Source of the DNA: Trueperaceae bacterium
GTDB taxonomy: Bacteria > Deinococcota > Deinococci > Deinococcales > Trueperaceae
NCBI GenBank assembly: GCA_965213925.1
Contig: OZ243927.1
Location: 1,120,001 to 1,184,000 of the forward strand
Length of the DNA: 64,000 nt
Direction: 5' to 3'
The translations under genes were made by a program, and so were the position numbers. Below are positions 1 through 64,000 of the stretch, piece after piece. How positions within the stretch are numbered: the stretch's first letter is position 1; the number at the start of each line of letters is the position of its first letter. Under the pieces are notes generated by a model that did not search any database, was not told where the DNA came from, and saw nothing but the letters and a program-made list of their open reading frames with translations.

Positions 1-765
1 TTAGGAGTTGACCTCTTGAAGAAAAGGGAAGAGGTCGAGGCACTATGAACTCATACGGAGGTGAGCCGATGTAGAGAGAAGAATAGCGGACACGCCTGCT
101 GCAACAGGCGCAATCCGCCTCTAAGAGCACGGCATAATGAGCCGCACACCTACATCTGTATGATAGCGCGTTATGTCCGAAAAAGCACGTTTTTTTTGAA
201 TGCTCGTTGTGCTCCTAAATTTTAGGCATTAGCAATTCTAGGAGAAATACCTTGTCACCAGAAGAACTTTTAGAATTATCGAAGTTTCTCGTGGAAGAAA
301 CACTTTTTCAACCGCTTTTGACTCTGGTCCTTCTTGTATACCTTATAAAAGTTGCTTTGGGGGCTACAATGCAATTTTTAGAGGTGATAAAAAGAATTAG
401 AGAATTTTGAACTAAGGGGACCGTGCGTAAGGCGGTCCCCTTAACTAAAAATCGTAGTATCAACACATGCATTATCAAATCGTCACAGTCAGTCAACTTG
501 AACGCGGCTTTATCCGCGAAGGGTGCCAGTACTTTTTAGCGCGGTTAGAGAAGTGCACAATGGTTGAGGTCATCGCACTTAAAGAGGGTCACGGCGGCGG
601 AGGCTTTTGGAGAAGTTGACGGTGAAAAAATAAACTTGAGAGCCGAAAAAGGGAGGTCGAAGCTTCGTGAGCTTGCGTAAGCCTATCAACAACCGCTCAA
701 ACTCATTTGCGCGTAAATGCAACTAAGTCATAACGAAACGAAGCTCTAGGACTAAAGTCTTCTCA

Positions 766-1179
766 CTAATGGATACGCAGGTACATCCCGGCTGCGCGGG
801 GAGATTCCGCTTTCGTAAAGCCGAACCGCTCGTAAAACTCGGGCGTGCCGTGGTCCGCCATAAGGCTCACGTAGGCGCTTTTAGGCGCATGACTGCGGAT
901 ATAATCCATCAACGCTTCCATGATGCGCCGCCCCAAACCTTGCCCTTGATGCTCGGGCAAAACGGCGACGTCCACGATTTCGAAAAAGCAGCCGCCGTCA
1001 CCGATGACTCGCCCGATGCCGACGGGTCGTGACTCGGCAAAAACAGTCACCGCAAAGAGCGAATTTTTTAAGCCGACGCTCGCCGCCTCTTCCGTCTTCT
1101 CGCTCAGCCCTGCAGCTAAGCGAATGCGGATGTAATCTTGCGCTGAAGGGGTTTCTGCTTTGACTTCGTATCGTTCCAT
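766..1179 (-). CDS. GNAT family N-acetyltransferase
   Basis: VLPEHQGQGLGRRIM acetyl-CoA motif A and FYERFGF motif; start moved to the ATG at 1179 (MERYEV) so it does not overlap the upstream gene. Confidence 0.85.
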   Translation of the reverse strand: MERYEVKAETPSAQDYIRIRLAAGLSEKTEEAASVGLKNSLFAVTVFAESRPVGIGRVIGDGGCFFEIVDVAVLPEHQGQGLGRRIMEALMDYIRSHAPKSAYVSLMADHGTPEFYERFGFTKAESPRAAGMYLRIH

Positions 1180-1195
1180 GGGCTCTACTTTAACG

Positions 1196-1771
1196 TTATA
1201 TCTCCCAAGTCGAGCGGTAGGTTCTACCCGCGAGTAGCGCACAAAGCTCGAGCAAAACCGCCATGCTTTTCTCAAGGCGCTGCCTAGCCTCGTCACTGAG
1301 TGCGCCCTCTTGCCAGTGGCGGTTGTGCGCGTAAACGTGGTACGGGTTGATGATGCACTTGAAGTCCAACATGAGCGACGTTGCCGCCTCTCTAAAGGCA
1401 GTGTAGCTATGCGGCAAGCCGCCTGCGCTAACGAACGTCACGACTTTATCGAACAGCGCGCCCTCGAGCGTACCATCAGGCGGGGTGGAGCCGATATACT
1501 CGATATACTTCTTGAGTTCTGAGCTGACGCCCCAGTTATATACGGGGCTGCATAGGACGATACCGTCACTCGTGCGCGTTTTCTGATGAAGCTCGAGGTA
1601 AACCTCTGTTTTGTAGATGGTGTCGTTATCGAAGTTGGGCACGTTGCGTTGCTCGAGGTCTACAAGTAAGGTTTCTGCGCCACGCTGCTCCAACACCTCT
1701 TTGCATATGGAGGCTAAATTGCGGCTGCGACTCTCCTTATCCAAGCTGGTACTTAAAACTAAAATACGCAC
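1196..1771 (-). CDS. NADPH-dependent FMN reductase (flavodoxin-like)
   Basis: N-terminal LSTSLDKESRS, and SPVYNWGVSSELKKYIE motif. Confidence 0.8.
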   Translation of the reverse strand: MRILVLSTSLDKESRSRNLASICKEVLEQRGAETLLVDLEQRNVPNFDNDTIYKTEVYLELHQKTRTSDGIVLCSPVYNWGVSSELKKYIEYIGSTPPDGTLEGALFDKVVTFVSAGGLPHSYTAFREAATSLMLDFKCIINPYHVYAHNRHWQEGALSDEARQRLEKSMAVLLELCALLAGRTYRSTWEI

Positions 1772-1806
1772 AGCGTTAGCAGACCCGGTTCTTGAGTAAG
1801 CTCAGT

Positions 1807-3390
1807 TTAGACCCTCCGCCTATCTAAATCTTTGAGCAAAACCCGCGCCGCATTCCGCCCCGACGCACCCATGATGCCCCCGCCCGGATGCGTGCTCGCG
1901 CCCGTCAAATAGAGCCCTTTGAGGTGCGTCTTGTACTCCGCCATCCCTAAGAAGGGACGTAGCGCAAACATTTGGTCTAAGCTCATCTCCAAATGCATCA
2001 CGTTGCCTCGGTAGAGCCCTAAGTTGCGCTCGAGCCACTCCGGATGCTGAAACAGCCCGCCGACCACGCTCTCCTTCGTTCCCGGCGCGTAACACTCGAA
2101 CGTGTCTAAGATGCGCTCCGCGACCTCTTCTTGCACCTCGTCCCAGGTTGCGCCGTTCGCCAGCTCGTAGGGAAAATATTGCGCCCAGAGCCACAGCACT
2201 TCGCCACCAGGAGGCGCGAGCGTGTCGTCTACCGCGCTAAAACTCATCGCGACGATGGGCGGGTCCGAGGCGGGACGCCCTGCCATATAGTCGCCGTAGG
2301 CAGCCGAGAGCTGCTTACGGTCACGGCAGACGAGTTGCAAAGCTCGCCGCGCCTCGTCACCGGGGTGGGCAGGGTAGCGAATCGGCTTGTCGAGCGCGAG
2401 GCGCAAAATCGCCCCGAAGCCGTTGCCGATGCGCATGTTTTTAGCCCCTTTCGGGCGGTGTTCTTCGGGTAAAAGTTTACCGAAAGTTTCCAAGGCGTGT
2501 GCCCCCGCCATAATCGTGCGGGCGGTGTAGGTCTGCCCGTCCACCTTGACGCCCGTCGCCCTTTTCCCTTCGACCAAAATCTCTTCGACAGGTGCGCTCG
2601 TATGCACCTCACCGCCGTGCGCCTCGATGTGGTTTTTGAGCGCCTGCGTCAGCATCCCCGAGCCGCCCTTAGGACGCGCCATACCGCCCTCGTGATACAG
2701 CGGGTGCCACAGCAAGAAGGGCGAGGTCATCGGCTCCGAGGGCGGCGGACCCGACTGCGCCGCCATCCACACCAAGGGCGTCTTGACCTTCTCCTCAGAA
2801 AAATAGTCGTCTACGATGTCGCCATACGGCTTCAAAATCTTCGGCAGCGCCTCTTTCCAATCACCCTGAATCGCTTTGCCGAACATCATCTTTTTGCCTA
2901 AGTTAAAGGGGCTCGGCGTGCTCAGGAAGAGTTCTTTGACGACTTGCGAAAAGGGTCGCCACTCATCCATGAACCGCTTGTACGCTTCGCCCTCGCCAGG
3001 GAATTTGCTCTCCAAATGCTCGATTGTTTTTTCTTCACTACGGTAGAAAAAGACGCTGTCGCCGTCCGGGTAGGGCGCGAAGAAGAGCGGGTCGATGTCG
3101 ATGTACTCGAGCCCGTACTTTTCAAGCCCTAACTCCTCGACAATCGGCGTTAAGCGGATTAAAATATGCGCACTGCCACCCAAGTCGAACTTATAGCCAG
3201 GGACCATCTCTTTAGTCGAGACCGCGCCCCCGACGATGTCGCGCCGCTCAAAGACGCCCACCTTGTAGCCCGCTTGCGCTAGATAGGCGCTAGAAATGAG
3301 CGCGTTATGTCCTGCGCCGATGGTAATGACGTCGTAATCTCGGTGGCTTGGGTTTCGCTGCGTTGGCACAGCGGATTGTACCCCTTCCAA
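1807..3390 (-). CDS. crtO: CrtO-type carotenoid ketolase (phytoene desaturase superfamily)
   Basis: GAGHNAL dinucleotide-binding motif; [28 protein letters not shown] and [19 protein letters not shown] segments recalled from Deinococcus CrtO; adjacent to crtI. Confidence 0.8.
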
Positions 3391-3622
3391 CCTTGTGAAA
3401 ACGTGGGCAAGGTGCCGAACTTACTTCATGAAGTATTGGTTGAGGTCAGCGCGGCGAGTGTGAAAGGGGTTTAACCTCTTCACCTCGAGCCTCTACAAAT
3501 TTTTACAGCAGGAGTTTTGTACCTTGCTCCTTCACGGAGCCAAAACGTCACTGTGTCTTGAGCTAGAAATGTTGGCTCGAGACACAACGGAAGTCTGCAA
3601 AGGGAAGGTTGCCCCAGATGAA

Positions 3623-5284
3623 CTACGCTCCAACCATCTCCTCTTGCTCCCGCGGCTCGAGCTTCCCTACGCCGCTCACGATTTCATCTGAAACTTCAAA
3701 GTCTTTGGCAATCACCCGCGCTGTTATCTTCGCCGACATCATGACCGAGGGCGTGCCGCCGCCCGGCTGCGCGTTCGCACCCACTAAGTAGAGGTTGCTC
3801 ACGTCCTCACTGCGGTTGTGCGGACGAAAAAAGGCGGACTGCACGAGAACGGGCTCGACGCCGAAGCCATTGCCCATATAAGAATTGAGTGTCCCCTCGA
3901 AGTAGTCGGGCGTGATGAAGCTTTGATAGACGAGTCGCTCTTTTAAGCCGGGGATATAGCCGCGCTCATCCAGAAAGGTCAAAATCTTATCGGCAAAAGG
4001 CTCGCCGAGCGCGTCCCAATTCAACCCGCTACCCTTATGGGGCACAGGGACAAGCGTATACGCTGCGTGATGTCCTGGCGGCGCGAGGCTGGGGTCGGTG
4101 AGCGTCGGAATGTGGAGGTACTGCGAAAAGTCTTCTGCCAAAATCTTACGGTCAAAGATGTCGGTTAAAAGTTCTTCGTAGCGCGGACCCAAGATGATGT
4201 TGTGGTGCTGCAAGTCAAGCTCTGGCGGCGCGCGAAAGCCGAAATAGATAACGAAAAGCGACATCGACTGCTTACGCGCTTTGACCACCACGTCGCGGTT
4301 CCAGAAGCGGTGCTCTTGATCAATGAGGTTCAAGTAGGTGCTGGCGTAGTCGCCGTTAGAGACGACGAGGTCAGCGTCCAACCTCTCGCCGTTCGCCAAT
4401 GTCACGCCCTTCGCCACCTTTTTCTTGTCCTCTTTGACGACCTCAATACGCGCCACTTCACTCTCGAAGCGAATCTCTCCACTTAGTTCCTCAAACTTCT
4501 TCACAAAACCGTCCACCAACGCGCCCGTGCCGCCCATTGCGAAGTGGATGCCCCAGGTCTTCTCGACGAAGTGAATCATCGCGTAAATCGCCGGAACCTT
4601 GAGCGGGTTGCCGCCGACTAAAAGGGGTTCGAAGGAGAAGACCTGACGCATCTTGTCCGACTTGAAATATTTCTTAACGAGCGAAAAGAGCGGGCGCACC
4701 GCGTCTAAACGCAGTAAGTCGGGCACGACGCGCAGCATCGAGGGGACGTTGCCGAAGTACGTATAGCCAAGCTCTAAAAAGCCTCGCTCGAAGATCGCCT
4801 TCGCCGCCTCGTGGAACCTCTCGTAGCCCTCTAAATCTTCCGGCGCAAGCTCTTTAATCTGCCTGCGCGTGCCCTCCGGGTCGCCGTCGTAGTCGAAGAA
4901 GGTGCCGTCGTCGAAGTAGATGCGGTAGAAGGGGAGTATGGGGACGATTTGGGCGTACTGCGAGGTGGCGGGTCCGCCGCTGACGCCCTGTTTGATGCGC
5001 TCGCCCGAGAGGGTGTGCGGCGGGAAGTCGGGCTCGCTGAGCGCCGCCGCGCCGCGCTCTAAGGCGAACAGCTCCTCAATGAAGTGCGGCACGGTCAATA
5101 CGGTGGGTCCCATGTCGAAGGTGAAGCCTTCCGCGTGTCTCACGTAGGCGCGTCCGCCGGGACCGTCGAGTTTCTCCACAATCGTCGTCTCGAACCCTAA
5201 GCTCTGTAGGCGAATCCCAAGCGCGAGCCCGCCGATGCCCGAGCCGATGATGACGGCTCTGTTAGCCTTTTCGTTAGTTTGCAT
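3623..5284 (-). CDS. crtI: phytoene desaturase
   Basis: [41 protein letters not shown] motifs. Confidence 0.9.
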
Positions 5285-5434
5285 ACCCTACATTATGCCC
5301 CGTGTCCGCCGCTAGGCTATGTGGTGTGCGGGGGCTTCTAGGGGGTTCTGATGTGACTTGTCTGGGTGCTAAGAGGTTGAAGCTCGAGCCATCCAACCTT
5401 CAACCTATCCCCCAAGGTGTACAGTTAAGTCAAT

Positions 5435-6211
5435 ATGGTCAAGCTAATCCGCACGCTGCTCCTGCTCAGCCTGCTGCTCTACACGGGGGTAGGCGCTGCG
5501 CAAGTAGAAACGCCCGCTAGAGCGTGCCCTGACTTCAGCGCTGCGGAGCTTCGTCAAAGTGTTGGGAGTACGGCGCAAGCGTTCCAGGCGGATGCGCAAA
5601 GGCTCAACCGAAGCCTGAGCGTTAGGGCTCCTAAGCTGTCTGACCTCTCTAAAATCCAGCCTGGTCAAGCAGTGCAGTCGCTTGGAGAACAGGCGAACCG
5701 CGTCAGAGCGCTCGAGTGGCGCGAAGGTGCCAGTGCACTGGCGTCAGGTGCAGCCTCGAGTGTCACAAAAGGCTGGCAAGGCGTCAAAGAGGTCGCGCCA
5801 GTGTCGGCGCGTTGTTTGCAGCAGTGGACAGGTCGAGCGTCCAACGTCGTCCAGAGCGTACCTGCGCCCAACCTCACCGAGCCAGCACAAGAGACGGATA
5901 GTTCGGGCGCACCTGAGCGGCTCGAGCCCGCGCCTCTACCAGTGCCGGAGCTAGAGGTGGCGACAGGCGTACTCGACAGCGTCCGCCGCGCTGTCATGGA
6001 CAGGGTAACGCAGCACGTCCCGGTACAAGTTGGCTCAGGAGCTATTGACACGCTTGCTAACGCCTTCCCTACGGCGTTCCGGCTCATCAAGTACTACGTG
6101 ATTTGGGTTTTCACAACGTCAATTCTAGTGACTGTTTTGCTCATCGTTATTCTCGCTCGCTTGGGGTATATGTTGCTGTTTTCGTCTGGGCGTTCTGAAG
6201 GCGTGAAGTAG
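5435..6211 (+). CDS. hypothetical exported/membrane-anchored protein
   Basis: N-terminal signal-peptide-like segment and C-terminal hydrophobic helix. Confidence 0.6.
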   Translation: MVKLIRTLLLLSLLLYTGVGAAQVETPARACPDFSAAELRQSVGSTAQAFQADAQRLNRSLSVRAPKLSDLSKIQPGQAVQSLGEQANRVRALEWREGASALASGAASSVTKGWQGVKEVAPVSARCLQQWTGRASNVVQSVPAPNLTEPAQETDSSGAPERLEPAPLPVPELEVATGVLDSVRRAVMDRVTQHVPVQVGSGAIDTLANAFPTAFRLIKYYVIWVFTTSILVTVLLIVILARLGYMLLFSSGRSEGVK

Positions 6212-6368
6212 GGGCTCGAGCCGATTCACCCTTCGAAGCTGCCGCAAAGTTAAAAATCTCTCGTTTTGCAGTCGCTAGCGATTAGTGCGGGTGTAAATAA
6301 CGTCACTTGCGATCAAAAAAGAGGAAAATTCTGCTCTTTAGTGTGACAGGTGTACATAGCATAATTAT

Positions 6369-9300
6369 GTGTCCTTGCAACTTATCAACCAATACCGCAG
6401 CAAAGTCGAGCGCTACATCCAGTACGGCGGCTCGCGCAACGAACAGAGTCTCCGCAACGCTTTTTATCAACTCTTAGAAGGCTACGCCCGCACGCAGAGC
6501 TTAGAGTTGATTGCTGAACTCGAGTACCGCGTGGGCGGCGTCGCTGTCTACCCCGATGGCACGCTCAAGGATGCCTTGCGCCAAGACCGCGGCTACTGGG
6601 AGAGCAAAGACCAGTACGATGATCTGTACGAAGAGGTCGATAAGAAGTTTCAGAAGGGCTACCCCAACACCAATATCCTCTTCGATGATACGCGGCAGGT
6701 CCTTCTCTATCAAAACGGACAAGAGGTCGGTCTCGCCGTCGTTGAAGACGCCGAGACCTTAAACGCGCTCCTGAGCCAGTTCGTCAGCTACGAGCCGCCG
6801 AGCGTCAAGACCTTCCGCGACGCGATTGAGAAATTCAAGCTCGATATACCCGACTTGCTGGGCGAACTCCGCAAGGTGATTGAAGAGCAAGCGTCAACGA
6901 ACAGCGACTTCACTGCTCAGCGCAACCGCTTGCTAGACCTGACGCAAAAAGCCATCAACCCACACTTAGGTTTAGAAGACGTGCGCGAGATGGTCATTCA
7001 GCACATCCTGACTGAAGGGATTTTCACCTCGGTCTTTAACGACAGCCACTTTCACCGCGAGAACAACATCGCCCGTGAGCTTTACAAAGTCACCGAGACC
7101 TTTTTCACCGGAGCGCTGAGAAAGAATGCGCTTCTCAAAATTGAGCCCTATTACAACGTCATCAAAGCGGCGGCGGCGAACATCGCCAACCACCACGAAA
7201 AGCAAAAGTTCCTCAAGGTCGTCTACGAAAACTTCTACAAAGCCTACAACCCCGCCGCCACTGACCGCTTGGGCATCGTTTACACCCCCAACGAAATCGT
7301 CCGCTTCATGATCGAAGCCGCTGACCACCTCACCCACAAGCACTTCGGCAAGTTTTTAGGCGACGAAGGCGTGAATATCTTAGACCCCGCCACCGGAACC
7401 GGCACGTTCATCACCGAGATTATCGAGTATTTGCCCAAGCACCAGCTCAAGCACAAATACGCCCACGAACTCTTCTGCAATGAAGTCGCGCTGCTGCCCT
7501 ACTACACCGCGAACCTCAACATCGAATACACCTATCAGCAGAAGATGGGCCACTACGCCGAGTTTGAAAACATCGCGTTTGTAGACACCCTAGAAAACCT
7601 CAACTACGTCGGCTCGGAAGGTCAGTTCAGCATGTTCGAGTTGACGGCTGAGAACCTGGAGCGCATCAAGCGGCAGAACGAGAACAAGATTTCGGTGATT
7701 ATTGGGAATCCGCCTTATAACGCCAATCAACTCAACGAAAATGAGAACAACAAGAACCGCTCCTATCCGTTTATTGACGAACGCATCAAAAATACCTATG
7801 TCAAAGAGAGCACTGCGCAAAAGACCAAAGTGTACGACATGTATTCGCGTTTTATTCGCTGGGCGAGTGACCGCGTGGGTGAAAACGGCGTGATTGCCTT
7901 CGTTGTCAACCGCTCGTTCATAGACTCGCACACTTTTGATGGGTTTAGAAAGGTTGTGGCGGAGGAGTTCGGGGACATTTACATTGTGGATTTAGGTGGC
8001 GATGTTCGCGCTAACCCGAAGCTGTCAGGAACGACGCACAACGTTTTCGGAATTCAAACAGGCGTGACAATCGTCTACTTTGTTAAAAGAGAAAAGCGAG
8101 CGGGCAAAGCCAATATCTACTACACGCGCCGTCCTGAGATGGAAACGGCAAGAGAGAAGTTGCAATGGATAAACGTAGCTGACTTCGAGCAACTACCTTT
8201 TAAGCATATTGTTCCGAATAAACGCCACATTTGGATAAATCAAGCTGAGAATGAATGGGACGATTTATTGCCCGTCGCAACCTCAGAAACAAAAGCAGCA
8301 GAAAAACAAAGTGAAATCAATGCAGTATACAAATTTTACTCTCTTGGGGTTTCAACAAATCGTGATGAATGGGTATACGACTTCAGTAAAGACGTTCTTA
8401 AAGAAAAAGTACAGTTTTTTATCAAGTTTTATGAAGCAGACCGAAAGCGCTGGCTAAAAGAAGGAAGAGATAAGAAAACAAGACAAGAAATTCCAATTGG
8501 CGACTTCGTGAATAGAACTATCAAGTGGACAAGTAATCTACAAAATCATCTAGCACGTGGAACCCGTTTGCAGTTTAACTCTAAAAAAATTGTACAGACG
8601 ATGTATCGTCCTTTTGTTACCCAATGGCTCTACTCAGAAGACACAATGTCTGACAGATTAACTTCAAATCACTTCGAAATGTTTGGGTCGAACTTACAGC
8701 AAAACAACACTGTAATAACCTTCTCTGGAAGTGGCGCATCAAAATCCTTTTCCACTTTTGTTACCGATAAGCTATTCAGCCTAGACCTGTTAGAGAAAAC
8801 TCAATGCCTCCCCCTCTACCGTTACGACGACGAAGGCAACCGCCTAGACAACATCACGGGCTGGGGACTGAAGAAATTTCGGGAACACTACGGCGGCGAC
8901 TTCGCTGAAGAACTCGAGCTGCCTAACCTCAAAGTTGTGCAAAAACATTACGCAGCGCTCGAGGCAAAAATCGAAGAGGTCGCCGAGAGGTTGAGGCTCG
9001 AGGATGGAAACGCTGAGAAAATCCGTTTAGAGCATCAGCTCTCGACGTTGAAAGCGCAACTCCTCAACGTCAAAGAGAACGCCGCTATCTTCTGTTACAC
9101 CTACGGCGTCTTGCACAACCCCGCTTACCGCAAAAAGTACGAACTCAACCTCAAGCGCGAGTTCCCGCATATCCCCTTTTACGAGGACTTCGCGCAGTGG
9201 GCCGCGTGGGGCGAGAGGTTGATGAGTCTGCATCTGGACTATGAGACAGTCGCGCCTTATCCCTTGAAGCGTAACGACGCAAAAAGTGTCAAGAACCCGA

Positions 9301-9620
9301 AAGCGAAACTCAAGGCGGACAGGGAGGCGGGGCTGATTGTGCTGGATTCTGAGACGGGGCTCTCCGGCGTGCCGTCTGAGGTGTGGGACTATAAGCTGGG
9401 GAACCGCTCGGCGCTCGAGTGGGTCTTAGACCGCTATAAGGAGAAAAAGCCGCGTGACCCGACCATCCGCGAGAAGTTCAATGCGTATAGGTTTGTGGAC
9501 TATAAGGAAGAGGTCATTGACCTTTTGAAGCGGGTTTGCACGGTGAGTGTGAAGACGGTAAAAATTATCAGAGAGATGGAAAACCTGGAAAAGATAGGTG
9601 TCGAGAAAATCACGGCGTAG
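6369..9620 (+). CDS. single-chain restriction-modification enzyme (type IIG/ISP-like: nuclease + N6-adenine MTase + TRD, no helicase)
   Basis: PD...ESK nuclease motif, DPATGTGTF motif I, GNPPY motif IV, ISP-type C-terminus (YRPF; YKLGNRSALEWVLDRY). Confidence 0.85.
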   Translation: MSLQLINQYRSKVERYIQYGGSRNEQSLRNAFYQLLEGYARTQSLELIAELEYRVGGVAVYPDGTLKDALRQDRGYWESKDQYDDLYEEVDKKFQKGYPNTNILFDDTRQVLLYQNGQEVGLAVVEDAETLNALLSQFVSYEPPSVKTFRDAIEKFKLDIPDLLGELRKVIEEQASTNSDFTAQRNRLLDLTQKAINPHLGLEDVREMVIQHILTEGIFTSVFNDSHFHRENNIARELYKVTETFFTGALRKNALLKIEPYYNVIKAAAANIANHHEKQKFLKVVYENFYKAYNPAATDRLGIVYTPNEIVRFMIEAADHLTHKHFGKFLGDEGVNILDPATGTGTFITEIIEYLPKHQLKHKYAHELFCNEVALLPYYTANLNIEYTYQQKMGHYAEFENIAFVDTLENLNYVGSEGQFSMFELTAENLERIKRQNENKISVIIGNPPYNANQLNENENNKNRSYPFIDERIKNTYVKESTAQKTKVYDMYSRFIRWASDRVGENGVIAFVVNRSFIDSHTFDGFRKVVAEEFGDIYIVDLGGDVRANPKLSGTTHNVFGIQTGVTIVYFVKREKRAGKANIYYTRRPEMETAREKLQWINVADFEQLPFKHIVPNKRHIWINQAENEWDDLLPVATSETKAAEKQSEINAVYKFYSLGVSTNRDEWVYDFSKDVLKEKVQFFIKFYEADRKRWLKEGRDKKTRQEIPIGDFVNRTIKWTSNLQNHLARGTRLQFNSKKIVQTMYRPFVTQWLYSEDTMSDRLTSNHFEMFGSNLQQNNTVITFSGSGASKSFSTFVTDKLFSLDLLEKTQCLPLYRYDDEGNRLDNITGWGLKKFREHYGGDFAEELELPNLKVVQKHYAALEAKIEEVAERLRLEDGNAEKIRLEHQLSTLKAQLLNVKENAAIFCYTYGVLHNPAYRKKYELNLKREFPHIPFYEDFAQWAAWGERLMSLHLDYETVAPYPLKRNDAKSVKNPKAKLKADREAGLIVLDSETGLSGVPSEVWDYKLGNRSALEWVLDRYKEKKPRDPTIREKFNAYRFVDYKEEVIDLLKRVCTVSVKTVKIIREMENLEKIGVEKITA

Positions 9621-9751
9621 CAGCATTTGTGAAAAGAGTACGGGCTCATGCAGCAGCGTTTGATGGGAAAAAAGCGTGCGAAGCTTGACGAGCAGACCCG
9701 CGCACCTCTCTCACTCTTGACGTACATACATTTTGTATATACGGTGCTAAA

Positions 9752-10030
9752 ATGACCTTTAAGTGGGACGAGGCAAAGAGTAGGGGTAACGTCCGCAAAC
9801 ATGGCTACAGTTTTGAGGATGCCGAAAAGGTCTTTTCGGGCGTCTACCTTGAAGTTGAGGATGACCGTGAGGATTACGGCGAGCCGCGCTACCTCGTCTT
9901 CGGGCTTCTAAAGGGCAATGTGGTTGTCGTCTGCTACACACTTAGGGGCGAAGACACATACCGAATCATCTCTATGCGAAAGGGGAACCGTAATGAAACA
10001 GACGCCTACTACCAATACGCAGGTTTCTAA
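9752..10030 (+). CDS. brnT: BrnT family toxin
   Basis: FKWDEAKSRGNVRKHG...RIISMRK. Confidence 0.9.
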   Translation: MTFKWDEAKSRGNVRKHGYSFEDAEKVFSGVYLEVEDDREDYGEPRYLVFGLLKGNVVVVCYTLRGEDTYRIISMRKGNRNETDAYYQYAGF

Positions 10031-10289
10031 AACCGATTGGAAGCGTGTGGATAAGCTGCGAGACGAAGATATAGACTACTCTGACATTCCGCCGACCTCA
10101 CCCGAGTTGTTCGCCAAAGCTGCGGTGAAAGAGGGTGGCGTGAATGTTCGTGAACCCAAACAAGCAATTTCGCTCCGGGTAGATAGAGACACTTTGGCTT
10201 GGTTCAAAGCGCAGGGTGAGGGCTATCAAACACATATAAACGCCGTTTTAGAAGCGTATGTAGCGGCGCAGAAAGCAGCGAACGAATGA
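9993..10289 (+). CDS. brnA: BrnA family antitoxin
   Basis: TDWKRV..IDYSDIP..ISLRVDRDTLAWFKAQGEGYQTHIN; overlaps brnT; start set at ATG 9993. Confidence 0.88.
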   Translation: MKQTPTTNTQVSKTDWKRVDKLRDEDIDYSDIPPTSPELFAKAAVKEGGVNVREPKQAISLRVDRDTLAWFKAQGEGYQTHINAVLEAYVAAQKAANE

Positions 10290-10316
10290 TTGAAGGCTTA
10301 GGGCTAGGTCACGATC

Positions 10317-10532
10317 ATGTTTGAGCGCATTACCTTTGATCCGCACCAGTTCGGCGGTAAACCGTGCATCCGAGGTTTGCGCGTCACGGTAGGCACGGTG
10401 CTGACCCTCTTGCGCGACCACAGCCGCGAAGAAATCTTAACGGACTATCCCGAGCTAGAAGCCGAAGATATAGACGCGGCGCTTATGTACGCGGCGTATC
10501 TGGCTGAAGAGCGTGACATCTTGGTGGCGTGA
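10317..10532 (+). CDS. DUF433 domain protein (putative antitoxin)
   Basis: RITFDPHQFGGKPCIRGLRVTV...YPELEAEDI. Confidence 0.88.
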   Translation: MFERITFDPHQFGGKPCIRGLRVTVGTVLTLLRDHSREEILTDYPELEAEDIDAALMYAAYLAEERDILVA

Positions 10533-10626
10533 GGTTTCTCGTTTCCGAAGGAGTCTATGCAGTAAACAATCGGAATTCGCATAAGGAGGACTTAGCGCGT
10601 CTGCCTCGCCAATCGAGCCGACGATA

Positions 10627-11409
10627 TCAGCGACGAAGAAACCTCTCTATCGCCTCCAACCCTTTCGGGTTCACCGCCCCATCCACCATCGCAATATGCC
10701 CACCCTGAATCTCAGTAAAAAACTTGGGCTCGTTCGCCGCTTCGTAGAGCGTGCGTCCTTGCGAGAAGGGAATGGTGAAGTCGCCGCGTGAATGTAAAAA
10801 GAGCGTAGGTGCGTCCACATCGCTTATCTTTTCTAACGAGTCAAAGCGGTTGCTCATGATGCCGTTGGGCACGAAGCGGTATATCGCTCTGGCGGCGTCT
10901 AAGAGGGAGGTGAAGGCAGCCTCGAGAATCAGCCCGCCGACCTTTTTGCGACTCGCGAGGTCCGTCGCGACGCCGGAGCCTAAGGAGAAGCCGTAGAGGA
11001 TGATGTCTTCTGGTGACACCCCCTTGTCAATGAGGTACTGATAGCTCGCGTCCGCGTCCTCGTAGAGCCCCGCCTCGCTCGGCTCGCCGCCGCTCTCGCC
11101 GTAGCCCCGGTATTCGGGCATGAGCACGTTGACGCCCATCGCGTAGAGCTGTGAGGTAAAAGAGAGGTACGAGGAGACGTTTTCGCCATTACCGTGGAAG
11201 TACACGAGCCAAGGTGCGTCATCTTTCTTTTGAGGTAGCGCCCACGCCATAATTTGAGTGCCGTCAGCGGTGGTTAGCTCGAGGCGTTCAAAAGGCAGAC
11301 CATAATCCGCTGGCGTCTTGCTCAGTGTCCTGGTCGGTATATAAACGAATCTGTTTTCAAAAGGAAGCAGCCATGCATTGAACATGACTGCTACGATAAG
11401 AGGTAGCAC
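10627..11409 (-). CDS. alpha/beta hydrolase
   Basis: FHGNGEN, EYRGYGES, GFSLG nucleophile elbow, C-terminal GGH. Confidence 0.85.
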   Translation of the reverse strand: MLPLIVAVMFNAWLLPFENRFVYIPTRTLSKTPADYGLPFERLELTTADGTQIMAWALPQKKDDAPWLVYFHGNGENVSSYLSFTSQLYAMGVNVLMPEYRGYGESGGEPSEAGLYEDADASYQYLIDKGVSPEDIILYGFSLGSGVATDLASRKKVGGLILEAAFTSLLDAARAIYRFVPNGIMSNRFDSLEKISDVDAPTLFLHSRGDFTIPFSQGRTLYEAANEPKFFTEIQGGHIAMVDGAVNPKGLEAIERFLRR

Positions 11410-12884
11410 TACTCAAACGTGTGCCGCAATACGGGTTTACGCGCCGCCGTGACCTCGTCGAGCCTGCGCACGGGCGTGTGGTAGGGCGCGTGTTCTAAGA
11501 AATCAGGGTCTTCCTCGGCGCGTTGTAAAACTTCGGCGAGAATGCTCGCGTAGGCGTCCAGCGTTTCTAACGATTCCGTCTCGGTAGGCTCCACCATCAT
11601 CGCCTCTTTGACGACCAAGGGGAAATACACTGTCATCGGGTGGACGCCGTAGTCGAGGAGCGCTTTAGCGACGTCCATCGTTTTGAGGTCGCCGGGCGGC
11701 TGCGACACGAACTCGTGCATGTTGACGCGCTCGAACGCCGTCTTAAAGCCCGCCTCTTGCATCTTGACGCGGAGGTAGTTGGCGTTTAAGACTGCCATCC
11801 CCGAGACCTGCTCCAAGCCCTCTTTGCCGAGTGCCCGAATGTAGGTGTACGCCCGCACCAAGTTACCGAAGTTGCCGTAAAATGAGCGCATCCGCCCGAT
11901 GGATTGGGGCAGGTCGTATTCGAAGTCGAACCGTTCGCCTTCTTTTTTGATGAGCGGCGCAGGTAAGAAGTCGCGCAGGTGCGCCTTCACGCCCACCGGA
12001 CCCGTGCCGGGACCGCCGCCGCCGTGCGGCGTCGTAAAGGTCTTGTGCAGATTGAGGTGCACGACATCGAAGCCCATGTCACCGGGGCGCGCGCGTCCCA
12101 CAATCGCGTTCGTGTTCGCGCCGTCGTAGTAGAGCTGTGCACCCGCGTCGTGCGCGGCGCGGCTGATTTCTAAGATGTTCGTCTCGAAGAGCCCCAAGGT
12201 ATTCGGATTGGTGAGCATCACGGCGGCGGTGTCGGGACCGAGCGCTTCTTTGAACGCTTCTAAATCCACCTCGCCGTCTTCGCCTGTGGGCACCTCTACA
12301 ACGTCGTAACCCACCATCTTGGCGGTAGCGGGGTTCGTGCCGTGTGCGCCGTCCGGGACGATGACGGTGCGGCGCTGTTCGCCTTCGCCGTTCGCCTCGT
12401 GGTAGGCGCGGATGATGAGGATGCCCGTGAGTTCGCCGTGCGCTCCGGCGGCGGGTTGCAGCGAGACGGCGTCCATGCCTGTAATGGTCGAAAGGTCATT
12501 CTGCAGGTTATAGAGCAGTTCCAACGCGCCCTGCACCGAGTCGGGGTCTGCGTAAGGGTGCAGTTCGGTGAAGAGCTTCGCGGTCTCCTCGTTGACTTTG
12601 GGGTTGTACTTCATCGTGCACGAGCCGAGCGGGTAGACGTTGCCGTCAATGGAGAATTGGCGGTGCGCGAGTTGCGTGTAGTGCCGCACGAGGTCGAGTT
12701 CGGAGACCTCGGGAAGTCTAGGCGGCGCGTCTCGTAGATGCTCGCTGCCGATGAGGTCTGTGAGGGCTGTGCCTTCAGGTTTGGGCGGACGTGCGGCGCG
12801 GCGTCCCTCTTTGGAGCGTTCGAAGATGAGGGGGAAGTCGCCGTCGGTCTGAATCGCAGGTGGGGCGGGGCGTTCTTTAATCAT
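11409..12884 (-). CDS. gcvPB: glycine decarboxylase subunit 2
   Basis: PLGSCTMKYNP, HLNLHKTF PLP lysine, PHGGGGPG. Confidence 0.95.
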   Translation of the reverse strand: MIKERPAPPAIQTDGDFPLIFERSKEGRRAARPPKPEGTALTDLIGSEHLRDAPPRLPEVSELDLVRHYTQLAHRQFSIDGNVYPLGSCTMKYNPKVNEETAKLFTELHPYADPDSVQGALELLYNLQNDLSTITGMDAVSLQPAAGAHGELTGILIIRAYHEANGEGEQRRTVIVPDGAHGTNPATAKMVGYDVVEVPTGEDGEVDLEAFKEALGPDTAAVMLTNPNTLGLFETNILEISRAAHDAGAQLYYDGANTNAIVGRARPGDMGFDVVHLNLHKTFTTPHGGGGPGTGPVGVKAHLRDFLPAPLIKKEGERFDFEYDLPQSIGRMRSFYGNFGNLVRAYTYIRALGKEGLEQVSGMAVLNANYLRVKMQEAGFKTAFERVNMHEFVSQPPGDLKTMDVAKALLDYGVHPMTVYFPLVVKEAMMVEPTETESLETLDAYASILAEVLQRAEEDPDFLEHAPYHTPVRRLDEVTAARKPVLRHTFE

Positions 12885-14235
12885 GAGCAGCCTCCAGCGG
12901 GCGGGCGCTGTCTAAAATAGTTTGTAAGGCGTTCACGAGTGCGTCTATGTCTTCGGCTCGAGTCAACTCCGTTGCCGAGAAGAGCACAACGTTATTCAGA
13001 CCGTTGTCCCCTAAGCCGTAGTGTTTGGGTACGGGCACGCCGGCGTGGACGCCTCGTTCGGCTAATTTGTGGCGAAGTTGGGCAGCGGGTAGGGGAGAGC
13101 GCACCGCGAACTCGTTGAAGAAGGTGCCGGGGAGAACCTCGAGCCCGACGTCTGCTAGCTTATCTGCCAGAGCGTGCGCGTTCTGTACGCTTTTCGTTGC
13201 CGCTTCGACGAGTCCCTGTGGACCGAGCGCCGCCATATTCACTGCCGCCATAAGCGCCGCGAGCTGGTGGTTTGAGCAGATGTTCGACTTCGCCTTCGAG
13301 CGGCGGATGTGCTGCTCGCGTGCTTGCAAGGTCAGCACGAAGGCGCGTTTGCCGTCTACATCCGTCGTTTGCCCGACTAAACGCCCCGGCATCTGGCGCA
13401 GGAGCTTTTCCGTCACGACCATATAGCCGAAGTTCGGTCCGCCGAAATTCACTGGGTTGCCGAGGGTTTGCCCGTCGCCGACCGCCATGTCCGCGCCGTA
13501 CTCGCCCGGCGCTTTGAGGACTGCTAAAGAGAGCGGGTCGCACACCGCGACGAAGAGCGCGCCTGCGGCGTGTGCCTTTTCAGCGAGTGCGGGCATCGCT
13601 TCTAAATAGCCCAAGAAATTCGGGTTTTGCGCGACAAGACAAGCGGCGTCTTCTGCGACTTGGACGCCCGGTGTGACGAGGTCCTCGAGCGCGGACTCTT
13701 CAATTTCGATGCCCAAAGGCTTGAGGTAAGTCGCTAGCACTTCCCTGGATTCAGGGTGCACGCCTTGACTCACCACGACCTTCTCGCGCTTGGTTTGCCG
13801 CACGGCTAAAAGTGCCGCCTCCGCCACGGTGGACGCGCCGTCGTACATCGAGGCGTTCGAAATCGGCAAGCCCGTGAGTTCGCTCATCATCGTCTGATAT
13901 TCGAAGGTCGCTTGCAGGAGTCCTTGCGCCACCTCCGCTTGGTAGGGCGTGTACGAAGTGACGAACTCGCTCTGCATGGCGAGGTGCGGCGTGACTGAGG
14001 GGATGAAGTGCGCCTGGGGACCGCCGCCCAAGAAGGTGGGGCCGTCCGCCTTGTTTTTAGCGGCAAGGTCGCCGAGGTGACGAAGGAGTGAAACCTCATC
14101 TAAACCTGCGGGTAGGTCGACGTCAGGATGCTGCAGTTCGGCGGGGATGTCTGCGAAGAGGTCGTCCACGCTGGCTACACCGATGGCTTGCAGGGCGCGT
14201 TCGATGTCCTCTTGCGTATGGGGGATATAGTTCAT
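12877..14235 (-). CDS. gcvPA: glycine decarboxylase subunit 1
   Basis: YTPYQAEVAQG, NASMYDGAS, REQHIRRSKAKSNICSN. Confidence 0.95.
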   Translation of the reverse strand: MNYIPHTQEDIERALQAIGVASVDDLFADIPAELQHPDVDLPAGLDEVSLLRHLGDLAAKNKADGPTFLGGGPQAHFIPSVTPHLAMQSEFVTSYTPYQAEVAQGLLQATFEYQTMMSELTGLPISNASMYDGASTVAEAALLAVRQTKREKVVVSQGVHPESREVLATYLKPLGIEIEESALEDLVTPGVQVAEDAACLVAQNPNFLGYLEAMPALAEKAHAAGALFVAVCDPLSLAVLKAPGEYGADMAVGDGQTLGNPVNFGGPNFGYMVVTEKLLRQMPGRLVGQTTDVDGKRAFVLTLQAREQHIRRSKAKSNICSNHQLAALMAAVNMAALGPQGLVEAATKSVQNAHALADKLADVGLEVLPGTFFNEFAVRSPLPAAQLRHKLAERGVHAGVPVPKHYGLGDNGLNNVVLFSATELTRAEDIDALVNALQTILDSARPLEAAHD

Positions 14236-14237
14236 CG

Positions 14238-14621
14238 CTAGTCCTCTTCCGCCGACGCTTCGTAGTCTTCGGCGCTTAAAAGGCTCCCGGTTTCGCTCTC
14301 GTCCGACATGCGCAGTTTGAAGAGCCAGCCGCCTTCGTAGGGCGATTCGTTGAGCTTTTCGGGGGCGTCCTCGAGTCCCCCATTCACCTCGACGACCTCA
14401 CCGGAGACGGGCGCGTAGATGTCTGAGGCGGTCTTGACGGATTCGACGACGGCCACTGGGTCGCCTGCGCTAAACGTCTTGCCCTCCTCGGGCAACTCCA
14501 CGAACACCACGTCGCCTAGCTGGTCTTGCGCGAAGTCGGTGATGCCGACCGTGACGGTGTCGCCCTCTACTTTCGACCACTCATGGGTTGCGCTGTACTT
14601 TAAGTCTTTGGGGGTTTCCAT
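14238..14621 (-). CDS. gcvH: glycine cleavage system H protein
   Basis: VESVKTASD lipoyl-lysine motif; GAAGGAG RBS before ATG 14621. Confidence 0.95.
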
Positions 14622-14852
14622 GCTCACTCCTTCACTTGCTTCCACTTGCTTACGCCAATACGTGTTCCGGTACGATGAGTTTGCGGCTGGGGCGCGTTGC
14701 GGTTTGCGTCATCATTGCTTTACGGAAAATAATCTACTTTCTGATTCTAAGGCTTAGCGGACAAAGGCGCAGTAATAAGGGCGTATTTGTGAGATTTTGT
14801 GCTCCACGGTAGCGCTCTCGGAGATGGGACTCAATAAGCCTGATAAAAAAGT

Positions 14853-15908
14853 TTAGGGATAAAAGCGCGGTTTGACGACGTCCGCGTGGACGCCTTGACC
14901 GCGTATCTCGACCGCTAACGCGGTGCCGAGTTCGCTCAACGCCGTATCCACCCAAGCCATCGCGACGCCCTCCCTGGTCAGCGGCGAGATCGTACCGGAG
15001 GTGACCTCGCCTACGACGCTGTCCTCATGAAGCACGTGATAGCCCTGCCGCGCCACACCGCGCTGGCGCAGCCGCAAACCGACGAGCTTGCGCTCACACG
15101 CGGGGTTCCACATCGACTCTCGTCCATAGAAGGGCTTGTCTTTGACGACCCAGGCGTAAGGGGAGCAGAGCGGGTTGGTCGCTGCGGTGAATTCATGACC
15201 GAATAAGGGAAAGCCCGCCTCGAGCCGGAGGGTGTCGCGCGCGCCCAGACCGCAAGGCGTCGCACCCTCTTCGGTCAGCGCCCGCCACACCTGCGGCGCG
15301 TCCTCCGCCTCGCAGAAGATTTCGAAGCCGTCTTCGCCCGTGTAGCCCGTGCGGGCGAGCCTCACCTCTTTGTCTGCCAGGGTCGTCTTAAGCGTGCGGT
15401 TTTTCTTGAAACTCGTGATGTCTTCAAAGGTCAGGCGGCTCATCATGAGCGCCGCGCCCGGACCTTGCAGCGCCATGAGCCCCCAGCGCTCAGACTCGTT
15501 TGCGACGTTGGCGTCGTACGCTCCGGTGAGCTGCTCTAAGTGGGGAACGACTTCGTCTACGTTCGAGGCGTTGCAGACGATCAGGTACTCGTTCTCCCCT
15601 TCGCAGTAGATGTAGAGGTCATCGATTAGCCCGCCCTGGTCGTTCGGGAGCATGGAGTATTGCGCTCTGCCGGGTGTGAGCTTGGCGGGATTATTGAGCG
15701 TCGCGTAGCTTAGAAAATCCGTAGCCGCCGCGCCCGTAACGCGAATCTCCCCCATGTGGCTCACGTCGAAAAGACCCGTGCCTTCACGCACCGCGAGATG
15801 TTCCTGGTTGATGCCTGTAGCGTACTGGATAGGCATCTCCCAGCCCGCGAAGTCCACCATGCGTGCGCCGTGTTCGATGTGCAGGTCGTAAAGTGTCGTG
15901 CGTTTCAT
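14853..15908 (-). CDS. gcvT: glycine cleavage aminomethyltransferase
   Basis: FAGWEMP, LFDVSHMG, RTGYTGEDGFE, GLGARDTLRLEAG; start set at ATG 15908. Confidence 0.95.
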   Translation of the reverse strand: MKRTTLYDLHIEHGARMVDFAGWEMPIQYATGINQEHLAVREGTGLFDVSHMGEIRVTGAAATDFLSYATLNNPAKLTPGRAQYSMLPNDQGGLIDDLYIYCEGENEYLIVCNASNVDEVVPHLEQLTGAYDANVANESERWGLMALQGPGAALMMSRLTFEDITSFKKNRTLKTTLADKEVRLARTGYTGEDGFEIFCEAEDAPQVWRALTEEGATPCGLGARDTLRLEAGFPLFGHEFTAATNPLCSPYAWVVKDKPFYGRESMWNPACERKLVGLRLRQRGVARQGYHVLHEDSVVGEVTSGTISPLTREGVAMAWVDTALSELGTALAVEIRGQGVHADVVKPRFYP

Positions 15909-15994
15909 CCCTGATGGTAGCATAGTGCTCTCGGCTGCGATTCGCGAAGGCTATGTATTGGACCCTGCTCAGTTAGGTCTGAGCGGTTAAACTA

Positions 15995-16312
15995 GTGGGA
16001 GGGTGCGCTATGGGGATGCTCGAGCTAGGAGAGGGCAAAAAAGAAAAACGCGCCGTCGTGATAGGGCTCAGCGTCATTCACGTGGGCGCGCTAGCCGGCA
16101 TCATCACGGTGTTCGCTGCGGGGCTCTCGAGCGAGATGACGTTCTCCCCGATGCTCACGGTCGTCGCTGTTGTCGCGACGACGCTCTGGCTCTTCTCCTT
16201 CATTTTGCTCTCGGTCAATATTGCGTATTACATCCTTGCGCCTGAAGAGAAAGAAAATACGAGCGCTGAAAAAGATAACTGTCCATCAGAAAGCCCCGAC
16301 CCTTCACCTTGA
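15995..16312 (+). CDS. small membrane protein (2 TM helices)
   Basis: two long hydrophobic segments; start uncertain (GTG 15995 or ATG 16010). Confidence 0.55.
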   Translation: MGGCAMGMLELGEGKKEKRAVVIGLSVIHVGALAGIITVFAAGLSSEMTFSPMLTVVAVVATTLWLFSFILLSVNIAYYILAPEEKENTSAEKDNCPSESPDPSP

Positions 16313-16494
16313 GCCTGCATCCGAGCCTGGGGTAGTCAGCAGGCGTGAAGCGCGGTTAGTTGAGCCGATGAAGTGTCAGCAACTGACTGTTTTGCAGTTG
16401 CGGGTTGTGCCGTGGGGACGTGACAGCGGTGTGTCAGGATGAAACGAAAGGCGAGCGTACGGCTGCAAAACCTCTACGCTAGCGCCTGCGAAAC

Positions 16495-16662
16495 TTACGA
16501 AGGCTTGGCGCTCAGTGACGGCTCGTCGGCGCGCACTTCTTTAACTGCCCTTTGTTGCTTGGCGCGGCGGCGCAACGCTTCGATAAGGGCTAAGTCGTTG
16601 ACGAGCAAAAGCCCTTTTTCGTTGACCGGAAATTCGTCCAAGTAAACCTTTGGCTGGTTCAT
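16495..16662 (-). CDS. 55-aa hypothetical protein, not in the ORF track (MNQPKVYLDEFPVNEKGLLLVNDLALIEALRRRAKQ...)
   Basis: AGGAGG RBS 5 nt before the ATG, TATACT -10 box at 16686-16691, open frame to TAA. Confidence 0.65.
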   Translation of the reverse strand: MNQPKVYLDEFPVNEKGLLLVNDLALIEALRRRAKQQRAVKEVRADEPSLSAKPS

Positions 16663-16702
16663 AAATACCTCCTGATTACAGTTATAGTATAGGGATACTC
16701 AA

Positions 16703-16742
16703 CTTTGCGGCGTCTTAGCAGCGCTGCTAAGACGCCGCAAAG
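16703..16742. repeat. perfect 40-bp palindrome
   Basis: ctttgcggcgtcttagcagc|gctgctaagacgccgcaaag, no loop and no mismatch. Confidence 0.95.
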
Positions 16743-16884
16743 GACGAAAGTATAAACCGCTCAGTTTTTCTTAGCAGCGCCTTAGCAAGGTCGCTAAGGC
16801 TAAATTAAGACGTCTTCATTAAACTAGATTTTAAGAAAGCTTTCCGAAGAGGTCGGAAACATAATTCACATCTGGGAGGATGTC

Positions 16885-17001
16885 ATGCGTAAAGTTTTAA
16901 TTGCTACAGTGACGGTGGGGTTATTTTTCAGCAGTGTTGCGCTGGCGGGACCGAGCAGAGTTACCTTCGGCGCGAGTACAAATCAAACGACAAGCCGATA
17001 A
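16885..17001 (+). CDS. 38-aa secreted pre-peptide MRKVLIATVTVGLFFSSVALA-GPSRVTFGASTNQTTSR (candidate signalling peptide)
   Basis: GGGAGGA RBS, basic N-terminus, hydrophobic core, A-L-A signal peptidase I site, followed by an intrinsic terminator. Confidence 0.8.
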   Translation: MRKVLIATVTVGLFFSSVALAGPSRVTFGASTNQTTSR

Positions 17002-17016
17002 ATCCGCTAAAAGTCC

Positions 17017-17048
17017 AGCCCGGTCCCACGTGACCGGGCTCTTTTTAT
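17017..17048 (+). terminator. intrinsic terminator of the peptide gene
   Basis: agcccggtc-ccacgt-gaccgggct stem then cttttta. Confidence 0.85.
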
Positions 17049-17266
17049 GGTGGTGTAATACCAATTCCGATTGATTCTTTATCAATCCGAGCGGATGCGA
17101 GCAGGAACGGATATACGGATGGATTGTATGGACTATCATCGAACGCTTTTCTCGGTGATAGGGAATTAAACGGAATCCGTATAACGCGTTTTGTGTATGC
17201 AGTAACGCAAGAGCCGTTAAAGACGTAACTCAATTTTTGCGTACATACGAATAGGCGTTCGTTGAC

Positions 17267-19684
17267 TTAATTATACTCGAGGGCTAACGCCTTAGCCTTG
17301 GTACGCGCTAGAAGCGTACGCGGATCGCCTGGCGGGAGAGCCTGCAGAAGTCGCTCCCAGACAGCGAGGTCGTCAGCCATATATTCGCTGTAGGCGCTCA
17401 GCGCATCTACGTCGTTTGACGCGAGCATCGCTTCGTACATCTGCGCCTCGAGGTGTTCGCGCAGACGCTCGAGCGCGGGCGCTTGCGCCTCCTCTAAAAG
17501 TGGACCTTTATAGAGCGCCATCGCCTCTTTGAGCTTTCCGCTGAGTGAAAACTTGCCGAACTCGAGAAAGTCAGCGCGGACGTCGTACTCGAGCCGGTAA
17601 GGTGGGTTCGACACGGGAATCCACCCGCGCAGCTTTTTGATCGCAACGTAGAGCGCGTTCGTACTACCCGTTTCGCCGTAGAGTTCGAGCGCGAGCTTCT
17701 CCGAACTGACGCCCATCGGGTGCTGCGCTAGAATCGCTAAAAGCTCGAGCGACTGTAGCGGAAGGTCCAGCCGTTTCCCCTCTAACCACACGTCTCGGTG
17801 CCCTAAAAAGCGAAGCTCCAGGGTGACCTCGCCCAAGACTGTATCCCAGAGGTTGCGAAAGTGCACTTCGGGGCCGGACAAGCATCTGAGGCCGCTCTCG
17901 GCTAAATCGCTCAGCGATGCGTGGGTGAGCTGAGACCGCGCCGCCGCTTCGTCGTTAAGCTCCATAAGCGCGTAGGCTCTGTAGAGCCTCGCTCGAGCCT
18001 CTAGGTAAGCAGGGAGCTGTATATCCTCTAAAAGCTTTCCTAAAACCTTGATACCTTTATGCGGAGCTGTGAAGCATAAAACCATGCCTTGCGCGAGCAC
18101 GGCGGGCTGATGATAGATAGGCGCTAGGTCTTCGGTCAGGTGATAGATACGTTCTGCTATCTGGACCGCCTCTTCGTACGCTTCTAAGTCCAACAATGCC
18201 TTGACGAGAGGAAGCCCGTTTCGCCCTAGGTCCTCGCGCGGCGCGCCTTCATAAGCGAGGCGATAGAGGGGTAGGGCTTTCGTGACCTCTCCAGTAGCGA
18301 CGTAGTAGTCGCCTAGAGTCTCTCTGAGCGATTCCGCGCACTGGTCGAAAATACCTGCGACAGTACGCTCGCTCTCGCTCAGCAAACTACCCAACCCGCT
18401 TATCTCACCTGAAAGAATGCGCGCAAACGCATAGTCGTTGATGAGCAGGAGCTTACGCGAGATGTCTTTCATCCCGCTCTTTTCGAAGAGGTCTAGGCTC
18501 CAGCCGCCCCAGTGGAGCGCTTCGCGGTAGTGACCGGCGTCTATGAGCCTTACCGCAAGCGTACCTGCGCTACGCACGGCGTCGTCGTCTCGCCCTTTGC
18601 GCTCGGCAAGCCGCACCGCCCGTTTAAGAAAGCCGATACCTTTCGCAGTGTCCCTCTCAAAGAACCCCTGCATATGGAGCGTAAAGGGCGTCTCTAGCAG
18701 CGCAGCCCGCTGCACCTCAGCGCGCGCTTCTTCGTGGGTGAGGAAAATAACCGCGTAGAGCGCTCTTAACTCGGGCGCTTCGTGGCGCTGAAGGTAGTTT
18801 TGGATGCGCTCTTGGAGTTCCTCGTAGCGGTTGAGCCGAATGCCCGCGGAAAGCTTCCAGAAGAACACGGTGTCGTCTTCGTAGTCGGCGGGTAGAAGGT
18901 CGAGGTAGTGCCAGAGCCGACCGTGCAGCCCCTCGTTGATGAAGTGCGGTCCCGCCTCTGAAAGAACGGTCGACACCCGTTCGGGCAGGTGCCGCACCAC
19001 GAGCGCGAGGGCGCGCCCCCACTCCTCGCGCTCGACGAGCACCTCGAGCAACTCGGATGGCGGCACCGCGATTTCCGTGCCCGGAGGGAGTTTGGGTCCC
19101 CACAGGGTAGGCATGAGCGGCGAGGGCAGCCCTACCTTGTCGTGCAGGGCGAGGTTAAACGTTTCGTAGGCGTAATCCGCCTCTTCAAGCAGCGCGCTGA
19201 CCTCTTCGCGGCTGAGCATCCCGCCCGCGAGCGCGCACGCCTCCTCTTCGGTGAGCTGGAGCGCAGCTTCATCTAAATAGACCGCTTTGGGAACCTCGAG
19301 CGGCACTTTAGAGACGAGAACGAGGCGCTCTGCGTCTGACCCCCTGAGCAGATCGATAAGCTCCGGCGCGTGTTCAGCGCCGAAAAGTAAATAGGTAGGT
19401 CTGCCGTAAACTTCAGCGAACGCCGCTAGAATCCTGAGCCCCGCAGCGACGGGCAACCCCGGCGCGACGAGGGGCACGTCCAGCGCGGTGGAAACCGCCT
19501 CGGAAAATTTGAGCGCTTGCGCCTGCGCGTCACAAGCGTCGGCTTCGTCGAGTTCCAGGACCATAAGCGGTTTCGCTTCTTTTTTGAACTCGCTAAAGAG
19601 TCGCTGAACGCCTAAGTCAGGGCGGTGCGGTAAGATGACCGTGCGTGCACCTTTCAGTTGCGCCAACCTTTTTGAGAGCCACAT
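17267..19684 (-). CDS. large regulator with helical (TPR-like) repeats and a C-terminal winged-helix/BTAD-like domain
   Basis: C-terminal LRFLG..VWLEG..LELLAILAQHP.G.SSEKL..LYG...PYRL...AD...ALYKGPLL pattern; central Ala/Leu-rich helical repeats; start ATG 19684 or 19717. Confidence 0.7.
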   Translation of the reverse strand: MWLSKRLAQLKGARTVILPHRPDLGVQRLFSEFKKEAKPLMVLELDEADACDAQAQALKFSEAVSTALDVPLVAPGLPVAAGLRILAAFAEVYGRPTYLLFGAEHAPELIDLLRGSDAERLVLVSKVPLEVPKAVYLDEAALQLTEEEACALAGGMLSREEVSALLEEADYAYETFNLALHDKVGLPSPLMPTLWGPKLPPGTEIAVPPSELLEVLVEREEWGRALALVVRHLPERVSTVLSEAGPHFINEGLHGRLWHYLDLLPADYEDDTVFFWKLSAGIRLNRYEELQERIQNYLQRHEAPELRALYAVIFLTHEEARAEVQRAALLETPFTLHMQGFFERDTAKGIGFLKRAVRLAERKGRDDDAVRSAGTLAVRLIDAGHYREALHWGGWSLDLFEKSGMKDISRKLLLINDYAFARILSGEISGLGSLLSESERTVAGIFDQCAESLRETLGDYYVATGEVTKALPLYRLAYEGAPREDLGRNGLPLVKALLDLEAYEEAVQIAERIYHLTEDLAPIYHQPAVLAQGMVLCFTAPHKGIKVLGKLLEDIQLPAYLEARARLYRAYALMELNDEAAARSQLTHASLSDLAESGLRCLSGPEVHFRNLWDTVLGEVTLELRFLGHRDVWLEGKRLDLPLQSLELLAILAQHPMGVSSEKLALELYGETGSTNALYVAIKKLRGWIPVSNPPYRLEYDVRADFLEFGKFSLSGKLKEAMALYKGPLLEEAQAPALERLREHLEAQMYEAMLASNDVDALSAYSEYMADDLAVWERLLQALPPGDPRTLLARTKAKALALEYN

Positions 19685-19748
19685 ATGGAATACTATACAC
19701 AAAATGTGGCTCACCATTCTCTTTTGTAAGATATTGCACGGCTGAGTT

Positions 19749-20858
19749 GTGAGATATTATACTGCCCACGTAACATTTTCTAAATCTCAAGAGGTCGTAG
19801 GGAGAGAATTTTTGTCTACGTCTTGTTCGCAAAGGGCAGTTTCAAGGCGTGGTCGCGCAACAAAAGGAGATGACGTTCGTGCAAAACCTCATTTCGGTAC
19901 CTGTTATAGTTACGCAAAGGAGCACCGAGTCATAGAGTCTGAGTCAAATAAGACGAGCGAGCGGCTGCCCAGAGGCTTCGAGCTTATTCAGCATGACAGC
20001 GGCATCGAGACGATCAGTGAGGGCGCGTTGCAGCGGCGTCTTTTAGTGACGCAGCCGGGCGGCGTCGAGCTGCACGAGTTGTCGTTGCGGCGCGGCGAGA
20101 CGCTCACGGTTGCGCCCCGCGAGGGGGTGCAAGAAAGCTACTACATGCTTAAAGGGGTGCTCGTCGGCGCAAACGTGCGCCTGGTCGTCGGTGACTGCTT
20201 GCTGAGCCGCACGCCTGACACGCTCCTCACCCTGCGGGCGGAAGCGTCGACGCGGCTTCTGTATGTCTCGAGCGTCCCCACCTTCTGGAGCGTCTCGCAG
20301 ACGCTCCGCGAACTGATGAATCTAGCGGTTTCCATCGAGAAAAAAGACGGCTACACCGCCGAGCACTGCCACCGTTTGCAGCGTCTGGCGCTGGCGGTGG
20401 GCAAGCAGCTCGGGTTGCCGCAAGAGCGGCTCTACCTCCTAGACGTAGCGGCGTTTTTGCACGACGTAGGCAAAGTCAGGGTGCCCGTCGAGATTTTGCA
20501 AAAACCCAGCCCGCTCACCCCGTCCGAGTGGCGGCTCATCAGGCAGCACCCCACGTTCGGGCGCGAGATGCTAGAGGATACCCTCATCGCCGAGGCTGGA
20601 CCTATCGTCGAGCAGCACCACGAGCGGCCCGACGGCTCGGGCTATCCTTACGGACTCCGGGGGAGCGAAATTTTACTCGAGGCGCATATCGTCGCCATCA
20701 CCGACGCCTTCGACGCGATGACCACCGACAGACCCTACCGCGACGCGCTACCTAGAAACGCTGCGATTGAGCGCATCAACCGACTTGCGGGTAAGCACTA
20801 CGCCGAAGAGGTCGTCGAGGCGTTTTTAGAGGTGATTGCGTCGGACGAATGGCTATAG
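19749..20858 (+). CDS. HD-GYP cyclic-dinucleotide phosphodiesterase with a cupin-like N-terminal domain
   Basis: HDVGK, HHERPDGSGYP, DAFDAMTTDRPYR; true start unclear. Confidence 0.85.
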   Translation: MRYYTAHVTFSKSQEVVGREFLSTSCSQRAVSRRGRATKGDDVRAKPHFGTCYSYAKEHRVIESESNKTSERLPRGFELIQHDSGIETISEGALQRRLLVTQPGGVELHELSLRRGETLTVAPREGVQESYYMLKGVLVGANVRLVVGDCLLSRTPDTLLTLRAEASTRLLYVSSVPTFWSVSQTLRELMNLAVSIEKKDGYTAEHCHRLQRLALAVGKQLGLPQERLYLLDVAAFLHDVGKVRVPVEILQKPSPLTPSEWRLIRQHPTFGREMLEDTLIAEAGPIVEQHHERPDGSGYPYGLRGSEILLEAHIVAITDAFDAMTTDRPYRDALPRNAAIERINRLAGKHYAEEVVEAFLEVIASDEWL

Positions 20859-21554
20859 GTTATGAGCGGCTCGAGACTTCAAAAAGCTAAGCAGCGCCTC
20901 GTTTACGGCGCGCACCGCTAGAGGCACGTTCCAAGCGCGTTTGTCGCGCTCCCCGACGATGTTGCTGACCCCGCGAAGCTCCGCGAAGGGCACGCCGAGT
21001 GCCAAACAAACCTGCGCCGCCGCTGCCCCCTCCATCGACTCCACCGAGAGGTCGAAACGCTCTCGCAGAGTTTCGGCTCCGCCGAACCTTCCTGTAACCG
21101 TTTCGGAGGTGCCAAAAACGCCCGGCACCGCGCCTGTGATTCTCTCCAAAGCCTCGGTCAACCCCTCGTCCGTTGGAAAGACGTTGTAGTGATGGTCTAA
21201 AAGAGGAAAGCCAACCTCTTCCATCCCCAACCAGCCTTTGTCCGTTACGACGCCCGTGTCAATGTGAACTTCTCGCGCCGCTACCGCGACCATCCCAACG
21301 CTCAAAAACGAGCCGACGTACGCCCCCCCTATACCGAACTGAATCACGCGCTCTGGTTGCAGAGTGTGGACGGCGAGCGCTAAACCCGCCGCCGTGTTGA
21401 CCTTAGCCACGCCCAGATGCGCCAAGCGAACCTCTTGAGCGTTGACGCTTCCCGAGTAGAGCTGACCTAACGGAAAGTCAAGTTCGCGGACCTCTTCTAG
21501 CGCTTCTCTTAAAGGTCTTCCTTCCATTTCGGTTGCGGTGATAAGTAGGGTCAT
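20853..21554 (-). CDS. mqnB: futalosine hydrolase (PNP/MTAN family)
   Basis: GVAKVNTA, FGIGGAY, ESMEGAAAA, RGVSNIVGERDKRAW. Confidence 0.8.
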   Translation of the reverse strand: MTLLITATEMEGRPLREALEEVRELDFPLGQLYSGSVNAQEVRLAHLGVAKVNTAAGLALAVHTLQPERVIQFGIGGAYVGSFLSVGMVAVAAREVHIDTGVVTDKGWLGMEEVGFPLLDHHYNVFPTDEGLTEALERITGAVPGVFGTSETVTGRFGGAETLRERFDLSVESMEGAAAAQVCLALGVPFAELRGVSNIVGERDKRAWNVPLAVRAVNEALLSFLKSRAAHNL

Positions 21555-21571
21555 TCGGATACGCTACCGCA

Positions 21572-22225
21572 CTAACGGACGCTCCAGCGCTCGAGGCCCG
21601 CCTCACCCTTGACCGTTACCCCTACAGGAAGAGGCTCGAAGACGAACGCCCTAAGGTCGCGACTCACTGCTTCTTGATAAAGTCTCGTTTCCAAAGCGCC
21701 AGAGCCCATCATCGCGCTTAGTAACCCGCCCTGCTCGAAAGCGACGAGTGCGCCCGCAACCTCATCTGCGCTATAAGCGGCAAAGCTGACGATGTCGGGC
21801 GAGCGCTGCATGGCGGCTGTAATGGCTGCGCCGAGCTGTACGCCGTAAGTAGGAAAACCGTAATGCTCGGCTAAATGCTCACCCAAAATGCGCCCTTGCG
21901 CCCAACTCACTTGCTCGGTCAAGAGGTCGTTACGTTGGAGAGGCTCTTCTACTTCGCGGAAGGTGAAGGCTTGCTCGAGGGTAAACTCACTCTCTTTTAG
22001 CACCCCATCAAACGCTTCATCTCGGACCGTCGGCAGAATGAGTGCAGGGACAATGCCTTTTTCTATGTACCAAGCAGCAATCTCTTGAACATCGTCTGCT
22101 CCTGGAAACCACGCCGCGTTGCTGAGGAGTAAGGGGACTTGAGAGTTGGCGAGAGTAACCGAGTTGCCGATGTTGACCTCTTCGGTAGCAACGCGCCGCC
22201 AAAAGATAAAAGCTAGCTCGTACAT
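21572..22225 (-). CDS. hypothetical protein (possibly degenerate GNAT fold)
   Basis: long ORF co-oriented with mqnB. Confidence 0.55.
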   Translation of the reverse strand: MYELAFIFWRRVATEEVNIGNSVTLANSQVPLLLSNAAWFPGADDVQEIAAWYIEKGIVPALILPTVRDEAFDGVLKESEFTLEQAFTFREVEEPLQRNDLLTEQVSWAQGRILGEHLAEHYGFPTYGVQLGAAITAAMQRSPDIVSFAAYSADEVAGALVAFEQGGLLSAMMGSGALETRLYQEAVSRDLRAFVFEPLPVGVTVKGEAGLERWSVR

Positions 22226-22301
22226 GAAGATGCTACAGAATGCAAGGCTATAAACCTATACGGGTATCTTGTGAGCTGAGAACGGTTCAAAGACACTAAA
22301 T

Positions 22302-23120
22302 TCACTCGACAATAGGATTAAGTTGAAGTCGCAAGTAAGTTCTATCGTCGTACCACTCTTGCTCAGGTGCAATTCCTCGGTTAGAGAGATGTGTCTCGAT
22401 AAGAAGAGGGTCTTGCTCTCGGATGGTCGCAAGGGACGCTTCACTTTCAGCGAGAGTTGGCAGAAGAACCGGATAACCGTCACTTGCTAAAACAACTGAG
22501 GAGGCATCAGTGGGCACGGGTATGACCTCGAGAAAACGCTTGGGGACGGGGTTTCCGTTGATGACTCCATACGCGAGCGGGTCTGTAGAATGATTGATGA
22601 GTGCAAATTGACTTTTGAAAAGAGGTGCTAGCGCCTCATTTCCAGGATCAGTACGGCGCAACTCTTCGACGCTATGACCGCGTACAAGGAGTCCCCGCGT
22701 AATGAGTGCGCGTGTCCGCGCAGTAATTTCATCGACTTGAATACCGCTATTTTCTCCTTTACCGTCGATAAGATACTGACAGTCTGCAACCCTCCAAATC
22801 TCTTGTCGGTGAAACGAATAGAGCACCACCGCGAAAGATGGCTTTCGTGTTGCTCTATGTGAATTATTCTGCTCAAACTCTCTTGCGAGAGCGGCGCTTA
22901 AACGTTCAACTGCGTCTTCAAGAGACACCTCTTTAGGTAGATTTGCAATCGTCTTTGCTCCGACATTAGCTGCGAACCTTCCTGACGAGATTCCTGCGAC
23001 TTCGAAGCTCGAGGTCGCACCATCAAGCACCGCGGCAAAATGGTCAGTTACGACAATGCGGTCATCGCCACCGTCATCAGAGCCGCGTTTCGAGCGAGTA
23101 AAAGACTCTACAACTTTCAC
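22302..23120 (-). CDS. PP2C-like phosphatase-fold protein
   Basis: DD..AVLDGAT, ASDGYP, DDRTY acidic motifs; lower GC than flanks. Confidence 0.6.
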   Translation of the reverse strand: MKVVESFTRSKRGSDDGGDDRIVVTDHFAAVLDGATSSFEVAGISSGRFAANVGAKTIANLPKEVSLEDAVERLSAALAREFEQNNSHRATRKPSFAVVLYSFHRQEIWRVADCQYLIDGKGENSGIQVDEITARTRALITRGLLVRGHSVEELRRTDPGNEALAPLFKSQFALINHSTDPLAYGVINGNPVPKRFLEVIPVPTDASSVVLASDGYPVLLPTLAESEASLATIREQDPLLIETHLSNRGIAPEQEWYDDRTYLRLQLNPIVE

Positions 23121-23153
23121 AGGAGTTGCTTAGGCAATGGTGGCACCGTGTAT

Positions 23154-24098
23154 CTACGCCTTCGCCGCCTGCGGAATATCGAGTAGCGCCTGCACGTACG
23201 CCGCCGCGTCATAAGGCTGCAAGTCCGCCGCGCTTTCGCCTACGCCGATGAATTTAATAGGTAACTCTAGCTCCTTGGCGATTGGTAAGAGAATTCCGCC
23301 CTTAGCGGTTCCGTCCAGCTTCGTCACAATCACGCCCGTCACCCCGACCGCTTCGTGAAACTTCTTCGCCTGCGCGAGTCCGTTTTGTCCCGTTACCGCG
23401 TCTAAAACGAGCCACACCTCTTTGGGTTCATCGGGGTCCGCTTTGCCGATGACGCGCTTGACCTTTTTAAGCTCCTCCATCAGGTTGTGCTTCGTGTGGA
23501 GGCGTCCGGCGGTGTCTACGAACAAGAGATCGTACCCCTTAGCGCGGCGCTGCTGCGCCCCGTCGAAGGCGACTGCGCCGGGGTCGGAGCCGTCCGGTCC
23601 GGTGACGGTGGGGATATTTAGACGGTCTCCCCACACGGAAAGCTGCGCGGTGGCGGCGGCGCGGAAGGTGTCGCCTGCGGCGAACATGACCTTTTTGCCG
23701 CTATTCTGGTAGTACTGACCGAGCTTGGCGATGGTCGTGGTTTTGCCGACGCCGTTGACGCCCACTACCATCACGACTTTACTCTTCACCTCGACGATGT
23801 TACGAGTAACATCTAAGTTGAATCCGACGCGGCGCAGTTTTTGGCGCATCTGGTCGGGCTCCAACTGGTCCATGAGCGCTTTTTCTAACGCTTCCTTAAA
23901 GGTCGAGCCGCGCTCGCGCTCGCGCTTCGCCTCTTCGACGACTTCGGCGGCGATCCGCGCCCCTGTATCCGCACCGATGAGGGCGAACTCCAGGTCGTCC
24001 CACTCCATCTCCCAACTACGGCTGAGGTCGCGCACGTCGGTGGTGAGCACGTCCCGCGTTTTGTTGAGTCCCTGTCTAAGCCTGTCAAACCACGCCAT
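23154..24098 (-). CDS. ftsY: SRP receptor FtsY
   Basis: GVNGVGKTTT, DTFRAAA, DTAGR, TKLDGTAKGG. Confidence 0.97.
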   Translation of the reverse strand: MAWFDRLRQGLNKTRDVLTTDVRDLSRSWEMEWDDLEFALIGADTGARIAAEVVEEAKRERERGSTFKEALEKALMDQLEPDQMRQKLRRVGFNLDVTRNIVEVKSKVVMVVGVNGVGKTTTIAKLGQYYQNSGKKVMFAAGDTFRAAATAQLSVWGDRLNIPTVTGPDGSDPGAVAFDGAQQRRAKGYDLLFVDTAGRLHTKHNLMEELKKVKRVIGKADPDEPKEVWLVLDAVTGQNGLAQAKKFHEAVGVTGVIVTKLDGTAKGGILLPIAKELELPIKFIGVGESAADLQPYDAAAYVQALLDIPQAAKA

Positions 24099-25615
24099 TA
24101 AGCTGCCTCGTTCCCTTTCTCGCTATCGCTGTCTCTCCGGTTCTTCTTATCCTTTTTTTCATCCTTTTGCGGTTTCTCCGGTTTATCGTCGGGCAGGTCA
24201 TCTGTGACCGTCGTCAGCGCTCGCCCGATGCGCGCCATCACGCGCTGGCGTCCTAACACCGAGACCAAATCCGTCACGCTTGGCGCGTTCGTTTTGCCCG
24301 TGAGCGCTGCTCTAAGCGGTTGCATGACTTTGCCCATTCCCACACTCTGCGACTGCACGTAGTCACGAATCGCATCGTCCACCGAGTCTACATCGTACGA
24401 GTCCAGCCGGGCGAATTCGCCCTCCATATCCTGCAAGTAGGTCTGTCCGCCTGCGATTTTCTTCTTCGCGTCGGGTGAATAGGTAAAGTCGTCGCGGAAG
24501 AAGTAGTCGTGCGTGACAAAATCCCTCAGCGTTTCAGCCCTCGGGCGTAACACATCGATGACGTCCAAGAGGTAATCTTCGTCATCCCAAGAGAGTCCCT
24601 TTTCTTTCAAAAGCGGCTCTACACGCTCCGCAACCTCTTCTAAGCTCAAGATATCGCGCAAATACTTCGCGTTGAAAAAGCGCAACTTCTTGAGGTCGAA
24701 GACAGGTCCGCCTAGTGAAACGCGCTTGAAAGAGAAATTGTCTGTCATGTCCTCTAAGTCGAAGAACTCGCGTCCGTCGGGCATACTCCAGCCCATTGTG
24801 CCGAGATAATTTAAGAGAGCCTCGGGCAAGATACCTTGCTCGCGGTACGAGTCTACGCTCGTGTCGTTTTTCCGCTTGCTGAGCCGCGTCTTGTCCGCGT
24901 TACGCAGAAGCGGTAGATGCGCGAACTTGGGCGCGTCCCAGCCGAACGCCTCGTAGAGTGTGACGTGAAGCGGCGTACTGACAACCCAGTCCTCACCGCG
25001 AACGACGTGTGTCACGCCCATGAGGTGGTCGTCCACCACGACGGCAAAGTGATAGGTCGGGAAGCCGTCGCTTTTCACCATCACCGCGTCGCGCAGCTCG
25101 CTGTTCGGCACGCGCACGACGCCGCGCAGTTCGTCATGAAAGCTCGTTTCGCCCTCATCGGGCGTTTTCAGACGGAGGACAAACGGCTCACCGTCGGCAG
25201 CTCGCTTATCAGACTCCTCTTTAGGAATATCCCTCGCTCGCCCGTCATAGCCACCTTTGGCTTCGCGGATGCTTGCCAGTTCCTCAGATGTTTCAAACGC
25301 GCGGTAGAGTGCGCCCTTCTCTAAAAGTTCATCCGCGTATTTCTTATAGATATCCTTGCGCTCGCTCTGGCGGTACGGCTCACTGGGTCCGCCTGCGTGG
25401 GGACCTTCGTCAGGGTTCAGCCCGAGCCACCCCATCATCTCTAAAATACGGCGCTCGCTCGTCTCGTTGTAGCGCGCCTGGTCGGTGTCTTCGATGCGCA
25501 AAATAAAGCTGCCGCCCTGCTGCTTGGTGAAAACATAATTGAAAAGCCCCACGTAAGCCGTGCCGACGTGCGGGTCGCCGGTAGGTGAGGGCGCGATGCG
25601 GGTTTTAACGGACAT
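24098..25615 (-). CDS. gltX: glutamate--tRNA ligase
   Basis: APSPTGDPHVG (HIGH) and RLSKR (KMSKS). Confidence 0.95.
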   Translation of the reverse strand: MSVKTRIAPSPTGDPHVGTAYVGLFNYVFTKQQGGSFILRIEDTDQARYNETSERRILEMMGWLGLNPDEGPHAGGPSEPYRQSERKDIYKKYADELLEKGALYRAFETSEELASIREAKGGYDGRARDIPKEESDKRAADGEPFVLRLKTPDEGETSFHDELRGVVRVPNSELRDAVMVKSDGFPTYHFAVVVDDHLMGVTHVVRGEDWVVSTPLHVTLYEAFGWDAPKFAHLPLLRNADKTRLSKRKNDTSVDSYREQGILPEALLNYLGTMGWSMPDGREFFDLEDMTDNFSFKRVSLGGPVFDLKKLRFFNAKYLRDILSLEEVAERVEPLLKEKGLSWDDEDYLLDVIDVLRPRAETLRDFVTHDYFFRDDFTYSPDAKKKIAGGQTYLQDMEGEFARLDSYDVDSVDDAIRDYVQSQSVGMGKVMQPLRAALTGKTNAPSVTDLVSVLGRQRVMARIGRALTTVTDDLPDDKPEKPQKDEKKDKKNRRDSDSEKGNEAA

Positions 25616-25762
25616 GGAGAGACCTCCTGAGGATGGTTCATTCGCTGCGTTGCCTGCTTCGTTTACAACGTTGGTGTAACTTTAGACACAAGCCAATTAA
25701 ACCCTAGTCTAGCTCAGCTAAAAAATTACCTTTGTTGTTTTAGCGTAGTTGAGGAAGGACTG

Positions 25763-25830
25763 AGAGAAAAGGACTGAGGACTGAGGTTTTTCTCTTTTCT
25801 CTCAGTCCTCAGTCCTTTTCTCTTTCAACT
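25763..25830. repeat. 23-bp inverted repeat built from GGACTGA heptamers
   Basis: agagaaaaggactgaggactgag / ctcagtcctcagtccttttctct, followed by ttcaact. Confidence 0.85.
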
Positions 25831-25836
25831 AAAGTC

Positions 25837-26712
25837 TCAGCGGTTGACCTCTTGTGTTGTCACGTTCGTTATCTCTTCTATAGCAGGGGCGTCTCTGGGC
25901 TCGAGCACTCCAAACGCGAGTAGCAGTGCAACGAGCGTTCCTAACCCGATGCGGTAAATCACAAAGGGTAGATACGAGTTCGTGCTGACGTAGCGTAACA
26001 GCCATGCAATCGAGGCGTAGCCGAAGATAAAGGCGAGCACCGTCGAGGTGAGCGTGAGCGCCCAACCAGGTCCGTCGCCCGCGAGCGCATCCGGGAGCTT
26101 ATAGAGCCCTGACGCCACCACTGCCGGAATCGCCAGAAGAAACGCATATCGCGCCGCCGCCGCCCGCTCGTAGCCTAAAAAGAGCCCCGCGCTAATCGTC
26201 GCCCCCGAGCGCGACACGCCGGGGATGAGCGCCAGCGCCTGCGCAAAACCGTACACGAGACCGTCGAAGAGATTGAGGTTATCCAGCGACTTCTCGGTAC
26301 GCGCCTGCCTATCGGCAATCCAGAGCACGATACCTAGCACGATAAGCGTAGTGGAGATGAGCCGCAAGTCCCGCGCTACCGTATCGATCTGGTCTTCAAA
26401 CAAAAGCCCTAAAATCGCGATCGGAAAGGTCCCTAAAATCACGTACCAGCCCATGCGGGCGTCTATCGTGCCGCGCAGCTCGGGCGTATAGAGCGCCTGA
26501 ATCCACGTCTTGCCGATGCGCCAGATATCGCGCCAGAAAAAGATGATCACGGCGGCTTCGGTACCGATTTGCGTGACGGCAGTGAAGGCTGCGCCGGGGT
26601 CGTCCCAGCCTAAGAGCGCGGGGACGATGCGGAGGTGGGCGCTGCTGGAAATCGGCAAGAACTCGGTGAGCCCTTGGACGATGCCTAAGATGATGGCTTG
26701 GAATGTGGTCAT
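25837..26712 (-). CDS. uppP: undecaprenyl-diphosphate phosphatase
   Basis: [14 protein letters not shown] and [12 protein letters not shown]. Confidence 0.95.
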
Positions 26713-26880
26713 AGAGAGGTCCTTAGAAGATAGATAAGCTACGTGAGATATAACTGACGTATGTCACAGAAGGTCAAGATTGGGGCTCGAGCACGCTAAA
26801 GAGGTTATGGCTCGAGCCCTATACCAACGAGATAATACAGCCTTTTCGCCTAAGAAGCCTGTACGTATGTCCCAACCTCA

Positions 26881-26928
26881 AAAAGAAAAGAACTGAGGGA
26901 AACGTACAACCTCTTTTCCCTCAGTCCT
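26881..26928 (-). terminator. terminator after rpsI
   Basis: actgagggaaa/tttccctcagt stem followed by a T-rich tract on the minus strand. Confidence 0.7.
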
Positions 26929-26948
26929 AATAACTTTGAACTTGTGTT

Positions 26949-27341
26949 TTAGCGCTTGCTGTACTGCGGGGCGCGGCGTGCCTTGCGCAGACCGTACTTC
27001 TTGCGCTCGACCTCGCGTGCGTCGCGCGTCAGATAGCCGCCGGGCTTGAGCTTGGCGCGAAAGTCCGGGTTGACTTTGACTAAAGCGCGGGCGACGCCCA
27101 ATTTAATCGCGTCAGCTTGACCGCTCGGACCGCCACCCTTGACGGTGATGAGCGCGTCGTAGCGTCCAGCGGTGCCGGTGACTTTGAGAGGCTCTAAAGC
27201 TTGCACGCCCACAAAGATACCGCGAAAGTAGGTCTGGAAGTCCTTGCCGTTCACGATGATGCGTCCCTGTCCGGGGCGCAAAAACACGCGGGCGACGGAC
27301 GTTTTGCGGCGACCTGTGCCGTAATACTGTTCGAGTGCCAT
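26949..27341 (-). CDS. rpsI: 30S ribosomal protein S9
   Basis: [25 protein letters not shown]. Confidence 0.98.
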
Positions 27342-27766
27342 TAGCGAAGCTCCATCTCTCTAGGCTGCTGCGCGCTATGCGGATGCGCCGTGCCGGGGTA
27401 GACCTTGAGGCGGCGGATCATCTTACGTCCTAAGCGGGTCTTGGGGAGCATCCCCCAGACGGCGTGCTCAATGATGCGCTCGGGGTGGCGGTTCAAGACG
27501 GTGCGGGCGTTGGTGACTTTTAAGCCGCCCTGATAGCCGCTGTAGCGGGTGTAGACCTTCTGGTCCATCTTTTTGCCCGTAAAGATCACCTTATCGGCGT
27601 TGATGACCACGACGAAGTCGCCGCAGAGCTGGTTCGGGGTAAAGTCGGGTTTGTGCTTGCCGCGCAGCAGGCTAGCGATTTGGGTGGCGATGCGCCCCAC
27701 CGTCTGCCCTTCGGCGTCTACGACCACCCAGTCACTGCCGGGGGTTTTAGGGAAATACGTCTTCAC
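27341..27766 (-). CDS. rplM: 50S ribosomal protein L13
   Basis: [26 protein letters not shown]. Confidence 0.98.
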
Positions 27767-27929
27767 AGTTCACGTCCTCTAACTGGTTTCTACTTGCTGG
27801 TTTCTACTTACCGAGGTTTGCCGCGTCCTACCAAACGGAGCAAACAGGAAATTGCATGGGATTAGGTTGTGCTACTCGTTGTGCTCGAGCAGGATGGTCG
27901 GGGGTCTGCGCGGCACAAAACCAAAAGTG

Positions 27930-27958
27930 AGTCTATCACAAGCTGAGGTGGACGTAAA
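27930..27958 (-). promoter_or_regulatory. sigma70-type promoter of rplM-rpsI
   Basis: TTTACG-N17-TAGACT with an extended TG, ~160 nt upstream of rplM. Confidence 0.6.
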
Positions 27959-28180
27959 GGCGTGGTGAGGCTCGAGGTTGAACGGAAAACTGGTTGAGAT
28001 GAGGCTGTTTTATCTCAGAAAAAATGTTTCAACAGCCTACCAAATTGCAGAATTTTCCTGACGCGCTGACTAGCTGATAGGCTGAAATGCTCTTTTCCCT
28101 TGTCAGCACAGAGCACTTCATGAGATAATGAACCTATCAAATGGTGACAGCAATCTACACTAAGCACGAGGACGCGACAT

Positions 28181-29329
28181 ATGGCAGAGCGAAACGGTAA
28201 AAGTGAAGCGAGGGCGACGCAGGCAAAAGCTGAAGAACGTTTTTCTGTCGTATTTGAGACGACGCCCGCTCCGTCAGTCATTGTGCGGCTCGGCAACGTG
28301 CAGCACGTGGCAGTGAACGAGGGGTTTTTAGACGTTCTAGGATATGAGAAAGCGGATTTATTAGAGCGTACGTTTTACGAGGTGCAGCCTTACGACACAA
28401 CGTCTGAATTCGAGCGGGTGCTCACCGAGTTGCGGCAGGGCAGGGCAATTCGGCAGACCGAGATGAACCTCGAGACGAAATCCGGTGATAAAAAGCGTGT
28501 GATCATGTCGGCGAAGCCTATCGACTTGGACAATGAAGATTGCGCGGTTTTCGCCTTCTCGGACATCACCGAGCTTAGAGAGGTGCAGTCGCAGCTCGAG
28601 CAGGCCCGCCTCCGGCTCGCCCAGATGCGCGAGCGCGAGCGTTTGTCGTTAGCCCGCGAACTCCACGACGACGCGGTGCAGGGGCTCATCGGGCTCTCGT
28701 ATAAGTTGGCGCAAGAGAGTAAAGAGGCTAAAACGTGTAAGACGTGCGGTACGGGCTTCGCTGAGACGTTTAAGGGCTACCAACAAGAGGTGCTCGCGGT
28801 ATCAAAGCAACTGCGCGGCTTGATTCGCGGGCTGCGCCCTGCCGGGCTCGCCGAACTCGGTCTTAGCGCGGCGATAAGGAACTATGTGGAAAACTTTGCC
28901 GAGGAGGGGCGCGACCATGTGCCGGAGATCGTGCTCGAGCTAGCCGAAAGCAACGGCTATTTACCTAAAGACGACAAGACCGCGCAGCAGCTCTCGCTCT
29001 GCTTATTCCGCGCCACCCAAGAGGCACTTCGCAACGCCGCCACGCACGCTGAGGCCTCGAAGATCCGCGTAACACTCTCTTTTGACGACGATGCGAATGA
29101 AGCCGAGTTACAAATTCGAGATAACGGACGTGGCTTCGAAGTTCCTAACTCCTACGGTGCACTGGCCCGCGAAGACCACTTCGGGCTCGTCGGCACAGAC
29201 GAGTACGTGTCGGCGCTAGGGGGCGAGATGACCGTCGAGTCAGAACTCGGCGAGGGGACAACTGTAAGTGTTTATTTGCCGCTTACGGGTCCGCGTTACG
29301 AAATTCCCGCTATCCTTCTGAAGTCGTGA
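28181..29329 (+). CDS. cytoplasmic PAS sensor histidine kinase (HisKA_3/NarX-like)
   Basis: PAS domain, ARELHDD H-box, QEALRNAATHA N-box, DNGRGF, GTTV. Confidence 0.9.
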   Translation: MAERNGKSEARATQAKAEERFSVVFETTPAPSVIVRLGNVQHVAVNEGFLDVLGYEKADLLERTFYEVQPYDTTSEFERVLTELRQGRAIRQTEMNLETKSGDKKRVIMSAKPIDLDNEDCAVFAFSDITELREVQSQLEQARLRLAQMRERERLSLARELHDDAVQGLIGLSYKLAQESKEAKTCKTCGTGFAETFKGYQQEVLAVSKQLRGLIRGLRPAGLAELGLSAAIRNYVENFAEEGRDHVPEIVLELAESNGYLPKDDKTAQQLSLCLFRATQEALRNAATHAEASKIRVTLSFDDDANEAELQIRDNGRGFEVPNSYGALAREDHFGLVGTDEYVSALGGEMTVESELGEGTTVSVYLPLTGPRYEIPAILLKS

Positions 29330-29366
29330 GCGCTAAAAATGCCACCGTTTAAGCGTAAACTGCGCT

Positions 29367-29636
29367 ATGGTCTATCCCGCGTTCGACGCTAAAGAGGTCA
29401 CAGGCAACGTCTTGCTCAAAGACCCGAGTCTCATGGAGCTGTGGAAGTGGGCAGCGATTGATGGCAAGGTGCAAGCGCTCAGCGTGAAGGGCAAAAACTA
29501 CGCCGTGGTCAAGGATGAGGATTTGGCGGAGCGTATTCAAGCGGCAGGCGTCCCTACCTATCAGTACGACGATGAGACGAAGAGCCTCGAGTTAGACGCC
29601 ACGGCTATTTCGTCCCGGAGCCGTAAGAAGCGCTAA
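29367..29636 (+). CDS. hypothetical protein
   Basis: ORF with TAAACT -10 box 5 nt upstream (leaderless-like). Confidence 0.6.
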   Translation: MVYPAFDAKEVTGNVLLKDPSLMELWKWAAIDGKVQALSVKGKNYAVVKDEDLAERIQAAGVPTYQYDDETKSLELDATAISSRSRKKR

Positions 29637-29670
29637 GGGGTATTAGCATTGAGTGTCGAGCAATTGTGTT

Positions 29671-29738
29671 AGCAATGAGTACCGAGCAACGAGCAATGAG
29701 TGAAACCCTTTAGACTCATTGCTCGTTGCTTTCAACTC
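29671..29738. repeat. REP-like hairpin repeat, copy 1 (AGCAATGAGT family)
   Basis: 17-bp stem agcaacgagcaatgagt/actcattgctcgttgct; shares agcaatgagtaccgagcaa and ttgctttcaactc with 44601-44684. Confidence 0.85.
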
Positions 29739-29795
29739 TCAACATCTGAACCCGCTTTCAACCTGTTCTAAGCTGCCGCGCGGTACACTGCTTTC

Positions 29796-30677
29796 ATGCA
29801 ACTCGCCTACCAACTCTGGGACGTGTTTACCAAAAAAGCGTTAGCGGGCAACCCGCTCGCCGTCGTGCCGGACGCCGCTATATTGACGGACGCGCAGATG
29901 CAAGGAATCGCCAAAGAGTTTAACCTCTCCGAGACGAGCTTTTTGCTCCCTTCGAAAAAGGCGAGCGCCAGGGCGCGGTACTTTACGCCGACGCGCGAAC
30001 TGCCGGTGGCGGGGCACCCAAGCGTGGGAAGTGTGTACGCGCTGCATCAGCTCGGGCGTATTACGGACGAGGTGATGGTGACGCTCGAGCTTAAAGCCGG
30101 CGTTGCCCGCATGGGCTTAGAGCGGAGCGGCGACAAACTGAAGCGTGTGTGGATGAATCAAGGGACGCCGGAGCTGGTAAAGACGTGCGGGGATTCGAAC
30201 CAATTTGCAGAGGCGTTAGGGCTGGACAAGGACGACTTCTCAGACTTGCCTGCGCAGATTGTCAGCGCAGGGAACCCTTTTCTCATCGTTCCCGTGACCT
30301 CTTTAGACGCGCTCGCGAATATCAAGCTCAACTCTCTAGCGTTAGAGCGAGCGTTAAATGGTCAGGAGAGCGTTGGCGCGTTTGTTTTCACCAGCGAGGT
30401 GCGCGGTGTGGATGTGCGCTGCCGGATGTTCGGTGCGGCGGTGGGCGTGTCTGAAGACCCCGCGACGGGCAGCGCTCACGGACCGCTCGGCTGGTATCTA
30501 GCCGAACATGAGCAGCTTCGTTTTTCAGAAGACCGAGCCTCGTTCGTAAGCCATCAGGGGGTAGAAATGGGCAGGCCGAGCGAGGTATTAGTGACGCTCA
30601 AGCGGGATGAAGAAGGCGTCGAGGTCTACGTGGGCGGCTCAGCCGTTTTGGTCGGTGAAGGGGCGCTTTACCTGTAG
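29796..30677 (+). CDS. PhzF family isomerase/epimerase
   Basis: DVFT..AGNPLAV, NLSETSF, AGHP, EDPATGSA, QGVEMGRPS. Confidence 0.92.
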   Translation: MQLAYQLWDVFTKKALAGNPLAVVPDAAILTDAQMQGIAKEFNLSETSFLLPSKKASARARYFTPTRELPVAGHPSVGSVYALHQLGRITDEVMVTLELKAGVARMGLERSGDKLKRVWMNQGTPELVKTCGDSNQFAEALGLDKDDFSDLPAQIVSAGNPFLIVPVTSLDALANIKLNSLALERALNGQESVGAFVFTSEVRGVDVRCRMFGAAVGVSEDPATGSAHGPLGWYLAEHEQLRFSEDRASFVSHQGVEMGRPSEVLVTLKRDEEGVEVYVGGSAVLVGEGALYL

Positions 30678-30709
30678 TTAGGTATAGAAGTTAATTAGGC
30701 GGTGAATGG

Positions 30710-31495
30710 ATGCAGGGCACAAACACGAATAAGGGCGAGCGGTTACAAAAAGTATTAGCCCAAGCGGGCGTGGCGAGCCGCCGCAAGTCCGAAGACCTCA
30801 TCACGGCGGGCGAGGTGACGGTGAATGGGCAACGCGCCGAACTCGGGATGCGCGTGTCCCCGAGTGATGAGGTGCGCGTGTCGGGCGAGCTTGTCGGGCG
30901 GAAAAAAGCTAAGGACAACGTGACCTACGCCTTTTACAAACCCGCTGGTGTCCTCTCCTCGGTTTCGGACGATAGAGGGCGTAAAACGGTGATGGACTTC
31001 TTGCCCGGTGCCCCCGGATTGCATCCGGTGGGGCGTTTAGACTTGGAGTCTGAAGGGCTCTTGCTCCTCACTACGGACGGCGACTTGACCTTGCAGCTCA
31101 CCCATCCTCGTTATGAGCACGAAAAGGAGTACCGCGTGTGGTGCGACAAACTTGTGCCAAGTGAGGTGTTGCGGCGGCTTGAGGGGGGCGTCGCACTCGA
31201 GGACGGACCCGCTAAAGCCATCCGCGCCCACCGCGCTGAGGGCGGCTGCGTCCTCGTTTTGGGTGAAGGGCGCAACCACCAGGTGCGGCGGATGCTCGCG
31301 GCGTTTCGGCTCCGCGTCACGCGCTTAAAACGTACACGTATCGGCGGTTTGCGCTTGGAAGGTCTAAAAAGCGGCGAGTATCGTCTTTTGGAGGCGAAAG
31401 ACCTTGCGCGGCTCGGCTATACTTGGAACCATGACAAGTCGAACCGTAAGCCCGTTAAAACGTCAGGAGGGAAGCCGAGAGGTGGGACGAAGTGA
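30710..31495 (+). CDS. rRNA pseudouridine synthase (RsuA/RluB family)
   Basis: S4 domain ERLQKVLAQAGVASRR; GRLDLESEGLLLLT; EGRNHQVRRM. Confidence 0.92.
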   Translation: MQGTNTNKGERLQKVLAQAGVASRRKSEDLITAGEVTVNGQRAELGMRVSPSDEVRVSGELVGRKKAKDNVTYAFYKPAGVLSSVSDDRGRKTVMDFLPGAPGLHPVGRLDLESEGLLLLTTDGDLTLQLTHPRYEHEKEYRVWCDKLVPSEVLRRLEGGVALEDGPAKAIRAHRAEGGCVLVLGEGRNHQVRRMLAAFRLRVTRLKRTRIGGLRLEGLKSGEYRLLEAKDLARLGYTWNHDKSNRKPVKTSGGKPRGGTK

Positions 31496-32043
31496 ACTCC
31501 ATGACTGACACAATTTTTGAGCGCGGCGAGGGCAGCGTCCAACTGAGCCAAAGGGAGATTGCGGCGCGCATAGACGAACTCGGCGCGAAAATCACCGAAG
31601 ATTATAAGGGCAAACCGCTCCACCTCATCTGCGTGTTGAACGGCGCGTTTATCTTCATGGCGGATTTGGTCAGGGCGATCGACGCGCCCCTCACGATGGA
31701 TTTCTTGTCGGTGTCGTCGTACGGCTCTCGCACCGAAACGTCGGGCGAAGTGCGGCTCATCAAAGACTTGGAGCAGTCGCTTAAAAATAAGCACGTGCTC
31801 TTAGTCGAAGACATCGTAGACACGGGACTCACCATGCGGTACCTCCTAAACTACCTCACGGGGCGTGGTCCGCTTTCGGTTAAGGTGGCGACGCTCCTCT
31901 CTAAACCGTCGCGCAGGATGGTCGAGGTGCCGGTAGATTATTTGGGCTTCGAGATCGACGATGCGTTCGTCTACGGCTACGGCTTGGATATCTCGCACGT
32001 CTACCGCAACCTCCCTTTCGTAACGAGCCAAAGCGACGAGTGA
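31492..32043 (+). CDS. hpt: hypoxanthine phosphoribosyltransferase
   Basis: VLLVEDIVDTGLT PRPP motif; FVYGYGLD. Confidence 0.95.
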   Translation: MNSMTDTIFERGEGSVQLSQREIAARIDELGAKITEDYKGKPLHLICVLNGAFIFMADLVRAIDAPLTMDFLSVSSYGSRTETSGEVRLIKDLEQSLKNKHVLLVEDIVDTGLTMRYLLNYLTGRGPLSVKVATLLSKPSRRMVEVPVDYLGFEIDDAFVYGYGLDISHVYRNLPFVTSQSDE

Positions 32044-33251
32044 TGCGCACGTCTACCGCTAAAAATCCGTTTGGCAATCTGAAGAATCTCTCCGTGCGAA
32101 ACCGCCGCCGCGTCCTCGCGCTGCTTCTCCTCATTGCGATGACTTTTGCGCTCGCGGCGGCGCAGGGCTGGCTCGACCGGACGCCGCCCGAAGTGTTCGT
32201 CTTACAAGCGGGCGAAGACTTCTCGGCGGCGCAACTTCCGGCGGGGCAACCGCTGGAGCTAACGCTCAGCTCGAGCGAACCCGTCACCTACAAGGTCACG
32301 TACGGCGACTTAGAGCTGCAAGAGGTCGGGCAGAACGTGGACTTGGAGTTGCCCGTTGTCGCAGGGGAAGCAACCTTAGAAATCACTGCGACGGACGCGG
32401 CGGACAACGTGAGCACCTACAGCTACACCCTGTTCGGCTTGCCCGAGCTGCAACCGCAAGTTCAGATGACGGATTCGGTGATTCCCGGCGACCCTGTAAG
32501 CGTGCGCGTCGCTTTGCCGCCGGAGAGCTTAGGCGTCCAAGAGGTCGCCGTGTCGTTTAATGGAGAGCCGCTCCCGGTTTTCTACACCGAAGATGAAGCG
32601 GTGGCGCTCACGAGCGTGCCGCTAGGGAGTGAGGCGACGGGGGAAGGGCTCCAGGTCTCCCTCTTGGACCAATACGGACGCACGGTCAGCATTGAGCGTA
32701 CCTTAAACGTTCTCAGTGACCCCCGCCCCGTCCAAGAGTTGAGCATCCCGGCGAGCGCCCTCCGCTCGTCCACGCCGGAAAATAGGGAGCTAGAAGCGCA
32801 AGCGGTCGCCGCCGCCTTTAGCGCTTCACTAGGCGGCAGTCCCTTGTGGAGCGAACCCTTCTTGCTGCCCATCCAAGGGCGCGGCACGAGCGGCTACGGC
32901 ACGCCGCGCCGCTACGCTCCGGGCGGGCGCGTCTCGTACCATCACGGCGCAGACATCGCCGCGCCCACCGGCACACCGATCCTCGCCACGAACGACGCGG
33001 AAGTTCGCATCGCAGACTTTTACCCCATCAAAGGGGGCTTCGTCGTGCTAGACCACGGCGCAGGCGTCTACAGCTTCTACCTGCATCAGTCGAAGATAGA
33101 CGTGTCGGCAGGGGAAGAGGTCGAGCGCGGTCAAAAGATCGGTGAGGTCGGCTCGACGGGGCTCTCGACGGGACCGCATTTGCACTGGGAGATGCGGGTG
33201 AATACAGTTTCGACGGACCCACTCAAGTGGGTGGGCGAGGTGTTCCCGTAG
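32040..33251 (+). CDS. M23 family metallopeptidase
   Basis: HHGAD and STGPHLHWE motifs; N-terminal TM anchor. Confidence 0.9.
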   Translation: MMRTSTAKNPFGNLKNLSVRNRRRVLALLLLIAMTFALAAAQGWLDRTPPEVFVLQAGEDFSAAQLPAGQPLELTLSSSEPVTYKVTYGDLELQEVGQNVDLELPVVAGEATLEITATDAADNVSTYSYTLFGLPELQPQVQMTDSVIPGDPVSVRVALPPESLGVQEVAVSFNGEPLPVFYTEDEAVALTSVPLGSEATGEGLQVSLLDQYGRTVSIERTLNVLSDPRPVQELSIPASALRSSTPENRELEAQAVAAAFSASLGGSPLWSEPFLLPIQGRGTSGYGTPRRYAPGGRVSYHHGADIAAPTGTPILATNDAEVRIADFYPIKGGFVVLDHGAGVYSFYLHQSKIDVSAGEEVERGQKIGEVGSTGLSTGPHLHWEMRVNTVSTDPLKWVGEVFP

Positions 33252-33276
33252 AGGTATGATAGGGAGAGGCGCGGCG

Positions 33277-33831
33277 ATGACGGTACGAACGGAGCGCATG
33301 ACCGCTGATGAACTCTCCAACCTCTCCAACGATGGCTACCGCTACGAACTCATCGAAGGGGAGTTAAAACGAACGCCGCCCGCTGGCGAGGAACACGGCT
33401 ACATTGCAGCGGAAATCGCCGCCGAGCTTCGCAACTACGTCAAGGCGAAAGGTTTAGGTCGTGTTTACGCTGCCGAGACGGGTTTCAAGCTGAGCAGTTC
33501 CCCCGATACCGTGCGTGCTCCCGACGTGGCTTTTGTGAGCCGAGCGCGTTTAGACGTTCTGTCACCTGGCAAGGGCTACCGCGCCGATGTACCCGATCTG
33601 GTTGTTGAAGTCATCTCACCCTTTGATCTCTATGCGGAAGTAAGCGCGAAGGTGGCGCAGTGGTTGGAGGCAGGTTGCCGCCGCGTCATCGTGGTCAACC
33701 CGCGAACCCAAGAGGTGTTGGTTCATACCTCTCGAGTGGACATGACAGTTCTGACCATAGACGGTACTTTAGAGGGTGGCGAGGTTGTACCGGGCTGGGC
33801 GCTAGATGTTCGAGCCATTTTTGAGTCATAA
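33277..33831 (+). CDS. Uma2 family endonuclease-like protein
   Basis: RYELIEGEL, RAPDVAFV, PDLVVEVISP. Confidence 0.9.
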   Translation: MTVRTERMTADELSNLSNDGYRYELIEGELKRTPPAGEEHGYIAAEIAAELRNYVKAKGLGRVYAAETGFKLSSSPDTVRAPDVAFVSRARLDVLSPGKGYRADVPDLVVEVISPFDLYAEVSAKVAQWLEAGCRRVIVVNPRTQEVLVHTSRVDMTVLTIDGTLEGGEVVPGWALDVRAIFES

Positions 33832-33857
33832 ATCTTGCGTAGATTTCGGTACAGAGA

Positions 33858-35633
33858 TTATAAGCGGCTCCGCGCCCCATACGGCAAGATACTGATAAAT
33901 TCGCCCTCGGCTAACCGCTCTTGAATCTTTTGCCAGAACTTGGGCTCGAGCAGGTCCCCGTGCGCTTTCGTAAACGCGGGATGCAGGGGTTTGGGAATCC
34001 CTAAAAAGGGCAAGAGCTGCTCGGGAAAGACGTCATCAGGTCCGACGTAGTACCAGGGCTCTGAGGCCATCTCTTGCTCATGCGTTTTCGGCTCCGGTAC
34101 GCGGCGGAAGTTGCAGGTCTCCAAGAGGCAAAGCTCATCGTAGTCGTAGAACACAACGCGACCTAGGCGCGTCACGCCGAAGTTTTTCACGAGCATGTCG
34201 CCGGGGAAGATGTTGCTGTAAGCGAGGTCTTTGATGGCTTGCCCGTATTCGGCGACGGCGGCTTCCGATTCCTCTTGCGTCGCCTCGTCGAAGTAGAGGT
34301 TGAGGGGCGTCACGCGCCGCTCCATGTAGAGGTGCTTGGTGATGACCGCGTGGTTTTTGACCTCGAGCGTCTTCGAGGCTAACTCGGTCAGCGTCTCCAA
34401 AAGCTCCGGGCTGAAGTGACGCTTATCGAACGCCAAATGCTCGAACTCCTGCGCGTCGATGAGCCGCCCCGCCCTGTCGTGGTGAAAGACGAGGTCGTAG
34501 CGCCCTCTGATCTTCTCTCTGCTGGTGTCTTTGGGCGGGTCGAAGCGGTCTCTGATGAGCTTAAAGACGAGGTCGTAGTCCTGCGCGGTAAAGACCGTCA
34601 TGACCATGCCGGGAATCCCAGGCGCGGGCTCGAACGCATGGTCCGTGCTCTCCTCTAAGTGCGCCAAAAGCTCGCGGTACATCTCCGTTTTGCCGTGCTT
34701 ATGGTAGCCGAGCGCGATATAGAGTTCGCTCAGCTTTTTGTGGGGGAGAAGCTCGCGCAAGAACCTGACCAGGTCGAAAGGACGCGGCGCGGCGACGTGA
34801 AAGTACGAGTGCGTGTAGCTGAAGAGTACGCCGACACAGTCCTCGCCGGAGATGAGCGCGTCTATAACGAGTCCGTCCGGCTCGTGGAGGAGGGCGAGCG
34901 CGACGGGAACGCGCCCATTCTCCGTCACGGCGCGTCCCACCAGATAGGCCGCTTTGCCCCGGTAGAAAACCTCAGCGGCGACGTCCAGATGAAGGATGGG
35001 ACCTCCCGCGACCTCTTGCAGACGTTTTGCCACCCGCTCGGCGTCGCGTACGATATCTTGGCAGGCCGCTTCTATCGGCACGTCCCGCAGGATATGCGTC
35101 ACCGCTTTCGCGACGCAGTCCGCCCCTAAATCTTTGCAGGTATGGCGTCTAAACGCCTGCGCCGTCGCGGGCGTCGGGGGTTCGGAGAAGTCGGTGCGGA
35201 CGAACTCGATCTGCTCGTCCACGCCTACCGTGACGAAGATACGCCGCGTTAGCGAGTTGAAGAAGGTCTCGGCGAGTTCCCAGTCGGGAGCGTGAGCGAT
35301 GCGGCTCGAGAACACCGCTTTAAGCCCCATCCAGAGCATCTTGTCGTGCAGCCTCTCCCCGAGTAGCGCCCTGATCTCTTCGACGATAGCCGCTACTGCC
35401 TCCTTGCGCAGGGAGAGTCGGTGCGCCGAGTCGGTGCGCCAGCCCTGCCAGTCGCGCCGCTCGAAACGGCGTTGGGCAAGCGTGGTCACAGCTTCGAATT
35501 TGTCTCGGTAGGTTCGAAACGCTTCGTAGATGCGCTCTGCGCCGACTGCAGCCCGGCGGCTGTCCGTGAGGGCTTCGCAAGGAGGTTTAGGCTCTGAAGC
35601 GGGATGGAGTGGCTCAGTTGTGGGTGCTGCCAT
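33858..35633 (-). CDS. aceK: isocitrate dehydrogenase kinase/phosphatase
   Basis: LAETFFNS, KHGKTE, APGIPGMVM, DRAGRLID, IFPGDMLVKNFGVTR..VVFYDYDE. Confidence 0.92.
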   Translation of the reverse strand: MAAPTTEPLHPASEPKPPCEALTDSRRAAVGAERIYEAFRTYRDKFEAVTTLAQRRFERRDWQGWRTDSAHRLSLRKEAVAAIVEEIRALLGERLHDKMLWMGLKAVFSSRIAHAPDWELAETFFNSLTRRIFVTVGVDEQIEFVRTDFSEPPTPATAQAFRRHTCKDLGADCVAKAVTHILRDVPIEAACQDIVRDAERVAKRLQEVAGGPILHLDVAAEVFYRGKAAYLVGRAVTENGRVPVALALLHEPDGLVIDALISGEDCVGVLFSYTHSYFHVAAPRPFDLVRFLRELLPHKKLSELYIALGYHKHGKTEMYRELLAHLEESTDHAFEPAPGIPGMVMTVFTAQDYDLVFKLIRDRFDPPKDTSREKIRGRYDLVFHHDRAGRLIDAQEFEHLAFDKRHFSPELLETLTELASKTLEVKNHAVITKHLYMERRVTPLNLYFDEATQEESEAAVAEYGQAIKDLAYSNIFPGDMLVKNFGVTRLGRVVFYDYDELCLLETCNFRRVPEPKTHEQEMASEPWYYVGPDDVFPEQLLPFLGIPKPLHPAFTKAHGDLLEPKFWQKIQERLAEGEFISILPYGARSRL

Positions 35634-35882
35634 GCCTAAGTGTAAGGAATATCTTGCGAATTGTCGGTGGTGTATATCTTGGGCAGATACTCCGAAACAC
35701 AGCAGATATCCTCTAAACGCGAGCCGTTTTCGTGGACGAAGCGGCGTCCAGCACGCGCTAACGGGTAGTCAGTGCTACGCACTTTAACCAAACCTTTTTC
35801 ATTGCTCAGGATAAGGTTATTGAGTAAGCCTTAGCTAACGCCGTATCAAGCCCCTGTTTCACAAAGTCATTCTAACAGAGAC

Positions 35883-36581
35883 TCACAAGGTTTCCCCGCC
35901 TGCGCTCGAGCCCGCCACCCAAACCTCACCTCGGGCGCTCACCTCACGCTTCCACACGGGTAAAAGCTCTTTGATCCGGTCGATGCAGGCGTGCGTCGCC
36001 TCTAACGCAGCGCGGCGGTGCGGTGAGGAGATCACGATGGCGATCGACGCTTCGCTCGGTCTGAGGCGTCCGAGGCGGTGCGAGATGACGATTTTGCCCA
36101 AGTCGAAGCGTTCTCGCAGTTCACTCGCCACCACCTTCATCTGCGTCAAGATCATCGCCTCGTAGCCTTCATAGTCGATGTACTCGACCACTTGACCCAA
36201 GTTAGGCGAGCGCACCGTGCCGACGAAACTCGCCACCGCGCCGAAGGGGTCCGCCACGGCGAGGGCGTGGAGGTGGGCGAGGTCTAAGACGCCTTCGGTG
36301 ACGAAAAGATGATCGGTGAGGCGGTCGGTTTCTGAGTTGACCTCGCCACCCGACACGGGCGGAAAAAACGCGAGCGTGTCGCCCTCTGCGACCTCTTGGT
36401 TGGGCGAGACGTACTGCTCATTGAGGGCGCAGAGCGCGCCTTTGAGGGACAAGTCGGGATAGTCAGCCTGGAGTCTTTCGGCGACTTGGCGGACGGTTAG
36501 AGGTTCGCTTAGCTCGAGCCTAAGCTCCCGCTGACCGACCTGGTCGCGGTAGCTGGCAAAAAGAAGAAGGGTAATGGTCAC
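35883..36581 (-). CDS. moaDE: fused molybdopterin synthase MoaD-MoaE (MoaX-like)
   Basis: MoaD ending FFPPVSGG read through in frame into MoaE (GAVASFVGTVR, HRLGRL, PVWKRE). Confidence 0.9.
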   Translation of the reverse strand: MTITLLLFASYRDQVGQRELRLELSEPLTVRQVAERLQADYPDLSLKGALCALNEQYVSPNQEVAEGDTLAFFPPVSGGEVNSETDRLTDHLFVTEGVLDLAHLHALAVADPFGAVASFVGTVRSPNLGQVVEYIDYEGYEAMILTQMKVVASELRERFDLGKIVISHRLGRLRPSEASIAIVISSPHRRAALEATHACIDRIKELLPVWKREVSARGEVWVAGSSAGGETL

Positions 36582-36613
36582 GTATTTAGTCTATCAAGAG
36601 AAGCCAACGGTCT

Positions 36614-37192
36614 TTAGTGCCAAAAGGTGTTCAAGGACTCTACGATGCTAAAAAAGTGCCGATAGGTCGTCGTGATACCTCTTGGTGTTTCGGGGTTCTT
36701 AACCAACACGTTTAGGTCTGCAATTAAACCTCTCGTTGAGGGAGAATCAACGATAAATTCACGAAAGGTGTAGTAGCCACCTCTTCGAGATCGAAAAACA
36801 TACTGATTCATATCAGTGTATATTCGCGTTACAGGTGCGCTTTCTACTTTGCATCTAGCCTCAATGGTTTCCAAATCTAGGTTTTCTTCTGGAGCGGTGA
36901 GTATGACCTCTTTGAAAGCAGCAATGTAACGCTTCTCCTGCTCGAGATTTTCGCCCTCTTTATACCCAATGTGTAGTTGCCACTCCTCCGCGCAAGCATC
37001 CAGAAGGCGTTTTTGGTCATCATCATTTACATCAACCGTGAAATGCACGTAGATTTCAATAATATGTTCGTCCTCACCTACAGGTTCAACAAACTCTTCT
37101 TGCGAGAATCTAGCGTCTACTTTGAGCACTCTAAAGGCGTCGTTTTCCCAACGTTTCATCTTCATAGCAACAAACCGCCTGTCATTCGTCAT
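36614..37192 (-). CDS. hypothetical protein (low GC)
   Basis: 192-aa ORF; AT-rich relative to flanks. Confidence 0.6.
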   Translation of the reverse strand: MTNDRRFVAMKMKRWENDAFRVLKVDARFSQEEFVEPVGEDEHIIEIYVHFTVDVNDDDQKRLLDACAEEWQLHIGYKEGENLEQEKRYIAAFKEVILTAPEENLDLETIEARCKVESAPVTRIYTDMNQYVFRSRRGGYYTFREFIVDSPSTRGLIADLNVLVKNPETPRGITTTYRHFFSIVESLNTFWH

Positions 37193-37221
37193 AAGAAAGC
37201 AAGTTGTCCAAACAGAATTAC

Positions 37222-38181
37222 TTAATTGAAACTCGCCCGCTGCTCGGCGCTCTTCGCGACCGTCTCCGTCACGCCTTGCGCGATCGCCAGGGTTTCGGGG
37301 TAGCGCATCCGCAAGGGTCCCAAGAGCATCAGCCCGGCTCTGGAGGAGCCCAGCTCGAGCCGCGCCGACACGAGCGCCACGGTCTCCTCTAAAACGAGGC
37401 GCAGCGCCTCGTCGATATCTACTTCGTTATTAGGCTGCTCGACGCGCTCCACGACCACGCGCACGAACTCGGGGTCGGTGGACTCGGGCTCCATCAGGAG
37501 GTTTTTGAGTCCTTGCGAGAAGAGCCGGGGCGGGTTCATCGTGGGCCAGGCGTCCGCAAGCGCGCGAAAGGTGCGCGCGACCTCCTCCTCGGCGCGTCCG
37601 GCAATGTCAGCGAGCGCCACCGGGACCTCTTGCACGGGAACATCCAGGCTGCGCAAGCTGCTCTCGGCTTCGCGCAGTGCGTCGCCGTTCGGTGTTGGCG
37701 CGAGGTCTAGGATGAGCTGGCGGATGAGGCCGTTCTCTAAAACGACCACGGCTAAAAGGCGCGTGCTGGAGAGCGCTGAGAGGTGAATCTCCAGGGTGTG
37801 CAAGTCGTCGTCGGCGGGCAGGCTCACGACCACGGCGTAACCGGAAAGTTCAGCGGTGACGCTGGCGACTCTTTGCAACAGGGTGTCGCCGTGCGCGCCT
37901 TTTAGCCGCATCTTTAAGAGGTCGCGCTGCAACTTAGGCAGGCGCTCGGGCGGCATGAACTTACGCGCGTAGCGCCTGTAGCTTTCGGCGGTGGGGACGC
38001 GCCCCGCCGAGGTATGAGGCTGGACCAAGTAACCCGCCTCCTCGAGCGCCGCAAACTCGCTTCTCACCGTCGCGCTGCTGACCCCGAGCTGCTTAGCGAT
38101 AGGCGCAGACGCCACCGGCTTCGCTGAGGTGATGTAATGCGCCGTGACGAGGTCGAGGATGCGGGCGGTACGCTCATTCAT
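37222..38181 (-). CDS. hrcA: heat-inducible transcription repressor HrcA
   Basis: SSATVRSE..LEEAGYLVQPHTSAGRVPT and GPLRMRY; start set at ATG 38181. Confidence 0.9.
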   Translation of the reverse strand: MNERTARILDLVTAHYITSAKPVASAPIAKQLGVSSATVRSEFAALEEAGYLVQPHTSAGRVPTAESYRRYARKFMPPERLPKLQRDLLKMRLKGAHGDTLLQRVASVTAELSGYAVVVSLPADDDLHTLEIHLSALSSTRLLAVVVLENGLIRQLILDLAPTPNGDALREAESSLRSLDVPVQEVPVALADIAGRAEEEVARTFRALADAWPTMNPPRLFSQGLKNLLMEPESTDPEFVRVVVERVEQPNNEVDIDEALRLVLEETVALVSARLELGSSRAGLMLLGPLRMRYPETLAIAQGVTETVAKSAEQRASFN

Positions 38182-38614
38182 CTTTTGTAGTATAGCATTT
38201 CGTTTCTGCCCAGCGCGGTTTATAGGGACCGCGGAGCGCGGTGCGTGAAGGGTTCTTAGGGCATTTCTCACGCTTGGCAAGAACAGACCCGCGCGCTACT
38301 TGGCGAAGCTTGCTACAATTCCCCAAGACCGTTTGGCTAGGGTTCCGTTTGCTAGCAGGTATCAAAGCCTGTCTCCCGTTGGTCGGAGCTGGTCAGGTAC
38401 GCCCTCAGTAATATAGCGCTGTTGGAACGCGCACGCTATAGGATGATATCTGCGCCATTCAAACTATGTTGGATTGCAAAGGCTGGACCAAGCGCCATGA
38501 AAGTTGTTGCGTGGGGACGAATAGACGCGGCAAAGACCATCCCAAGGATAAAAGCCTCGAGGTAGCGGTTCAAGGAGGATTGTCGTCTCTAAGAACGCTT
38601 CTAGGAGGTTATAG

Positions 38615-39064
38615 ATGAACGGATTTTGGGTTGCACTACTCGTCGCGCTGTGCGGCGGTTTAGCGGTCGGTTTCCAGGGGGTACTCAATAGCCTAGCCGG
38701 AAGGTCGCTGGGCGCGCCGCTCACGGGGCTACTCGTCAACATCGCTGGCGGAACGCTGTCGCTTTTACTGCTGGCACTCTTCTCGAGGACTTTACCCTTC
38801 CAGGCGGTAGACGCTAAAGCCGCCTTTACTGTTGTGTTGGCCGGCGGCATAGGCGTGTTCGTCGTGTTTTCTATCGCGTTCGCGCTGCCGCGCGTCGGCG
38901 TGGCGGCGGGCATCGCGGCGGTCATTTTGGGTCAGTTAGCGCTCTCCGTGCTCGCGGACGCGCTCGGCTGGTCGGGCGCGGTGATTCCGGTGGATTTGCG
39001 CCGCGTCTTGGGCTTGGCGCTGCCCCCCGGCGGGCTGGTGTTTCTCTTGCCGCCGCAAAGCTGA
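38615..39064 (+). CDS. DMT family transporter (YdcZ/DUF606-like)
   Basis: FQGVLNS..GGIG..GQL..D pattern; 5 hydrophobic helices. Confidence 0.75.
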   Translation: MNGFWVALLVALCGGLAVGFQGVLNSLAGRSLGAPLTGLLVNIAGGTLSLLLLALFSRTLPFQAVDAKAAFTVVLAGGIGVFVVFSIAFALPRVGVAAGIAAVILGQLALSVLADALGWSGAVIPVDLRRVLGLALPPGGLVFLLPPQS

Positions 39065-39120
39065 TGCAAACGTGTAAAAGCTGCGCAAGGGCGAATTCTC
39101 AACGCGGCTCACCTCACTCG

Positions 39121-40209
39121 TTACCGAGCCGGTTGCGCCTCCTCTAGTCGACTTTTCAGAAACGCCAACACCGCCGCCTCTTCAGGCTCGAGCCCACGCA
39201 ACTTTTTGAGCTTCTTCTCCGCGCGTTTTTTGAGAGATTCGCGCAGCGACCCTTCCAGGTAAGCGTCGATAATTTGCGGGTGGACGTACGACTGCCGCGC
39301 GATGGTCGGCGTGTTGCCGAGGTGCTGCGCGACGCGCTCGATCGCCCTTACGACGTTTTTTTTCGCTTGCGTTTCGGAGTCAAAAGCTTCAAACTCCTCT
39401 AGCGCTAACGCCGCCAAAACCGTCCCCGCCCAGGTGCGAAAATCCTTCGCGGTGATCTCTTGCCCGGAGATGCGCTGCAGATACTCGTTGACGTGCGCCG
39501 ACTCGACGTCCACGCGCTCGCCGTCTTCGTCAAAATATTTGAACAGCTCGTAGCCCGGCACGTCCTCGCACTCGCTGATAATAGTGGCGATGCGCTCGTC
39601 CTCCAACTCGATGTGCCAGTCCTTGCCGCCCTTGCCTATAAACTCGAAGGTGACGGTATCGTTTTCGACATCGACATGCTTTTTGCGGATGGTGGTAAGC
39701 CCGTAAGACTCGTTTTCCTGCGCGTACTGCGCGTTGCCCACACGGATGAGGGTGGTCTCGAGCAGTTTCACAACCGTCGCCAAGACCTTATCGCGCCCTA
39801 GCCCCGGCTGCGACATGTCCTTATCCACCCGGTGGCGCAACTTAGGCAGCATCTCGCCGAACGCGACCATGCGGTTATACTTGGTCTCGTCGCGCACTTT
39901 ACGCCACTTGGGGTGATAGATATACTGCTTGCGCCCTTTGTCGTCGCGCCCGGTCGCTAAGATATGTCCTTTAGGCGAGGTGCAAATCCACACATCGGTG
40001 TAGGCGGGCGGGACGGCGAGCGACTTGATGCGCTCTTTCTCCCTCTTATCCGTGACCCTAGACCCATCCGGCTTGAGGTAGGTGAAGCCCTTGCCCCACG
40101 GTTTGCGCGTAATGCCGGGCTCGTCGTCGTGAACGTAGCGGAGCTTGGCGAGTTTAGCTGAGGCTTCGGGGTCACCCTCGAGTAAGAGCGCGTTTTCGGG
40201 TGTGATCAT
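39121..40209 (-). CDS. bacterial DNA topoisomerase IB
   Basis: GRDDKGRKQYIY, IRVGN, FIGKGGK, KDFRTW, LGNTP..SYVHP (catalytic Tyr). Confidence 0.92.
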   Translation of the reverse strand: MITPENALLLEGDPEASAKLAKLRYVHDDEPGITRKPWGKGFTYLKPDGSRVTDKREKERIKSLAVPPAYTDVWICTSPKGHILATGRDDKGRKQYIYHPKWRKVRDETKYNRMVAFGEMLPKLRHRVDKDMSQPGLGRDKVLATVVKLLETTLIRVGNAQYAQENESYGLTTIRKKHVDVENDTVTFEFIGKGGKDWHIELEDERIATIISECEDVPGYELFKYFDEDGERVDVESAHVNEYLQRISGQEITAKDFRTWAGTVLAALALEEFEAFDSETQAKKNVVRAIERVAQHLGNTPTIARQSYVHPQIIDAYLEGSLRESLKKRAEKKLKKLRGLEPEEAAVLAFLKSRLEEAQPAR

Positions 40210-40635
40210 CTAGGTTGAACGTGGGTCGTGGACGCGCTCTGCGCCCGTCTCCTCGAGCACTTCGACGACTCTGCTCACGTCGTTGGTATCCAGCATGACA
40301 AGTTTACCGCCGTGCTGGACGCTGTTGCGGAAGAAGTCGCCCTCTTCGCCCAGGTCGTCCAAGCGCGTGAGCGTCCCCTGCAAGTCAACCGTCATCGGGT
40401 GCGTGCTCCCACCTTGATTCGCCACGCCGCCCGCACCGATTGTTTGATTGCCGCCCAAAAGACCTTCGTTGCTGACCTCTTGGTCCGCGCTGCCGCCCGC
40501 GCCCCCCGCGCCCTCGCCTTCGTTGCCCTCGAACACGTGACTGATGTCGTCGCCCAAGCCCTCTTTTTCCAACACGTCAATCGCTTTATAAAGACCATCT
40601 AAGTCGTCGTAAAGTCCTAAAACTGTCGCCATCAT
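40210..40635 (-). CDS. acidic, Gly-rich general-stress-like hypothetical protein
   Basis: co-oriented in a stress cluster; VLGLYDD..A...L..EG pattern. Confidence 0.55.
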   Translation of the reverse strand: MMATVLGLYDDLDGLYKAIDVLEKEGLGDDISHVFEGNEGEGAGGAGGSADQEVSNEGLLGGNQTIGAGGVANQGGSTHPMTVDLQGTLTRLDDLGEEGDFFRNSVQHGGKLVMLDTNDVSRVVEVLEETGAERVHDPRST

Positions 40636-40657
40636 CTACCCCCTACAAAGTAGCGCT

Positions 40658-40686
40658 AAAAAAAGCACGCGCTACAAGGCGTGCTC
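40658..40686 (-). terminator. intrinsic terminator inside the stress cluster
   Basis: agcacgc/gcgtgct stem followed by a T tract on the minus strand. Confidence 0.65.
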
Positions 40687-40702
40687 TTTCGTTCGGATAC
40701 TC

Positions 40703-41146
40703 TTAAACCCTTTTGAGCGTGCGGACCTCTTGCAGTGTCTGTTGAATCTTGTCGTGCTGCTGCTGAACCATCGGCGCGAGGTCGCCGGGCAGGTCGCGCT
40801 GTAAGACGTCGTTGTAGTTTTCGATGGCGGTTTCGTCGCCGCGCTCGACCTCTTTTAAGACCTCTTCGTCGCTCTTGCCCGTGATGGCGTCGCGCACGTT
40901 GAGCCAGGTGCGGTGCAACGCTGCTGAGGCGCTGCCGCCCTCTTTCGGCTCGCCACCGTGACGACGCACCTCGCCCTCTAAGTCCGCCCGAAAGCTCGCC
41001 CGCTCTTGAGCGACGCGGTTAAAGATCGTTTGAAATTCGGAGCTGTCGACCTCATCGGCTGCGTCGCGGTAGCCCTTCTCACCGTCGTGTAAGGTGCCGA
41101 TGAGATAATTCAGAGACTCGACTGCTTTATCGTTACTGACTGCCAT
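40703..41146 (-). CDS. PA2169/DUF2383 ferritin-like four-helix-bundle protein
   Basis: LN.LI..DGEKGY..A, LHRTW, E.ERG.E..Y. Confidence 0.85.
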   Translation of the reverse strand: MAVSNDKAVESLNYLIGTLHDGEKGYRDAADEVDSSEFQTIFNRVAQERASFRADLEGEVRRHGGEPKEGGSASAALHRTWLNVRDAITGKSDEEVLKEVERGDETAIENYNDVLQRDLPGDLAPMVQQQHDKIQQTLQEVRTLKRV

Positions 41147-41191
41147 AAATTCCTCCTAAGTGTTGCTTGACCTACTGCTTAAACGGTTTGC

Positions 41192-41752
41192 TCAGACAGT
41201 TTGTTCTGCGTGCTTGCCTTCAGCAAACTCCTCGATCATCTTGGCGTTAAAGGCGGGCAAGTCGTCGGGATTACGGCTGGTGACGAGCCCCTGGTCGGTG
41301 ACGACCTCTTGATCCACCCAGTTCGCGCCAGCGTTTTTAAGGTCGGTTTTGATGCTCGGGTAGGAGGTCACTTTGCGGTCCTTGACGACATCTGCCTCGA
41401 CTAAAAGCCAGGGACCGTGGCAAATCGCGGCGACGGGCTTATGTGCCTTGAAAAAGTCTCTCACGAACGAGACCGCTTTCTCTTCGGTGCGGAGCTTGTC
41501 GGGGTTGATCTGCCCGCCCGGTAAGAGGAGCCCGTCGTAGTCGGCAACTTCGGCGTTCTCGAGCTTGACGTCCACACTGAATTCGTCGCCCCAATCGGTG
41601 GACGCCCAGCCTGTCACCTTGCCCTCTTTCGGCGAGACGATGTCAACTTGTGCGCCCGCGTCTTGCAGCGCCTTCATCGGCTCGGTGAGTTCGACCTGTT
41701 CGAAGCCGTCCGTGACGAGCGCGGCGATGCGTTTATTATCTAACTGTGCCAT
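41192..41752 (-). CDS. DJ-1/PfpI (YhbO) family deglycase/protease
   Basis: DGFEQVEL, LPGG..NPD, AICHGPW, TSRNPDDL. Confidence 0.92.
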   Translation of the reverse strand: MAQLDNKRIAALVTDGFEQVELTEPMKALQDAGAQVDIVSPKEGKVTGWASTDWGDEFSVDVKLENAEVADYDGLLLPGGQINPDKLRTEEKAVSFVRDFFKAHKPVAAICHGPWLLVEADVVKDRKVTSYPSIKTDLKNAGANWVDQEVVTDQGLVTSRNPDDLPAFNAKMIEEFAEGKHAEQTV

Positions 41753-41979
41753 ATTTCCCCCTTTGCGAGAAGTAAGTAGAATCCATATGCATGTTCCACC
41801 ATAATCCCACTAAGAGGGTGTAATTAGCGCTTTGAGAACAAAGTTTTGAGGTGTTGACGTGATATTTCGCAAAAGTGAGCTAGCTCACGCCAGAGAAATT
41901 GAGACTTCTTTCGTAAAAACTCAGAAAGAAGAAAAGAAGAGGTGAGAAGACCTCTTAATGTGAGGAAGGGCTCGAGCCC

Positions 41980-42870
41980 TCATCCAACTTGACCGAGTGG
42001 ATTCAGCGCCGGATTAAGCCCCGCCCGCTGCCTCACCGTATGTAAAACCATCTGCGGGTCCGCGTCTACCGTGCGCCTAAACGACTGACAGAGCGATTCG
42101 ACATCCTGCTCCAAAAGCTCCGGCGCGTGCTTGTTCTCTTTGACATTCACCATCTGAGGCACGTCGATAACGATCACACGTTTCTCCCACCACAAGAGAT
42201 TGTACGCCGAGTAGTCACCATGTATCTTGCCGAGTTTGAGTAAGTTCACCATGATGTCTAAGCTCTGCTCAAAAGCGTCTTCGGCTTCTTCTGGCTCGAG
42301 CCGCAAATCCGCGAGGCGCGGCGCAGCGACGCCCGTCTCGTCGCCGATAAACTCCATCAGCACGACGCGCCCGGCTTTCGCGCATTCGTTTAAGCCCGGA
42401 CCCACGGCGGGTTTCGGCACCGGGATGCCCGCCTCATGGAGTTCCCAAAGTTGGATGTATTCGTGCAAAATCCAGAGGGCTTGTTGCACGCTAAGGCCCG
42501 TGCGCGAACGTTGCGCGATCGCTTTCTCAATCTTAGCGTCGCCGATAAAGCGTCCGTCGCGGTACACCTGGTCGTTTTTGAACGAGCGCACCGCCATGTC
42601 GCTGTAGAGCTTAGCAGCGAGGAGTCCCTGCGGACCTTCGGCGAGGTAGACCGTCGCCTCCTTGCCGCTTTTAAGCTCGCCGATGAGTTCGTTCATCGCG
42701 CCGAGTTCAAAAACGTGCTGCAAGCCGGGTTCTTCGAAGCGGGGTTCGTTTTTCTCCTTGGTTTGCTCGAGTTCCTTGACCGAGCGCCGCCCCTTGGGTT
42801 TGCGGCGGTCTTTGCGTTTGGCAAAGGATTCTTCCATATCTTCAAAGTCATCATAATCGTAGTGGGGCAA
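41980..42870 (-). CDS. RIO1 family Ser/Thr kinase
   Basis: KSGKEATVY, HGDYSAYN, IDVPQ; AGGAG RBS before the TTG start. Confidence 0.9.
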   Translation of the reverse strand: MPHYDYDDFEDMEESFAKRKDRRKPKGRRSVKELEQTKEKNEPRFEEPGLQHVFELGAMNELIGELKSGKEATVYLAEGPQGLLAAKLYSDMAVRSFKNDQVYRDGRFIGDAKIEKAIAQRSRTGLSVQQALWILHEYIQLWELHEAGIPVPKPAVGPGLNECAKAGRVVLMEFIGDETGVAAPRLADLRLEPEEAEDAFEQSLDIMVNLLKLGKIHGDYSAYNLLWWEKRVIVIDVPQMVNVKENKHAPELLEQDVESLCQSFRRTVDADPQMVLHTVRQRAGLNPALNPLGQVG

Positions 42871-43012
42871 GTAAGTTCTCCTAACAAAAATGAATTAAAA
42901 GGTGTGCAAACATTAGGTAGCTTAGGCTACCCAGGCGTCAGTCACAACCTCATTTTGAGGCTGCGCGCGCAGCAAACTACACACGTCTAATTTTCGGGTT
43001 TAGGGTATGACG

Positions 43013-43087
43013 CTATCTAGCGAAATTCAACGAGAGGACGCGCCACGCCCGCGTGTATAGATTCGCTGTCAAGGTTCTTGTGGGCAT
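43013..43087 (-). CDS. 24-aa leader peptide MPTRTLTANLYTRAWRVLSLNFAR upstream of the RIO kinase
   Basis: strong AGAAAGGGGGTGA RBS; lies between the promoter and the RIO kinase. Confidence 0.6.
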   Translation of the reverse strand: MPTRTLTANLYTRAWRVLSLNFAR

Positions 43088-43117
43088 TGCGTCACCCCCT
43101 TTCTAAAGGTTGTTGTC

Positions 43118-43147
43118 AGTATGCGCCCACGTTACATGCTTTGTCAA
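43118..43147 (-). promoter_or_regulatory. sigma70 promoter for the leader + RIO kinase transcript
   Basis: TTGACA-N18-CATACT. Confidence 0.7.
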
Positions 43148-43257
43148 CTTGTTTGAGGGCGCGATATTGGGGAAGCAGTTGAATATAACGTTCATCTAAC
43201 AGACATGTGCTAAAGTAATTCGAGCTACAAAATCAAGTACTGAGAGAGGAAGTTATT

Positions 43258-43461
43258 ATGACGAGAGGCAACCTTAGGAATGCTTTGATTGCTGGCGTAA
43301 TAGCCGCCGTGCTCTACATCCTCTTCTCAGCCTTGTTTGCCGAGGCGAGTGTTGGCTCGAGCCTCGTCACCTCTCTAATCTACGGCGTGGTGACTTTTGC
43401 GATTACGCTAATCGTCTCGAGTCTTCTTTCAAACCGCTCGAAAAACAAGCGCGATCCCTGA
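43258..43461 (+). CDS. small 2-TM membrane protein
   Basis: GAGGA RBS; two hydrophobic helices and a basic tail. Confidence 0.7.
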   Translation: MTRGNLRNALIAGVIAAVLYILFSALFAEASVGSSLVTSLIYGVVTFAITLIVSSLLSNRSKNKRDP

Positions 43462-43534
43462 CGCGTAAGCTCTCACGCTACATACTTCGCCGCCTCATCA
43501 TGGCTATGCTAATGGGCACTTTTGAGGAGGAATC

Positions 43535-44557
43535 ATGCACTACAAACGACTCGGCAACAGCGGTCTCATCGTCTCAGACCTCTCGCTCGGCACGATGATT
43601 TTCGGCGAAGAGGGTCCGAGAGGTACGTCCAAAGAGGACGCCACCAACATTATTCACCGCTTTTTGGATGCGGGCGGCAACTTCATCGACACGGCGGACG
43701 TTTACGTGGGCGGACGCTCCGAAGAGATCGTCGGCGAAGCGATTAAGGAGCGGCGCGATGAGGTCATCTTAGCGACGAAGGTGCGCTTCCCGACGGGAGA
43801 GGGCAAGAATGAGGTGGGACTTTCGCGCCACCACATTTTGAACGGCGTCAAAGAGAGCTTAAAGCGTCTGAACACGGACCGAATCGACCTCTTGTACGTG
43901 CATTGCTGGGACCCCTTTACGCCTTTAGAGGAAACCCTCCGCGCCCTAGATACCCTCGTCGAACACGAGCACGTGCGCTACATCGGCGTGTCGAACTTCA
44001 AGGCGTGGCAGCTCATGAAAGCGCTCAGCGTGAGCGACGCGCACGGCTGGAGCCGCTTCGTGGCGGGGCAGTATCAGTACAGCTTGGTCAAGCGCGACAT
44101 CGAGCATGAATTTAGCGACCTAGCGCTCTCCGAGGGCGTCGGACTCACGCCCTGGGGACCGCTCGGCGGCGGCTTCTTGTCGGGAAAATACAAGCGAGAC
44201 GAAAAACCCGAAAACCCGGAAGAGGGGCGCATCGCCACGACGGGCGACGCTAACGAGGAGTCGTGGGAACGCCGCAACACGGAGCAGAATTGGCGCATCT
44301 TAGAGGTTGTAGAAGAGGTCGCCCAAGCGCACGGCGCGAGCGTGCCGCAGGTGGCATTAGCTTGGTTGAGGCAAAGGGAAGAGGTCTCGAGCGTCATTTT
44401 GGGCGTAAGAACGATGGCGCAGTTAGAGGATAATTTGGGCGCGGCTGATCTGACGTTGAGCGAAGAGGAGAGGGCGAAGCTGGATGAGGTGAGCGCCTTG
44501 CCAGAACTCTACCCTTACCGGATGATTCGGGATTATGGAGCGCGGACGCTAGATTGA
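43535..44557 (+). CDS. aldo/keto reductase
   Basis: LGTMIFG, FIDTADVY, LATKV, IGVSNF. Confidence 0.93.
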   Translation: MHYKRLGNSGLIVSDLSLGTMIFGEEGPRGTSKEDATNIIHRFLDAGGNFIDTADVYVGGRSEEIVGEAIKERRDEVILATKVRFPTGEGKNEVGLSRHHILNGVKESLKRLNTDRIDLLYVHCWDPFTPLEETLRALDTLVEHEHVRYIGVSNFKAWQLMKALSVSDAHGWSRFVAGQYQYSLVKRDIEHEFSDLALSEGVGLTPWGPLGGGFLSGKYKRDEKPENPEEGRIATTGDANEESWERRNTEQNWRILEVVEEVAQAHGASVPQVALAWLRQREEVSSVILGVRTMAQLEDNLGAADLTLSEEERAKLDEVSALPELYPYRMIRDYGARTLD

Positions 44558-44582
44558 GGGCGGGCTGGGGGCTTCAAACGTA

Positions 44583-44684
44583 AGCAATGAGTAGAAAGTA
44601 AGCAATGAGTACCGAGCAATGAGTAAAAATCTTTCCCACTCATTGCTCGCCGTTCGTCCAGCTTGACTGGATTGCTTTCAACTC
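44583..44684. repeat. REP-like hairpin repeat, copy 2 (AGCAATGAGT family)
   Basis: three agcaatgagt units, cgagcaatgagt/actcattgctcg stem, ttgctttcaactc tail. Confidence 0.85.
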
Positions 44685-44695
44685 GTTGCTTGTCC

Positions 44696-46156
44696 CTAAC
44701 CCACTCCCACCGACACATCCAGCACCAGGGGCACCAAGAAATACATCGCCAGAAACACAATGCCGATGGTCAATATGTTCAAGATTGCGCCCGCCTTCAC
44801 CATATCTTGAATGCGCAAGCCCTCGTACGCAAAGACGATGGCGTTGGGCGGTGTGGCGACGGGCATCATAAACGCCATCGACGCGGACACCGCAACCGGT
44901 ACGACGAGCAGCAAGGGGCTCTGCCCCAGCCCAACTGCCGCCGCGCCCATGATGGGCAAGAAGGTCGCCGCCGTCGCCGTGTTCGAGGTAAGTTCGGTCA
45001 GGAAGATGATTACCACGCTCACCACCAAGACGATGAGCCAGATGTTGATGTTTTGCAGTCCGCTGACGCCGTTGCCGATGGATTCCGCCAAGCCCGTACT
45101 GCCGAACGCACTTGCCAACGCCAAGCCGCCACCGAAGAGGAGCAGCACGCCCCAGGGGATGTCAGCGGCTGACGCCCAGTCGAGGGCGAACTCACGCTCT
45201 TTGAGTGAGACGGGAACGGCGAAAAGAGCAACGGACGCGGCGATGGCAACGCCCGTGTCGGAGAGGTTCAAGCCTAAAACTCCTGTGATAAAGTCGCCAG
45301 AAATCCAGCATAAAGCTGTGAGCACAAAGATGGTGAGGACGACCTTCTCACCCCGGCTCATCGCGCCGAGTTCGTCCACTTCATCTTGAATCACGTCGCT
45401 CGCGCCGCTGAGTTGCATCCCGCTAATCGGAAACGCGAAGCGCGTCAGCCACACCCAAACGACGGGTAGCATTACCAGCATAATCGGCACGCCGATGAGC
45501 ATCCAGGTGCTGAAGTTGATATTGACCTGATAGGTGTCCGACAAAAAGCTCGCCATGAGACCGTTCGGCGGGGTGCCGATGAGCGTGGCAACGCCGCCGA
45601 TCGAGGCGCTATAGGCAATTCCCAACATGAGCGCCACCCCGAAGTTGCGCACCTTCGCCGCGTCGTCGCTGTGGTCTTCGATGTAGTCGATTAAAGAGAT
45701 ACCCACCGCGAACATCATGACTGACGTCGCCGTGTTCGAAATCCACATGGACAAAAACGCCGTGGCGATCATGAACCCGCCGATGATGCCGCCTGGACTC
45801 GTCCCGACGACGCGCACGATGTTCAGCGCGATGCGGCGGTGCAGCCCCCAACGCTGCATGGCGGCGGCGATGAGAAAGCCGCCTAAGAAGAGGAAGATAA
45901 GGGGGTCGGCGTAGCTCGCGGCGATGGGGTCTTCCTCGGCGATACCCAAGAGAGGCATCATCGGAATCGGGATGAGGGCGGTCGCGGCGAGCGGGATGAC
46001 TTCGCTCAGCCACCACGTCGCCATCCAGAGCGTCAGCCCTACCAAGCGCCACGCAGGGTCGGAGAGACCCGCCGGGGCGGGGAAGATGAAAGGGATGACG
46101 CATAGCAGCGGTCCTGCTACGAGCGCGATGCGTCTGCCTAAGCCGAGTCCTTGCAT
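44696..46156 (-). CDS. DASS/SLC13 Na+-coupled anion (dicarboxylate/sulfate) symporter
   Basis: WISNTAT, IGTPPN, TSNTAT, PVATPPN motifs. Confidence 0.92.
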   Translation of the reverse strand: MQGLGLGRRIALVAGPLLCVIPFIFPAPAGLSDPAWRLVGLTLWMATWWLSEVIPLAATALIPIPMMPLLGIAEEDPIAASYADPLIFLFLGGFLIAAAMQRWGLHRRIALNIVRVVGTSPGGIIGGFMIATAFLSMWISNTATSVMMFAVGISLIDYIEDHSDDAAKVRNFGVALMLGIAYSASIGGVATLIGTPPNGLMASFLSDTYQVNINFSTWMLIGVPIMLVMLPVVWVWLTRFAFPISGMQLSGASDVIQDEVDELGAMSRGEKVVLTIFVLTALCWISGDFITGVLGLNLSDTGVAIAASVALFAVPVSLKEREFALDWASAADIPWGVLLLFGGGLALASAFGSTGLAESIGNGVSGLQNINIWLIVLVVSVVIIFLTELTSNTATAATFLPIMGAAAVGLGQSPLLLVVPVAVSASMAFMMPVATPPNAIVFAYEGLRIQDMVKAGAILNILTIGIVFLAMYFLVPLVLDVSVGVG

Positions 46157-46325
46157 AAGACCTCCTCTTAACCTCTAGTTTGTTAAGTAGGACACTTTAC
46201 GCTTAGGGGGGAAGGAGGTCAAGGCTCGAGGCTCAGTAAGGCGCACAGATTGTTAGTAGAGAACACTTGCCTGGATGTAACCAAACATTCAGAAATTGCT
46301 TATCGACCTGACACTATCTTGACAT

Positions 46326-46359
46326 ATAGACCACCATCTATTGATAGACTTTTATCTAT
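46326..46359. promoter_or_regulatory. tandem ArsR-type operators
   Basis: two ATAGA-N6-TCTAT palindromes (46326-46341 and 46344-46359) overlapping the TAGACT -10 box and the start codon. Confidence 0.75.
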
Positions 46360-46669
46360 GAGTTACTTATCCGATAAGTTCAAGGTGCTCGCGGACCCCA
46401 CGCGCCTCAGCATTCTCGAGTTTTTACACGCTCCTGTTCAAAGTTGTTGCTCCCGCGAAGAGGGCGTGTGCGGTTGCGATCTGGAAACCTTTTTAGGGCT
46501 CAAACAACCGACGATTAGCCATCACATGAAGCAGCTCGAGCGGGCGGGTTTCGTTACCGGAGAGCGGCGCGGACGTTGGGTCTTTTATGAACTGGTTCCT
46601 GGTGCTTTTAGAGAAGTTAAAGATGTGCTCGAGAGGTTTGAAGGCGTACCAGAAAAGGCGTGTTCCTAA
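46358..46669 (+). CDS. arsR: ArsR/SmtB family repressor
   Basis: LADPTRLSIL, CC..VCGCDL, QPTISHH, GRWVFY; start set at ATG 46358. Confidence 0.9.
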   Translation: MSYLSDKFKVLADPTRLSILEFLHAPVQSCCSREEGVCGCDLETFLGLKQPTISHHMKQLERAGFVTGERRGRWVFYELVPGAFREVKDVLERFEGVPEKACS

Positions 46670-47122
46670 GTGCGCCTACTCGTTTTGTGTTCGCATAATT
46701 CTGCCCGTAGTCAGATGGCGGAAGGTTGGCTCAGACACTACGCTGAAACATTTGGCTTAGACGCTGAGGTTTTTTCGGCTGGTACTGAAAAGACCGCCGT
46801 GAAACCGGACGCGGTAACGGTCATGCAAGAGGTGGGCGTCGATTTGAGCGCTCATACCTCTAAAACCCTCGCAGACCTACCCGACATGTGGAACTTCGCC
46901 GTGGTCCTAACTGTTTGCGACAGCGCAAACGAAGCGTGTCCCGCTTATCCTGCCCGCACGACCCGCTTGCACGTCTCATTTCCTGACCCTTCAGGCGAAT
47001 CTTTGGACCGCTGGCGGGACGTTCGTGACGCTTTGAGAACGAGCTGCAAAACGCTTGTTGAAATGCTCAAAGCTGGTGATACTCCCACCGAGAAAGCGCT
47101 CAACCCGCAAGCGACGACGTGA
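46670..47122 (+). CDS. arsC: arsenate reductase (LMW-PTP fold)
   Basis: CSHNSARSQMAE P-loop, VCD..EACP, FPDP. Confidence 0.88.
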   Translation: MRLLVLCSHNSARSQMAEGWLRHYAETFGLDAEVFSAGTEKTAVKPDAVTVMQEVGVDLSAHTSKTLADLPDMWNFAVVLTVCDSANEACPAYPARTTRLHVSFPDPSGESLDRWRDVRDALRTSCKTLVEMLKAGDTPTEKALNPQATT

Positions 47123-47820
47123 GCCTAAGAATCTGGTTGGCAGAACTTATCGGTACGTTTGCGCTCGTATTCGTAGGCGTCGCAGCGATAGCGTCAGGAG
47201 CAAGTAGTTTAGCGGTTGCGCTCGCTTTCGGCCTGACGGTTTCGGTGATGATTGCGGCTGTTGGAGCCCTCTCATTCGCCCACTTCAATCCCGCTGTGAC
47301 CGTCGGTTTTTGGGTGATGAGGCGCGTGAGCTTTCGAAACCTCTTACTCTACTGGAGCGCTGAACTTTCAGGGGCGGTGCTGGCTGTACTCTTACTGCGA
47401 ACGACTTATGGTTCAGAACGCCTGGACGCCGTTCGCTACGGCGCGACACTGCTTGCGCCCGAGGTATCCACTGCACAAGGCGTCGCCACAGAGGTTGTGC
47501 TAACGTTCTTTCTGATGTTTGTCATTGCGACCTGCGTCATCCAGAAACAGGCTCAGGCGGGTCTCTATATCGGTTTTACCGTAGCCTTGTGCGCGGTTGC
47601 AGGTGGCACGCTGACGGGCGCGTCCATGAACCCTGCGAGGAGCTTTGCACCCGCACTTTTTGCGGGAAGTTGGTCACAGCACTGGCTCTATTGGTTTGCG
47701 CCTATACTTGGAGCGATTTTGGCCTCGCTTATGGCAACGTATCTGTGGCAGCCTAAACCTAAGTTGGAAGCGGGGCAAAGTTCGGCGTTACAGCGAGTTA
47801 GTGATTCGAAAAGGGTATAG
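47119..47820 (+). CDS. MIP/aquaporin channel (probable arsenite channel)
   Basis: AELIGT, HFNPAVT and SMNPARS NPA boxes; cotranscribed with arsR-arsC. Confidence 0.88.
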   Translation: MSLRIWLAELIGTFALVFVGVAAIASGASSLAVALAFGLTVSVMIAAVGALSFAHFNPAVTVGFWVMRRVSFRNLLLYWSAELSGAVLAVLLLRTTYGSERLDAVRYGATLLAPEVSTAQGVATEVVLTFFLMFVIATCVIQKQAQAGLYIGFTVALCAVAGGTLTGASMNPARSFAPALFAGSWSQHWLYWFAPILGAILASLMATYLWQPKPKLEAGQSSALQRVSDSKRV

Positions 47821-47858
47821 CTTAGAGAAGAAAGCTGCTTAGAGGCTACAATAAAAAT

Positions 47859-48659
47859 ATGGAAGTCTACTTAGGCACCGGCGGCTACTCCAACGACGAC
47901 TGGCTCGGCAAACTCTACCCCGAGGGCACAAAATCCTCGGATTATCTAGGCATCTACGCCCAGCACTTCAACGCCGTCGAACTCAACAGCAGCTTCTACG
48001 CCATCCCTGGCTTAAAAGCCTTCGAGGGCATGGTGCGCAAGAGCGAGGCGAAGGTGCGTTTCGCGGTGAAACTCAACAAGGTGATAACGCACGACCGGAA
48101 GGCGGACGCGGAGCTTTACAAGAGGATGCTCGAGTCCGTTCAACCCTTACGCGACGCCGGAATGCTCGGACCCTTCTTAGCGCAGTTCCCTTACTCCTTT
48201 CACCGCACCCCTGAAAATCGTAAGTATTTGGCGGGCTTAGTCGAGCACTTCAAAGACGAGCGCTTAGCCGTCGAGTTTCGCAATCAACAGTGGGACATGG
48301 ATGAGGTGAGGGAAAGCTTCAAGGAGATGGGTCTCGTTTATGTGAGCGTGGACTATCCGCAGGTGAGCGGGATGCCTGCGCCGCAGCTCTACCTTACCTC
48401 GGATACGGCGTACGTGAGGATGCACGGGCGCAACGAGAAGAATTGGTACGGCGGCGATAGCGCGGCGGCGCGGCACGACTATCTTTACAACAAAGATGAA
48501 CTGCGCGAGTGGGTCACGGATATTCTAGCGCGGCAAGAGGAACTCACGCAGGTCTACGTCATGATGATGAACACGACGAAAGGTCACGCCCTTAAAAATT
48601 TGGCGACGCTCAAAACGCTCTTTGAAGAGGGTGGCGTCGAGGTGGGCATCAATCCTTAG
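47859..48659 (+). CDS. DUF72 domain protein
   Basis: GTGGYS..W, VELNSSFY, QFPYSF, VEFR, RMHGRN, YLY. Confidence 0.9.
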   Translation: MEVYLGTGGYSNDDWLGKLYPEGTKSSDYLGIYAQHFNAVELNSSFYAIPGLKAFEGMVRKSEAKVRFAVKLNKVITHDRKADAELYKRMLESVQPLRDAGMLGPFLAQFPYSFHRTPENRKYLAGLVEHFKDERLAVEFRNQQWDMDEVRESFKEMGLVYVSVDYPQVSGMPAPQLYLTSDTAYVRMHGRNEKNWYGGDSAAARHDYLYNKDELREWVTDILARQEELTQVYVMMMNTTKGHALKNLATLKTLFEEGGVEVGINP

Positions 48660-48875
48660 ACCCGCCGCGGCTCCCGCGAGCCGCCCCTACACTTTAGACG
48701 TAAGGCTTTCTCGAGTCACCTCTATCCTGTTAGACTGGGCAGCGACACTCGAGTGAGATAGTTCACGCACTGCACCGTCCTTGTCGTGCGGTTTCTATCT
48801 CGCGAACGAATCTATAGGAGGTTGGGTGACGTGAGCGATATGTGGCGGGGTCTATAGCAAGATGACCGTACTTTT

Positions 48876-51185
48876 ATGAACGCACAGATACTTCTTTTCG
48901 CGGCGGTCTTTTCGCCCTTCATCGCGGCGCTGCTCGCACCTTTAGTGGCGACTGTCCTCAAGGCGAGAACGGGGCTTTTGCTCGCGCTCTCGTTCGTGCC
49001 GGGGCTCTGGCTGGCGACGCTCTCGGACGCGGCAAAGTCGGAGAATCCGGCGGTGGCGAACCTCGAGTGGGTGCCCGGCATCGACCTAGCCCTCACCTTC
49101 CGCGCCGACGGCTACTCGCTGCTGTTCGCGCTCGTAGTCTCGGGCATCGGCACGCTAATCATGCTTTACGCCTCGGCGTATCTGGGCAAGGGCGAGCGCT
49201 ACGGGCGCTTCTACAGCTACTTGCTCCTCTTCGGCGGCGCGATGATGGGGCTTGTTCTGACGGATAATTTAGTCGCGCTGTTCGCCTTCTGGGAGCTAAC
49301 CTCGATTGCCTCCTTCTTGCTGATCGGCTACTGGGACTTCCGCAAGGCGTCGCAAGACGGCGCGATGAAGGCGATGCTGATTACCGCCATCGGCGGCTTA
49401 GCGCTTCTCGTCGGTGTGGTGCTCCTGAGCATTGCAGGCGGCAGCGGGCGGCTTTCGGAACTCGACTTAGTCGCTATTCAAGAATCGCCTCTTTTCCTCC
49501 CTGCCGCACTGCTCCTCCTTCTAGCGGCGATGACCAAGTCGGCGCAGGTTCCTTTTCACCTCTGGTTGCCCACGGCGATGGAAGCGCCTACGCCTATTTC
49601 GGCTTACTTGCACTCCGCGACGATGGTTAAAGCGGGCGTGCTTTTGGTGGCGAAGTTGGGACCCTTTTTTGTCGGCACGGTGTTCTCGACTGCCCTTCTG
49701 TTCATCGGTCTGGCGACGATGTTCTGGGGTTCGTATCTCGCCATTCGGCAGTACGACCTTAAGGCGCTCCTGGCGTATTCAACCGTCTCGCAGCTCGGTA
49801 TTTTGATGGCGCTCTACGGCGCGGGGCATCCGTTTGCGGCGACCGCGCACCTCATCAACCACGCGGCGTTCAAGGCGACGCTCTTTATGGTGGTGGGCAT
49901 CATCGACCACGAGACGGGCAGCCGCGACCTGCGCAACCTCTCGGGGCTCATGCGCAAATTTCCCGTGGTCTTTGCGTTGGCACTCCCGGCGACGCTTTCG
50001 ATGGCGGGCTTGCCTCCTTTCGGCGGCTTTATCTCTAAGGAGCTTTTTTACGGAGAGATGCTCCATGAAGGATTCTTGCCGATGTTCATCGCGGTCACGG
50101 GCAGCATGATGACGTTCGCGTACAGCTTGCGCTTTTTAGATGTCTTCTGGGGTGAGTTGAAGATGGAGAAGCCCGACGTTCACCGCCCCTCGCTGAGCTT
50201 CTGGCTGCCCGTGACGCCGCTCGTCTTGGGCGTGCTCGCGTTCGGTCTCTTACCCGCCACCGCGACGTGGCTCACGAACCTCGCCGCGCCGTCTTTGGGT
50301 TTCGAGCCGCACGACCTCTACCTCTGGCACGGCTTTTCGCTCGCCTTATGGCTCTCCTTACTGACCTGGGCGGTCGGTTTCGCCATCTACTGGTTTCAAG
50401 GACGCTTCACCTTGGTGCAAGAGGCGCTCACGCCCTCGTGGAACGTCAACACGATTTACTACGCCTCGGTGCGGGGTTTAGAGGGGCTCTCCAATTTCGT
50501 TACGAACCACACGCAGAACACGAGTTTCGCCAACCACGTGCGCCTCATCTGGATTCCCTTTGCGCTGGCGGGGCTCGTGTTCGGGTGGCGCGCTCTACCA
50601 CCAGCGTTTGGCACTCAGGTTAGCCCGGTACCTTTAGAGTTCATCGTGCCCGCGCTCTTGGTACTTTCGGGTGCGGGAGGGCTGCTGGTCTCGAGAACCC
50701 GCCTCAGCGCTCTTATCTTCATGGGCTTAGCAGGGCTCTCGTCGGCGGCGATTTTCGTCATGCTCCGCGCCCCCGACCTGGCGCTCACGCAGCTCCTCAT
50801 CGAGACGGTCACGGTCATCTTGTTCTTGGCGGTCTTTCGCTATTTGCCGCAACTCACGCGCTACACGCGCTCCAAAGCGAGCGCGGCGTTCGACATGCTC
50901 TTAGCGTCGTCCGTCGGGCTGACGGTCTTCACCACGCTCGTCGCGGTGCAGACGCCCATCGCCGAGCGGCTCAAGGACTGGTTTCTGGAGAACAGCAAGA
51001 AGGGCGGCGGGGGCAACAACGTCGTCAACGTGATCCTGGTGGACTTTCGCGGCTACGACACGATGGGGGAGATTACCGTGCTCGCCGTCGTGGGCGTGTC
51101 GGTCTACGCGCTCCTCAAAATGAAAACCGCGCCTATTGCAGAAGACGCATCTTCACAAGAAGAGAGGGGGGACGAAGGTGGCTGA
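48876..51185 (+). CDS. mrpA: Mrp Na+/H+ antiporter subunit A
   Basis: FWELTS, TKSAQVPFHLWLP.AMEAPTP, NVILVDFRGYDTMGE. Confidence 0.93.
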   Translation: MNAQILLFAAVFSPFIAALLAPLVATVLKARTGLLLALSFVPGLWLATLSDAAKSENPAVANLEWVPGIDLALTFRADGYSLLFALVVSGIGTLIMLYASAYLGKGERYGRFYSYLLLFGGAMMGLVLTDNLVALFAFWELTSIASFLLIGYWDFRKASQDGAMKAMLITAIGGLALLVGVVLLSIAGGSGRLSELDLVAIQESPLFLPAALLLLLAAMTKSAQVPFHLWLPTAMEAPTPISAYLHSATMVKAGVLLVAKLGPFFVGTVFSTALLFIGLATMFWGSYLAIRQYDLKALLAYSTVSQLGILMALYGAGHPFAATAHLINHAAFKATLFMVVGIIDHETGSRDLRNLSGLMRKFPVVFALALPATLSMAGLPPFGGFISKELFYGEMLHEGFLPMFIAVTGSMMTFAYSLRFLDVFWGELKMEKPDVHRPSLSFWLPVTPLVLGVLAFGLLPATATWLTNLAAPSLGFEPHDLYLWHGFSLALWLSLLTWAVGFAIYWFQGRFTLVQEALTPSWNVNTIYYASVRGLEGLSNFVTNHTQNTSFANHVRLIWIPFALAGLVFGWRALPPAFGTQVSPVPLEFIVPALLVLSGAGGLLVSRTRLSALIFMGLAGLSSAAIFVMLRAPDLALTQLLIETVTVILFLAVFRYLPQLTRYTRSKASAAFDMLLASSVGLTVFTTLVAVQTPIAERLKDWFLENSKKGGGGNNVVNVILVDFRGYDTMGEITVLAVVGVSVYALLKMKTAPIAEDASSQEERGDEGG

Positions 51186-51759
51186 CCAACCCGTAAAAGG
51201 TAGCGACCATAAAGGCGAGCAGGGCGTCGGCGCGACGACGGACCACTTAGAAATCTTCTTCCGCACCTTTACGCGCCCCGTCATCTACGTGCTCGTTCTC
51301 TTAGGCTTGCACCTCTTCTTGCGCGGTCACGGCTCGCCGGGGGGCGGCTTCATCGCGGGGCTCGTCATCGCGGTGGCGGCGCTTTTGTCGCGCATCGTGT
51401 TAGACCGCCCGCTCGTGCGCGGTGCGCCCAACGCCCTCATCCCGTGGGGATTACTTTTAGCCTTTGCGACGGGCGTCGTGCCGCTCTTTTTCGGCTTGCC
51501 CTTCCTGACGAGCGACTATGGCTACGTGACGTGGCCCCTCATCGGCGAGTTCGAGTGGGCGACGGCGGTGCTTTTTGACGCGGGCGTTTTCATGGTGGTG
51601 GTGGGCTCGACCTTGACGATTATCGAGCTGCTCGCGGGCAACACCGACGAAACCCTGAGCGATTACGGCGAGATGGACCCTGGGACGCTCGAGGCGCACC
51701 CCGACATGAAGGAGAGCGCCCAGTCTAGTCAGCAAAACGCGCCGGAAGGAACCAATTAG
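51178..51759 (+). CDS. mrpB: Mrp antiporter subunit B
   Basis: RGHGSPGGGFIAG, LFDAGV; start set at GTG 51178. Confidence 0.9.
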   Translation: MADQPVKGSDHKGEQGVGATTDHLEIFFRTFTRPVIYVLVLLGLHLFLRGHGSPGGGFIAGLVIAVAALLSRIVLDRPLVRGAPNALIPWGLLLAFATGVVPLFFGLPFLTSDYGYVTWPLIGEFEWATAVLFDAGVFMVVVGSTLTIIELLAGNTDETLSDYGEMDPGTLEAHPDMKESAQSSQQNAPEGTN

Positions 51760-52224
51760 ATGGAACTCCTCTTACCGCTGCTCGCCGCTGTTTTAGTCAG
51801 CACGGGCGTTTTTCTCGTCCTGTCGCGGGCGATGATTCGCCTCATTATTGGTCTTTCCTTGATTGCGTATGGCGTCAACATCAGCATCTTGCTGGTGACG
51901 GGCATGGAACTTAACGCGCCGCCCCTCTTGGGCGCAGGCGAGACCTACGTGGACCCCTTGCCCCAAGCGCTCATCCTGACGGCTATTGTGATCGGCTTCG
52001 GCACGACGGCGCTCCTCTTGGTCCTCTCGGTGCGCGCGTATCAAGCGACGAACACCGACCACGTGCAAGAACTCATTGACAAACCCGACCCCGTCAGACC
52101 GCAGCACGTCTACGCCGACCCCGAGCAGCCTTCGATTTCGCCCGAAACCACAAAGTCAGATTCGGGTAAAGCAGATTCGAACGAGCCCGCCTCCAAAGGC
52201 GAGATGGACGAGGCGGCAGATTGA
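51760..52224 (+). CDS. mrpC: Mrp antiporter subunit C
   Basis: DPLPQALILTAIVIGF. Confidence 0.93.
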   Translation: MELLLPLLAAVLVSTGVFLVLSRAMIRLIIGLSLIAYGVNISILLVTGMELNAPPLLGAGETYVDPLPQALILTAIVIGFGTTALLLVLSVRAYQATNTDHVQELIDKPDPVRPQHVYADPEQPSISPETTKSDSGKADSNEPASKGEMDEAAD

Positions 52225-53775
52225 ACCTCGTTAGCCTCCCCATCCTCATCCCGCTGTTTTTAGGTATCGTGCTGCTCGTCGTTCAGGGGCACCGCGCGAG
52301 AACCGCCGTCGCCGTGCTCGGCAGCGCTGTGACGCTCGCGGTCAGCGTGCTCATCTTCATGCGTACCCTTTCAGGCGAGGTGCTCGTCTTGCAGATGGCG
52401 GACTGGCCCGCACCTTTTGGCATCTCCGTCGTGGCGGACGGGCTCACGGGCATTATGCTCGTGTTGTCGGGCACCGTGTCGCTCATCTGCGTGATTTTTG
52501 CAAGCTCGAGCTTCCAACACACCCCGAGGAGGGGGCAGACAGCGCTGCTGAACCGCGCCCGCGAATCCTTCGGCGCACACGCGCTCCTCCAATTCCTCTT
52601 TATGGGCGTCCACATGTCCTTCTTGACGGGCGATTTGTTCAACCTCTTCGTCTCGTTCGAGGTCATGCTCATCGCCTCGTACGGGCTCCTCATCATCGGG
52701 GGCGAGGTGGCGCAGCTCCGCGAAGGCTTCAAGTACGTCGTCATCAACCTCGTCGCCTCGGCGATTTTCGTCGTCGCGGCGGGCTTTTCGTACGGGCTCT
52801 TCGGCACGCTCAACATGGCGGACATCGCGCAGCGTTTGGAAGGGGTCACGGACCCGCGCGTGACCGTCGTCGCCCTTATGCTCGCGCTCGTCTTCGCGAC
52901 CAAAGCGGCGGTCTTTCCGCTCGGCTTCTGGCTGCCGTACAGCTACCCGGTGCCGCCGTCCGCCATCAGCGCCTACTTCGGCGCGATTTTGACCAAAGTC
53001 GGCGCGTACGCGCTCATTCGCGCCTTTACGCTCATGTTCCCTGAGCAGACGCTCCTGCAGAGCGTCCTCTTGGCGCTCGCGGCGGTGACGATGGTGGTGG
53101 GCGGCTTCGGCGCGATTTCGCAGCAGCGCTGGCGTTACCTCCTGTCGTTCGCGAATGTGGCGAGCGTCGGCTACATCGTGATGGGCACCTTTATCGGCAC
53201 CGAAGCCAGCGCTGAGCGCGACGCTCTACTACTTCATCAACTCGGTTTTAGTCATCTTCGCGCTCTTCTTGATCGCAGGTTTGAGTGAGAAGCTCGGCGG
53301 GCAGAACTACTACAGCGAGGGGCACTTGGCGTCGTACCCGTTTCTCGGCGCGGGCTTTTTCATCGGGGCGATTGCGCTGGCTGGCTTGCCGCCGCTGAGC
53401 GGTTTTATCGGCAAGTTCGGACTCGTGCAGGCGCTTTTAGCGGACGGCGGGGCGCTCAACGCTTGGGCGGTGGCGGCGGCGATGGTCTCGAGCTTCCTGC
53501 TGCTCTACGCCGGCTTATCCATCTGGCGCAACTTCTTTTGGGGTGAAAGCGACGCCGTGCACCGCGTGAGCTTGCCGAGGGGGATGTCCATTGCGACGGG
53601 TTCTGCGGTGAGCCTCATCGTCGTCCTGACGGTGCTGAGCGGTCCTGTTTATAACGCCACCGAGCGCGTCGCAGCGCAGCTCAGTAACAGCAGCGAATAC
53701 ATCACCGCTGTGCTGGGCGACGCAGACCAAGCAGGTAATGAACCGGCAGAACAAGCGGAGGCTAGAAGTGAATGA
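52221..53775 (+). pseudogene. mrpD: Mrp antiporter subunit D split by a +1 frameshift near 53206-53208 (true lesion or sequencing error)
   Basis: DLFNLFVSFEVML in the 5' part and AGLPPLSGFIGK in the 3' part; removing one base restores ...GTEAALSATLYYFINSVLVIFALFLIAG. Confidence 0.85.
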
Positions 53776-54241
53776 CATTTTAGCAGTTGTCCTCATCACG
53801 CTCCTCTGGGTTTTTATCATCGGCGCAGGAACGGTGGAGTCCGCCCTCTTCAACCTGCTCGTCGGGCTCGTACTGGGTTTGCTCCTCATCAGCCTCGTTA
53901 GCAGCAACGAGCGCTCCTTCCCGCGCAAGCTCGTGGCGTTCGGGCGCTACGTGCTCTCCTTTATCAAGGAACTCGTCATCGCGAACCTCATTATCGCCAG
54001 GCTCACCTTGCAACCTCGCTCCGCGTTTAACACCAACGTCATCGCCGTACCGATCCGCTTAGAGAGCGACGCCGCCATTTCGCTCCTCTCCGCGACAATT
54101 ACCCTCTTACCTGGCACGGTGGCGATGGGCGTCTCGAACGACCGCAAACAGCTCTACGCGCACGCGATGGGCGCGAGTTTAGAGGACGCGAAAGAGAGCG
54201 TGACGAAGATGGAGACATTGATTATGGGGTTTATGAAGTAG
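53768..54241 (+). CDS. mrpE: Mrp antiporter subunit E
   Basis: ITLLPGT, LYAH. Confidence 0.88.
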   Translation: MNDILAVVLITLLWVFIIGAGTVESALFNLLVGLVLGLLLISLVSSNERSFPRKLVAFGRYVLSFIKELVIANLIIARLTLQPRSAFNTNVIAVPIRLESDAAISLLSATITLLPGTVAMGVSNDRKQLYAHAMGASLEDAKESVTKMETLIMGFMK

Positions 54242-54316
54242 CAGGTATCATCTGGTCATAGACGCTATGAGTAGAGAAGCCACCACGTAGCTCGTACGTT
54301 CAGAGATGAAGTCCCG
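54241..54316 (+). repeat. ~77-nt structured element, copy 1
   Basis: gcaggtatcatctggtcata...ttcagagatga shared with 56285-56361. Confidence 0.75.
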
Positions 54317-54431
54317 CTCTCAAGCGAAGCTTAGCGGGATCGGTCTGCGAGCTGAGACCCTCGGCGTTGCCGAAATTTCATAAGCGTCATTCGAACTCGG
54401 TAGTACTAAAAATTGCTCTTGAAAGGAAACA

Positions 54432-54689
54432 ATGGTCTTTATCGCTTTGGTTTGTTTAATTATTTCCTTCGGTCTCGGCACCTACCGCGTCTTGAAGGGT
54501 CCCACCGTCGGCGACCGCATCGCCGCGTTCGACTTTTTAGCTGTGAACTTAGCGCTTCTGATCGTTGTGGTGGCGCTTAGGACGGGGTACTCGAGCCTCC
54601 TAGATGTCGCCCTGCTCGTCTCCATTTTAGGCTTTTTGGGCACCGTCGCCCTCGCCCGCTACCTGCTCTCGGGCAAGGTGATGAAATGA
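54432..54689 (+). CDS. mrpF: Mrp antiporter subunit F
   Basis: GPTVGDRIAAFD..DVAL..GFLGTVALARY. Confidence 0.9.
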   Translation: MVFIALVCLIISFGLGTYRVLKGPTVGDRIAAFDFLAVNLALLIVVVALRTGYSSLLDVALLVSILGFLGTVALARYLLSGKVMK

Positions 54690-55138
54690 AGCGTGCCGCG
54701 CCTCTACTCACGGTTGCTCTAGTTCTCGCGTCGATGGGCTACGCCCAGTCTGAAACGACGATAGACCGGAGTGCGCCCTACTTCGTGTTCGACTTGCTCA
54801 CCCTCATCGGCAGCTTTTTCATCCTCGTGGGCGCGCTCGGCATGTTCCGCTTCCCCGACTTCTACACGCGCCTGCACGCCTCGACTAAAGTCGTAACGCT
54901 CGGCGGTTTCGGTATCTTTCTCGGCTCTGCATTTGTGTTCAACGACACCCTGGCGACGACGCGGCTGCTCCTCATCGCGATGTTCTTTCTGCTTACCGCG
55001 CCTCTGTCGGGCTATATGGTGGCGCGTTCGGGCTACTTGCACGGTCTCACCATCTACGAAGAGGAGAACAGTGTGGACGAATGGGACGCCTGCGGCAGCG
55101 AAGGGGCGGAGCCCTCGGAAGAGAACGTGAAGGCGTAA
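54686..55138 (+). CDS. mrpG: Mrp antiporter subunit G
   Basis: RFPDFYTRLHASTK..TAP. Confidence 0.9.
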   Translation: MKRAAPLLTVALVLASMGYAQSETTIDRSAPYFVFDLLTLIGSFFILVGALGMFRFPDFYTRLHASTKVVTLGGFGIFLGSAFVFNDTLATTRLLLIAMFFLLTAPLSGYMVARSGYLHGLTIYEEENSVDEWDACGSEGAEPSEENVKA

Positions 55139-55578
55139 GGTTGTAGGGTGACTTGCGGATGGACAGAGGAAACCTCTCCGTCCTTCTTAAAGAGGTAAGG
55201 GGTTTGGTTCGACTTCCAACCGCTCAACAGAAAATTATCCCGAACCACAACCCTGCCCGGCATAGAGTCGCCTCTCGTGGTGCATAGTTCGCTGTATAAA
55301 AGGTCTATTATGCGACTTCGCACGAGGTCACACCGACCTCACATTGGGCCCTTTTAGTAAAAAACTTCATAAAAACGCAAAATAATTACTGTAAAATTGT
55401 GTGAGAAAATCTATATGTACAACCGTCACGGGGTGAAGCGAAGTGTAAGAAAAAATGCGAAAAGTGCGGCGGGGGGCGAATTTGTCAACATTTCCCTGTG
55501 TACGAAAAAACTCTGATGTAAGATATTTAACGTGAAAAACGCCACACAGGGGGCGCATAGGTAAGGTAAACTTTCTCC

Positions 55579-56283
55579 ATGATGCAAGATTACCCAAGCT
55601 TAGTGTGGCACCTGAAAAACACGCAGCTCTTCGAAGACCTCTCCGAAGACGAACTCGAGGAACTCTCGCGGATTACCCCGTACAAGCGCTTTAAGACCGG
55701 TGACATCATCTACCACATGGAAGACCCCGCCGACGCGCTCTACTTCGTCCGCGAGGGCATGGTCAAAATCTCCATGTACTTCCCGAACGGTAAAGAGATG
55801 ATTTTAGCCTTGTTCGGCAAGTACGACACTTTCGGTGAACTCTTGCTCCTCCCCTCCGAGCGCCGCCCCAACCAAGCCGAAGCGGTCATGGACACCACGC
55901 TCATCGTTTTGCCCGAGAGCGACTTCCAGCGCCTCTTGCAGCAGCAGCCGCGCATCGCTATGAAGTTCATGCAGGTCATGTCCACGAACCTCTGGCAAGC
56001 GCAGACCCGCTTCGCAGAAGTCGGCGCGTTCGACGCACCGGGACGCTTAGCCAACTTGCTCCTCCGTTTGGCTCACGACTTCGGCTACGAAGGCGACCGT
56101 GGCACCGTCATCGACCTCAACCTCACCCAGCAAGACTTAGCCAAGATGATCGGCGCGACCCGCGAGACCGTCTCGCACTGCTTAGCCCGCCTCTTAGAAT
56201 ACGGCGCAGTTCGCCGCCGCCGTGCGCCAATTGCGGTGAATATGGATAAGTTACAGCAGTTCCTAGACGAAGCGAGTGAGTAA
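55579..56283 (+). CDS. Crp/Fnr family transcriptional regulator
   Basis: cNMP domain (FGE) and LTQQDLAKMIGATRETVS HTH. Confidence 0.93.
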   Translation: MMQDYPSLVWHLKNTQLFEDLSEDELEELSRITPYKRFKTGDIIYHMEDPADALYFVREGMVKISMYFPNGKEMILALFGKYDTFGELLLLPSERRPNQAEAVMDTTLIVLPESDFQRLLQQQPRIAMKFMQVMSTNLWQAQTRFAEVGAFDAPGRLANLLLRLAHDFGYEGDRGTVIDLNLTQQDLAKMIGATRETVSHCLARLLEYGAVRRRRAPIAVNMDKLQQFLDEASE

Positions 56284-56284
56284 A

Positions 56285-56361
56285 GCAGGTATCATCTGGT
56301 CATAAACCCTCTATGTGTTCAAGCTACCAGATTAGCACGCACTTTCAGAGATGATTTCTGC
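56285..56361 (+). repeat. ~77-nt structured element, copy 2
   Basis: gcaggtatcatct / agatgatttctgc terminal inverted repeat; homologous to 54241-54316. Confidence 0.75.
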
Positions 56362-56380
56362 GTGATACAAACTCAGTATC

Positions 56381-56413
56381 AAGGCGCATCTACTTCGGCA
56401 GATGCGCTTTTTT
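56381..56413 (+). terminator. intrinsic terminator after crp
   Basis: gcgcatct..ttcg..agatgcgc followed by tttttt. Confidence 0.8.
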
Positions 56414-56470
56414 CGTATTTAGGGCTCGAGCCATGCTAAACTACTAAAAAGTGACCACTAAGGAGCCACC

Positions 56471-56728
56471 ATGCGTAAAGTAGGGATCAAAGAGTTCAGA
56501 GACAACGCCACGAAGCTACTTGCGGCTGGAGAAACCATGCTTATTGAACGGCATGGGCACCCTGTAGGCTACTTCATTCCGGTCAAGAAGAAAGACGAGG
56601 CGGAAATCGCGAAAGCTACAGCGCGCTTAGAAAGGGCTATTGAGCGTGCTATGGACGAGAGTGGCTTGACTGAAGATGATCTAGCTGACCTCTTCACGAT
56701 CAAACGGGATGATGAATTTAGTCGTTGA
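56471..56728 (+). CDS. Phd/YefM-like antitoxin
   Basis: VGIKEFRDNATK..IERHGHPVG. Confidence 0.8.
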   Translation: MRKVGIKEFRDNATKLLAAGETMLIERHGHPVGYFIPVKKKDEAEIAKATARLERAIERAMDESGLTEDDLADLFTIKRDDEFSR

Positions 56729-57143
56729 CGCCAATATTCTTGTTGGAGAACTCCTAAGAACGAAAGGTAGAAGGCTTATCGCGGATGAAAGGCTCGAGCT
56801 TTTCATCGCTGCGAAAGCGTGGGAAGAGGCTGAGTACGAACTTCGCAGACGTGTAGCTGTCATCGTCGAGCGAGGACAATTCTCCATAGACGCGGCTGCG
56901 GAGGTGCTCGAGTCTGCTACGATTTTGGCTGAAAAGCAGCTTGCTATATATCAAGAGATAGAATATAGCGTACTCAAGCAAGAGGCTCTAGCCCGCATCC
57001 CACGTGACCCTGACGACTGGCACTCGGTGGCACTCGCTCTAACGATGAAGGCTGACATTTGGACGCAGGATAAAGACTTTCTTGGCTGCGGTGTGGCGAC
57101 GTGGACGAGTGACACGCTTAGGGCGAAGTTAGGCATTACGTAG
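56709..57143 (+). CDS. PIN domain toxin
   Basis: VVDANIL, RDPDDW, IWTQDKDF. Confidence 0.88.
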   Translation: MMNLVVDANILVGELLRTKGRRLIADERLELFIAAKAWEEAEYELRRRVAVIVERGQFSIDAAAEVLESATILAEKQLAIYQEIEYSVLKQEALARIPRDPDDWHSVALALTMKADIWTQDKDFLGCGVATWTSDTLRAKLGIT

Positions 57144-57174
57144 CTGATGCGAATTTGGAGCGTGTCCTCGAATC

Positions 57175-57279
57175 ATGATCAAGCGCGAAGAAATCCAAGA
57201 GCGCATCGCTAAGATGGACGATGATATTTTGCCTGAGTTGCTCGAGTACGCAGACCGCCTCGAGGTATTAAACCGCTGA
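57175..57279 (+). pseudogene. truncated small antitoxin-like ORF (MIKREEIQERIAKMDDDILPELLEYADRL...)
   Basis: 34-aa DUF2281-like amphipathic sequence ending in the stop region of the convergent low-GC gene. Confidence 0.4.
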
Positions 57280-57846
57280 CGCTTTCCTGCATTTTCCTAC
57301 AAAATTCACAATTGCCGTAGCAGCATCTTTTGCCAAGAGTGTTGAAACATCGAGATTGAATACATGTTCATGCGGTGGGTTGTAAACCTGTTCGTTTTCG
57401 TTACGGTACTTCGCTGCAACAGCATCGGTTGATTTATAGCGAGCTTTTCGGTCATCTCCTATGATTCTTGTAGTGATTTCCTCTGTATTACAAGCTAAAC
57501 GCACCACGACAAAAAGACTCGAGCGTAAGGTCGCAACTTCGAGTATCTGGTTATAAACTACGATGTGTTTTGGTCGTCCTGTAGAAGCGTTAGTGAAGAT
57601 GAAGCTGTACTCAAGAGGTGAAAGCGTTGCGATTGTTTCAAAGACAGCCGCGCGAACTTGTCTTACCCGGTGCCACACACCTGATGGCAAGGTGTTCTTT
57701 CCGTCTGTATGTATCACGCTAAAGATTGAATTGTTGATGCTGTGGTTGTCTACCAATTTCGCACCTGTCAAAGCAGCAAGCTCTTTGCCAATGGTGTATT
57801 TGCCAACCCCTTCGTGACCCAGAAGGTAGATGATGGTGTTTTCCAT
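57268..57846 (-). CDS. P-loop nucleotide/shikimate kinase-like protein
   Basis: GHEGVGKYT Walker A, LVDNH; low GC. Confidence 0.7.
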   Translation of the reverse strand: MENTIIYLLGHEGVGKYTIGKELAALTGAKLVDNHSINNSIFSVIHTDGKNTLPSGVWHRVRQVRAAVFETIATLSPLEYSFIFTNASTGRPKHIVVYNQILEVATLRSSLFVVVRLACNTEEITTRIIGDDRKARYKSTDAVAAKYRNENEQVYNPPHEHVFNLDVSTLLAKDAATAIVNFVGKCRKASAV

Positions 57847-57989
57847 GCGACCAGTGTACCTGTCTGTAGTACTGATCGGTCATTTCGGTGTAGCCTCTGA
57901 CGTGATTCAACTATACGCCGCAGGGAATATGAACTGTTTCCGCCAAGCAATTCTTGTCTTCTTTCTCTGCCATTACGTACAATACCTCT

Positions 57990-58226
57990 ATGAGCAATGA
58001 CTCGAGCCCTCTACTCAAGTGAATCACGGTCAACCCTGAATAGTGCGGTGGACGCCCCTGTATTAGAGAGATGCGTATCCGAGTGACCGACGTGCTCGAC
58101 TTGCTGACTGCTGGCTTGTTTTATGAGCAAGTCCTTGAAGAGCTACCCGACTCAGAAGCTGAGGACATCACCGCCTCGCTCATGTTCGTGTCGCGAAGGT
58201 TAGACCATCCCATACTCATCACGTGA
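57990..58226 (+). pseudogene. DUF433 pseudogene
   Basis: LK*ITVNPE*CGGRPCIREMRIRVTDVL...LPDSEAEDI with in-frame stops TGA 58020 and TAG 58041. Confidence 0.85.
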
Positions 58227-58294
58227 CCTTCTCACCTGCTCGAGCCTCCAAGAATTACCCCCTTCCTTTCAATCCCGAATGCTAGAATTAAAGG

Positions 58295-58570
58295 GTGCTG
58301 CAATTCGAGTGGGACCCGAGTAAAAATGATTCGAATGTCGAAAAGCACGAGGTAACGTTCAAAGAGGCAGCAACCGTTTTCGGCGATCCCCTTTCGTACA
58401 CGTTTGATGACCCCGACAACTCGGACGATGAGATGCGCTTTCTAACCTTTGGTCTCGCGTCTACAGGAAAATTGCTCGTTGTTGCTCACACTGAGCGCGG
58501 AGCAAAAGTTCGCATCATCAGCGCACGTGAACTCACGAAGCGAGAACGCAAACTCTATGAAGGAGGTTGA
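58295..58570 (+). CDS. brnT: BrnT family toxin
   Basis: FEWDPSKNDSNVEKHEVTFKEA..RIISAR. Confidence 0.9.
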   Translation: MLQFEWDPSKNDSNVEKHEVTFKEAATVFGDPLSYTFDDPDNSDDEMRFLTFGLASTGKLLVVAHTERGAKVRIISARELTKRERKLYEGG

Positions 58571-58571
58571 T

Positions 58572-58784
58572 ATGACGAAAGATGACTTACGTTCCGAATA
58601 TGATATCAGTGAACTCGGCAACGCGGTAAGAGGGAAGTACGCTGAGGCTTACAAGCAAGGTAGCAATCTGGTTTTACTAGATGAAGATATCGCTAGAGCG
58701 TTTCCAAATGAAAGAGCGGTCAATGACGCACTACGCTTACTTATGAATTTGGCGAAACAGCAGGCACAACTTCCTGATATTTAG
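58572..58784 (+). CDS. BrnA-like antitoxin
   Basis: [40 protein letters not shown]. Confidence 0.8.
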
Positions 58785-59752
58785 TCCGTCATTGAGTCCT
58801 CCCGCAACCACCTCACCTGCTCCAACCTCTGAAAACTCTCCCCACCCTCATGGTTGTTGTAAGGATAGACGCGAATATCCTTTTCGCCCGCGTAGTGGTT
58901 GTGCGCCGCAAAAACAGTCGAAGGTGGACAGGTGAGGTCCATCAGCGCAACGGAGAAGAGGGCTGGAGCGTTGGCTCGAGCCGCGAAGTTCACCCCATCA
59001 AAATAGCTGAGCGTCTGAAAAACAGTCTCAACCTTGTCTCGGTGGATTTTGCAGAAGTGCGCGATTTCAGCGTAGGGCGCGTTGTCGGTGATTTGGGTGG
59101 CGCGGCGGTAGTGGCATAAGAAGGGCACGTCGGGCATGACGGCGCTGACCTCTTGAACGAGTCCAGCGACGGCGAGTGAGACACCGCCTCCTTGACTCTG
59201 ACCTGTAACGATAAGTCGGTCTGCGTCAACCTCTTCGCGCTCTTTCACAGCGTCCAAGGCGCGTAATGCATCTACAATCAAACGGCGGTAGTAGTACGTG
59301 TGCGGGTCTAAAACCCCCAAGGTCATAAAACCGGGGTGGTGGGGGCTCGAGCTGTCAAACACGTCCGGCGTATCCCCTTGCCGCCACGCGCTCCCTTGAC
59401 CTCGCGTGTCCATGACGAAGTAGGCGTAGCCCATGCTCGCCCAGAAGAGCCAGTCCGCGGGGAAGCCGCGCCCGCCGCCGTAGCCGATGTATTCGGTGAT
59501 GCATGGAAGCGGCGTGTCACGCTGTTTCGGGAGTAGAAACCAGCCTCTGACGCGCTGCCCGCCGTAACCCGAAAAGGTCACGTCGAACGCCTCTACTGTA
59601 ACTAAGCCGTAATCTGCTGGCTCAAAAACCGCGTTAAGGTCGAACTGACGCGCCTCTTCCAATGAACGCTGCCAAAAGGAATCAAAGTCGTCCGGCTCTT
59701 GGCGCGGTGGCTTGTAGGTTCGGAGTTCTTCTAATGGGAGGTCGAAGCGCAT
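58781..59752 (-). CDS. acetylxylan esterase / cephalosporin-C deacetylase (CE7)
   Basis: [25 protein letters not shown]. Confidence 0.92.
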
Positions 59753-59819
59753 GGGGTCCTCGAGAGGGTCGTAATGACGCTAAGATAGCATTGCTCGAGC
59801 TTGAACGAAGCTGAACGCC

Positions 59820-61124
59820 TCATCCGCTCATCTGCCCTGGTAAGAACATCACGATGCCTGGAAAGAGCGTAATCAGCGCGGTGAGCCCCAACAAGATAAG
59901 AAAAAAGGGAAACGCGGCTTTCGCGACAAAGCCGATGGAGTGCTTGCTGATCCCTTGAATCACGAAGAGGTTGAACCCGACGGGCGGCGTAATCTGCGCC
60001 GTCTCGACCATCAAAACGAGAAAGATACCGAACCAGAGCGGTGAGAAGCCTGCCGTTTCGATTAGAGGTAAAGTGATGGGCAGCGTCACGACGATCATGG
60101 AAATGCCGTCCAAGAAGTAGCCCAAAATGATGTAGAAAATCACGAGTACCGCGATGAGCGCGTACGCGGCGAGGTCCAAACTAGCGATCCACTGCGCGAG
60201 TGCCCTGGGCAGTCCCAAAAATCCCATCGCCGTCGCCAATACCTGCGCTCCCGCGACGATAAAGCCGATCATGCACGTCGTCCTGACCGCGCCCAGCGTC
60301 GCGTCAATAAAGCCGCGCCACGTAAGCGTGCGGTAGGCGAGCGCTAAGAGGAGCGCGCCAAAAACGCCGATGGCGGCGGACTCTGTGGGCGTCGCCCAGC
60401 CGAGGTAGATGCTGCCCAAAACGGCGATGATGAGGAGCACGACGGGCAAGAGGTCTAAAAGACCACTCAGGCGCTGCTTCCAGGTGTAGTTTTCGCCCAA
60501 ATCGTCGGGCGTCATACCGGGGCGCATGACACTGACAACGGCGAGGTACGCCATGAAGCTGCCTGCGAGTAAAATGCCGGGGATGATGCCCGCGATGAAG
60601 AGCTGCCCGATGGAGACGCTCGCCAAGACCCCGTAGATGATCATGACCAGTGAAGGCGGAATCAGAAAGCCGAGCGTGCCCGCGCCGCCGAGCGAGCCAA
60701 GGGCTAAGCGGTCATCGTAGCCGCGCTCTTTGAGTTCGGGCACGGTAATTTTGCCAATCGTCGCTGCCGTTGCCGCCGATGAACCCGACACGGCGGCGAA
60801 AATCGCGCTCGCTACAACGTTGACGTGCAAAAGCCCGCCGGGGAGCTTGCCGAGCCAGGGTGAGAGCCCCTGAAACATCTTTTCTGAAATCTTCGTTTTG
60901 ATGAGCAGCTCGCCCATGAAGATGAAAAGAGGAAGCGCCACGAGCGCCCAGTTGTTGACGCTGTTCCAGCCAATCGAAGAGAGGATGTTGAGGGGCGGTG
61001 TCGGGGTGAAGAGGTAAATCGCAGACATCGCCATGAGAAAGAGCGACACGGCGACCCAGATGCTGAGCCCCAAGAGGATAAAGAGCAGCGGAACGATAAT
61101 CGCAGTGACGACGAGTAGGTCCAC
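59820..61124 (-). CDS. dctM: TRAP transporter large permease
   Basis: SGSSAATAA, LIPPS, TPTESAA, ITPPVG. Confidence 0.92.
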   Translation of the reverse strand: MDLLVVTAIIVPLLFILLGLSIWVAVSLFLMAMSAIYLFTPTPPLNILSSIGWNSVNNWALVALPLFIFMGELLIKTKISEKMFQGLSPWLGKLPGGLLHVNVVASAIFAAVSGSSAATAATIGKITVPELKERGYDDRLALGSLGGAGTLGFLIPPSLVMIIYGVLASVSIGQLFIAGIIPGILLAGSFMAYLAVVSVMRPGMTPDDLGENYTWKQRLSGLLDLLPVVLLIIAVLGSIYLGWATPTESAAIGVFGALLLALAYRTLTWRGFIDATLGAVRTTCMIGFIVAGAQVLATAMGFLGLPRALAQWIASLDLAAYALIAVLVIFYIILGYFLDGISMIVVTLPITLPLIETAGFSPLWFGIFLVLMVETAQITPPVGFNLFVIQGISKHSIGFVAKAAFPFFLILLGLTALITLFPGIVMFLPGQMSG

Positions 61125-61125
61125 G

Positions 61126-61647
61126 CTAGAGCCCTCCTACGGCTTGACCGGGCGCGTCGTCCGGCGTTTGTTCGGTCCAGGACTCGAGTAAGAGCCCTAA
61201 AAACTGCAAAAAGAGCAGCGCCGAGCCCAGGAAGATCATCGCGTGAGGAACCGCAAGAGGTGTACGAGACGGCATAAAAGAGCGCGTGCCGTTGACGAAA
61301 GAGTCCCAAAAGAGGGCGAAAAAGGCGTAGGTGAGTAGCGCGGCGAAGACCACACCGATGGTAAGGGCGAAGCGCTCGAGCCAGAGCCGCGCTCTACCGT
61401 CCAACCACTCGCGCAAAATCTCCACCCGGATGTGCTCTTTATGAATGAGCGTATAGGCCGCGCCCAAGTAGATCATCCCCGCGAGCGCGTAACCCGAGAA
61501 CTCCTCGGCGACCTGCGTCGAGCTGTTAAAGAGGAGCCGCAGAACGATTTCTAAGAGGATGAGCGCCGATGTGCCGACCATCAGCACGCCCGCTAAATAG
61601 CCGCCCCCTTTGGAGAGGAGGCGGATTCCTTTTAGCGCGGTGTTCAT
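61126..61647 (-). CDS. dctQ: TRAP transporter small permease
   Basis: 4 TM helices, EE..Y, HIRVE. Confidence 0.88.
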   Translation of the reverse strand: MNTALKGIRLLSKGGGYLAGVLMVGTSALILLEIVLRLLFNSSTQVAEEFSGYALAGMIYLGAAYTLIHKEHIRVEILREWLDGRARLWLERFALTIGVVFAALLTYAFFALFWDSFVNGTRSFMPSRTPLAVPHAMIFLGSALLFLQFLGLLLESWTEQTPDDAPGQAVGGL

Positions 61648-62651
61648 CAGTTGCTGTTGCCGCCTGTACTACTGCCACTGCTGTCAAACGTGTTAAGAAC
61701 CTGCTGCCCCTCTTGTCCCGCGTCGCTCAGCCAGCTCTCTTTAAGCGAATCCGCGACCTCTTGCATCGCGCTGTTTAACTCGCTACTCACTTCGTTCACG
61801 ACGGTGATACCGTTCTCGGTCAGCGTGCTCTGCGAGTCTTGGTCGGCTTGGCGCGACGCTTCCCACTGCATCTGCTCGACCTCTTGCGCCGCTTCTAAAA
61901 GCGCGTCTTGCGCCTCTTGCGGCAGATTGCTGAACATATCGGCGTTGACCGTCACCATGTTCAGCGGAAAGGCGTAGTTGATGCGCTCGAAGTAGTCCGT
62001 GACCTCCCAGAGCGAGGCGTCTACGCCCGTCGGGGTGGAGGTCAGTACAGAGTTGACGAGCCCTGTCGAGAGCGCGGTGAAGAGTTCGCTAAAGGGAATC
62101 GCCACCCCTTGCGCGTCCAGACCTTCCACGAACTCGGCGCTGTTCGAGTCATAGGTGCGGACCTTGAGGTCGCCGAAGCCGCCCGGCGTGGTCACTTCAT
62201 TTTTAGTGAACATGCCGCTCGGGGGCCAGGGGACGGCGTAGAGGAGCATCTGGTTGTTTCGCTCTAAAGCTGCCTCGTACGCAGGCTTTGCCGCTTTGTA
62301 GAGGGCGCGCGACCCCTCGTAGTCCTCCACCAAAAGCGGTAAAGAGGTCAGCCCGAAGATCGGCTCGGTGCCCTGCACGTTGCCCATCAACACTTCAGCA
62401 ATCGGCAGCGTTCCGTTACGCACTACGCGCAAAATCTCCTGCCCTTCGAAGCCCAGCGAGCCGCCGCTATTCACGACGATTTCCAACTGCCCGTTCGACC
62501 TCTCGCTGACGAGGTTCGCAAATTCCATCACCCCTTGCGTGTGAAAGTTGCTCTCGGGCCACGCCACGTGCATGTTCCAGCGGGTTTGGGCGAATACGCT
62601 CGTCGCGCCGATGAAAAGAAATACGGTAAGAATCGTTTTGACAATCTTCAC
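61647..62651 (-). CDS. dctP: TRAP substrate-binding protein
   Basis: signal peptide, LKVRTY, ELFTALSTG; GGGAGG RBS before GTG 62651. Confidence 0.88.
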   Translation of the reverse strand: MKIVKTILTVFLFIGATSVFAQTRWNMHVAWPESNFHTQGVMEFANLVSERSNGQLEIVVNSGGSLGFEGQEILRVVRNGTLPIAEVLMGNVQGTEPIFGLTSLPLLVEDYEGSRALYKAAKPAYEAALERNNQMLLYAVPWPPSGMFTKNEVTTPGGFGDLKVRTYDSNSAEFVEGLDAQGVAIPFSELFTALSTGLVNSVLTSTPTGVDASLWEVTDYFERINYAFPLNMVTVNADMFSNLPQEAQDALLEAAQEVEQMQWEASRQADQDSQSTLTENGITVVNEVSSELNSAMQEVADSLKESWLSDAGQEGQQVLNTFDSSGSSTGGNSN

Positions 62652-62907
62652 AGCAGACCTCCCGAATGAACGTGTGAGAAACTTAACCCCGATTATGTCA
62701 CTATCTGGCGTTAAACGACAAGGTACACCCGCCGGAGCATTCGCCTGTCGTGCGGGATTTCGAGCAGACCGAGGGCGGCGCGGCTCGAGCCTCAAAATCC
62801 TCCTCTTTGCACGTCTGCGCATAAGTTCGCGTTTTGCGGTATAACCTGGACATGAAATTGACAGCGTGGGTAGGTCATAGCGTAGGTCAAGAGGTCAGGA
62901 GCCGCGC

Positions 62908-64000
62908 ATGAGCGTTCTCGTCGGCGTGGATACGGGCGGGACGTTTACGGACATCGTGTGGTTTGAGGGTGGTGCGTTGCGCGTCCACAAAGTTCTTTCG
63001 ACGCCGGAAGACCCGTCCAAGGCGATTTTGGAAGGCTTAAAGGCGCTAGGTAGATTGGACGAATTGGACGCTCTAGTGCACGGCTCGACGGTGGCGACGA
63101 ACGCCGTATTGGAACACCGGGGCGCACGAACGGGGCTCATCACGACAGCGGGCTTTCGAGATGTACTCGAGATAGGACGCCAAACCCGCCCCAAGTTGTA
63201 CGACTTGCGCCAGGAGAAGGAGCCGCCCTTAGTTCCCAGGGAACGCCGCGTGGAGGTTGTCGAAAGGTTGAACGAGCGCGGTGAGGTGATGACCGAGCTA
63301 GATGAGGCGTCCCTGGAAAAAGCGATTCAGGCGTTGAAAGGTGAAGAGGTCGAATCCGTCGCTATCTGCTTGCTTTTCAGCTTTACCAATCCCGCTCACG
63401 AGCAAGAGGTCGCTAAAGCTGCGAAGTCTCTGGGTGTACCTATCTCCGTTTCATCCGAAGTCGTTCCCGAATTTCGCGAGTTTGAACGTACCAGCACAGT
63501 CGTCTTGAACGCTTACGTCGTGCCCGTGATGGGTCGGTATTTGGAGCGGCTCGAGTCCTCTCTGTCCGAAAGTCTCCTCTTCCGGGTGATGCAGAGTAAC
63601 GGGGGGTCTATCTCGAGCCAAACCGCGCGTCAAAACGCTGCCCGCACCCTCTTGTCCGGTCCAGCGGCGGGCGTGGTCGGCGCGGCGTTCGTAGCGGGCG
63701 CGTCCGGGTTCGACAAGGTCATCAGCTTCGACACGGGCGGGACCTCTTCGGATGTGGCGCTCATAGATGGCGAGCTGAGCGAGACCACCGAGGGTAAGGT
63801 GGGCGGCTACCCGTGCAAGCTGCCGATGATCGATATTCACACGGTTGGGGCGGGCGGCGGCAGCGTGGCGTGGTTCGATGCGGGCGGGGCGCTCCGCGTG
63901 GGTCCCAAGTCAGCGGGCGCGGACCCCGGACCGGCGGCGTACGGCAACGGGGGCGAAGAGGCGACCTTGACGGACGCGAACGTGGTGTTGGGGCGGCTTT
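62908..64000 (+). CDS. hydantoinase/oxoprolinase A subunit (partial; runs off the window, absent from the ORF track)
   Basis: MSVLVGVDTGGTFTD, HGSTVATNA, LSGPAAG, DTGGTSSDV, TVGAGGGS; AGGAG RBS. Confidence 0.92.
   Translation, partial: MSVLVGVDTGGTFTDIVWFEGGALRVHKVLSTPEDPSKAILEGLKALGRLDELDALVHGSTVATNAVLEHRGARTGLITTAGFRDVLEIGRQTRPKLYDLRQEKEPPLVPRERRVEVVERLNERGEVMTELDEASLEKAIQALKGEEVESVAICLLFSFTNPAHEQEVAKAAKSLGVPISVSSEVVPEFREFERTSTVVLNAYVVPVMGRYLERLESSLSESLLFRVMQSNGGSISSQTARQNAARTLLSGPAAGVVGAAFVAGASGFDKVISFDTGGTSSDVALIDGELSETTEGKVGGYPCKLPMIDIHTVGAGGGSVAWFDAGGALRVGPKSAGADPGPAAYGNGGEEATLTDANVVLGRL

Follow-up and report, generated by a model that had tools for sequence, protein, structure and literature searches.

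The window, by which we mean the whole 64,000-nucleotide stretch of DNA that was analysed, carries at 16885-17001 on the + strand a small gene that encodes the 38-aa pre-peptide MRKVLIATVTVGLFFSSVALAGPSRVTFGASTNQTTSR. The gene has a Shine-Dalgarno sequence, GGGAGG (16874-16879, + strand), 5 nt before its ATG. Its product divides into a predicted Sec-type signal peptide, MRKVLIATVTVGLFFSSVALA (16885-16947, + strand), and a predicted mature 17-mer, GPSRVTFGASTNQTTSR (16948-16998, + strand), with an A-L-A cleavage motif between them that agrees by eye with the -3/-1 rule. Signal peptides were called with an in-house signal-peptide/RBS heuristic rather than with SignalP; small ORFs of this type number four in the entire 64-kb window, and the one at 16885-17001 is the only one within 16000-21000. 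An intrinsic-terminator-like hairpin and T-run lie 3' of the gene (17017-17050, + strand), the hairpin (17017-17040) having nine pairs, seven of them G-C, and being followed by CTTTTTATGG. Three homologues of the peptide (38-39 aa) are identical to it at 20-21 of 21 signal-peptide residues and have divergent mature tails. One of these, P0018, and the regulator homologue P0002 are both on 4738-nt contigs, and another, P0019, and the regulator homologue P0008 are both on 3055-nt contigs.

Convergent with the peptide gene is the gene for an 805-aa regulator (17267-19684, - strand), which we describe from Pfam, profile comparison with PDB sequences and an AlphaFold model. Because its close relatives are 798-806 aa long (n = 10), its start is placed at the ATG at 19684 (MWLSKR...), and an alternative start giving an 816-aa ORF was rejected. 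The AlphaFold model (pLDDT 92.3) has an alpha/beta STAND-like N-domain without a P-loop (aa 1-190; 19115-19684, - strand), a long helical/TPR array (aa 209-617; 17834-19060, - strand), a winged helix (aa 622-704; 17573-17821, - strand) and a C-terminal BTAD-like helical domain (aa 705-805; 17270-17572, - strand). In the fold search the top match was 6mfv_A (E = 2.8e-9), a STAND-TPR protein. The Pfam matches to TPR_12, Trans_reg_C and BTAD are all sub-threshold; comparison with PDB sequences identifies the TPR region clearly (profile positions 324-612). Relatives of the regulator carry a precomputed Pfam assignment to PF27103 (YTH3_C). Walker A is absent from all 27 aligned members of the family. 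Among close relatives, identity is 0.72-0.75 in the TPR region at about aa 440-580 and 0.89 in the DNA-binding domain. The preliminary description had reported a small ORF with a ribosome-binding site, a Sec-type signal peptide and its own terminator, which the sequence confirms, and a large helical-repeat, MalT/SARP-like regulator with a C-terminal DNA-binding domain, which the model and its fold match support.

Divergent from the regulator is a gene for an HD-GYP-type phosphodiesterase (19749-20858, + strand; HD_5, E = 5e-31; HD, 8.8e-19), whose translation contains the motifs HDVGK and GSGYPYG and which reaches 99 bits against NCBIfam nitric_RR_NosR, below the cutoff of 400. A sigma-70-like promoter upstream of the regulator (19756-19784, - strand; TTTAGA-17-TATAAT, 10/12), identified by consensus match only, lies inside the annotated 5' end of the HD-GYP gene, so the true start of the latter is uncertain. 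This enzyme had earlier been proposed as the output of the system. The divergent arrangement stands, but the output link is weak, since HD-GYP neighbours occur at just two of 18 relatives' loci (L005 and L020) and the regulator/HD-GYP intergenic region holds none of the 11-bp boxes described below; whether the gene belongs to a peptide-regulator module is uncertain.

On the other side of the locus, and divergent from the secreted-peptide gene, lies orf55, a 55-aa small gene (16495-16662, - strand) with an AGGAGG ribosome-binding site 6 nt upstream. This gene at the left edge of the finding, which the preliminary description did not mention, is conserved. It has no Pfam or NCBIfam match, and a profile search placed it among 18 Deinococcota peptides with a conserved leader-like N-terminal part and a variable C-terminus; five full-length close homologues share a nearly invariant stretch of 36 N-terminal residues and vary at the C-terminus. 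Homologues occur at L001, L003, L004, L016 and L046/L047, in most cases adjoined by RiPP enzymes. Judged by its sequence, orf55 is a member of a RiPP-precursor-like family.

The pairing of regulator and small secreted peptide recurs. Small ORFs of 33-54 aa with an RBS, a basic N-terminus, a hydrophobic core and a small-x-small site adjoin the regulator in 13 of 18 loci of full-length relatives (L001, L003, L004, L006, L008, L010, L011, L012, L015, L016, L020, L028 and L030; that of L008 reaches 55 aa counted from an internal Met) and in both Deinococcus plasmid loci, in one of which the ORF is annotated in RefSeq. At eight of the 13 the small ORF is convergent with the regulator, from a few-nt overlap to 137 nt from its stop. 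The heuristic returned 12 matches in 33.5 kb of near flanks, where the rate in far sequence (10 matches in 141.5 kb) predicts 2.4 (Poisson P = 7.4e-6; P values here are optimistic because the loci are phylogenetically non-independent). In all 16 peptides read, a small-x-small motif ends the hydrophobic core by eye. Peptides of distant loci are unrelated (best tblastn E = 0.83); within clades the signal peptide is conserved and the tail variable, which is the pattern of pheromone pro-peptides. One MAG has two paralogous regulator-peptide pairs (L001 and L010) with different peptides.

The promoters of these peptides have a common repeat architecture, a feature that the preliminary description did not mention. 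In the window, two exact CTTAGCA boxes with 11-bp spacing (16770-16787, + strand) lie 98-115 nt upstream of the small-ORF ATG. Nearby is a perfect 40-bp palindrome (16703-16742; 20+20 nt, 100% complementary), a candidate operator formed by two inverted copies of the tandem box pair CTTTGCG-N4-CTTAGCA in a 2+2 head-to-head arrangement; with up to two mismatches, the two-box pattern occurs in the 64 kb only at these two places. Of ten peptide promoters, seven have 7-mer direct repeats with a spacing of precisely 11 bp in the region -150 to -50, and the remaining spacings between 7 and 25 bp are each seen in 0-3 promoters; against a background of 0.073 per 100-nt window the binomial P is 1.1e-6, again with non-independent loci. 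Members of the family have related box motifs (GGTTGCC, GGTTAGCA and CTTAGCA), and the window, L001, L046 and L047 each have them in 2+2 inverted arrays at divergent promoters. Direct repeats spaced 11 or 22 bp are binding targets of SARPs according to the available text of PMC10936776, and the sequence makes the boxes at 16770-16787 a candidate binding site for the winged-helix/BTAD-like domain.

We interpret this arrangement as an autoinducer circuit, a self-contained peptide-pheromone system that operates as RRNPP systems do but with a non-homologous receptor; our confidence in this reading is about even. Sec would export the 38-aa pre-peptide, and cleavage after VALA would leave a 17-residue pro-peptide, perhaps shortened further by extracellular processing. 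In dense populations the peptide would re-enter the cytoplasm through an oligopeptide permease and bind the TPR array of the regulator, a protein of MalT-like build (nucleotide-binding-type N-domain, TPR sensor, C-terminal DNA-binding domain) that has lost its P-loop and carries a SARP-like winged-helix/BTAD effector. Ligand binding would free or oligomerise this effector, and we infer that the protein bound to the CTTAGCA boxes, which lie at 11-bp spacing between the divergent peptide gene and orf55, is the adjacent regulator; from there it would activate both genes, the peptide gene in positive feedback. In relatives, the same operator would drive adjacent RiPP biosynthetic operons. The earlier reading of the locus as an RRNPP analogue is supported in part, by the conserved pairing, the peptide variation, the SARP-type 11-bp repeats and the peptide transporter or peptide-modifying neighbours of many relatives, and is weak in its HD-GYP output.

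Several observations count against an autoinducer. Opp genes and peptidases are absent from the scanned part of the window (769-40209), and L007 and L009 have an Opp operon in place of a small secreted ORF despite full downstream flanks. In L001, L016, L046 and L047 an rSAM/SPASM operon ends with the small ORF, and the mature N-terminus of its product (ESGGAGxPGGG) is conserved in the three Deinococcus loci, L016, L046 and L047, which fits a modified product and a signal equally well. Among close relatives of the regulator the TPR region is just a little less conserved than the DNA-binding domain and has no sharp specificity hot-spot. The classical role of SARP-type regulators is to activate the cluster in which they reside rather than to serve as receptors for its peptide. 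Since the cells of Deinococcota are surrounded by an outer envelope, a 17-mer could signal from one to another only after processing or through a channel.

The regulator's neighbours in relatives vary and include c-di-GMP enzymes, Opp/Dpp components (6/18 loci), M16 or S9 peptidases (5/18) and RiPP maturases (6/18 and both plasmid loci); L008 has a class III lanthipeptide precursor (NF038154, 24.8 bits, cutoff 22). The frequent association with RiPP gene clusters, missed in the preliminary description, supports another reading, which we consider rather unlikely: the regulator would be a STAND/SARP-type pathway activator that senses a different ligand through its TPRs, and the peptide a regulated output without feedback, such as an exported bacteriocin-like or surface-active effector. 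RiPP enzymes flank the regulator in L001, L004, L006, L008, L010, L016, L046 and L047, boxes sit at divergent promoters of RiPP clusters, and boxes in peptide promoters make the peptide a target under either reading; activation of biosynthetic clusters by SARPs is described in the available text of PMC10936776. Against this, in the window and in L003, L011, L015 and L028 the pair stands without any gene for biosynthesis, immunity or export. Predicted mature peptides of just seven residues (GSFASQR and GVSMHSR; L012, L030 and L020) are short for an effector and typical of a pheromone, and tails diverge fast between close relatives whose regulators are 80-87% identical.

It is improbable that the small ORF is instead a part of RiPP machinery, either a second precursor that the radical SAM enzyme of the gene just upstream modifies before Sec export or a small immunity or single-pass membrane peptide that keeps its "signal peptide" as an anchor without cleavage, with the window copy an orphan remnant. 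At L001, L016, L046 and L047 the ORF stands 0-175 nt after an rSAM/SPASM gene on the same strand, and it follows an rSAM C-methyltransferase in L004; tails contain cysteines in L001, L004, L016 and L047, and orphan immunity genes are common. Yet separate leader-type precursors exist in L001, L004, L016, L046 and L047 (the orf55 family) and in L008 (class III lanthipeptide), the small-x-small motif is present in 16/16 peptides, the L046 tail lacks cysteine, and a maturase is absent nearby at most loci, the window included. That orf55 is the sensed signal, as a RiPP-type pheromone with the Sec peptide as an accessory, is very improbable: its invariant N-terminus and variable C-terminus, its place across the box-containing intergenic region and the M16 peptidase and MFS exporter genes alongside its homologues in L001, L004 and L016 favour this, but it occurs at 4/18 loci, the window and two plasmid loci against 13/18 and the same three for the Sec peptide, and maturase and exporter are absent near it in the window and near its homologue in L003.

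We found no published description of the regulator-peptide pair. Known peptide cell-to-cell signalling systems of this kind belong to Gram-positive bacteria, and the autoinducer circuit proposed here, whose pairing recurs across the Deinococcus-Thermus phylum, is a good candidate for such signalling beyond them. Like the RRNPP(A) systems of Bacillota (PlcR-PapR, NprR-NprX, Rap-Phr, AimR-AimP and Rgg-SHP), it sets a cytoplasmic TPR protein beside a small gene for a Sec-exported pro-peptide, with a conserved signal part, a variable mature part and more than one paralogous pair in a genome. Of the five computational RRNPP criteria in the available text of PMC10075063, four describe the Deinococcota pair, and control of adjacent RiPP clusters would resemble that of RaS-RiPPs by Rgg/SHP, as far as the accessible part of PMC13361665 describes it. 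The receptor differs in length, 805 aa against 250-500 in RRNPP systems, and in layout, having no N-terminal HTH but a STAND-like domain at the N-terminus and a SARP-like DNA-binding domain at the C-terminus; RRNPP receptors are absent from the fold matches listed for its model. The phylum is also different (Deinococcota), the gene order is mostly convergent, and peptide binding and import are steps that we infer.

Like large SARPs and STAND regulators such as Streptomyces AfsR and E. coli MalT, the regulator combines a NOD-type domain with a TPR sensor and a DNA-binding effector, in the sensor-before-effector order of MalT. Unlike in these proteins, Walker A is missing throughout the aligned family, and the regulator has as its conserved partner a small secreted peptide, a kind of partner not known for AfsR or MalT. 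In contrast to SARPs, the Trans_reg_C and BTAD scores fall below cutoff and the domain has a Pfam family of its own, PF27103 (YTH3_C). The 11-bp direct repeats in target promoters are a likeness to SARPs in the available text of PMC10936776, where the SARP domain of AfsR is N-terminal whereas the SARP-like domain here is C-terminal. Finally, as with cluster-situated RiPP regulators, rSAM/SPASM, class III lanthipeptide, LanB-type or lasso genes adjoin the regulator in eight related loci and the divergent promoter of the cluster carries operator boxes, but here the regulator-peptide pair is also found without any biosynthetic gene, as in the window.

The small open reading frame at 16885–17001 (+) encodes a 38-residue peptide that divides into a predicted signal peptide, MRKVLIATVTVGLFFSSVALA, and a mature part, GPSRVTFGASTNQTTSR. 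It is preceded by the Shine-Dalgarno sequence GGGAGG, 5 nt 5′ of the start, and followed by a terminator-like hairpin at 17017–17040 (+), which bears out the description of this ORF that had been made from the sequence alone. The peptide is positive for Sec secretion by our own heuristic (basic N terminus, hydrophobic core, small-x-small site). For small ORFs, the heuristic requires an SD-like motif, K/R near the N terminus, and an uncharged hydrophobic core of 10 residues together with a small-x-small site; four small ORFs in 64 kb satisfy it, of which 16885–17001 is the sole one within 16000–21000. A Pfam match of the ORF to PsbT (E = 0.0073, below cutoff) was rejected as a hydrophobic-helix artefact, and an Rfam match to uxuA in a scan of 15900–20000 (22.8 bits against a gathering score of 66.8) was attributed to chance. 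The small ORF is convergent with the regulator gene (17267–19684, −), with 265 nt separating their stop codons. Three close homologues of the peptide (38, 39, and 39 aa) share 20–21 of 21 signal residues with it, and the four tails fall into two types, GPSRVTFGASTNQTTSR / APGTKTFGANTNQTTNR versus GPSKVKPCSVGTSSTQAK / GPTKVKPCGAGSAHAQSK, which differ in length by one whole codon. Two of the three homologues lie on contigs whose length equals that of contigs with close regulator homologues. Distant peptides show no detectable sequence likeness (tblastn of the 38-aa peptide against 45 loci, best E = 0.83), and the feature heuristic was therefore used to trace them.

These 45 loci were returned by a scan of the genome collection with the regulator, and 18 of them hold most or all of it: L001, L003–L013, L015, L016, L020, L025, L028, and L030, with L002 left out as a duplicate of L001. 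The regulator is cut at its 3′ end in L013 and frameshifted in L015, and in L030 its N-terminal part lies in another frame. At 12 loci the heuristic identified a small ORF of the secreted type no more than 1 kb from the regulator. One of these, 9029–9142 in L007, was then rejected as false, lying inside an SBP gene on the opposite strand. Two more small ORFs were added, one in L008 that the heuristic had missed (MCRPRSYLQICLLRLAVLALVWAGLASA followed by DPSDP...) and one in L020 that is 2.6 kb upstream of the regulator and directly ahead of an HD-GYP gene. The preliminary description had proposed scanning the flanks of receptor homologues for such ORFs, and their presence at 13 of the 18 loci speaks for the pairing. 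Among the other five, the flanks of L005, L013, and L025 are cut, and L007 and L009 have an Opp operon behind the regulator in place of the small ORF. The small ORF is convergent with the regulator, as in the window, in eight loci (L001, L003, L004, L006, L008, L011, L015, and L016), with spacings to the regulator stop that run from a slight overlap up to 137 nt. Heuristic matches number 12 in 33.5 kb of near flanks versus 10 in 141.5 kb of far flanks, with 2.4 expected near (Poisson P = 7.4e-6, a value that still counts the rejected L007 ORF and is optimistic because the loci are related to one another). An independent collection contributed two further full-length loci on Deinococcus megaplasmids, both with a small ORF (2/2), one of them annotated as a 53-aa hypothetical protein. 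One Truepera MAG carries two paralogous regulator–peptide pairs, L001 and L010, with different peptides; in L010 a PemK/MazF toxin gene lies just 5′ of the regulator. Read by eye, a small-x-small motif (ALA, SFA, AIA, GLA, ASA, VLA, GFA, VSA, ARA, AAA, or ACA) closes the hydrophobic core in 16 of 16 peptides, and the predicted mature parts span 7–34 residues. Judged from these sequences, the small peptides beside the regulators appear to behave like pro-peptides.

The region upstream of the peptide gene contains candidate operator boxes, direct repeats of CTTAGCA at 16770 and 16781 (+). Their spacing was analyzed at ten loci that have their own region upstream of the small ORF (the window, L003, L006, L008, L010, L011, L012, L015, L020, and L028), leaving out L030, a near-copy of L012, and L001, L004, and L016, where a gene abuts the ORF. 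A 7-mer direct repeat with at most one mismatch and a spacing of exactly 11 bp occurs between −150 and −50 in 7 of the 10 peptide promoters. Other spacings from 7 to 25 bp are each found in 0–3 loci, with 22 bp in three, and random 100-nt windows from the same loci give a background of 0.073, corresponding to a binomial P of 1.1e-6 for 7/10. The divergent promoter region between the small ORF and orf55, a 55-aa gene, also holds a perfect 40-bp palindrome (16703–16742) made of two inverted copies of the degenerate pair CTTTGCG-N4-CTTAGCA. Apart from the palindrome and the repeats at 16770 and 16781, no match to the box pair exists in the 64 kb with up to two mismatches. The divergent promoters of L001 and of the Deinococcus plasmid loci L046 and L047 repeat the layout of the palindrome, 2+2 inverted boxes spaced 11 bp apart, with the related motif GGTTGCC, and L008 has three such boxes in the stretch that separates the small ORF from a lanthipeptide precursor gene. 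A first look for exact 7-mers common to the intergenic regions listed none in at least four regions. We infer that the adjacent regulator binds these candidate boxes.

The regulator start was placed at 19684, giving a protein of 805 aa, because ten relatives with 77–87% identity are 798–806 aa long. Pfam matches to it are all sub-threshold: TPR_12 scores 26.6 bits (cutoff 30.1) and, in the C-terminal 199 aa, Trans_reg_C scores 21.6 bits (cutoff 26.2) and BTAD 21.3 bits (cutoff 22.1). When a 27-member profile was compared with the PDB, it matched TPR proteins at positions 324–612 (best E = 1.7e-24) and, weakly, OmpR/PhoB winged helices at 641–705. An AlphaFold2 model calculated from the 27-member alignment (mean pLDDT 92.3, pTM 0.87) comprises an alpha/beta N-domain (aa 1–190), an uninterrupted helical array (aa 209–617), a winged helix (aa 622–704, with strands at 622–639, helices at 643–686, and a hairpin near 702), and a helical C-terminal domain (aa 705–804). 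A Foldseek search of the PDB with this model ranked first the TPR-sensor STAND protein 6mfv_A (E = 2.8e-9 over 658 columns) and second Avs3, with TM-scores that are low (0.25/0.30), as expected when comparing multi-domain proteins. The fold matches include the STAND proteins 6mfv_A and 8dgc_B; the matches listed after the first two are generic helical-repeat proteins, mostly TPR, with no Rap, Rgg, NprR, PlcR, PrgX, or AimR receptor at ranks 1–50. A language-model search with residues 1–210, a lead only, gave AAA_16/AAA_22/STAND look-alikes (scores 0.91–0.93), and a GK[ST] P-loop is absent from the N terminus of all 27 members. MalT consists of a NOD-type domain, a repeat sensor, and a C-terminal DNA-binding domain. 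On the strength of the model, the Foldseek and language-model searches, and the missing P-loop, the predicted domain order of the regulator is MalT-like, its nucleotide site is degenerate, and its effector is SARP-like, in agreement with the C-terminal wHTH/BTAD-like, MalT/SARP-like architecture first proposed for it.

A word-indexed search for relatives of the regulator yielded 17 proteins, and an exhaustive profile search yielded 3865 representatives at E ≤ 1e-3, of which 628 reach E ≤ 1e-30. All of the best 150 profile matches have E ≤ 1e-129, and they are mostly full length. The relatives are about 800–870 aa long and carry the Pfam 38.1 family PF27103 (YTH3_C), and the named members all belong to Deinococcota (Trueperaceae, Calidithermus, and Deinococcus). 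We do not claim a specificity region, as close relatives show a mere mild conservation dip at aa 440–580. The C-terminal DNA-binding domain alone (approximately residues 622–788) also ends GAF-domain proteins of actinobacteria (L024 and L034) and matches 36 of 51 Acinetobacter plasmid records (H5, H10–H20); its distribution suggests a mobile effector module joined to different sensors.

For a conserved core of regulator, exported peptide, and boxes before the peptide gene, combined with variable cargo, the most economical account is an autoinducing circuit that works like the RRNPP systems of Bacillota. We regard this reading as an even bet. In such a circuit, the peptide would leave the cell by Sec, be processed, and be re-imported, and the TPR array of the regulator would then bind it, thereby activating the SARP-like domain on the boxes.

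The cargo includes a class III lanthionine synthetase and its precursor in L008 (810 bits, cutoff 575; precursor NF038154, 24.8 bits, cutoff 22), a LanC-like protein in L010, and a lasso cyclase, which scores below cutoff, and protease in L006. M16 peptidases are present in L001, L004, and L016, S9 peptidases in L006 and L010, and Opp/Dpp components in L007, L009, L013, L020, L025, and L030. Alternatively, the peptide could be nothing more than an output under the control of a cluster-situated activator, a reading that we consider unlikely and that nonetheless ranks highest among the alternatives. Other neighbors are rSAM/SPASM maturases (L001, L016, L046, and L047) and a RiPP rSAM C-methyltransferase (L004; TIGR03975, 496 bits, cutoff 282). 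The peptide might also be an rSAM substrate, an anchor, or an immunity component; we judge this improbable. In the window itself, the scanned stretch 769–40209 showed neither peptide transporters nor peptidases nor RiPP enzymes, and the surroundings of the peptide gene are housekeeping genes (glycine cleavage, FtsY, GltX, and ribosomal proteins). Also encoded there are a Type ISP restriction-modification enzyme (6369–9617, +; Type_ISP_C 1e-90), with a BrnA-type antitoxin gene after it (9918–10286, +), the isocitrate dehydrogenase kinase/phosphatase AceK (33861–35633), and a bacterial type IB topoisomerase (39124–40209, −; Topoisom_I and Top1B_N_bact).

The orf55 gene (16495–16662, −) has a strong RBS and is a real gene, with no Pfam or NCBIfam family. 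A profile search found a family of 18 members, those named all from Deinococcota, with a conserved, leader-like N terminus and clade-specific C termini such as DINIYKCGSAAL. Family members lie beside RiPP enzymes in L001, L004, L016, L046, and L047 and without them in the window and L003. From its sequence, we read orf55 as a RiPP-precursor-type peptide whose promoter would share the operator region; that it, rather than the Sec-type peptide, is the true signal is very improbable. Just 5′ of the orf55-family gene in L046 is a second, different precursor-like small ORF (11937–12113, +) that ends in IIDIMCRG, and stretches homologous to it occur in intergenic regions of L047 and L016; Deinococcus clusters seem to hold two precursor types. 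Following the two precursors, L046 has an annotated lantibiotic dehydratase and a pitrilysin-family protein. In the window, an ORF of 105 aa (15995–16312, +) converges on orf55; it has hydrophobic segments, matches no family, and has no homologue in the related loci.

Enzymes of c-di-GMP metabolism are found near the regulator in the window, L005, and L020 (HD-GYP), in L016 (EAL), and in L046, 4–7 kb off. The window copy (19749–20858, +; HD_5 E = 5e-31, HD and GYP motifs) is divergent from the regulator, and no Pfam family matches its N-terminal 190 residues. Where it starts is uncertain: the first ~50 codons of the ORF (19749–19900) look non-coding and contain a promoter-like site of the regulator, and the real start is probably further downstream than 19749. 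The preliminary description had made this gene the output of the system. The divergent phosphodiesterase gene stands, but its role as output is the weakest part of that proposal, with no 11-bp boxes in the intergenic region that it shares with the regulator.

Signaling by cytoplasmic TPR receptors with an adjacent Sec-exported pro-peptide is regarded as a defining trait of Bacillota and of their phages. Our literature searches found no work tying Deinococcus or Deinococcota to RRNPP-type or pro-peptide signaling and no description of such a regulator–peptide system; further searches gave Bacillota systems only among the matches listed, one combining Deinococcus with RiPP, radical SAM, or lanthipeptide gave general RiPP work only among the matches listed, and a search for 'YTH3' gave nothing relevant. 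For thermophilic Deinococcus-Thermus, no convincing peptide system is reported in PMC6022435. We tentatively propose, with somewhat less confidence than the circuit itself, that the pairs form the first genetically encoded peptide-pheromone quorum sensing family outside Bacillota and independent of RRNPP. This family would have a STAND/TPR receptor that lacks the P-loop and carries a SARP-like effector at its C terminus, extend across Deinococcota (Trueperaceae, Thermaceae, and Deinococcaceae) in hundreds of sequence clusters, diversify its receptor–peptide pairs like pherotypes, and activate the RiPP clusters next to it as well as, in some lineages, c-di-GMP turnover. If true, such a convergent Deinococcota equivalent would extend peptide quorum sensing both phylogenetically and structurally and would mean that a STAND-type regulator of bacteria has a known class of natural ligands; silent RiPP clusters of Deinococcus, Truepera, and Calidithermus could then be switched on by adding the peptide. 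With small components and an operator predicted to single-base precision, the proposal is testable.

Five RRNPP criteria are listed in a section of PMC10075063, and four of them are present or plausibly present here, with receptor length as the departure. Both systems have a small pro-peptide (38 aa here and 33–55 aa in relatives, within the 10–100 aa of RRNPP), a TPR receptor (here from the sub-threshold TPR_12 score, the PDB matches, and the modeled helical array), and directly neighboring receptor and pro-peptide genes, 265 nt apart in the window and between overlap and 137 nt in the eight relatives; the same section gives −50 to 191 bp for reference RRNPP pairs. RRNPP pro-peptides are secreted through Sec, as judged by a SignalP SP/SPI call; for the peptide here, Sec secretion is predicted by our own heuristic. 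In contrast, RRNPP receptors are 250–500 aa long and the regulator 805 aa, and the fold of the regulator, with a STAND-TPR protein as top match among those listed, is not that of Rap, Rgg, NprR, PlcR, PrgX, or AimR. Because receptor length and fold differ, the system may work like RRNPP without being a member of that family. The RRNPP detection tool described in that section filters on 250–500-aa receptors and would therefore miss the regulator family. With SARP regulators the system shares 11-bp repeats in its putative target promoters, and a passage of PMC10936776 describes SARP targets as direct repeats 11 or 22 bp apart. However, the SARP domain is N-terminal, whereas the SARP-like domain here is C-terminal (aa 622–805), and the winged helix and BTAD of SARPs are represented by sub-threshold Pfam scores, with relatives carrying YTH3_C instead. 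With MalT/AfsR-like STAND proteins the regulator shares a repeat sensor after the NOD; their functional Walker A has no counterpart here, although the alpha/beta N-domain and the STAND fold match are retained. The regulator is therefore both SARP-like and STAND-like, yet departs from each class in one defining feature, the domain position of the former and the P-loop of the latter.
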